Shown one piece after another: positions 1-32,000 of a stretch of 32,000 nt of DNA. Each line of letters opens with the position of its first letter. Within the stretch, counting starts at the first letter, position 1. The translations under genes and the position numbers were made by a program. The stretch comes from Rhodobacter capsulatus SB 1003 (GTDB lineage: Bacteria > Pseudomonadota > Alphaproteobacteria > Rhodobacterales > Rhodobacteraceae): positions 1,380,001-1,412,000 of the forward strand of contig NC_014034.1 of assembly GCF_000021865.1 (NCBI RefSeq), in the 5' to 3' direction. The notes below the pieces were generated by a model, which made no database searches, had not been told where the DNA came from, and saw nothing but the letters and a program-made list of their open reading frames with translations.

Positions 1-960
1 TTCTCGACGCAATCGGCGGCCTGTCGGCGGCTGGGCCAGGCTTTGGCGCGGGCACGGGAGCGGTTGGGGGCGCAGTGGCGCGCGCTTCTGACCGAGGTGC
101 CGGAGTTTTTCGATACGGACAGGGCGCCGCAAGCGTTGGCGCGCAAGATGATGCAGATGGAGGATATATGGCGGGGACTTCGCAAACTCGGGCTCCGTCA
201 CTTCAATGAGCTGGGGCTGATGGACGCCGCGCATCTGGCTTATCTGGAACAGATCGGGCCGAAGCTGACCGACCGCGCCGAGATCGAGCGGCTTCTGGCC
301 TGGCTGCGCCCCGCAGGTCAGCCGCCGCGCGCCACCGGCGCCGCCGAGGCGATCGCGGCGCTGCTCCGGCCTTGGGCCGGGAAAGCCGTTCCGGAGGATC
401 TGCGCGCGTTGATCTGCGAACGGTTGATCGAGATCTACGGCGATCCGAGACCGGTTCCGAACGCCACATGGCTGGCCGTTGGCGAGGACAACCTTGCCCT
501 GTTCCGGCGCTGGCTGACGAAAGCGGAACTGACCTTCTTTATCGGCGTCGTGAATGCAACCCAGAACAGCGACATGTGGCCTCCACGCCGTGATTTCTGG
601 GAACTTCTCTATCGTCAGGGCCGCATTGCGGAGGCGTGGGTGGCCTTTCCCAAGCCGGCCCGGGATTACGCCCGGCGCAACCTTCAACTCTGGGGACAGG
701 GGAACGACCGCAGGTTCGGTGAGCAGATCGCGGGCGGATCGCGCACGAATACCTCGCTTCTGATCATGCGGATCGGCGACAAGATCGTGGTGGACGGATG
801 CCATTCCTACAAGACCCACATCTTCGATGCGAAGGATCCGCAGGCGCCGAAACTCTATCAACGCAAATATGACTGCGAGGACATTCGGTTGCGATCCCGC
901 GTCTCGCGGGCGCACAACCCCATCCCGAACTGGTCCGACTGGGTCCTGAGGCATATCTGA
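1..960 (+). CDS. zorC: C-terminal part of a ZorC-like EH-signature-domain protein; the 5' end lies left of the window
   Basis: Frame 1 is open from nt 1. The listed ORF start at 43 is a TTG with no upstream stop. The TGA at 958-960 lies 2 nt before the SNF2 gene start. The C-terminal block FWELLYRQGRIAEAWVAF...SLLIMRIGDKIVVDGCHSYKTHIF fits my recollection of the EH-signature core (hydrophobic strand, acidic residue, then His). The assignment rests mainly on pairing with a ~1000-aa SNF2 protein as in type I Zorya zorC-zorD. Confidence 0.5.
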   Translation, partial: FSTQSAACRRLGQALARARERLGAQWRALLTEVPEFFDTDRAPQALARKMMQMEDIWRGLRKLGLRHFNELGLMDAAHLAYLEQIGPKLTDRAEIERLLAWLRPAGQPPRATGAAEAIAALLRPWAGKAVPEDLRALICERLIEIYGDPRPVPNATWLAVGEDNLALFRRWLTKAELTFFIGVVNATQNSDMWPPRRDFWELLYRQGRIAEAWVAFPKPARDYARRNLQLWGQGNDRRFGEQIAGGSRTNTSLLIMRIGDKIVVDGCHSYKTHIFDAKDPQAPKLYQRKYDCEDIRLRSRVSRAHNPIPNWSDWVLRHI

Positions 961-962
961 CG

Positions 963-3900
963 ATGAACCTGACCTTTTCCCATACCCCCGAGCAGATCAC
1001 CCTCACCGCCACGGCGTCCCGCGGCGGGCTTCTTAACCGGCTTCGCGCCCGCAAACCGGCCGATCTGACCCTGTTGCCGCCCGAGGAACGGCGCCTTGCC
1101 CTGGCGCTCGCCGATCTGCGGGCGCTGGCCGACGAACACCACGAGCCCTTGCAGATCGAAAGCGACGGCATTCGTCTTTCCCATCGTCTTGCCGCCGCGC
1201 TTGATGCCGATGCCGCCGAGGCGCTGGGCCTGCCGCCGCTGACCGATCTGGTCTTGCGCACCGATGTCGAGGGGATCGTCGGCGAAGCCGGGTTCCGGTT
1301 GCGGGCCGAGTGGATGCGCGCGGGGGTGCGCAAGCTGCCTCGCCGGGTGGGGGCGATCCTCGAGACCGATCGTGGGCCGCAGCGGATCCCGCTCTGGATG
1401 ATGGAGGCGCTCGATCTGGCCGAAAGTCATCGGTCCGGCGCGGGGGACGCCGCCGACTGGGAGGCGCTGGCGCGGTTTCGTCGCGCGCTCGATCCCGGTG
1501 TGGTGCAGGCAGGCAATGTCCGGGCAGCACGGCTGTCGCTGACCGATTTCCTGGCCGGGCTCGAGGTGTCGCTTGCGGATCGCTTCTCGATTTCGCCCAA
1601 CGCCTCGGGCAGCGATTTCGAGGTGGTGCCGTTTTCCGGCCAGCGCATCGCGGATCTCGAAACGGTGCCCGAGACCATGGCCGAGCTGTCCGGCCCGGAA
1701 CTTGGGGATTTTCAGCGCAAGCTGCGCATGCGGGGCGCGCTGAACGCCTTTCGGCTGGCGCCGGGGCGGTTTCTGGTGATCGACCGCGCCGCCGCCCCCG
1801 TGCTGGGGGTGATGGCCGAGATGCAGCGCGCCCCGCGCGAAGAGCGTGCGGCCTTCATCCGCAATCCGCGTCCGCGCCTCACCGCCGCGATCGAGGCAGC
1901 GCTTGAGGCGCGTGGCGATCTGGCCGGGCTCGATGATGCCGCGCGCGAAGACAGCATCGAACGCGCCGCCGGGCCGGTGCTGGTCGAAACCGCGGAATAC
2001 GAGGCGTTTTCCGCTCGCGTCACGGGAATCGAGCTGTTCGAAAAGCCGGCGCTCGACCTGTTCACCGGCAGTGGCACCACCTGGTTGCCCGAAGTGTTTG
2101 CGGCCGATGTCGCGCGCCAGATCGCGGAACTGCCGGTCGAGCGGCTGGAAACCCTTGCGCAGGACCTCGAACGGGCGATTGCGGCGGGAGAAGTCAGCGT
2201 CGCGGCGGGCGATGTGCAGGTTCCGGCGCGGCCGGAGGCATTGGCCGCAGTGCAAGGCGAGATCATCGCGCGCCGAGGGCAACCCGAGCCGACAGAAGCG
2301 GCGCTGCAGGAGCACGCTCCGGGGCCGCTGGTTCTGCAGACCGCCGACAACTTCGAAGAGTTGCATTGGCGCCCCGCGACCCCGCCCCGGTCCGCCGTCC
2401 TTCCTTTGCGTCTGCCCCATACTCTGCGAACGCCGTTGAAGGATCACCAGATCGAGGCCTTCGACTGGCAGGGACAGGCCTGGCGAGCCGGTCTGCCCGG
2501 GGTGCTGAACGCCGACGAGCAGGGGCTGGGCAAGACCTTGCAGACGATCGCCTTTCTGGTCTGGCTGAACGAAGAGATGACGGCCAATCCGATCCGCCGT
2601 GGCCCGGTTCTGGTGGTGGCACCGACCTCGCTTTTGCAGAACTGGGAACAGGAAGTGGCTCGCCACGTCGACGCTCCCGGCCTTGGCCACCTGATCCGGC
2701 TCTACGGCACCGGGATTGGCGCGCGGCGCAAGGCGGGGCAGCGCGGCATGGATACGCAATCGGGCGAGGCGCTCTTGGATTTTGCCGATCTCGAGCGGGC
2801 GGCCGCGGCGGGGGCGGGGCATCTGACCTGGGTTCTGACCACCTACACCACACTCACGAACTATCAGCATTCTCTGGCCCGTATCCCCTTTGCCGCCGCG
2901 GTCTTCGACGAGATTCAGGCGATCAAGAATCCGGCCTCGCTACGGGCGGCGGCGGCCCGCGCGGTCAAGGCGGATTTCCGCATCGGCCTCACCGGCACGC
3001 CGATCGAGAATTCCACCGTCGATCTCTGGGCGATCATGGATCAACTCGCCCCCGGGGCGCTGGGCACGCTGCGGGAGTTCCGCAGCCGTTACGGCGAACC
3101 GGACGAGGCCAACATGGCCGAGCTGCACGCGCGGGTATTCACGCCGCAAGGCGGGTTGCCTGCGCTGGCCCTGCGGCGGATGAAGGACAAGGTCGCCCGC
3201 GATCTGCCCGCGAAAACGCGCGTTCTGGTTCCGCGCGAAATGCCCGCGCTGCAGGCGCAGGTTTACGATGCCGCGCGGCTTCAACTTGCCAGCGGCACGC
3301 CTGGTGCGGCCTTGAAGCTCTTGCATCACATCCGCACCGTCTCGGTGCATCCCGCGCTGGGCAGTTACGGCGCGGATGCGGAGTTCATCGCCGCTTCGGC
3401 GCGCTTGTCCGCAACCTTCGACATCCTGCGTCAGATCCGGGCGCGGGGCGAACGTGCGCTGGTCTTCATCGAGAACCGGCAGATGCAATATCGCTTCATC
3501 GAGATCGCCCGCGCCGAATTCGGCCTTGCCCGGATCGATCTGATCAACGGGGATACCCCGATTGCGCAGCGCCAGCAGATCGTCAACCGCTTTCAGGCGC
3601 ATCTTGAGGACGGGGGCGGGTTTGATCTTCTCGTGCTGGGGCCGAAGGCGGCGGGCACCGGGCTGACCCTGACCGCTGCGACGCATGTGATCCACCTCTC
3701 GCGCTGGTGGAACCCGGCGGTCGAAGAACAATGCAACGACCGGGTGCATCGGTTGGGTCAGACCCGCCCGGTGCAGATCCATGTGCCGATGGCGATCCAT
3801 CCCGGCTATCGCGCGCACAGTTTCGATTGCCTTCTGCACACTCTGATGCAGCGCAAACGCCGCATGGCCAGCGCCGCGCTTTGGCCGATGGGAGACACCG

Positions 3901-4055
3901 ATACCGACGCGCAGCATCTGCGGGGCATGGTCGCGCAGGACGTCATAGGGCAGGGTCGAGGTCAGATCGTCCCGCAGGCCATGGCCGAGACATTCGCGCG
4001 GGAGGGCGTCGCATGTCCGGAGCCGGGTGAGGGCGGGAGGTACGCTTTCGAGTAG
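963..4055 (+). CDS. zorD: SNF2-family helicase, ZorD-like (1030 aa)
   Basis: SNF2 N-terminal motifs are present: LNADEQGLGKTLQTIAFL (I), VLVVAPTSLLQNW (Ia), AVFDEIQAIKNP (II), GLTGTPIENS (III). Helicase-C motifs are also present: LVLGPKAAGTGLTLTAATHVIHLSRWWNP (V) and QCNDRVHRLGQTRPV (VI). There is a ~480-aa non-helicase N-terminal region. The start is tightly coupled to the upstream EH-signature gene. The SNF2 call is firm; the ZorD name is by size and context. Confidence 0.8.
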   Translation: MNLTFSHTPEQITLTATASRGGLLNRLRARKPADLTLLPPEERRLALALADLRALADEHHEPLQIESDGIRLSHRLAAALDADAAEALGLPPLTDLVLRTDVEGIVGEAGFRLRAEWMRAGVRKLPRRVGAILETDRGPQRIPLWMMEALDLAESHRSGAGDAADWEALARFRRALDPGVVQAGNVRAARLSLTDFLAGLEVSLADRFSISPNASGSDFEVVPFSGQRIADLETVPETMAELSGPELGDFQRKLRMRGALNAFRLAPGRFLVIDRAAAPVLGVMAEMQRAPREERAAFIRNPRPRLTAAIEAALEARGDLAGLDDAAREDSIERAAGPVLVETAEYEAFSARVTGIELFEKPALDLFTGSGTTWLPEVFAADVARQIAELPVERLETLAQDLERAIAAGEVSVAAGDVQVPARPEALAAVQGEIIARRGQPEPTEAALQEHAPGPLVLQTADNFEELHWRPATPPRSAVLPLRLPHTLRTPLKDHQIEAFDWQGQAWRAGLPGVLNADEQGLGKTLQTIAFLVWLNEEMTANPIRRGPVLVVAPTSLLQNWEQEVARHVDAPGLGHLIRLYGTGIGARRKAGQRGMDTQSGEALLDFADLERAAAAGAGHLTWVLTTYTTLTNYQHSLARIPFAAAVFDEIQAIKNPASLRAAAARAVKADFRIGLTGTPIENSTVDLWAIMDQLAPGALGTLREFRSRYGEPDEANMAELHARVFTPQGGLPALALRRMKDKVARDLPAKTRVLVPREMPALQAQVYDAARLQLASGTPGAALKLLHHIRTVSVHPALGSYGADAEFIAASARLSATFDILRQIRARGERALVFIENRQMQYRFIEIARAEFGLARIDLINGDTPIAQRQQIVNRFQAHLEDGGGFDLLVLGPKAAGTGLTLTAATHVIHLSRWWNPAVEEQCNDRVHRLGQTRPVQIHVPMAIHPGYRAHSFDCLLHTLMQRKRRMASAALWPMGDTDTDAQHLRGMVAQDVIGQGRGQIVPQAMAETFAREGVACPEPGEGGRYAFE

Positions 4056-4112
4056 CCCTGGTGATGCTGTGAGGCAATTAAATATTATTAATTAAATTCA
4101 TAGACCTGAAAT

Positions 4113-5252
4113 GGTCATTTCTCTTTGAATTGAATTGCTCAACTGGGATGGGGCAATCGATGGCGGTTGCTTGAGCGAGCCTGCACCCGCGCGCTACCGC
4201 ACGACGACCTGGTCCAGCTGGTGAGCCATTGCGGCGCCATTGGTTCGAGCCCAATGGCGAACGCCTCGCTTCGCAAGCGCGGGTCGCTGCTGATCTGGTT
4301 GGACAAGGACATGGCTTGGGAAGCTCCTCGTGATGGCAAGCCCGGTCGCCCCGCGGTGTTCTCTGAATGAGGAGGATCAGAAAACAGTCCGGTGGACTGT
4401 TTTCCCGACGAATGCGATCCAGTTCTGCCTGTCGATCAAGGTCCTGTTCAGGCTGCCGCTGCGGCAAACGACCGGAAGGGTGGCCAGCCTGCTGAAGTTG
4501 GCGGGCCTGGACCGGGCGGTGCCGGACGACACGACCCTGTGCCGTCGGCAGAGTGAGATGGGACCGTGGCCCCAGTGGGGCCGCGTAAGCCCATCGAACA
4601 CTCGCCGTCCAGATCCCCTATCGACGCGCCGATGGCCCCCTGAACCTGCGGGTTGACAGCACCGGTATCAAGTTTCCGGACGATGGCGAATGGCAGGCCC
4701 GCAAGCATGGTGTTCAGGGCAGACGCCAATGGCGCAAGGTGCATCTGGCCATGGACACGGCCACGTCTGACATCCGCGCCGTGGAATTCACTCCCAGCAG
4801 CGATGGTGACAGTCCTGTCTTGCCGGAACGGCTCAACCAGATCCCCGAGGGCGAAGAAATCGGCACCGTGACCGCCGATGGGGCCTATGACACGCGCCGT
4901 TGCAACGCCGATCATCCCCATCCGCAAAACGGGCGGCCGTGGAAAGAGGACTGCCCGGCGGCAATTACCCGTAACGAAACCCTGCGCGCCACCCGGCACT
5001 ACGGACGAGCGTTTTGGAAACGCTGGACCGGATACCACGTTCGAAGCCGGATCGAGGCCAAGATGCGCTGCCTCAAAGCCTTCGGCGAACGCATCGCCGC
5101 AAGAGACCCGGACCGACACACCGCCGAAATCCAGATCCGCTGCGCCCTCATCAACCGTTTCAGTGCGCTCGGCACTGCTGAGATCCTCCGCGTCGCCTGA
5201 CGTCGAAGGGGAAAGGGGCAATCATGCCTCAGGCATGAGTTGCGCAACGATG
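4113..5252 (+). mobile_element. Decayed IS5-family (IS903-group-like) insertion sequence with a truncated right end
   Basis: It encloses a broken DDE transposase. The candidate left IR around 4113-4137 (CTCTTTGAATTGAATTGCTCAACT) recalls the IS903 IR core TTTGTTGAAT. Its inner part TTGCTCAACT recurs inverted at 5238-5250 (GAGTTGCGCAAC). The outer ~14 nt of the right IR are missing, and homology to the SNF2 gene starts at ~5253. Boundaries are approximate. Confidence 0.5.
4171..5200 (+). pseudogene. IS5-family (IS903-like) DDE transposase, frame broken several times
   Basis: Homologous pieces lie in different frames: RYRTTTWSSW* / NASLRKRGSLLIWLDKDMAW..GRPAVFS / NAIQFCLSIKVLFRLPLRQTTGRVASLLKLAGL..TLCRRQ / QIPYRRADGPLNLRVDSTGIKF..GEWQARKHGVQGRRQWRKVHLAMD..VTADGAYDTRRC / IIPIRK-NGRPWKEDCPAA..GYHVRSRIEAKMRCLKAFG. 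These match the conserved blocks of IS903/IS5 transposases (WxxYNxxLxxRGSL, DSTG, DGAYD, E..K). There are three short insertions and an internal deletion near 4905-4935. Confidence 0.8.
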
Positions 5253-6478
5253 CCGTTCTGACGACCTACACCACGCTGACGAGTTATCAGCATTCTTTGG
5301 CCCGCATTCCCTTTGCCGCCGCTGTGTTCGACGAAATCCAGGCGATCAAGAACCCGGCTTCGCTGCGGGCGGCGGCGGCGCGCGCGATCAAGGCGGATTT
5401 CCGCATCGGCCTGACCGGCACGCCGATCGAGAATTCCACCGTCGATCTCTGGGCGATCATGGATCAACTTGCCCCCGGTGCGCTGGGCACCTTGCGGGAA
5501 TTTCGCAGCCGTTACGGCGAACCGGACGAGGCCAATATGGCCGAGCTGCACGCGCGGGTGTTCACGCCGCAAGACGGGTTGCCCCCGCTCGCGCTGCGAC
5601 GGATGAAGGACAAGGTTGCCCGCGATCTGCCCGCCAAGACACGCGTTCTGGTGCCACGCGAAATGCCCGCGCTGCAGGCGCAAGTTTACGATGCCGCCCG
5701 CCTGCAATTGGCCAGCGGCACCCCGGGCGCGGCCCTGAAGCTTCTGCATCACATCCGCACCGTCTCGGTGCGTCCCGCGCTGGGCAGTCTCAGTGCGGAT
5801 GCGGAGTTCATCGCGGCGTCGGCGCGGCTGGCCGCAACCTTCGACATCTTGCGCCAGATCCGCGCAAAGGGCGAACGCGCGCTGGTGTTCATCGAGCACC
5901 GCCAGATGCAATATCGCTTCATCGAGATTGCCCGCGCGGAATTCGGCCTCGACCGGATCGATCTGATCAACGGGGAGACCCCGATCGCGCAGCGTCAGCA
6001 GATTGTCAATCGCTTTCAGGCACATCTGGAGCAGGGGGGCGGGTTCGATCTTCTGGTTCTGGGGCCGAAAGCGGCGGGCACCGGCTTGACCCTGACCGCT
6101 GCGACGCATGTGATCCATCTCTCGCGCTGGTGGAACCCGGCGGCCGAGGAGCAATGCAACGACCGGGTGCATCGGCTGGGTCAGACCCGCCCGGTGCAGA
6201 TCCATGTGCCGATGGCGATCCATCCGGGGTATCGTGCGCACAGTTTCGATTGCCTTCTTCACAGCCTGATGCAGCGCAAACGCCGCATGGCCAGCGCCGC
6301 GCTTTGGCCGATGAGAGACACCGATGCCGACGCGCAGCAGCTTCAGGGCATGGTCGCGTGGGAGGTCACGGGGCTGGAACGCGGGCAGAGCGTTGCGCAG
6401 GCCATGGCCGAGACCTTCGCTCGCGAAGGCGTCGCATGTCCGGAACCGGGTGAGGGAGGGGCTTACGCTTTCGTTTAG
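5253..6478 (+). pseudogene. 5'-truncated second copy of the zorD-like SNF2 gene (from helicase motif II to the stop)
   Basis: The translation LTTYTTLTSYQHSLARIPFAAAVFDEIQAIKNPASLRAAAARAIKADFRIGLTGTPIENS...CPEPGEGGAYAFV* is collinear with residues ~625-1030 of the 963..4055 product, with scattered substitutions. Nucleotide similarity starts at GTTCTGAC (5253 vs ~2831) and ends at the stop codons. No helicase motifs I/Ia and no credible start are present. Confidence 0.85.
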
Positions 6479-6762
6479 CTGCGGGTCATGTCGACAAATG
6501 CACATGGCCGGGTTTGGGGACCGGACATGACCGAGACGATCACCACGGCCGAAGGCCGGGCCTGTCCGCTCACACGGGCCGGTTCTGGTGCAAATCAGCA
6601 GCCATGTCGGTCCGCCGGATCACTTCCTGCGCCTTGGCAAAGGACATCACGCACCCCGACAGCTATTGACACCCCGCAAGGCCAAGACTGTCCTTGCGGT
6701 CTGTCGAGGCGATTCCCTTGCAGGGCGTCTGCTGGGGGTCGTTGGGTAAGGAGTGTTCGGTC

Positions 6763-7389
6763 ATGGGGGATCTTGACGGCCGCGCCGCCTCGCTGGTGCT
6801 GACGCGCCGGGGGCTTGGGGCAAGGCTTGCGGGCGCAGTTCTGGCGGGGGGTGTCGGGGGCGGGTCGGCCGTGGCGGCGGTTCCCGCGCCCGATCCCGAT
6901 TTGCGCGACGCGGCGCTGCGCGGGCTGGCGCTGGCGCAGCACCGGGGCGATCCGGTGACGGCGGCGGCGGCGCGGGCGGCATTGGCGCGACTGGCCGAGA
7001 CCGACCCCGAGGCGGCGATCCTGACGCGGCTTTATCAGTTGCTCGATGTCCGCCCCGCCGCCTATTGGCAAGAGGCGGCCGCAAACGAACCGCCCGCCAG
7101 GGCCGAGGATCTGGCGGTGCTGCATGGGGCGATCCGCGCCTGCGCGCCGGTCGCCTTCGGCTACACCGACAGGGGCGGCACCGTGACTACCCGCCGCGCG
7201 CTGCCCTTGGCGCTGGTGCATCCGGCGCAGGGGGTGAAGCTGCTCGCGTTCTGCGAGACCCGGGAGGGCTTCCGGCAATTCTTCGTGCGCGCGATGACCG
7301 GGCTGAGCCTGCAGCCGGGCGATTTTTCGGCGGATCGTGGCGCACTTTTGCAAGGGCTGCTGGAAAAGGAAGAGGGGGGGCCGCTTTAG
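6763..7389 (+). CDS. WYL-domain protein (208 aa) with an Ala/Gly-rich, twin-arginine-like N-terminus and no recognisable HTH
   Basis: ATG at 6763 is preceded by TAAGGAG (6747-6753). The C-terminal block LAVLHGAIRACAPVAFGYTDRGGTVTTRRALPLALVHPAQGVKLLAFCETREGFRQFFVRAMTGL matches the WYL-domain pattern (F.Y....G..t.R.v.P..l......L.a.C......R.F...R). The N-terminus reads LTRRGLGARLAGAVLAGGVGGGSAVAAVPA. The stop lies 58 nt before cas3. Confidence 0.6.
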   Translation: MGDLDGRAASLVLTRRGLGARLAGAVLAGGVGGGSAVAAVPAPDPDLRDAALRGLALAQHRGDPVTAAAARAALARLAETDPEAAILTRLYQLLDVRPAAYWQEAAANEPPARAEDLAVLHGAIRACAPVAFGYTDRGGTVTTRRALPLALVHPAQGVKLLAFCETREGFRQFFVRAMTGLSLQPGDFSADRGALLQGLLEKEEGGPL

Positions 7390-7447
7390 CGGGGCAACCC
7401 CGCCGGGGCCGCGCCCTGGGGCGCCGGAACGGACGGAGGGAGGGGCG

Positions 7448-9712
7448 ATGACACATTATGCACATTCGGGAACGCAGGCGGACCGGTCCGACTGGCAGAC
7501 ACTGCTTGATCATCTGCGGATGGTGGCGCTTTTGGCGCAAGACCGCGGCGCGGCCTTTGGGCTTGGCGCGGCGGCGGAACTGGCGGGGCGGTTGCACGAT
7601 CTGGGCAAATACGATCCTGCCTTTGATCGGGTGCTCTGCGGTGAACCGGGACCGGTTGTCGATCATTCCACCGCGGGGGGGCGGGTGCTGCTCGACCCCG
7701 CCTCGGGCTGCCCGAAACCCGTGGCCGAGGCTTTGGCGCAGACGATCCTTGGCCATCATGCGGGTTTGCCCGACACCAACAGTCCAGAAGACGGCGGCTG
7801 TCTGGTCGCCCGGATCGCGCGGCCGGGGGCGGCGCTTGCTGCGCAAGCCAGTGCGGACATGCCCGAGGATTTCAACGCGGTGTCGGACGAATTTCGTCGC
7901 AAGCTGCGCAAGGACAAGGCCGGTTTCGACTTTTCGGTCGCGACGCGGATGGTGTTTTCCTGCCTTGTCGATGCGGATTATCGCGACACCGAAGCCTTTT
8001 ACGATGCGCTTGAAGGGCGAAGCCGCGACCGCGACTGGCCCGCGTTGCAAAGCCTTCTGCCTGCGTTCCGGGCGCGGTTCGACGCGCATATGGCCGCCTT
8101 TGACCCCGGAACCGATCTGAACCGCCTGCGCGCCGAAATCCTGGCGCAGGTCCGGGCCAAGGCCGCACTGCCGCCGGGCCTGATCACCCTCTCGGTCCCG
8201 ACGGGCGGTGGAAAAACCCTTGCCTCGCTTGGCTTTGCGCTGGATCACGCGGCGTGCCACGGGCATCGGCGGATCATCTATGCGATCCCCTTCACCTCGA
8301 TCATCGACCAGACGGTGCAGGTCTTTGCCGATCTGCTGGGCGCCGAAAACGTGCTGGAACATCACAGCGCCATCGAGATCGAAACGCCGGGCCCGGGCCG
8401 CCGCGAGGCTGCCGATACGAAGGACCGAAGCCGCGACAAGGTCCGGCAGGCGATGGAGGACTGGGCCGCCCCCGTCGTCGTCACCACCAATGTGCAACTG
8501 TTCGAAAGCCTGTTTGCCGCGCGCCCTTCGCGCTGTCGCAAGCTGCACAACATTGCCGGATCGGTGATCGTGCTGGACGAGGCGCAATGCCTGCCGCGCA
8601 AGGTCTTGCTGCCGACGCTTGCCATGCTGGACACGCTTTGCGCGCATTACGGCTGCACGGTGGTGCTTTGCACCGCGACGCAGCCGGCCTTTGACAGCGC
8701 GCAATTGCAGCCGGGCGGTCTGGCGCTGGCCGGGCGGGAACTTGCGCCCGATCCGGGGACATTGGCCGGGCGGTTGCGCCGCGCGCGGATCGTGCAGGGG
8801 GGCGCGATGGACGATGCGGGCCTGGTCGCGGCGCTCGCTGCCACGCCGCAAGGCTTTGTCATCGTCAACAGCCGCAGGCACGCACTGGCGCTTTACCGCG
8901 CGGCCGAGGCGGCGGGGCTGGAGGGGCTCCTCCATCTGACCACCCGGCAATACCCCGCGCATCGGCGCGAGATCATCGAGCAGATCAGGGCGCGCCTCAA
9001 GGCGGGGCAGCCCTGCCGCCTGATTGCCACCAGCCTGATCGAAGCGGGGGTGGACCTTGATTTTCCCTGTGGCTGGCGCGCCGAGGCGGGGCTTGATTCC
9101 GTCATTCAGGCGGCCGGAAGGGTGAACCGGGAGGGCAAGCGGCCGCTTGACGCATCGGTGCTGACGGTGTTTTCCGCGCCCGACAACGCCCCGCCGGGGG
9201 ATGTGGCGCAACTGGCCGGGGCGATGCAATCGGTGGCGCGGGGGTGCGACGACCTGCTTGACCCCGCCGCGATCCGGCGCTGGTTCGAAGAGGTCTATTG
9301 GCGGGCAGGGCCGAAGCGGCTTGATGCCGAGGGGCTGATGGACAGGTTCACCTTTGATGGTTCCGCGACGAATTTCGCCTTCCGCACGGTGGCCGAGCGT
9401 TACCGGATGATCGACAGCCCGATGGTGCCGGTGATCGTGGCGCGCGACGAGACGGCCGCGGACTGGGTGGCAAGGCTCTCGAATGAGTGGGAGAAATCCG
9501 GCCCGCTTGCCCGCGCGCTGCAACCCTTCACGGTGCAGATCCCGCAAAGGGCGCGCGAGACGCTGCGGGCGAATGACAAGGGGGATTTCGAGGCCGCTCC
9601 TCTGCGTGGCGATGCGTTTTTCGTGCTGAGCGATGGCGGGCTTTACCGTGACGATTTCGGCCTGTGGTGGGAGCAGGCGGACTATCTGAGCGCGGATCAG
9701 AGTGTCATTTGA
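7448..9712 (+). CDS. cas3: Cas3 HD nuclease / DEAH helicase, type I
   Basis: ATG at 7448 follows GGAGGGAGGGG. HD motifs are present (HDLGKY, DHSTAGG, LGHHAGL, DADYRD). Helicase motifs are present: VPTGGGKT (Walker A), VLDEAQ (II), CTATQP (III), and a C-terminal Cas3 domain. It is the first gene of a type I-C operon. Confidence 0.93.
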   Translation: MTHYAHSGTQADRSDWQTLLDHLRMVALLAQDRGAAFGLGAAAELAGRLHDLGKYDPAFDRVLCGEPGPVVDHSTAGGRVLLDPASGCPKPVAEALAQTILGHHAGLPDTNSPEDGGCLVARIARPGAALAAQASADMPEDFNAVSDEFRRKLRKDKAGFDFSVATRMVFSCLVDADYRDTEAFYDALEGRSRDRDWPALQSLLPAFRARFDAHMAAFDPGTDLNRLRAEILAQVRAKAALPPGLITLSVPTGGGKTLASLGFALDHAACHGHRRIIYAIPFTSIIDQTVQVFADLLGAENVLEHHSAIEIETPGPGRREAADTKDRSRDKVRQAMEDWAAPVVVTTNVQLFESLFAARPSRCRKLHNIAGSVIVLDEAQCLPRKVLLPTLAMLDTLCAHYGCTVVLCTATQPAFDSAQLQPGGLALAGRELAPDPGTLAGRLRRARIVQGGAMDDAGLVAALAATPQGFVIVNSRRHALALYRAAEAAGLEGLLHLTTRQYPAHRREIIEQIRARLKAGQPCRLIATSLIEAGVDLDFPCGWRAEAGLDSVIQAAGRVNREGKRPLDASVLTVFSAPDNAPPGDVAQLAGAMQSVARGCDDLLDPAAIRRWFEEVYWRAGPKRLDAEGLMDRFTFDGSATNFAFRTVAERYRMIDSPMVPVIVARDETAADWVARLSNEWEKSGPLARALQPFTVQIPQRARETLRANDKGDFEAAPLRGDAFFVLSDGGLYRDDFGLWWEQADYLSADQSVI

Positions 9713-9833
9713 GGGTGACAAGTTTTGGCGCGGCGCTGTGCCAGACTGCGACTCACACGCTTGATGCGCGCGGCATCTTCCCCTTGCGCGGCTCAACTCA
9801 AGGGATAGACTGACCGGAATTTCGAGGTGATGC

Positions 9834-10532
9834 ATGGCTTATGGAATTCGTTTGCACGTGCGGGGGCGCCATGCGCTGTTTACCCGGCCGGAATTGAAGG
9901 TGGAGCGGGTCAGCTATGACGTGATGACCCCCTCGGCCGCGCGCGGTATCCTTGAGGCGATCCACTGGAAGCCCGCCATCAGTTGGGTGATCGATCGCAT
10001 CCATGTGCTCGAACCGATCCGCTTTCAGTCGATCCGCCGCAACGAGGTCGGTCACAAGGCGCCGACTGGTTCGATCAAGCAGGCGATGAACCGGGGCGAT
10101 CTGGCGGGGCTGCAAATTCTGGTCGATGAGGACCGCCAGCAACGCGCCTCGACCGTGCTCGTCGCCCCCGCCTATGTGATCGAGGCGCATTTCACCCTGA
10201 CCGCAAAGGCCGGGGCCGAGGACAGCGAGGGCAAGCATCTCGACATCTTCAACCGCCGCGCCGCGCGCGGGCAGTGTTTTCATCAGCCCTGTCTTGGCAC
10301 CCGCGAATTCGCCGCCGATTTCGCGCTTCTCGCCCCCGATGCGGCCTTGCCCGCGCGCAATCCGCTGGCGGAAACGGCGGATCTGGGCTTTGGCACGCCG
10401 CGCGATCTGGGGCTGATGCTGTGGGACATCGACCATGCTGCGCCCGGCCGCCCCTCGATGTTCTTTCGCGCCCGGCTGGTCGAGGGCGTGATGGAGGTGC
10501 CGCGCCCCGGATCGCCGGAGGTGCTGCGATGA
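9834..10532 (+). CDS. cas5: Cas5c (Cas5d), the pre-crRNA processing subunit of type I-C
   Basis: GAGGTG RBS lies 4 nt upstream. The N-terminus MAYGIRLHVRGRHALFTRPELKVERVSYDVMTPSAARGILEAIHWKP is the typical Cas5 subtype I-C signature. The stop overlaps the next start (ATGA). Confidence 0.92.
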   Translation: MAYGIRLHVRGRHALFTRPELKVERVSYDVMTPSAARGILEAIHWKPAISWVIDRIHVLEPIRFQSIRRNEVGHKAPTGSIKQAMNRGDLAGLQILVDEDRQQRASTVLVAPAYVIEAHFTLTAKAGAEDSEGKHLDIFNRRAARGQCFHQPCLGTREFAADFALLAPDAALPARNPLAETADLGFGTPRDLGLMLWDIDHAAPGRPSMFFRARLVEGVMEVPRPGSPEVLR

Positions 10533-12268
10533 GCCTGCTTGCGTCCCTGGTGCGGGCTTACGAGCGGATGCCCGATGCGCCGCCCTATGGCTATTCGACC
10601 GAGAAGATCGGTTTTTGCGTGGTTCTGACGGCGGCGGGCGAGGTCGTCGAGGTCGCCGATCTGCGCGACACCGACAAGAAGCGCAGCCCGCGCATGCTGA
10701 TGGTGCCGCAGGCGGTCAAGCGCACCGTCGGTATCGCCCCCAACTTCCTGTGGGACAAGAGCGCCTATGTGCTGGGCGTCACCGCAGGCGAGGGCAAACG
10801 CACCGCCGAGGAACATGCGAAGTTCCGCGAAAGGCATCTGACCGCGCTGGCCGGAGCGGAAGATCCGGGGCTTTTGGCCCTTGCCCGGTTTTTGCAGACC
10901 TGGACGCCCGAGGCCTTTGGGCCGCCGCTCTGGCCCGAGGAGGCGAAAGACCAGAACCTTGTGTTTCGGCTGGCAGACGAATTTGGCTACCTGCACGACC
11001 GTCCCGCCGCGCGGGCGCTTTGGGCGCGGCTTGGGGCCGAGGCGGCGTCTGAGGCGCAGGTCTGCCTTGTGACGGGGGCCTCTGCCCCGGTCGCGCGGCT
11101 GCATCCGTCCTTGAAGGGGGTCTGGGGCGCGCAATCCTCGGGGGCCAGTCTGATTTCGTTCAACCTCGACGCTTTCAATTCCTACGGCCACGAACAGGGC
11201 GACAATGCCCCGGTGTCGGAGGGCGCGGCCTTCGCCTATACCACTGCGCTCAATCGCTTTTTGGAAAAGGACAGCGGTCACCGCCTCCAGATCGGCGATG
11301 CCTCGACGGTATTCTGGGCGGATGCGTCCGAGGCCGAGGCGGCGCAGGCCGAGGGCTTCTTTGCCGCCTTTTTCGATACGGCGGCGACCGAGAAGATCGA
11401 GGCCTTGAACATCGGCGCGCAACTGGCGCGCATCCGGGCTTGCGAGCCGCTTGCCGAGGTGGCGCCGCAGCTGGCAAGCGGCGTGCGGTTCTGCGTTCTG
11501 GGCCTTGCCCCCAATGCCGCGCGGCTTTCGGTGCGGTTCTGGTGGGAGGACGACTTCGGCACGCTGACGGCGCATTATCAGCGTTACCTTGACGACATGC
11601 GCCTTGATCCGCCGCCGCGCGACGACTGGCCGCCGCTTTGGAGATATCTCTCCGAACTGGCGCCGCAGGGCAAACGCGAGAACGTGCCCCCCCTGATCGC
11701 GGGCGACTGGATGCGCGCGATCCTGACCGGCACCGCCTATCCGCTGACGCTGCTGTCGACCGTGCTCATGCGCATCCGCGCCGATGGCGAGATCAACGCC
11801 CTGCGCGCGGCGATGCTCAAATCCGTTCTGATCCGCAATTTCCAGTCAAAGGAGGCCCCGGTGGCACTTGATCCCGCATCCAAAGACACGGGCTATGTCT
11901 TGGGTCGCCTGTTCGCGGCTTATGAAAACATCCAGAAGGCCGCGCTTGGCAAAGGCGTGAACGCGACGATCCGCGACAAATTCTATGGCTCGGCTTCCGC
12001 CACGCCCGCGCGGGTGTTCGGCTCGCTCGCCGCCAACGCCTTCAATCACTTGGCCAAGATCCGCAAGGAGAAACCGGCCTTCGCGCATTACCTGCAGGAC
12101 GAACTGCAGCAGATCGCCAACTTGCTGGAGGTCTCCGCCGAACCTTTCCCGTCTTCGCTGTCGCAGGAATCGCAGGCGAAATTCGCGCTGGGCTATTACC
12201 ACCAGGCCAGCTTCCGCAAGCCTGCCGACACCGAGCAAGAGCCCCATTCCGAGGAGCAACCGCAATGA
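10529..12268 (+). CDS. cas8c: Cas8c (Csd1), large subunit of type I-C Cascade
   Basis: Start is MSLLASLVRAYERM..YGYS.EKIGFCVVL, a typical Csd1 N-terminus. It is ~579 aa and sits between cas5c and cas7c. ATGA overlaps occur at both ends. Confidence 0.9.
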   Translation: MSLLASLVRAYERMPDAPPYGYSTEKIGFCVVLTAAGEVVEVADLRDTDKKRSPRMLMVPQAVKRTVGIAPNFLWDKSAYVLGVTAGEGKRTAEEHAKFRERHLTALAGAEDPGLLALARFLQTWTPEAFGPPLWPEEAKDQNLVFRLADEFGYLHDRPAARALWARLGAEAASEAQVCLVTGASAPVARLHPSLKGVWGAQSSGASLISFNLDAFNSYGHEQGDNAPVSEGAAFAYTTALNRFLEKDSGHRLQIGDASTVFWADASEAEAAQAEGFFAAFFDTAATEKIEALNIGAQLARIRACEPLAEVAPQLASGVRFCVLGLAPNAARLSVRFWWEDDFGTLTAHYQRYLDDMRLDPPPRDDWPPLWRYLSELAPQGKRENVPPLIAGDWMRAILTGTAYPLTLLSTVLMRIRADGEINALRAAMLKSVLIRNFQSKEAPVALDPASKDTGYVLGRLFAAYENIQKAALGKGVNATIRDKFYGSASATPARVFGSLAANAFNHLAKIRKEKPAFAHYLQDELQQIANLLEVSAEPFPSSLSQESQAKFALGYYHQASFRKPADTEQEPHSEEQPQ

Positions 12269-13215
12269 TCCCGCTTTCCCGCCGCCACGATTTCGTGCTG
12301 ATCTTCGACGTCACCAACGGCAATCCGAATGGCGACCCGGATGCGGGCAACCTGCCGCGGCTTGACCCTGAAACCAACCATGGGCTGGTGTCCGACGTCA
12401 GCCTCAAGCGCAAGCTGCGCAATTATGTCGAGCTGGCCCGCACCGGCGAGGCCGGTCACCACATCTATGTGCAGGAAGGCGCAATCCTGAACGAGAAACA
12501 CCGGCAAGCCTATGTGGCGATCCGGGGGGACGAAAAGTCGAAAAAGGACGCCAAGCTCAATCCGAAAGACGACACCGAAGCCAAGGCGCTGCGCGACTGG
12601 ATGTGCGCCAATTTCTTCGACGTGCGGACTTTTGGCGCGGTGATGTCCACCGGCGTCAATTGCGGTCAGGTCAAGGGGCCGGTGCAGATGACCTTCGCGC
12701 GCTCGGTCGAACCGATCCTGCCGGTGGAAATCTCGATCACCCGGATGGCCGCCACGAACGAGGCGGAACAGAAGAAACGCGCCGAGGGCGAGGACGGTGA
12801 CACCCGCACCGACAACCGGACCATGGGCCGCAAGCATATCGTGCCCTACGGGCTTTACGTCGCGCATGGCTTCATCTCGGCCAAATTCGCCGAGCGCACC
12901 GGGTTTTCCGAGGCTGACCTCGATCTGCTTTTCGAGGCGCTGGCGAACATGTTCGAGCATGACCGCTCGGCCGCGCGCGGCGAAATGACCACCCGCAAGC
13001 TGATCGTCTTCGCGCATGAAAACGCGCTGGGCAACGCCCCCGCCCATGCGCTGTTCGACCGTATCCGCATCGGGCGCGCGGTGGATGGCGAGTTCCGCAA
13101 TCTGGACGATCGCGGCCTTGGCAACCTCGCACCCGCGCGCAAGTTCTCGGACTACCGCGTCGAGATCGACCGCGAGGGCCTGCCTGCGGGCGTCGAAATC
13201 CGCGAGCTGCTCTGA
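12265..13215 (+). CDS. cas7: Cas7c (Csd2), type I-C Cascade backbone subunit
   Basis: The stretch FDVTNGNPNGDPDAGNLPRLDPETNHGLVSDVSLKRKLRNY is the canonical Csd2/Cas7 I-C motif. It is 316 aa and overlaps its neighbours. Confidence 0.93.
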   Translation: MIPLSRRHDFVLIFDVTNGNPNGDPDAGNLPRLDPETNHGLVSDVSLKRKLRNYVELARTGEAGHHIYVQEGAILNEKHRQAYVAIRGDEKSKKDAKLNPKDDTEAKALRDWMCANFFDVRTFGAVMSTGVNCGQVKGPVQMTFARSVEPILPVEISITRMAATNEAEQKKRAEGEDGDTRTDNRTMGRKHIVPYGLYVAHGFISAKFAERTGFSEADLDLLFEALANMFEHDRSAARGEMTTRKLIVFAHENALGNAPAHALFDRIRIGRAVDGEFRNLDDRGLGNLAPARKFSDYRVEIDREGLPAGVEIRELL

Positions 13216-13865
13216 TGCCCGCGCCGCCCGCCGAGGAGGAGACGATCCCTCTCTCGGCGCTGCAGCATGCGGTTTACTGTTTGCGGCAGGCGGCGCTGAT
13301 CCATCTCGAACGGCTCTGGGACGAGAATATCTTTACCGCGCAAGGGGATGTGCTGCACGCGGTGGCCGACAAGGGCGGCAGTCGAAAGGGCAGGGGAGGG
13401 CGGCGGGTGCTCTCGTTGCCCTTGGGTTCCGTGCGGCTCAACCTGTCGGGCACAGCCGATCTGGTCGAATTCCAGCCGCAGCCCGACGGCAGCGAACGCC
13501 CCTTTCCGGTCGAATACAAGCGCGGCAAACCAAAGCTGCACCGCGCCGACGAGGCGCAGCTTTGCGCGCAGGCGCTGTGCCTTGAGGAGATGACCGGCCA
13601 GCCGGTGCCCGAAGGCGCGCTTTACTATGCCCAGACGAAACGGCGCGTCACCGTGCCGATCGATGCCGAGCTTCGCGCCCTCACCATGGCCGCCGTGGCC
13701 GATCTGGCAGAGGTCTTTGCCCGCCGCACCACCCCGCCCCCCACGCCGCACCGCAGCCGTTGCCGGGCCTGCTCGCTCATCGACCTCTGCCGCCCCGAGA
13801 CCGTCGCCCGCCCGGTGAAACGCTGGCGCGACCAGACCCTGGCCCGGCTCCTGGAGGCGCGATGA
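13215..13865 (+). CDS. cas4: Cas4 RecB-like exonuclease with an Fe-S cysteine cluster
   Basis: An N-terminal Cys (LQHAVYCLRQAAL), the core VEYKRGKPK, and a C-terminal C..C.....C (RCRACSLIDLC) are present. It sits between cas7 and cas1. TGATG and ATGA overlaps mark its ends. Confidence 0.9.
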   Translation: MPAPPAEEETIPLSALQHAVYCLRQAALIHLERLWDENIFTAQGDVLHAVADKGGSRKGRGGRRVLSLPLGSVRLNLSGTADLVEFQPQPDGSERPFPVEYKRGKPKLHRADEAQLCAQALCLEEMTGQPVPEGALYYAQTKRRVTVPIDAELRALTMAAVADLAEVFARRTTPPPTPHRSRCRACSLIDLCRPETVARPVKRWRDQTLARLLEAR

Positions 13866-14896
13866 AGAAGCTTCTGAACACCGTCTATGTCACCACCGAG
13901 GGCGCGGCGCTGCGGCTGGAGGGCGAGACCCTCGTGGCCGAGATCGAGGGTGCCGACAAGACTCGGGTGCCGCTGCATATGCTGGCCTCGGTCGTGGTGT
14001 TCGGCCCGGTCTTGCTGACCCCCGCGCTGATCGCCGTCTGCGCCGAGCGCGGCATCACCCTTGCCCTGATGGGCCGCAATGGCCGGTTTCAGGCCCGCGT
14101 CGAAGGCCCGGTCTCGGGCAATGTGCTGTTGCGCCGTGAACAATACCGCCGCGCCGACAGCCCCGAAGAGATCGTCCGGTCCTTCGTTCTGGGCAAGGTG
14201 TCGAACCAGCGCGCGGTGATCCGCCGGGCCTTGCGCGACTACGGCGATGACATGGCGCCCCCGGCAAGGGCAGCGCTGGAGACCGCCGCCGACCGCATGG
14301 CGCAGATCCTGCGCCGGGTGCAGCTTGCCGATGCCTCGGTCGAGGCGATGCGCGGCTCCGAGGGCGAGGCCGCCAATCTTTATTTCGCCGTCTTCGATCA
14401 TCTGATCCGCGCGCCCGATGCCGAATTGCGCTGGACGCTCCGTTCCCGCCGCCCGCCGCTCGATCCGATGAACGCGCTGGTGTCGTTCCTTTACACGCTT
14501 CTGACGCATGACTGCCGCTCCGCCTGCGAGGCGGTGGGGCTGGACCCGGCGGTGGGCTTCCTGCACCGCGACCGCCCCGGCCGGCCCAGCCTTGCCCTTG
14601 ATCTGATGGAGGAATTGCGCGCGCCCCTGGCCGACCGGCTGGCTTTGTCGCTGGTCAATCGTCGTCAGTTGCGGGCGGCGGATTTCCGGCAGATGGAGGG
14701 GGGCGCGGTGCTTTTGACCGATGACGCGCGGCGCAGCGTTCTGACCGCCTGGCAGGACCGCAAGCGCGAGGAGCGGCTGCATCCCTTCTTGCAGGAAAAG
14801 GCGCCTTTCGGGCTGGTGCCTTTCCTGCAGGCGCAGATGCTGGCCCGCCACCTGCGCGGTGACATCGACGCCTATCCGCCCTGGTTCTGGAGTTGA
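13862..14896 (+). CDS. cas1: Cas1 integrase, subtype I-C
   Basis: Starts [24 protein letters not shown]. It contains the conserved Cas1 blocks [30 protein letters not shown] and [20 protein letters not shown]. Confidence 0.93.
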
Positions 14897-14897
14897 G

Positions 14898-15188
14898 ATG
14901 CTGGTTCTGGTCACCTACGATGTGAACACGCTCGAAGAGGGCGGCAAGAAGCGGCTGCGCCGGGTGGCGAAAGCCTGCGAGGATTTCGGCCAGCGCGTGC
15001 AGTTCTCGGTCTTCGAGATCGAGGTGGACCCGGGGCAATGGGTGAAGCTGAAAGCGCGGCTGGAAGCGGTCATCCGGCCGGAGTTTGACAGTCTGAGGTA
15101 TTATTATCTGGGGTCGAACTGGGAGCGGAACGTTGAACATGTCGGCGCCAAGCCTGCGCTTGACCTGAACGGCCCGTTGATCCTCTGA
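14898..15188 (+). CDS. cas2: Cas2 (96 aa)
   Basis: Starts MLVLVTYDV..., then [23 protein letters not shown]. It is the last cas gene before the leader. The start lies 1 nt after the cas1 stop. Confidence 0.9.
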
Positions 15189-15364
15189 TCTGCGAACCCC
15201 AAGGGTGTGGCCGTTTCCCACCCGGTTCGCACCGCGTCAGCTCTTTGAAATTGTGGATGAAGCACCGGAGCACCTTGCGCTGCCGCTCCGGAGGCGCTTG
15301 CGACAAGCACCTTCGCACCACCGGAGCAATTTACACCGTCTGGTCAGCGGGTTACGAAACGGCA
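15189..15364 (+). promoter_or_regulatory. CRISPR leader
   Basis: A 176-nt non-coding spacer lies between the cas2 stop and repeat 1. Polarity is supported by intact repeats at this end and an altered repeat at the far end. It contains direct repeats CACCGGAGCA (15264 and 15318) and AGCACCTT (15269 and 15306). A repeat-end-like GCGGGTTACGAAAC lies 4 nt before repeat 1. Confidence 0.7.
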
Positions 15365-18068
15365 GTCGCTCCCCCCGCGGGGGCGTGGATCGAAACTGCA
15401 CCCGCTGGCCCTGCCGGTGATCGGTGATCAGCGGTCGCTCCCCCCGCGGGGGCGTGGATCGAAACATCGCCGCTTTGGCGGTCGACAGGCTGGTAACGTG
15501 TCGCTCCCCCCGCGGGGGCGTGGATCGAAACATCTCGGTGCCGTCGCTCGTCCAGCCGGCCTGCTCGTCGCTCCCCCCGCGGGGGCGTGGATCGAAACCA
15601 CCTTGCGGATTGTCACTTTCGCGGGGCGAAGCGTCGCTCCCCCCGCGGGGGCGTGGATCGAAACATCTGCATGTAGTCGGCGGGCAGTTCGAGCCGCAGT
15701 CGCTCCCCCCGCGGGGGCGTGGATCGAAACTGGTATGGATCTGGCGCAAACGGAAAGTCTGTCGTCGCTCCCCCCGCGGGGGCGTGGATCGAAACCTGCG
15801 GCGTGAGTTGCCAGTGATAGACGCCGTGGACGTCGCTCCCCCCGCGGGGGCGTGGATCGAAACTGCGCCGCCTATCGCATCCGGTCGAGCGCCGCGCAGT
15901 CGCTCCCCCCGCGGGGGCGTGGATCGAAACGATGCGTTCATGGCCTACGTCGGGCAGTGGACTGGTCGCTCCCCCCGCGGGGGCGTGGATCGAAACTCGC
16001 CCTCGATCCGCGCTTGCCTCACGCCTGCCGCGTCGCTCCCCCCGCGGGGGCGTGGATCGAAACAGGCGCATCTGATGTATATGCCCGGTGAGACGGCTGT
16101 CGCTCCCCCCGCGGGGGCGTGGATCGAAACTTTTCGTCATCTGGCAGGCTCGCGCCGCCACGCTGCGTCGCTCCCCCCGCGGGGGCGTGGATCGAAACCC
16201 GGCGAAAAACGGCCATGCCTCCGGGTGTCTGGCTGTCGCTCCCCCCGCGGGGGCGTGGATCGAAACAGCAGGTCAGCCGCGGCCCCGGTGAACTTCTGTT
16301 CGTCGCTCCCCCCGCGGGGGCGTGGATCGAAACAAGCAGTGGGGTGAGTGGGCTGACCAGACAAACGCTGTCGCTCCCCCCGCGGGGGCGTGGATCGAAA
16401 CCGCGCCCTGCGGGTGATGGCGACGGGCACCACGGCGGTCGCTCCCCCCGCGGGGGCGTGGATCGAAACGGACCTGAAATTCCGCGGGAAACGCGGCGGC
16501 GAGCACGTCGCTCCCCCCGCGGGGGCGTGGATCGAAACTGCTTTCGTGGGACTGGCCAGCCGCCCGCGCCAAGTCGCTCCCCCCGCGGGGGCGTGGATCG
16601 AAACGATTTCGTCGCTTACGACGCCTATCTGATTTCGGGTCGCTCCCCCCGCGGGGGCGTGGATCGAAACCATGCGGCGATAACTCGCTCTTGCGATCCG
16701 TCATCGTCGCTCCCCCCGCGGGGGCGTGGATCGAAACCCTGTCCCTCATATGCTGCCACGATGCCCTTGAGTCGCTCCCCCCGCGGGGGCGTGGATCGAA
16801 ACCGTGTGGATGATCATGCAGCGCGGACGGCTTGGGTCGCTCCCCCCGCGGGGGCGTGGATCGAAACCGGTCCAGAGATAGACCGCGCGGACCTCCTCAG
16901 ACGTCGCTCCCCCCGCGGGGGCGTGGATCGAAACAGCCTGCGCGGCCGCATCGGCTTCCGCCTGCGTGGTCGCTCCCCCCGCGGGGGCGTGGATCGAAAC
17001 ATCAGCTCGTCGTTGGTCAGCCGGACGATGTCCGTCGCTCCCCCCGCGGGGGCGTGGATCGAAACTGCCGTCTTGAGTGATGGGGCGCGAGCACATGTCG
17101 TCGCTCCCCCCGCGGGGGCGTGGATCGAAACGTCCAGCTCGCGCCACATGTCTTCGACCGTGCGCCGTCGCTCCCCCCGCGGGGGCGTGGATCGAAACGT
17201 GTCTGCCACGACGCCCTGCACCAGATCCGCGCCGTCGCTCCCCCCGCGGGGGCGTGGATCGAAACACCGCGCACGCGCGAACGGCGTCAGCCCCGCGAAC
17301 GTCGCTCCCCCCGCGGGAGCGTGGATCGAAACGGCTTTACAGCCTTCGCGCCCCACGCCAGACGGACGTCGCTCCCCCCGCGGGGGCGTGGATCGAAACT
17401 CTTCAATGGATATGGCAAAACCGTCCGCGACATGTCGCTCCCCCCGCGGGGGCGTGGATCGAAACACCGTCATCACCACGCAACCGCCCTGCACCACCGG
17501 TCGCTCCCCCCGCGGGGGCGTGGATCGAAACAACCCGATCATGGCCCGCCTCAGCGCCGCGCTGACGTCGCTCCCCCCGCGGGGGCGTGGATCGAAACAT
17601 CCGCGGATCGGCGTGACCCGCCCCGCCCATCGGTCGCTCCCCCCGCGGGGGCGTGGATCGAAACTACAGAGTTCCGGTCTTGTTCTGTTCCGGTAACAGG
17701 TCGCTCCCCCCGCGGGCGCGTGGATCGAAACTTGTCTGACGCGCTCATCAGCACGTCAAGATTCAGTCGCTCCCCCCGCGGGGGCGTGGATCGAAACGGT
17801 GTCCAGCGTCACATGCAGCGGCGTCGCATCGCCATGTCGCTCCCCCCGCGGGGGCGTGGATCGAAACCCGGCACCTCAGCCCCGCCCGCTGTCTCACCAA
17901 CAGTCGCTCCCCCCGCGGGGGCGTGGATCGAAACTCTATGGGAGGCTAGGGAGGCTACGCACCTTCAAAAGTCGCTCCCCCCGCGGGGGCGTGGATCGAA
18001 ACCGCCGCGCAAAAAGCCCGCCAAGAAGCGGAGCAAGTCGCTCCCCCCGCGGGGGCGTGGATCGTAAG
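15365..18068 (+). CRISPR. Type I-C CRISPR array, 41 repeats and 40 spacers
   Basis: The 32-nt repeat is GTCGCTCCCCCCGCGGGGGCGTGGATCGAAAC, with the I-C-type 3' end GTGGATCGAAAC. I located all 41 copies by hand. Spacers are 33-38 nt, all different, and the lengths sum exactly to the array length. Variants are repeat 30 (17301, G18A), repeat 36 (17700, G18C) and the last repeat (18037), which ends ...GGATCGTAAG. Confidence 0.97.
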
Positions 18069-18244
18069 CGGTGCATCGGCCCGATAAACCCCGATTTTCG
18101 GCCCCTGAGGGGAAAGATTCTTGGCACAATTCCGCGCCCGGGGTCGAATCGGGCGATGATCGGAACGGTGGTGGAGGTGGGCGCGGACCGGCTGAACGCC
18201 TGGTTCGGGACCGCTGCCGCGGGTCGCTGATACCGCGCCCAGCT

Positions 18245-18520
18245 CTCATACGGGGCGATGGCGATGATGCTCCTGCGGACCTGACGGGATGCCGGACCGC
18301 CTGCGGCGCTCAGAATGTGACGGAGTTGGGGAGCGAGAACCGGCTACGGTCGGTTCGAGACCAGTGTCGCGGACTGTCGCCACGCGGATGCCGCCCCCCT
18401 CGGCCCTCATACGGGACGATGCCGGTGCTGTTCCTGCGGACCGGACGGGGTGTCGGCCTGCCTGCGGGTCGCAAAACGGAATGGAAATGAGCGCGACCGG
18501 CGTGCGCCTCGAACGCGAGG
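18245..18520. repeat. Two tandem, diverged copies of a ~161-nt unit
   Basis: CTCATACGGGGCGATGGCGATGATGCTCCTGCGGACCTGACGGGATGCCGGACCGCCTGCGG (18245) aligns with CTCATACGGGACGATGCCGGTGCTGTTCCTGCGGACCGGACGGGGTGTCGGCCTGCCTGCGG (18406). Weaker similarity continues for ~40 nt after each core. Confidence 0.7.
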
Positions 18521-18736
18521 CCCTGCGGTGGGCGCGGCGGCGGTCAAATGTGTCGGGGAGCGTGCGAAGGGCTCTGGAACCTGAAGGCACGGGCAACGCG
18601 GCGCATCGGCTTGCAGAAGGCGAGCGCGCACGGCTTTTGGCCGGCACCCCGATCCCGGGGCCCGGCTCAAAACACGATATCCGCGTGGCGCGGGGGTGGG
18701 ATCGCCGCCCCGGAGGCGGCGATCAGGGGCGCGAGG

Positions 18737-20478
18737 TCAGGCCGCCTTGCCTTGCGACGGGGCCTCGTTGGCGGCCTTGAAATGCCAGGGCATCAGCTGG
18801 CTGTAATCGGTCAGCTCACGCCCCTTTTCGATCTGATCGATGACCCAGCTCAGATAGCGGAAGGGGTCGACGCCGTTCAGCCGCGCGGTCTCGATCAAGG
18901 AATAGAAGATGGCCCAGTTCTTCGCAGCCATGAGGTTGCCGGCAAAGAGCGAGTTCTTTTTCGAAAGGGCAATCCCGCGCATGCAGCGTTCGACGGGGTT
19001 GTTGTCTATCGCGAGCCGGCCGTCATAAACGTAACGGGTCAGGTCCTCCCAGCCGCTCAGGAAGTAATTGACGGCAGTCTTCAGGCTGCCCTTGGCCAGA
19101 TCGGGTTGGACCCGCAGCAGGTCCGCACGGATCTTTTCGAGGACCGGCAGCGCCTCGGCGAGGCGCAGCGCCTGGCGCTCCTCGGGCGGGCAGCCATAGA
19201 CCCGTTCCTCGACCTCATAGACGGCCTTGAGCCCCTTGATCACGCGCTTCGCAAGGGTGCTCGGCGCAGCCTTTTGGCTGTCGGTGAACTTGCGGCGCGC
19301 ATGCGCCATGCAGCGCGCGATCTCCACCCCGTCGTTCTGCCCCGGCACCCGGCGGATCCGGTTGTAGGCCTTCCAGCCGTCGATCTGGAGGGTGTCGATC
19401 AGCGCGCCCTCGAGCATGCGCTCCGCGACATGCCCGCCACGCGAGGCGTCGTGCTCGCAATAAACCGCCGGTTCGGCCTCTTTGTTCCAGCCACGTTCAT
19501 CGCGGCACAGCCCCCAGAGCCAGGTCGTCTCGCAGCCCCCTTTGGCCTGGGTGCGCAACGGCGTCTCGTCCATGTGCGCCGCATGCCCGCTGGTCACGTG
19601 CCGCCAGAGTTCGTCGCACACCGGCTCCAGAAAGCCCGCGATGTGGGTCGCGTTGCGGCCAAGCGTCTGGCGCGCCACGTTGAACCCGGCGTTGTCCAGG
19701 CGACGCCGCTGGCGGTAATGCGTCGAGTGTTCGTAAAATTTCTGGCAGACCGCCTCCACCACGGTCCTCGGCGTGATCGTGCGCCTCCGGCCGATGAAGC
19801 CCTCGGCATGTGCGGACACGGGCTTGTGCTCCTTGCAGGCGGCGCTGCGGTTGCAGGCGCAGCGGAAGTAGATGTGCTTTTCCCACACGTAATGCTCCGG
19901 GATGACCCTGAGCTGAGTATCCAGTGGCCGATCTCCTTCAGCTCGCCCCCGCAGGGGCAGTGCGTCTGCTCCGGATAATGCTTGATCTCGATGGTCTTGA
20001 TGTCCTTGGGCATTTTCCGCTTCTGCTTGCCCTTGCGCGCTTTCGGCGTCTCTTCCTCCTCGTCGATGTCGTCGTCGGGCAGATCGAGGGTGCCGTCCTC
20101 GATGTCCTGGTAATTGTTGTCCGATCCGCCGACGAAGATCTTGTGGCGCAGGAGCTTCGCCTGCTCCTTCTCCTGGCGCAGGCTCCGCTTGAGGGTGGCG
20201 ATCTGACGCCGGGCGATGCTCTCGCGGGACACCACATCTTCGAATTCCAGATGTACGTCGATCAGGCACTCCTCGATGCCCTGCTTGATCTCGGCGCAGT
20301 CGCCGGGCAGCGCGGCCAGCAAATCGGTGATTTCCGTGATGATCTCCCCCATCGGGCTGAGCTCGCCCTCGACCGTTTCCTCGGTCTGGACGGTCTCTTG
20401 CGTCCCCAAGGGGGCGGTGTCCTCGGGCGGCAGGATCTCGTCCTTCAGGGGTTCGTCAGTCTGGTCTTTGTCAGCCAT
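18737..20478 (-). pseudogene. IS66-family transposase (TnpC-like) split by a frameshift near 19921-19945
   Basis: The N-terminal part (from ATG 20478, with GAGGA RBS) has an acidic/coiled-coil region and a zinc-finger start: HCPCGGELKEIG. The rest continues in another frame: DRPLDTQLRVIPEHYVWEKHIYFRCAC...HMDETPL...LQIDGWKAYN...CMAHARRKF...IDNNPVERCMRGIALSKKNSLFAG...ARLNGVDPFRYL...LMPW, which are the hallmark IS66 TnpC blocks. There is no slippery heptamer at the junction. Confidence 0.85.
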
Positions 20479-20692
20479 TTCCGGTGTCCTCATGCTTCGG
20501 GGCAGAGCCGCCCGGGTCGGGCGGTCCGTGGGAGGCGGACCCGATCGACAGGCATGAGAAGGCAAGCCCCCGGACGTGCGAAAAAACGCGCCCGAAGCGA
20601 TGCTTCTCTTGCTGTCACAGGGTCCGGTTCGAGGGGGGCTGAAGCCGGGCGTTTCCTTGCGGCGAGCCGCAGGAAATGCTATGAACCAGTCG

Positions 20693-20920
20693 TCAATGCT
20701 GGTGGGCTTCGGCCTTCCACATCACGTCCACGTCGGGATGCGCCAACATCCCGGCGTTTTCGTTTTCAGGGGTCAGGTGCAGGTCATTGCGATCTCCGGG
20801 GATGGCGCGAGGGACGATCAGAGTCATAGCGCGGAAGCGCCAAAAACGGAAGAAATCGTTCATAAACAGGAACTTGATGCCTTTTTCGTCTTTTTCTTCG
20901 TTTTTCGCTTCGCCGTTCAT
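20693..20920 (-). CDS. Hypothetical 75-aa protein inside the IS66-like element, upstream of the transposase
   Basis: ATG at 20920 is preceded by GAGGTG at a 6-nt spacing. The 5' third is locally A-rich and encodes a Lys/Glu-rich stretch (NGEAKNEEKDEKGIK). The product does not resemble IS66 TnpA or TnpB as I remember them. Coding status is unproven. Confidence 0.3.
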   Translation of the reverse strand: MNGEAKNEEKDEKGIKFLFMNDFFRFWRFRAMTLIVPRAIPGDRNDLHLTPENENAGMLAHPDVDVMWKAEAHQH

Positions 20921-21401
20921 TTTCGCCACCTCAGGTCTTGTGTCCGACTGATCCCGCTCTACGACCGGCAGCCCCCGAATGCGGGCTGCGCGGCGTCTGA
21001 ACCGGGTCGGAGGGGGTGCTGAAACCTTGCGAATTCCGGGAGCCGCTTGGGACGGTCCTCACAAAGTTTCGGCGCTCGGGCGGCAAGAGAGCCTCTCGAG
21101 GACCGTTTCAAGCCGCGCGACGTCCGATTTTACGGGCGTGATTCGGGGCGAGAAGTCGGTCAGGAGAGCATCGATGCGAGACACGAAACCCCACGTCCGA
21201 TCCGGAAGGATCAGCGTATGAGCCGGGAGGCGGCGGGGGTGATATGCGTGTTCTGGGTCATCATGGCGATGAGATAAGGGCAGAAATGTCGCCCGAACAA
21301 TGGGGTCGACGGGGCGGATCTGTCGATTTTTCCGGTCTGTGCAAATCCGCAACAGTCTGAATTTATTGACTTGCAGGTGCCAGATGGGGGCTTGCCAAAA
21401 G

Positions 21402-21438
21402 TCCCTTCCTACTTACTTCTACTCGATTAAAGGAAGGG
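21402..21438 (-). other. Hairpin with an 8-bp stem (CCCTTCCT / AGGAAGGG) and a 21-nt loop, followed by TTTT on the minus strand
   Basis: It can be read directly in GTCCCTTCCTACTTACTTCTACTCGATTAAAGGAAGGGCC. On the minus strand it is followed by ACTTTTGG, so it may be a terminator or binding site just inside the IS66-like end. Confidence 0.25.
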
Positions 21439-21714
21439 CCGACCGACCGGCGACGGATCGACAAGTGCCACCCATCTTCCCCTAAAAATGCGCTCCGGAA
21501 AAATCGGCATCATTGGCCATTTCGGTCTTGACGTTATTTCATTGGCGATTCGTGAAGGTGTCTTTCGGCGCCTTTTGGCCTTCGAGGCGCAGGCTGCTTG
21601 ATCGCGGCCGAAATCTCGCCCCGGCGCGCTGGTTTTTCGGCAGGATTTGATTCGCGTCAGGCCCCGGCCGTGCGCATCCTGAGCCGAGGTCTGACATCAC
21701 GCGGGGAACGAAAA

Positions 21715-22236
21715 ATGTGCGGGCGGTTCGTCGATCCCAATCTGCGCAACACCGAAGTGGACATGTCGCAGATCAAGCTCGATCCGTTCGGGGCCCGGTT
21801 CAATGTCAAGCCGACTGAAACAGTGGTGATCCTCGCAAAATCGCCGCTGATCGCGATGGAGGCCAGATGGGGCCTCATCCCGTCATGGTTCGGGGGCGAC
21901 AGCCCGAAGCGTGGAAAGCCGCGACGTTCAACGCCCGCATCGAGGATGCGCGCGAAAAGCCCGCCTTTCGGCAGGTGTGGCGGCATGGCCGATGCCTTGT
22001 GCCGGTCGGCGATTTTTACGAGTGGAGCGGTCCCAAGGCCGCCAGCCGCATTTCTTCTCCCCCGCCGGAAACGAGGCGAACCTGTATCTGGCGGGACTGG
22101 CGAGCCGCTGGCGCGATCTTCTGACCTGCACCATCCTGACATCCGATCCGTCCAAAGTCGATGCGTGCGCTTCACACATTGGAAGGTTCTCCGCGAAGCC
22201 CCACCATGCGGCGGCACATCCCGACCGCGAAGATGA
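21715..22236 (+). pseudogene. SRAP (SOS-response-associated peptidase, YedK/DUF159-like) gene with at least two frameshifts and a degenerate 3' end
   Basis: It starts with the invariant MCGRF. Frame 1 reads ..FNVKPTETVVIL..ARWGLIPSWF. Frame 2 reads WKAATFNARIEDAREKPAFRQVWRHGRCLVPVGDFYEWSGPK. Frame 3 reads QPHFFSPAGNEANLYLAGLASRW..LLTCTILTSDP. Together these reconstitute the SRAP fold order. The expected H.RMP block is not recognisable beyond ~22150. Confidence 0.8.
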
Positions 22237-22317
22237 CACTGCTCCCGGCAAAAGATGTCACCCACCAAGCAGAAAGGTCTTGCAGTATGACATGCGATTA
22301 GATGACAGCCTCGGCCG

Positions 22318-22917
22318 CTACCTGCCGGCCAGAATGTCCTTAGCGATAGCCATGAACTTTTCGGCTCGCTTACGCAAGTAATCGGCTTCGATTTGGTCGA
22401 TTCGTGTTGAAGTTACCAACGTCCCTGGCTGAATATTGAGGATGCCTACTCCAGCTGAATCTGGCTTTGCCAAGCGCAGCACAGTCAGCAATCCTCGTTC
22501 TTTCTCCCGAGGAAGTTGTTCCTTTCCGAAATGTAAGAAGATAATTCTTCTCTGGTTGTTTTCTTCTGTGCGCAAATACCAAGCTGTTGTGATGCGCAGT
22601 CCAGAAATCTCTGCTTCAACCGGACTGCGGCCCTGCCAAATAAGTGCATAGTCCTCCTTCAAATCTAGATAATTTTTACACAAGATTTTGTAACCAGCAG
22701 ATTTATTTGCAGAAACACCAGAATGAAGTGTCAGAAATTCACTGGTGGAAACCTTCCCATCCTCAAAAGAAGCTAATGCTTCTCGAAACTGTTTGTAGCG
22801 ATCCTTGGCAGGGTCATATGGTACATCTAGGTCGTCGATTATGCTTGCGGCTTTGGTCTTATCTTTTCTCTTATCGCCGTAGGCAAAGTCGATAAATTGA
22901 TTGACGCTAATCTTCAT
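22318..22917 (-). CDS. Hypothetical protein (199 aa) with no family recognised; second gene of the orphan cassette
   Basis: It is a clean ORF in a locally low-GC stretch. ATG at 22917 is preceded by AGGAAAG. The amino-acid composition is ordinary (K/E/D/L-rich), unlike the Arg/Pro/Ala shadow ORFs elsewhere. No competing ORF is present. Confidence 0.6.
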   Translation of the reverse strand: MKISVNQFIDFAYGDKRKDKTKAASIIDDLDVPYDPAKDRYKQFREALASFEDGKVSTSEFLTLHSGVSANKSAGYKILCKNYLDLKEDYALIWQGRSPVEAEISGLRITTAWYLRTEENNQRRIIFLHFGKEQLPREKERGLLTVLRLAKPDSAGVGILNIQPGTLVTSTRIDQIEADYLRKRAEKFMAIAKDILAGR

Positions 22918-22968
22918 TTATCTTTCCTATTTGGCTCTATCGGAAACCTTATGTTCCGGGCGTGGCCG

Positions 22969-22998
22969 TATAAAGCGCTATTTGGCCTAGGTTGTCTA
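22969..22998 (-). promoter_or_regulatory. Candidate sigma70-type promoter for the 199-aa gene
   Basis: On the minus strand, TAGACA (22998-22993), an 18-nt spacer, then TTTATA (22974-22969), about 50 nt upstream of the ATG at 22917. This is a pattern match only. Confidence 0.3.
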
Positions 22999-23064
22999 CA
23001 AGCATAGGCAGGCTCGTCCGCATCGTTTGTGCGACGACGGGGTTTAGTGGCCCTACTCGCCGTT

Positions 23065-23943
23065 CTAGCCCGCCGAGGCTTCATCAGGGAATGGACGTGT
23101 GAAGGCTCCCAAATGCTTCAGCACGTCCTTGGCGTTGCTCGCCACGATCCGAAGCTCCCGATCCTTGGTCAAGACCTCATTGAAGTAGGTCGAGGTCGCG
23201 GCGAGCTGGTTATCAACGACGTCATTCAACCGGTGGTCCAAACTCTTCACCTGCCGACCGAGCTCTACCCACCTTGTGAACGCAATTACCACGCAGAGCG
23301 CATAGCGATAGGCGAACATTCCGTGCGCTTCGCTCCGCTTCAGTGGCGCGGTGCGTCCGGGCTCTTGGTTGGTTTTCACGAACTCAACTGTCACCTCGTC
23401 CACAAGGTTGAATATCTTCTCCTGAAGGGTGCTGGTTATTCCTTGGCCAGTTCGGATTTGCGTCAGTTCTTCGACGCGAAACTCCTTAAGCAGGCTCTGA
23501 AGCGAAATTTCCAGCGTTCGCACCTGGTCGCTCAGCTGCCGCATGTATTGCGAAGCCTCGCCCTCTCGCGCTTTCATTCGTTCGACGAAGCTGGGGATCG
23601 CTTCCTCTGATCTATAGTCGCGGGTGAGTTGGCGAATGTCAGCGCTGCGGTCCGGGTCGATAAGTTGCTGCAGGTCGGCCTCGCTGCACACTTTGGCATC
23701 AAGCCAGAGATGAGTCGGCTTCAATGCGAAGATCTGATCTGGGAAGTCAGCCATGATCTTCAGGCTGCTACGCGCTGTCCCGAGCGCGTTCTTCTTGAAC
23801 ATCTCTGTTAGGGTCAGGTCGGCGAGGACCAAGCGGTGGTGGGTGTGTGCGGACAGGTATACCCGCAGTCGCTCATCCCTCAAATAGTTGCCATCGGCCA
23901 TCACCAAGAGATGCGGAATCACGATGCGATGCCTACCCTTCAC
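23065..23943 (-). CDS. Hypothetical protein (292 aa), possibly a PIN-like nuclease interrupted by a long helical insertion
   Basis: The ORF has ordinary composition, with a GTG start at 23943 and GGAGGG 12 nt upstream. The residue pattern is HLLVMADGNYL (first Asp), LVLADLTLTEMF (Glu), and C-terminal NDVVDNQLAATSTYFNEVLTKDREL (resembling the D..A.tA....lvT.D end of PIN domains). About 140 aa of heptad-like helical sequence lies in between. The domain call is an inference. Confidence 0.55.
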   Translation of the reverse strand: MKGRHRIVIPHLLVMADGNYLRDERLRVYLSAHTHHRLVLADLTLTEMFKKNALGTARSSLKIMADFPDQIFALKPTHLWLDAKVCSEADLQQLIDPDRSADIRQLTRDYRSEEAIPSFVERMKAREGEASQYMRQLSDQVRTLEISLQSLLKEFRVEELTQIRTGQGITSTLQEKIFNLVDEVTVEFVKTNQEPGRTAPLKRSEAHGMFAYRYALCVVIAFTRWVELGRQVKSLDHRLNDVVDNQLAATSTYFNEVLTKDRELRIVASNAKDVLKHLGAFTRPFPDEASAG

Positions 23944-24309
23944 AATTCATCAGGCCCTCCCCCACCATCTATGGTGTATTGAGAGGGACTGTTAGACGGC
24001 ATGCGTTCATTTTGTGACGGTTTCATCCGCGAATTGGACAGCCGACATCCCCAAGATTGCTGCGAGGCGCGCGAGCGTCCCCTTTCGGTAGTGCTGCGAG
24101 GCAGCAAATCGGAAAGGCGTGGGGCCGATATGGGCCGAGCACGTTGGTCATCCGTCGCCTTCGCAAGGGGCGGAGAGCGGTCGTTCGCTGCTCGCCCATT
24201 CAATGTCTGGTTTGGACGCCAACTCATCGGCTTTCTCATGAAGCAGCTCGATTGCTTTGCGGACGAGCAGTTGCTGGAACTGGGTGTGGCGATTTGCTAG
24301 GCTGCAACC

Positions 24310-25497
24310 ATGGCGACGCAAACAATCATCACTGACCCGCAACGCATGACCGAAGAGGGGACCTCGTTCGGTACGCCCAGTGGCATCGAAAGGGAGCTGC
24401 CTAGTGAGCTCGGCAACGACCTGCAGATCGCCGAGCCGTTCAATCCGGACGATATCGACGTCACGACGCGCTCGATGACCATTGATCTCCTCCTATCGAG
24501 GATGCGCAGCAAGGCGATCGATCTCGAGCCAGATTTCCAGCGCCGCCGCGGGATCTGGACTGATCGCCAGCAGAGCCGGTTGATCGAGTCGCTGCTCCTC
24601 CGCATTCCGCTGCCCACGCTCTATGCCGCCGAGGACGAAGAAGAGAATTGGGCGATTGTCGATGGCATCCAGCGCTTGACGACGATTACGCGGTTCATTG
24701 ATCCAGAAGCGATCGGCGAGACCCCACTCATGCTAACCGGGCTGGAGTATCTCGGCGAGTCCTTCAACGAAAAGCTGTTCGACGACCTTCCCGCACGACT
24801 GAAGCGCCGTCTGCGCGAGACTGAACTCGTCGTTCACGTCATCCGTCACGGCACCCCGCAGGAAGTAAAGTTCAACATCTTCGCGCGGATCAACACTGGA
24901 GGAATGCCACTCTCGGCGCAGGAACTGCGTCATGCCCTGATACCCGGCAAGGCGAGGAATTATCTCAGCCGGCTGGCTGGGCTAGAGGCATTCAAGCAGG
25001 CTACCGCCAATAGCATTCGCGACGAGCGAATGGCTGATCGAGAGATGGTCTTGCGGTTTCTCGCCTTCAGCATGACCGACCCCAAAGAATTCCGAGCCTA
25101 TGATTTTGACCGCTTCCTCGGCGACGCGATGCGCGAGATCAATCGTCTCAACAATAGAGATCTGGAGCGGCTTGAGGACGGCTTCACTCGGGCGATGGAA
25201 AGCGCGCTGGAAATCTTCGGTCAGGATGCTTTTCGCAAACGCTATCGCGAGACCGATGCGCGCTTCCCGATCAACAAAGCGCTGTTCGAGACCATTGCCG
25301 TGTCGCTCTCCAACCTCTCGGACAGCGAGCGAGCGCGCTGCATCCTTCGCCACGACGAGGTCCGCCGCCGGATGATGGAGGCGATGCACGACCGCGAATT
25401 CGATGCCGCCATCTCGCAGGGTACGGGTGATATCAGGAAGGTGCGCAAGAGGTTCGAGACGGTATTAAAGATCTTCAAGGATATCTCCGATGTTTGA
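24310..25497 (+). CDS. DUF262 (ParB/GmrSD N-terminal-like) domain protein, 395 aa, without a DUF1524/HNH nuclease domain
   Basis: IDLEPDFQRRRGIWTDRQQSRLIESLLLRIPLPTLYAAEDEEENWAIVDGIQRLTTITRFI matches the DUF262 signature (FQR..vW....LIdSil.g.P.P...........viDGqQRLtt). The stop overlaps the next start by 8 nt (ATGTTTGA). Confidence 0.8.
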   Translation: MATQTIITDPQRMTEEGTSFGTPSGIERELPSELGNDLQIAEPFNPDDIDVTTRSMTIDLLLSRMRSKAIDLEPDFQRRRGIWTDRQQSRLIESLLLRIPLPTLYAAEDEEENWAIVDGIQRLTTITRFIDPEAIGETPLMLTGLEYLGESFNEKLFDDLPARLKRRLRETELVVHVIRHGTPQEVKFNIFARINTGGMPLSAQELRHALIPGKARNYLSRLAGLEAFKQATANSIRDERMADREMVLRFLAFSMTDPKEFRAYDFDRFLGDAMREINRLNNRDLERLEDGFTRAMESALEIFGQDAFRKRYRETDARFPINKALFETIAVSLSNLSDSERARCILRHDEVRRRMMEAMHDREFDAAISQGTGDIRKVRKRFETVLKIFKDISDV

Positions 25498-26608
25498 TGC
25501 GCTCACTTTGCATAATTTTAAGGCGTTCCGGGATGTCCATATCCCTCTGAAACCGCTTACCTTGCTGTCTGGTTTAAACGGGTCAGGGAAGAGCACCACG
25601 TTGCAAGCATTGGCCTTGCTCCGCCAGTCATGGGATGCTGGCTTCCTGTCGAGGCAGGGCTTTCTCTTGAATGGAGATCTGGTCGAGCTCGGTACCGGCG
25701 TGGATGTGCTCAACGATCAGCATGAGGACGAAGACATCGGCATCACGCTCTTTGATCGCGAAGAGCGGGCCTTTGCATATCGGGTCGCCTATGAGCCGCG
25801 GGGCGATTTGCTGCATTTTTCTGCCGACCCCAATTTCAGCTTTTACTCGGATCTAGAGCATCAACGCGGCCTGTTCGGCCATTGGTTTCAGTATCTGCGC
25901 GCCGATCGTGCCGGGCCCGAGGTGAGCTTCCCCAAGGCCTATCACCTCGTCAACGAGCGCCGATTTCTTGGCAGCCGCGGTCAGTATACTGCTCATTTCC
26001 TGAGCCTATTCGGCGACGAAGAGGTCAATCCGGTACTTCGACATCCCGACGAGGCAGCTCCAGGCTTGCTCTCGCAGGTCAACGCCTGGTTTCAGGAGTT
26101 CAGCCCCGGTGTCGGGCTCGCTGTCGAGGACATCCCTCGGACGGATGCCGTGCGCCTAGATTATTTCTATGGCGGGAGTGCCGGAATCAGTGGGTCCAAT
26201 CCCTATCGCTCGACCAATGTCGGCTTCGGGCTGACGTACGTCCTCCCCATCCTCGTTGCCTGCCTGGCATCACCGCCTGACAGCTGGCTCCTGATCGAGA
26301 ACCCCGAAGCGCATCTCCATCCACAAGGCCAGGCGGCGATGGGGCAATTGATGGCGCGATCCGCCGCGACTGGTACACGGATCGTTGTCGAAAGTCATAG
26401 CGATCATTTCCTTAACGGCATCCGCCTCGCGGTGAAGAACGGCGAAATTCCCGCTGGGGACGTTGGTCTCAATTTCTTCCGCCGGCCGTCCGGAAGCAGC
26501 CAACCCGAGCGCATCCATCCGGTCGTCACCCCGGAGGGTAGGCTCTCAGAATGGCCCGATGGCTTCTTCGATCAGTGGGATAAGTCGCTGGATCAGCTGC
26601 TGAGTTGA
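25490..26608 (+). CDS. ABC-type AAA_15/AAA_21 ATPase with a DUF3696-like C-terminus (372 aa)
   Basis: Walker A is LSGLNGSGKSTT. Walker B/D-loop is WLLIENPEAHLHPQGQ. The H-loop is IVVESHSDHFLNG. The C-terminal stretch GRLSEWPDGFFDQW is as I remember for DUF3696. The next gene starts 2 nt after the stop. Confidence 0.8.
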   Translation: MFDALTLHNFKAFRDVHIPLKPLTLLSGLNGSGKSTTLQALALLRQSWDAGFLSRQGFLLNGDLVELGTGVDVLNDQHEDEDIGITLFDREERAFAYRVAYEPRGDLLHFSADPNFSFYSDLEHQRGLFGHWFQYLRADRAGPEVSFPKAYHLVNERRFLGSRGQYTAHFLSLFGDEEVNPVLRHPDEAAPGLLSQVNAWFQEFSPGVGLAVEDIPRTDAVRLDYFYGGSAGISGSNPYRSTNVGFGLTYVLPILVACLASPPDSWLLIENPEAHLHPQGQAAMGQLMARSAATGTRIVVESHSDHFLNGIRLAVKNGEIPAGDVGLNFFRRPSGSSQPERIHPVVTPEGRLSEWPDGFFDQWDKSLDQLLS

Positions 26609-26609
26609 G

Positions 26610-27524
26610 ATGACCTTCATCGCTTTCTTGAACGAGCTGTCCTTTCCTTCGGGCGCCGTAGATGCGGAAGCCGCAGAAGCGGCCGTCGTGGGACTGGCCA
26701 AGACGCTGCAGTCTTTGCGCCAGATACAGTCGAGCGCAGCGCTCCACTCCTCCGTTCCATTGGCGTCGATCCCGCTCGGCGATGATCGTTGGCTTGGCAC
26801 GGTTATGGCAAAGGGACGCAGTCGCGATGAATGGCGGTTCTTGCGCAGCTTCGAAAACCGCGCGCCGTTCCGTGTCAACCTGGGTGAAGCATTCGGCCTG
26901 GAAGCGGAATATCGCTACGGTGACGTGCTCGCCGAGGGTCTCGGGCTGGGCCATATTGTAGGCACGCTCGGCGTAAGCTTTGCGAACGAGCCTTGGCTGG
27001 CGCCGACCGTACCGCTCCGTCGCATCTCGTTCGATGAGCACGGCGGGTTCGAAGAGCGGGTCGTCCACGTCCATCACGCTGCCACGCCCGATCATGTCAA
27101 AGGGCATGATGAATGGCTGCGGCGGATACCCAGCGAGCAGGTGCGCGATGGAGACGAACTATGGGCGCGGCGCGCCGAGATTTTCCCGCATTTGCTCTTC
27201 CTCCCGCGCACTGAGGCTCATTTGCGTGCATTCAAGGCGGGAGAGCCTCGCCTGTCATCGGCACGGCAAGCATTGATGGACCTTGAGATCGCGGCGGCTC
27301 ACTGGAATACAAAGGACGCCGCGATGCCGACCTTCCTGACCAAGACCACGCCGGAAAAGGAGCAGCGGAGCAAGCTATTCTACTTTATTGATCTCTCGGG
27401 CGTCGAACGCTGCTTCGACTGGCATTCCCGCTACACGCCCGGTGCCGGCAGGGTTCACTTCTGGTGTGACCGTTCGTCGGGCCGACTGACGATCGCCCAT
27501 GTCGGCGAAAAAGTACCGAATTGA
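26610..27524 (+). CDS. Hypothetical protein (304 aa), third gene of the DUF262/ATPase operon
   Basis: It is tightly coupled to the ATPase gene and has ordinary composition. No motif was recognised, except that the extreme C-terminus (WHSRYTPGAGRVHFWCDRSSGRLTIAHVGEKV) weakly recalls the terminal strands of RelE/HigB/Gp49-type toxins. Confidence 0.6.
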   Translation: MTFIAFLNELSFPSGAVDAEAAEAAVVGLAKTLQSLRQIQSSAALHSSVPLASIPLGDDRWLGTVMAKGRSRDEWRFLRSFENRAPFRVNLGEAFGLEAEYRYGDVLAEGLGLGHIVGTLGVSFANEPWLAPTVPLRRISFDEHGGFEERVVHVHHAATPDHVKGHDEWLRRIPSEQVRDGDELWARRAEIFPHLLFLPRTEAHLRAFKAGEPRLSSARQALMDLEIAAAHWNTKDAAMPTFLTKTTPEKEQRSKLFYFIDLSGVERCFDWHSRYTPGAGRVHFWCDRSSGRLTIAHVGEKVPN

Positions 27525-27817
27525 TTGCGGCAGACGCCAAGGCCGTTATGTGAGCGCCCAACAAGAGCCGACGGAGGGCCAGCTAGCGGCCTGAAGCAGC
27601 GCATGGGCCATGCATAATGTGCTGCAGCGTTACACTTGTTCAGAAGTTTAGCTCACTTCGAAATTCAGGTTTGTGCGATATCACTACCTTCATGTCCAAG
27701 CTATTGCTGCGGCACCCGTCGAACGGCGGCTTTGGGAAGGCGGCTAAGCAACATCCTGACCGATCGACCGGCGGCAATGGGCCGACTTCGATGTCCAAAC
27801 CCTCCGGCCGCAGCCCG

Positions 27818-28726
27818 TCAGCCGTGCTTGATTAAGGTGCCGTCGTTCAACTCGCGCAGGGCTTGGCGCAGCTCCTCTTGCGTGTTCATCACGATCGGCC
27901 CGTGCCAGGCGACGGGTTCCTGGATCGGGCGGCCGGTCATCAGAAGGAACCGGATCCCCTCGTCGCCCGCCTGCACCGTGATCGCGTCGCCAGCCCCGAA
28001 CCGCACCAGCGTGCGATTGCCGGTCCTGTCGCGCAGGGTCATCTCCTGCCCGCGATATTCCTTCTCGACCTTGATGCCGACGGGGTCGCTGGCGTCCCGA
28101 AACGTCCCCGAGCCCGCAAAGACATAGGCAAGCGCGTTGGCCCGGGTATCGACCGACAGCGCCTTGCGCCGCCCCGGCGGCACCGAGACATCAAGCAGCA
28201 TCGGATTGGCAGCGATCCCGTCGACCGGGCCTGTCTTGCCCCAGAACGTGCCGATGATGACCTTGACGGTGGTGCCATCGTCGTCTCCCTCGACGGGGAT
28301 GTCGCCCGCGCCAACGTCCTGATAACGCGGCGCGGTCATCTTCAGCGCGGCGGGCAGGTTCGCCCAAAGCTGAAAGCCGTGCATCTGCCCCTGCGCGTTG
28401 CCGAAGGGCATTTCCTGATGCACGATGCCCGAGCCCGCCGTCATCCATTGCACGCCGCCCGCGCCAAGCAGCCCCCGGTTGCCCAGCGAATCCGCGTGTT
28501 CCACCTGGCCTTCAAGAACATAAGTAATGGTCTCAATCCCGCGGTGCGGATGCCAGGGAAACCCCTTGGCATAAAGCCGCGGATCGTCGTTGCGGAAATC
28601 GTCCATCATCAGGAAGGGGTCGGTGAGCGCGGGATCGCCAAAGCCGAACACGCGGTGCAGATGCACCCCCGCGCCCTCGATGGCGGGCTGGGCTTTGCTG
28701 GTGGCAAGGACGGGTCTGAAGGTCAT
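27818..28726 (-). CDS. Pirin-family bicupin protein (302 aa)
   Basis: GFPWHPHRGIETITYVLEGQVEHADSLGN..GGVQWMTAGSGIVHQEMP is the pirin N-terminal cupin signature. The ATG is preceded by GGGAG. Host-like high GC suggests a core gene. Confidence 0.9.
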   Translation of the reverse strand: MTFRPVLATSKAQPAIEGAGVHLHRVFGFGDPALTDPFLMMDDFRNDDPRLYAKGFPWHPHRGIETITYVLEGQVEHADSLGNRGLLGAGGVQWMTAGSGIVHQEMPFGNAQGQMHGFQLWANLPAALKMTAPRYQDVGAGDIPVEGDDDGTTVKVIIGTFWGKTGPVDGIAANPMLLDVSVPPGRRKALSVDTRANALAYVFAGSGTFRDASDPVGIKVEKEYRGQEMTLRDRTGNRTLVRFGAGDAITVQAGDEGIRFLLMTGRPIQEPVAWHGPIVMNTQEELRQALRELNDGTLIKHG

Positions 28727-28926
28727 CGGCGGCTCCCATGTTTTTCATGCACAATCTGGGCTGGTGCGAAAAAATTTGAATTGGCGAAGATCCGGCATTT
28801 CCTGTGCGCAGGCGCGCAGAAGGGCCTCTCTGGTTTCGGCAAGGCCCACCCACCCCGCCCTCGAAAACCTACAACAAGACGACCCAGCGGGGGTTTATAG
28901 GCAGTGTCCCTTATGGCGGTGTAGGA

Positions 28927-28966
28927 GGCCGCGCGCGGAGCCTTTGGCGTAGCGCAGCGCGCGGCC
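28927..28966. other. Inverted repeat with a 10-bp GC stem (GGCCGCGCGC / GCGCGCGGCC) and a 20-nt loop
   Basis: It can be read directly, ~165 nt downstream of the tail-fibre stop on the minus strand. There is no U-tract, so a terminator role is uncertain. Confidence 0.25.
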
Positions 28967-29130
28967 GTGGGTGACGCTGGTGGTCACCGTCAATCTTCGG
29001 AGAAGGTTTTGTTTCCAAGACCTGAAACCGACAACGGAGACGACGATGACCGATGATCGCCATTTGGGTTCTGTCAATAGCCTGGTTGCAATGGATGCGG
29101 TAAACACCGCCAATTCGAGCAGGCGCTTGC

Positions 29131-32000
29131 TCAAGGCGAGACATTCGGCATCAGGTATTCACGCACGCTAATACTTGTTGATAACTGGGAGCTGCCTTCA
29201 TGGTTGGAATAACCGGAGAAATTATAAATGAAAGGGGTGCTTGCGGGTGACTGTTCATCTATGAATAGGAACGGTCCGGAAATTTTTGTACGCGACGGGA
29301 AACTAAAGTCGTTCACTTGATCTTCGTTGTTAATCGCGATCACCACGGCGCCAAAAGAAGAAGACTTGACCTCGATGACGTCTCCCTCTTGGACGATGTA
29401 ACATTCTTCTTTTTCAAAAGAATCATCACCCACGAAAGAGCTATTTCTTGTAAGTGTAAAGCAGACTACTCGTTTCATATCGACTGGGACAGCCGCGATC
29501 GTAATTTTGTCATGTCTCGCTGTTCCCGTTGATGCAAGACTGTCCGTTGCCCGTACCAGTATATTGAAATAGGGCAACATAAGCGAGCGCGTGATATTTA
29601 ATGCCAGACTGTCCGCATATTTCTTGCTGACAACCTGATTGTCCGCAGTCGGGTCCGTCGCGACCGGAACGGTCGGGAACGCAGCGAAGCTCTTCACGCC
29701 CGAAATGGCCTGGTTCCCGGTCATGGACACCTTGGTGTCCGCATAGGCCTTGTTGGCCACCGCGGTCGAGGTGGTGCCCATCGTCGGGACATAGGTTGCC
29801 GCGGGCAGGTTTACCGTTCCGGTTCCCGTCAGTGTGCCGGTGAAGGTTTTCGTCCCTGCGATGCTCTGAGCGCCGCTGTCGCGAATAACCGTATCGTCAA
29901 CGGCAAAGTCATTCGTCGCGGCATCCAGGGTCAGGCCATCCCCCGCGCCATAATCCGCAACGGAGGCCCAGGATGCCCAGGTTCCCGCCGATGTCCGGGT
30001 CCGGTAGAAGGTGCCCTTCGCGCCGAGCGTTGAATAACGCTGCACGAGCACGTTGCCGTTGTTCACCACCTCAAGGATGCCGGGCTGACCGGAAGGCCTG
30101 TTCAGCGCGATTGCCGCCGCGGTGGCGATCCCGGTCGAAACCTTGTAAAAATTGGTATCAACGACCGTGTTGAAGTCATCGGTCGTGGTCAGCGCGGCGC
30201 CGGCCCCGAATTTCGTGTCCGCATAGGCCTTGCTCGCCACCTGATTGTCGAGCGTGGGCGTGGCCGCGGGCAGAAGCGGAAGGTCGTTGAAAGTCTTCAC
30301 CCCGGATAGCGTCTGCGCCCCGCTGGTCCGCACCACCGTATTGTCGGCCGAGAAGACGTTTCCGGAGAGGGCCAGACCCGATCCTGCCGCATAGCTGCTC
30401 GCCGCAACAATTTTGCTGTCGACATACCCTTTCGAGGCGACCTCGGCGGCGAGCGTCGGTGTGGAGGTCGGGATCTGCGGGATCGTCGAAAAAGTTTTCA
30501 GCCCGGCAACAGCCTGCGCCCCGGAGGTGTTCACCGTCGGCAGCGTGATCGCAGCGGAACCGTCAAAAGCGACGCCGTTGATATTCGCGGCTGCCGCGAG
30601 TTTCGTCGCGGTGGCGGCGTTGCCGGTGATCGAGCCCGCGATCGGTGACATGAAGGTCTTTACGCCCGCCAGCGTCTGCGCGCCTGCGGTCCGCACCACG
30701 GTGCCATCGACCGCGAAGTCGGTCCCGGTGAGCGACAGTCCGTCACCCGCCGTGTAAGTCGCCCCAACCTTGCTGTCGACATAGGCCTTCGAGGCCACCT
30801 GGCCCGCCGCGGTCGGCGCCGTGGTCGGAATGACCGGGATGGCGGAGAAGGTTTTCGTGCCGCCGATGGTCTCGGCCGTGGTCAGATCGACAAAGCCTCC
30901 GTCGACATAGCCCTTGTTCACCAGAGCCGTCGATGTCGTGCCCATCGTCGGCACATAGCTTGTCGTCGACAGGTTCACCGTGCCGGTCGCGGTCAGAGCG
31001 CCGCTGAAGGTCTTCGTCCCCGCAATGCTTTGCGTGCCCGTGGTCCTCACGACCGTCGCATCGACGGCAAAGGTCTGTGTCGTGACATCGAGATCGATCC
31101 CGTCGCCCGCGTTGTACGAGGCAAATGGTTTCCAGGCGAACCAGACACCGGACGAGTTGCGCGTCCGGTAGAAGGTCCCGGTCGAGTTGATTGTCGAATA
31201 GCGCTGCATGATCGAGCCGCCGTTGTTCAGCACCTCAAGCATGCCCGGTTGGCCGCTCGGCCGGTTCAGGGCCAGCGCCGCCGCGGTCGAAATTCCGGTT
31301 GTCGCCTTGTGATAACCGCTCATCAGCACGTCATCGAAGTCATCGGTCGTCGAAAGGACCGAGCCGATGCCGAATTTCGTGTCCGCATAGGCCTTGTTGA
31401 CCGCCTGCAGATCGCTCGTCGGCGCTGTGACCGGCAATATCGGGATGTCGCTGAAGGTCTTCACCCCGGCCACCGCCTGGGCGCCGGTGGTGTTTACCGT
31501 CGGCAGGGTGATCCCGGCCGTGCCGTCGAAGGCCACGCCGTTGATGGTGCGCGCGGAGGCGAGTTTCGTCGCGGTCGCCGCATTGCCGGTAATCGAGCCC
31601 GCGATCGGCGCGGAGAAGGTCTTCACGCCCGCCAGTGTCTGATCGCCCGAGGTGCGCACCACCGTGCCATCAGCCGCGAAGGTGGTGCCGGTGAGCGACA
31701 GGCCAGAGCCCGCGGTATAGGTCGTTCCCACCGCGCCCGCGACCTGGGCGTCGACATAGGCCTTCGACGCCACCTGTCCCGCCACGGTCGGTGCCGTGGT
31801 CGGAATGACCGGGATGTCGCTGAAGGTCTTCACCCCGGCCACCGCTTGGGCACCGGTGGTGTTCACCGTCGGCAGGGTGATGTTGGCCCCGCCATCAAAG
31901 GCGACGCCGTTGATGGTGCGCGCCGTCTGCAGCTCGGAGGCCGTCGCCGCGTTGCCGGTGATCGAGCCTGCGATCGGGGACGAGAAGGTTTTCACCCCGG
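29131..32000 (-). CDS. Phage/GTA-type tail-fibre protein, C-terminal 955+ aa; the 5' end lies right of the window
   Basis: The listed start is a GTG inside a GVKTF repeat and the frame stays open to nt 32000. It has repeated fibre motifs: G(S)ITGNAATATKL..ARTINGVAFDG.A.ITLPTVNT.GAQAVAGVKTFS three times, SKAYVD/KAYADTK, and DGTVVRT.G.QTLAGVKTF. It also has two paralogous ~170-aa globular modules. Confidence 0.85.
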   Translation of the reverse strand, partial: GVKTFSSPIAGSITGNAATASELQTARTINGVAFDGGANITLPTVNTTGAQAVAGVKTFSDIPVIPTTAPTVAGQVASKAYVDAQVAGAVGTTYTAGSGLSLTGTTFAADGTVVRTSGDQTLAGVKTFSAPIAGSITGNAATATKLASARTINGVAFDGTAGITLPTVNTTGAQAVAGVKTFSDIPILPVTAPTSDLQAVNKAYADTKFGIGSVLSTTDDFDDVLMSGYHKATTGISTAAALALNRPSGQPGMLEVLNNGGSIMQRYSTINSTGTFYRTRNSSGVWFAWKPFASYNAGDGIDLDVTTQTFAVDATVVRTTGTQSIAGTKTFSGALTATGTVNLSTTSYVPTMGTTSTALVNKGYVDGGFVDLTTAETIGGTKTFSAIPVIPTTAPTAAGQVASKAYVDSKVGATYTAGDGLSLTGTDFAVDGTVVRTAGAQTLAGVKTFMSPIAGSITGNAATATKLAAAANINGVAFDGSAAITLPTVNTSGAQAVAGLKTFSTIPQIPTSTPTLAAEVASKGYVDSKIVAASSYAAGSGLALSGNVFSADNTVVRTSGAQTLSGVKTFNDLPLLPAATPTLDNQVASKAYADTKFGAGAALTTTDDFNTVVDTNFYKVSTGIATAAAIALNRPSGQPGILEVVNNGNVLVQRYSTLGAKGTFYRTRTSAGTWASWASVADYGAGDGLTLDAATNDFAVDDTVIRDSGAQSIAGTKTFTGTLTGTGTVNLPAATYVPTMGTTSTAVANKAYADTKVSMTGNQAISGVKSFAAFPTVPVATDPTADNQVVSKKYADSLALNITRSLMLPYFNILVRATDSLASTGTARHDKITIAAVPVDMKRVVCFTLTRNSSFVGDDSFEKEECYIVQEGDVIEVKSSSFGAVVIAINNEDQVNDFSFPSRTKISGPFLFIDEQSPASTPFIYNFSGYSNHEGSSQLSTSISVREYLMPNVSP

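Follow-up and report, generated by a model that had tools for sequence, protein, structure and literature searches.

Two neighbouring genes of a Rhodobacter capsulatus defence island as probably unrelated single-gene modules: a candidate defence protein with a predicted split PIN fold and a Cas4/RecB-like companion of mobile elements

Do two genes that lie next to each other in a bacterial defence island belong to the same system? The question is raised by a pair of minus-strand genes in the chromosome of Rhodobacter capsulatus SB1003, found within the 32,000-nucleotide stretch of DNA analysed here (the window), which a sequence-only reading had proposed to be a two-gene cassette and a candidate for an undescribed defence or abortive-infection module. 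We call the larger gene A and the smaller one B. The explanation that best accounts for the whole of our results, with a probability of about 0.6, is that A and B are two unrelated single-gene modules lying side by side in the R. capsulatus defence island, A being a PIN protein devoted to defence and B a cargo gene of mobile elements.

The surroundings are those that had been described from the letters. Type I-C cas genes, with a Cas4 of their own (13215-13865), and a CRISPR array lie upstream of the pair, and a BppL_N-repeat protein, the phage-type fibre gene of the sequence-only reading, is encoded downstream. The divergent operon with DUF262 and ATPase genes is a complete Menshen system by PADLOC (NsnA, 3e-139; NsnB, 2e-112; NsnC, 2e-92), with Pfam matches to GmrSD_N, AAA_15/21 and DUF3696, and there is no tRNA gene in the window. 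The features discussed below are the following.

23065 to 23943, minus strand: gene A, encoding the predicted split-PIN protein; open reading frame of 292 aa from the first GTG, or 285 aa from the probable GTG at 23922.
23719 to 23907, minus strand: N-terminal PIN half of A, residues 13-75, placed by the secondary structure of the model, conservation in 92 sequences and weak in-register matches to VapC E42 and to DS-3 D7/E42.
23242 to 23718, minus strand: all-helical insertion of A, residues 76-234, placed by the AF2 model and conservation.
23089 to 23241, minus strand: C-terminal PIN half of A, residues 235-285, placed by the AF2 model and conservation; alignment with DS-3 pairs its NDxxD segment with KNDIFD.
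22985 to 23048, no strand: A/B junction, absent from every foreign locus (region compared by blastn with all fetched loci).
22918 to 22984, minus strand: upstream region linked to B and kept in many B loci, its 3′ end being the AGGAAAG ribosome-binding site (blastn and locus comparison).
22318 to 22917, minus strand: gene B, 199 aa, with a predicted Cas4/RecB-like PD-(D/E)xK fold whose active-site region is non-canonical (open reading frame, AF2, Foldseek).
24310 to 27524, plus strand: Menshen system, outside the feature and given as context; nsnA 24310-25497, nsnB 25490-26608, nsnC 26610-27524 (PADLOC, Pfam).

Both open reading frames are real. The product of A is 100% identical to R. capsulatus WP_131618293.1/ADE85064.1, and its true start is likely the GTG at 23922, since this start matches both the MIPHLxVMADG N-termini of close relatives and the NCBI protein WP_131618293.1. 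The two genes are indeed poor in GC, with 56.7% in A and 44.8% in B against around 64 to 70% in the host flanks. Neither A nor B has a match in Pfam, NCBIfam, PADLOC or PHROGs, and their accessions do not appear among the rows listed in the DefensePredictor supplementary tables. The earlier view that neither protein could be assigned is nevertheless too strong now, given the folds predicted for them, a split PIN for A and a Cas4/RecB type for B.

The cassette did not survive comparison with other genomes. By tblastn, A and B occur together only in 10 R. capsulatus contigs, all of which carry the identical island and therefore count as one observation, while B is present in 0 of 37 foreign A-family loci and A in 0 of 29 foreign B loci. 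Conservation of the pair as neighbours elsewhere was the check that the sequence-only reading had itself set beforehand, and the pair is not so conserved. At the DNA level, foreign A-type loci match only 23049-24139 and foreign B-type loci only 22315-22984 (blastn, all fetched loci), which places both limits of homology, 23049 and 22984, inside the 147-nt spacer between the genes. The genes also differ in GC3 (71% in A, 45% in B), in the size of their groups (9 clusters in the close clade of A, around 122 for B) and in their recurrent neighbourhoods. It is hence very improbable that A and B make up one two-gene defence or abortive-infection module, such as a nuclease effector with a partner or sensor, even though they are neighbours on one strand, the 147 nt between them contain no detected terminator, nuclease-type folds are predicted for both, and the arrangement is kept in all the R. 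capsulatus contigs examined. Read-through co-transcription may still occur, because a consensus scan of the minus strand found no intrinsic terminator between the genes; the same scan found no sigma-70-type promoter, and RNA folding of the spacer gave no signal. Thus, of the expression signals of its own that had been attributed to B, the promoter was not recovered, whereas the AGGAAAG ribosome-binding site stands and around 65 nt upstream of B are conserved among B loci. As a caution, adjacency within a defence island here produced a false operon that a comparison of synteny quickly removed.

For A, the proposal that the protein carries the acidic residues of a PIN nuclease on both sides of an insertion holds as a prediction, because a confident model has PIN topology and four near-invariant acids are arranged around a helical insertion. 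The AF2 model (pLDDT 94.7, pTM 0.91) has the three alpha/beta/alpha layers and the parallel sheet expected of a PIN domain, with strands at 13-16, 37-40, 71-74 and 256-258 and helices between them in PIN order. The three motifs quoted in the sequence-only reading are the conserved ones, and A presents the D-E-D-D set of acids of the PIN superfamily, the four residues by which the PIN signature is defined (PMC12065111). An alignment of 92 relatives (19-79% identity) shows complete or at least 90% conservation of each of these acids (D17, E47, D244 and D261), and likewise of N19, K50, N240 and T252. The N-terminal half follows the order strand 1, D17/N19, strand 2, E47/K50, Q70 and strand 3, and the C-terminal half consists of a helix with N240-D241-x-x-D244, followed by L-A-A, strand 4 and T259-x-D261. 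The wholly helical insertion of around 160 aa (residues 75-234) that splits the D17/E47 half from the D244/D261 half in the model includes a 40-residue helix (113-152) and the conserved residues R164, F210, R213 and Y214.

Similarity searches return little for this fold. The best Foldseek match of A in the PDB is the PIN domain of SMG6 (probability 0.87, weak at E 0.3), beyond which searches of the PDB and BFVD gave nothing, the helical insert drawing random helical bundles. The Pfam PIN model matched none of the 92 family members and none of 52 insert-deleted cores; neither full nor spliced A profiles had a significant match to a curated PIN model or solved PIN structure (Pfam, NCBIfam, PDB), and profile searches of PDB sequences with A-family alignments, including insert-removed ones, gave nothing significant. 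The core HMM of A and Shigella VapC (its sequence confirmed to be that of PDB 3tnd) do align in register, with a shuffle P of 3/2000 (around 0.0015); hhalign finds an in-register alignment of the two that is non-significant (P 0.04). In VapC-type PIN toxins such as this one, the four acids come in the same order and local setting as in A, namely D-(S/T)-N after strand 1, a helix Glu after strand 2, D-x-x-hAA, and T-x-D. In contrast to them, A is around twice as large, with a conserved helical insertion of 160 aa that follows strand 3 and precedes the next core helix; it lacks a VapB-type antitoxin gene and escapes the Pfam PIN models.

Another counterpart is DS-3 (working name PIN8; WP_022645725.1, from E. 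coli), a one-protein anti-phage system validated in the DefensePredictor study (Science 2026, PMC13092281). Its PIN halves lie at residues 1-75 and 276-327, it works without an antitoxin, and its D7A and E42A mutants lose defence (PMC13092281). Like DS-3, A would be a single protein without partner or antitoxin in which a long insertion splits the PIN fold (predicted halves 13-75 and 235-285), with D17 and E47, the first Asp and the Glu of A, placed equivalently to D7 and E42 of DS-3, and an N-D-x-x-D segment followed after 17-18 residues by T-x-D. They differ in size (340 aa with an insert of around 200 aa in DS-3, 285 aa with around 160 aa in A), in origin (Enterobacteria and Alphaproteobacteria, respectively) and in what is known of them, DS-3 being phage-tested and A known here from its sequence and a predicted model. 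No sequence comparison of the two is significant: the A-family HMM scores 0.5 bits against DS-3, the best phmmer E value among 158 family members is 0.12, the hhalign alignment is in register with D17-D7 and E47-E42 paired but non-significant (P 0.017), and a shuffle test with spliced sequences (10/2000) was counted as non-significant. A tblastn search of plasmids with DS-3 gave no match.

The family of A is large and unannotated, with at least 479 clusters at 50% identity, and many of its members live among defence genes. Close relatives adjoin Hachiman HamA/HamB, CapH/CapP with CBASS, Gabija-like GajA/GajB or Menshen, and other close relatives lie beside a DEAD/MZB giant-protein locus or Tn7-like cargo. 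Among 104 neighbours in 31 non-redundant A loci, PADLOC matches at E<=1e-10 (raw counts, without a matched control) include Dsr1 (5), GajB (3), HamA, HamB, a CBASS cyclase, capP and a DRT-type reverse transcriptase-helicase (2). The neighbours vary across these loci, the one recurrent neighbour being DSR1, in a single subclade. Neither the close clade nor the wider family showed a conserved small partner ORF or antitoxin, and a tblastn search of phages gave no match to A. Residence in defence islands is also typical of anti-defence and mobile-element genes. Nevertheless, the predicted fold, the conserved catalytic residues, the defence-island neighbourhoods in many unrelated genomes and the same architecture in the validated DS-3 support A as a candidate defence gene, so that this part of the earlier module proposal can be kept while its two-gene form cannot.

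If this is correct, A would most likely act in phage defence as a standalone, self-restrained nuclease of the metal-dependent PIN type, its catalytic fold split by the conserved helical domain of around 160 residues. By analogy with DS-3, the protein would be inactive in uninfected cells, the insert serving as a sensing or auto-inhibitory module, until an infection cue frees it. The freed enzyme would then cut RNA (tRNA or rRNA) or the nucleic acid of the invader, and this cleavage would halt phage growth, possibly at the expense of the cell. VapC-type PINs cleave tRNA or rRNA.

B is a different kind of gene. Its AF2 model (pLDDT 90.8) is predicted to be a Cas4/RecB-type PD-(D/E)xK fold, for which Foldseek returns ACE1 (9iac; E 3e-5, TM 0.58), Cas4 SSO0001 (4ic1), Dna2, AdnA, RecE, Exo5 and MGME1, with probability 1.0 for ACE1, Cas4, Dna2, AdnA and RecE, and with E values from 3e-5 to 9e-4 and TM of 0.4-0.6 for the first four of these. 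Cas4 proper has four cysteines that bind an Fe-S cluster. Although the predicted fold matches that of Cas4/RecB-family nucleases, B shows no sequence similarity to them, hhalign gave nothing between B and the Cas4 encoded in the same window, and the Fe-S cysteines are missing, the single cysteine, C80, being non-conserved. The acid of the ExK position is missing too: mapped by secondary structure rather than superposition, this position reads [H/N]129-F130-[G/R]131-K132, with the Lys alone kept, and no invariant Asp was found on the preceding strand. Because of this non-canonical ExK position and the missing Fe-S cysteines, B may not be a nuclease.

The distribution of B points to mobile elements. 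Its family is closed, with around 122 clusters that are all at least 52% identical, alphaproteobacterial and mostly from Rhodobacterales, and its GC is low even in GC-rich hosts. The neighbours of B include integrases, TrbL, relaxases, ParA, RepA and T4CP, together with MmeI-type R-M genes and a dCTP-deaminase defence gene; none of the 29 foreign loci links it to cas1/cas2 or Argonaute, and tblastn against IMG/VR gave no match. Together with its own short upstream region, B thus appears to travel among alphaproteobacteria, mainly Rhodobacterales, on integrative mobilizable elements and plasmids and in defence islands, and as an accessory (cargo) function of those elements it would most likely bind or process DNA ends, its catalysis being uncertain. 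We also considered whether B arrived here with an adjacent remnant of a conjugative element and rejected this, as the window shows no fragment of TrbL, a relaxase or an integrase adjacent to it.

Each gene can also be read in another way. Instead of being autonomous, A could be an accessory or auxiliary subunit of whichever defence system adjoins it, Menshen here and DSR1 in a metagenomic subclade. In six metagenomic loci, a relative of A lies directly upstream of a DSR1 gene or DSR1 remnant, and with identities of 58-93% among these relatives and of 65-89% among the four full-length DSR1 proteins, the two co-diverge; in the window, A and nsnA diverge from a common control region of 366 nt. 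DSR1 is, however, classified as a single-protein system, and from locus to locus the neighbour of A changes between Hachiman, CBASS, Gabija-like genes, Tn7 cargo, Menshen, DSR1 and none. Menshen is by definition NsnABC, without such a fourth gene, and its NsnC also has a PIN-like domain, but one that lacks the catalytic residues retained by A (PMC12065111). Given the many other neighbours and a Menshen literature without A (PMC12065111), we rejected A as a member of that system, and the subunit reading as a whole seems improbable to us, although some members of the A family may work with a partner, since one subclade is tightly linked to DSR1.

A toxin role for A, in a VapBC-like toxin-antitoxin or addiction module by which mobile elements or islands are stabilised, is likewise improbable; the antitoxin would then be either unrecognised or fused to the toxin in the form of the helical insert. 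In favour of this role are the VapC-like catalytic motifs, the family members carried by plasmids, Tn7-like cargo and conjugative elements, and the HTH gene or small ORFs immediately upstream of some distant relatives; nevertheless, no small partner is conserved in the close clade or family-wide, the protein is about double the size of VapC and has a conserved insert, and DS-3, of the same design, defends without an antitoxin (PMC13092281). For B, an unlikely alternative is that, rather than being a host defence gene, it helps mobile elements to counter defences or to establish themselves. It would then be a Cas4/RecB-like protein, catalytically degenerate, whose role is to mask DNA ends or to hinder RecBCD or CRISPR adaptation. 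This would agree with the missing ExK acid, with a low GC that persists in GC-rich hosts, and with its places beside TrbL, a relaxase and MobC in integrative mobilizable elements, on plasmids that carry RepA and a T4CP and, on Phaeobacter pP13_h, between an ArdC-like gene and the MobQ relaxase. On that plasmid, however, B is on the strand opposite ArdC; elsewhere its neighbours also include cargo defence genes (dCTP deaminase, MmeI-type R-M), here it lies in a chromosomal defence island without adjacent conjugation genes, and no experimental or homology link ties it to a known anti-defence protein.

Returning to A as a standalone defence PIN and B as element cargo, the consequences depend on whether A protects against phage. 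If it does, a broad unannotated family that the Pfam, NCBIfam and PADLOC models miss would join the single-gene immune nucleases, and a second split-PIN design, distinct in sequence, would be available for learning how an insert detects infection and keeps a toxic nuclease in check where there is no antitoxin. As a tentative and, taken whole, somewhat doubtful extension, A could be the founding example of a large unnamed family of one-protein immune nucleases whose PIN-inserted helical domain is both infection sensor and active-site gate, a design evolutionarily separate from DS-3 that has arisen or diversified widely, while B could be a degenerate Cas4-like protein by which conjugative or mobilizable elements of Rhodobacterales blunt host immunity that depends on DNA ends. 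With its genetic tractability, its known phages and its gene transfer agent, the model organism R. capsulatus SB1003 makes a test of A practical. The predicted Cas4/RecB-like fold of B, for its part, circulates as a lone gene on the mobile elements of Rhodobacterales.

Genes A (the larger, PIN-like gene) and B (the smaller, of 199 aa) are separated by a spacer of 147 nt, and their ORFs lie where a sequence-only reading had placed them. The product of A matches WP_131618293.1 / ADE85064.1 at 100% identity, that of B matches WP_023917357.1 at 99%, and the source organism is Rhodobacter capsulatus. Given the MIPHLxVMADG N-termini of close relatives and the same start in the NCBI annotation, the true start of A is likely the GTG at 23922, which would yield 285 aa. 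The GC content is 56.7% in A, 44.8% in B, and about 64-70% in the flanks, and neither protein has a match in Pfam, NCBIfam, PADLOC, or PHROGs. The surroundings described earlier are borne out and can now be named more precisely: the gene order is SNF2 helicase, type I-C cas operon, CRISPR array, IS66 element, broken SRAP gene, B, A, complete Menshen system, pirin gene, and BppL_N-repeat protein.

7337-14896, plus strand: type I-C CRISPR-Cas (cas3, cas5, cas8c, cas7, cas4, cas1)
15365-17934: CRISPR array, 32-nt repeat GTCGCTCCCCCCGCGGGGGCGTGGATCGAAAC, period about 67 nt, roughly 38 units
18737-20269, minus strand: transposase of the IS66 element, just past the CRISPR array
22318-22917, minus strand: gene B
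23065-23943, minus strand: gene A
24310-27524, plus strand: complete Menshen system (NsnA 3e-139, NsnB 2e-112, NsnC 2e-92)
29131-31995, minus strand: BppL_N-repeat protein, at least five repeats; length 1565 aa in complete genomes

The two genes had been proposed to form a two-gene defence or abortive-infection cassette, and it is here that the earlier interpretation fails, since the pair is not conserved outside R. capsulatus. A and B co-occur only in 10 R. capsulatus contigs, all with the identical island, while B is missing from all 37 foreign A-family loci (a tally that includes more distant relatives from plasmids and metagenomes) and A from all 29 foreign B loci examined. The 9 clusters of close A relatives, at 74-81% identity, occupy six differing foreign contexts, each lacking B: next to Hachiman HamA/HamB in a Tabrizicola conjugative element, next to CapH/CapP plus CBASS, within Tn7-like cargo, next to Gabija-like GajA/GajB, beside genes for a DEAD/MZB protein and for one of 2055 aa, and next to unknowns. 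About 122 clusters make up the B family, with identities of 52% or more throughout; nearly all are from Rhodobacterales. DNA matches to A-type loci cover only 23049-24139 and those to B-type loci only 22315-22984, and thus the junction between the two modules falls within the spacer. GC3 also differs sharply (71% in A versus 45% in B). B had further been credited with its own expression signals, and of these the AGGAAAG ribosome-binding site stands, as it belongs to about 65 nt upstream of B that are kept among B loci, which is consistent with a gene that travels with its own signals; as to the promoter, a simple sigma-70 scan found none on the minus strand, and no terminator either. The spacer RNA shows no unusual degree of structure. 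The proposed module is an accident of adjacency, and A and B are very probably independent of each other.

The underlying sequence observation was nevertheless sound, and the interesting part of the locus is A. We consider that A and B are independent, with A a split PIN protein of probable defence role and B a mobile-element cargo gene, at a probability of about 0.6. An exhaustive HMMER search recovered 479 representatives of A at 50% clustering (E<=1e-3; 200 at E<=1e-10), so that A belongs to a sizeable unnamed family, and among the best 150 of the 479, nearly all measure 260-300 aa and align over their full length. Across 92 aligned members (19-79% identity), D17, N19, E47, K50, Q70, R164, R213, N240, D244, T252, F254, and D261 are invariant or nearly so, and the three PIN-like motifs recognized earlier all fall among the conserved positions. 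The very confident AlphaFold model (pLDDT 94.7, pTM 0.91) places strands at 13-16, 37-40, and 71-74, with helices between them, then a block at 75-234 made up wholly of helices, one of them 40 residues long, and finally a helix at 235-251, a strand at 256-258, and a helix at 262-277. The predicted arrangement is a PIN topology with a block inserted after the third strand and before the core helix that follows, in which the four acidic residues occupy the sites of PIN catalytic residues; together with their conservation, this makes the original PIN call a good one. The insert itself would be a functional domain and no mere linker, given its conserved R164, F210, R213, and Y214.

Weak but consistent independent support for a PIN assignment comes from two comparisons. 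The best PDB fold match is the SMG6 PIN domain (E 0.3, probability 0.87), and the profile of the A core with the insert deleted aligns in register with Shigella VapC (sequence verified as PDB 3tnd), with E47 opposite the catalytic E42 and an equal or better score in 3 of 2000 shuffles. Thus, the PIN fold is well supported, and formal PIN family membership is unproven because A has no significant match to any curated PIN model or PDB sequence. A further comparison is with DS-3 (WP_022645725.1, 340 aa), a one-protein anti-phage system of E. coli validated by the DefensePredictor study, in which the D7A and E42A mutations abolish defence and which has no antitoxin, the authors suggesting auto-inhibition until infection (PMC13092281). 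A has the same architecture, its D17 and E47 align with D7 and E42 in hhalign, and both proteins have an N-D-x-x-D segment with T-x-D 17-18 residues further on. Nevertheless, the A family HMM gives DS-3 only 0.5 bits, the best phmmer hit of DS-3 among 158 A-family members has an E of 0.12, and the spliced halves were equalled in 10 of 2000 shuffles, so that sequence similarity is not established. By analogy, A would work like DS-3 on present evidence, yet we do not file it as a member of that family for this statistical reason. According to PMC12065111, Menshen, the system encoded divergently from A, also has an inactive PIN-like domain, in NsnC. We considered whether A is part of that system and rejected this, as the described system is NsnABC.

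A is a candidate for a split-PIN immune nuclease that works on its own; it comes from a large family without annotation and resembles a recently validated system. Among the 104 proteins encoded by the nearest two ORFs per side at 31 non-redundant loci, PADLOC matches (E<=1e-10) include Dsr1 (5), GajB (3), HamA, HamB, a CBASS cyclase, capP, PDC candidates, and a DRT-type reverse transcriptase-helicase, and the Pfam matches bring in SIR2_2 (4), integrases (3), and transposases; defence-gene density appears far above that around ordinary genes, as judged without a matched control set. The family has no match in phage genomes, only two in IMG/VR, and several on plasmids. Its sole recurrent neighbour found is DSR1 (SIR2), and this in a single metagenomic subclade, whose A relatives share 58-93% identity among themselves and sit just upstream of DSR1 or of a remnant of it. 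On contigs L055 (3954-8651), L056 (8001-12702), L064 (371-4844), and L073 (5-4267), the A relatives, of about 40% identity, are co-directional with DSR1, and the two genes co-diverge; identity among the four full-length DSR1 proteins is 65-89%. A conserved gene, whose product is about 300-358 aa long, stands before the A relative on L056, L058, and L075. On L063, the A relative is followed by a gene (8931-10379) with the appearance of a recombinant defence gene from a hotspot: its first 92 residues are DSR1, 97-99% identical to three neighbouring-clade proteins and 82% to that of L064, and the remainder is TmtA-like (Tiamat).

The best description of B is that of a solitary cargo gene, with a predicted nuclease-like fold, on mobile elements of Alphaproteobacteria and mainly of Rhodobacterales. 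It is found at the end of an integrative mobilizable element with integrase, MobC/NikA, a relaxase-like protein, and TrbL, on plasmids with RepA and T4CP, on the Phaeobacter plasmid pP13_h, where it is flanked by an ArdC-like gene and the MobQ relaxase (on the strand opposite to ArdC), and next to a dCTP-deaminase defence gene (PADLOC 9e-141) or MmeI-type R-M genes; in the window, no conjugation-gene remnant flanks it. The deaminase is convergent with B and about 113 nt downstream at three loci (L029, L031, L033), and co-directional about 1.3 kb downstream on L020 (11887-13425); on L024 and L026, an MmeI/Eco57I-type gene of about 710 aa takes its place. On Phaeobacter piscinae pP13_h (L076, 7068-11442), an ArdC-like antirestriction gene appears to be divided into ssDNA-binding and metallopeptidase parts by an insertion with three consecutive tyrosine recombinase genes.

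In the AlphaFold model of B (pLDDT 90.8), the N-terminal region is helical and the C-terminal part forms an alpha/beta core. Foldseek matches the model to RecB/Cas4-family nucleases at probability 1.0. These matches are ACE1 (9iac), an Argonaute-associated Cas4-family protein (E 3e-5, TM 0.58), Cas4 SSO0001, Dna2, AdnA, and RecE; those to Exo5 and MGME1 are weaker (about 0.8-0.9). B has no sequence similarity to these nucleases or to the window's own Cas4 (13215-13865). Its one cysteine is not conserved, so that it has no Fe-S cluster, and the strand expected to bear ExK reads [H/N]-F-[G/R]-K132, so that catalysis is doubtful or non-canonical. Conservation is highest at charged residues of the N-terminal helices (D15, R17, D19, D35, D39, R45, E52, K72, K87).

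Several features of the island deserve mention. The Menshen genes had been named just as a DUF262/ATPase operon. Between IS66 and B (21598-22236, both strands), what is left of an SOS-response-associated peptidase (SRAP) gene is just a fragment, which appears to be a pseudogene, with a borderline Pfam match to residues 40-100; other strains have called SRAP pieces of 79-85 aa. A second low-GC stretch (0.53-0.54), at 28500-30000, lies at the 3' part of the very large BppL_N-repeat protein, which is similar to receptor-binding or fibre proteins; no further phage genes are in view. Finally, two co-directional minus-strand ORFs of 257 and 427 aa (4448-6505), the latter without a match in Pfam, lie between the SNF2 helicase and cas3 and may be additional uncharacterised island genes.
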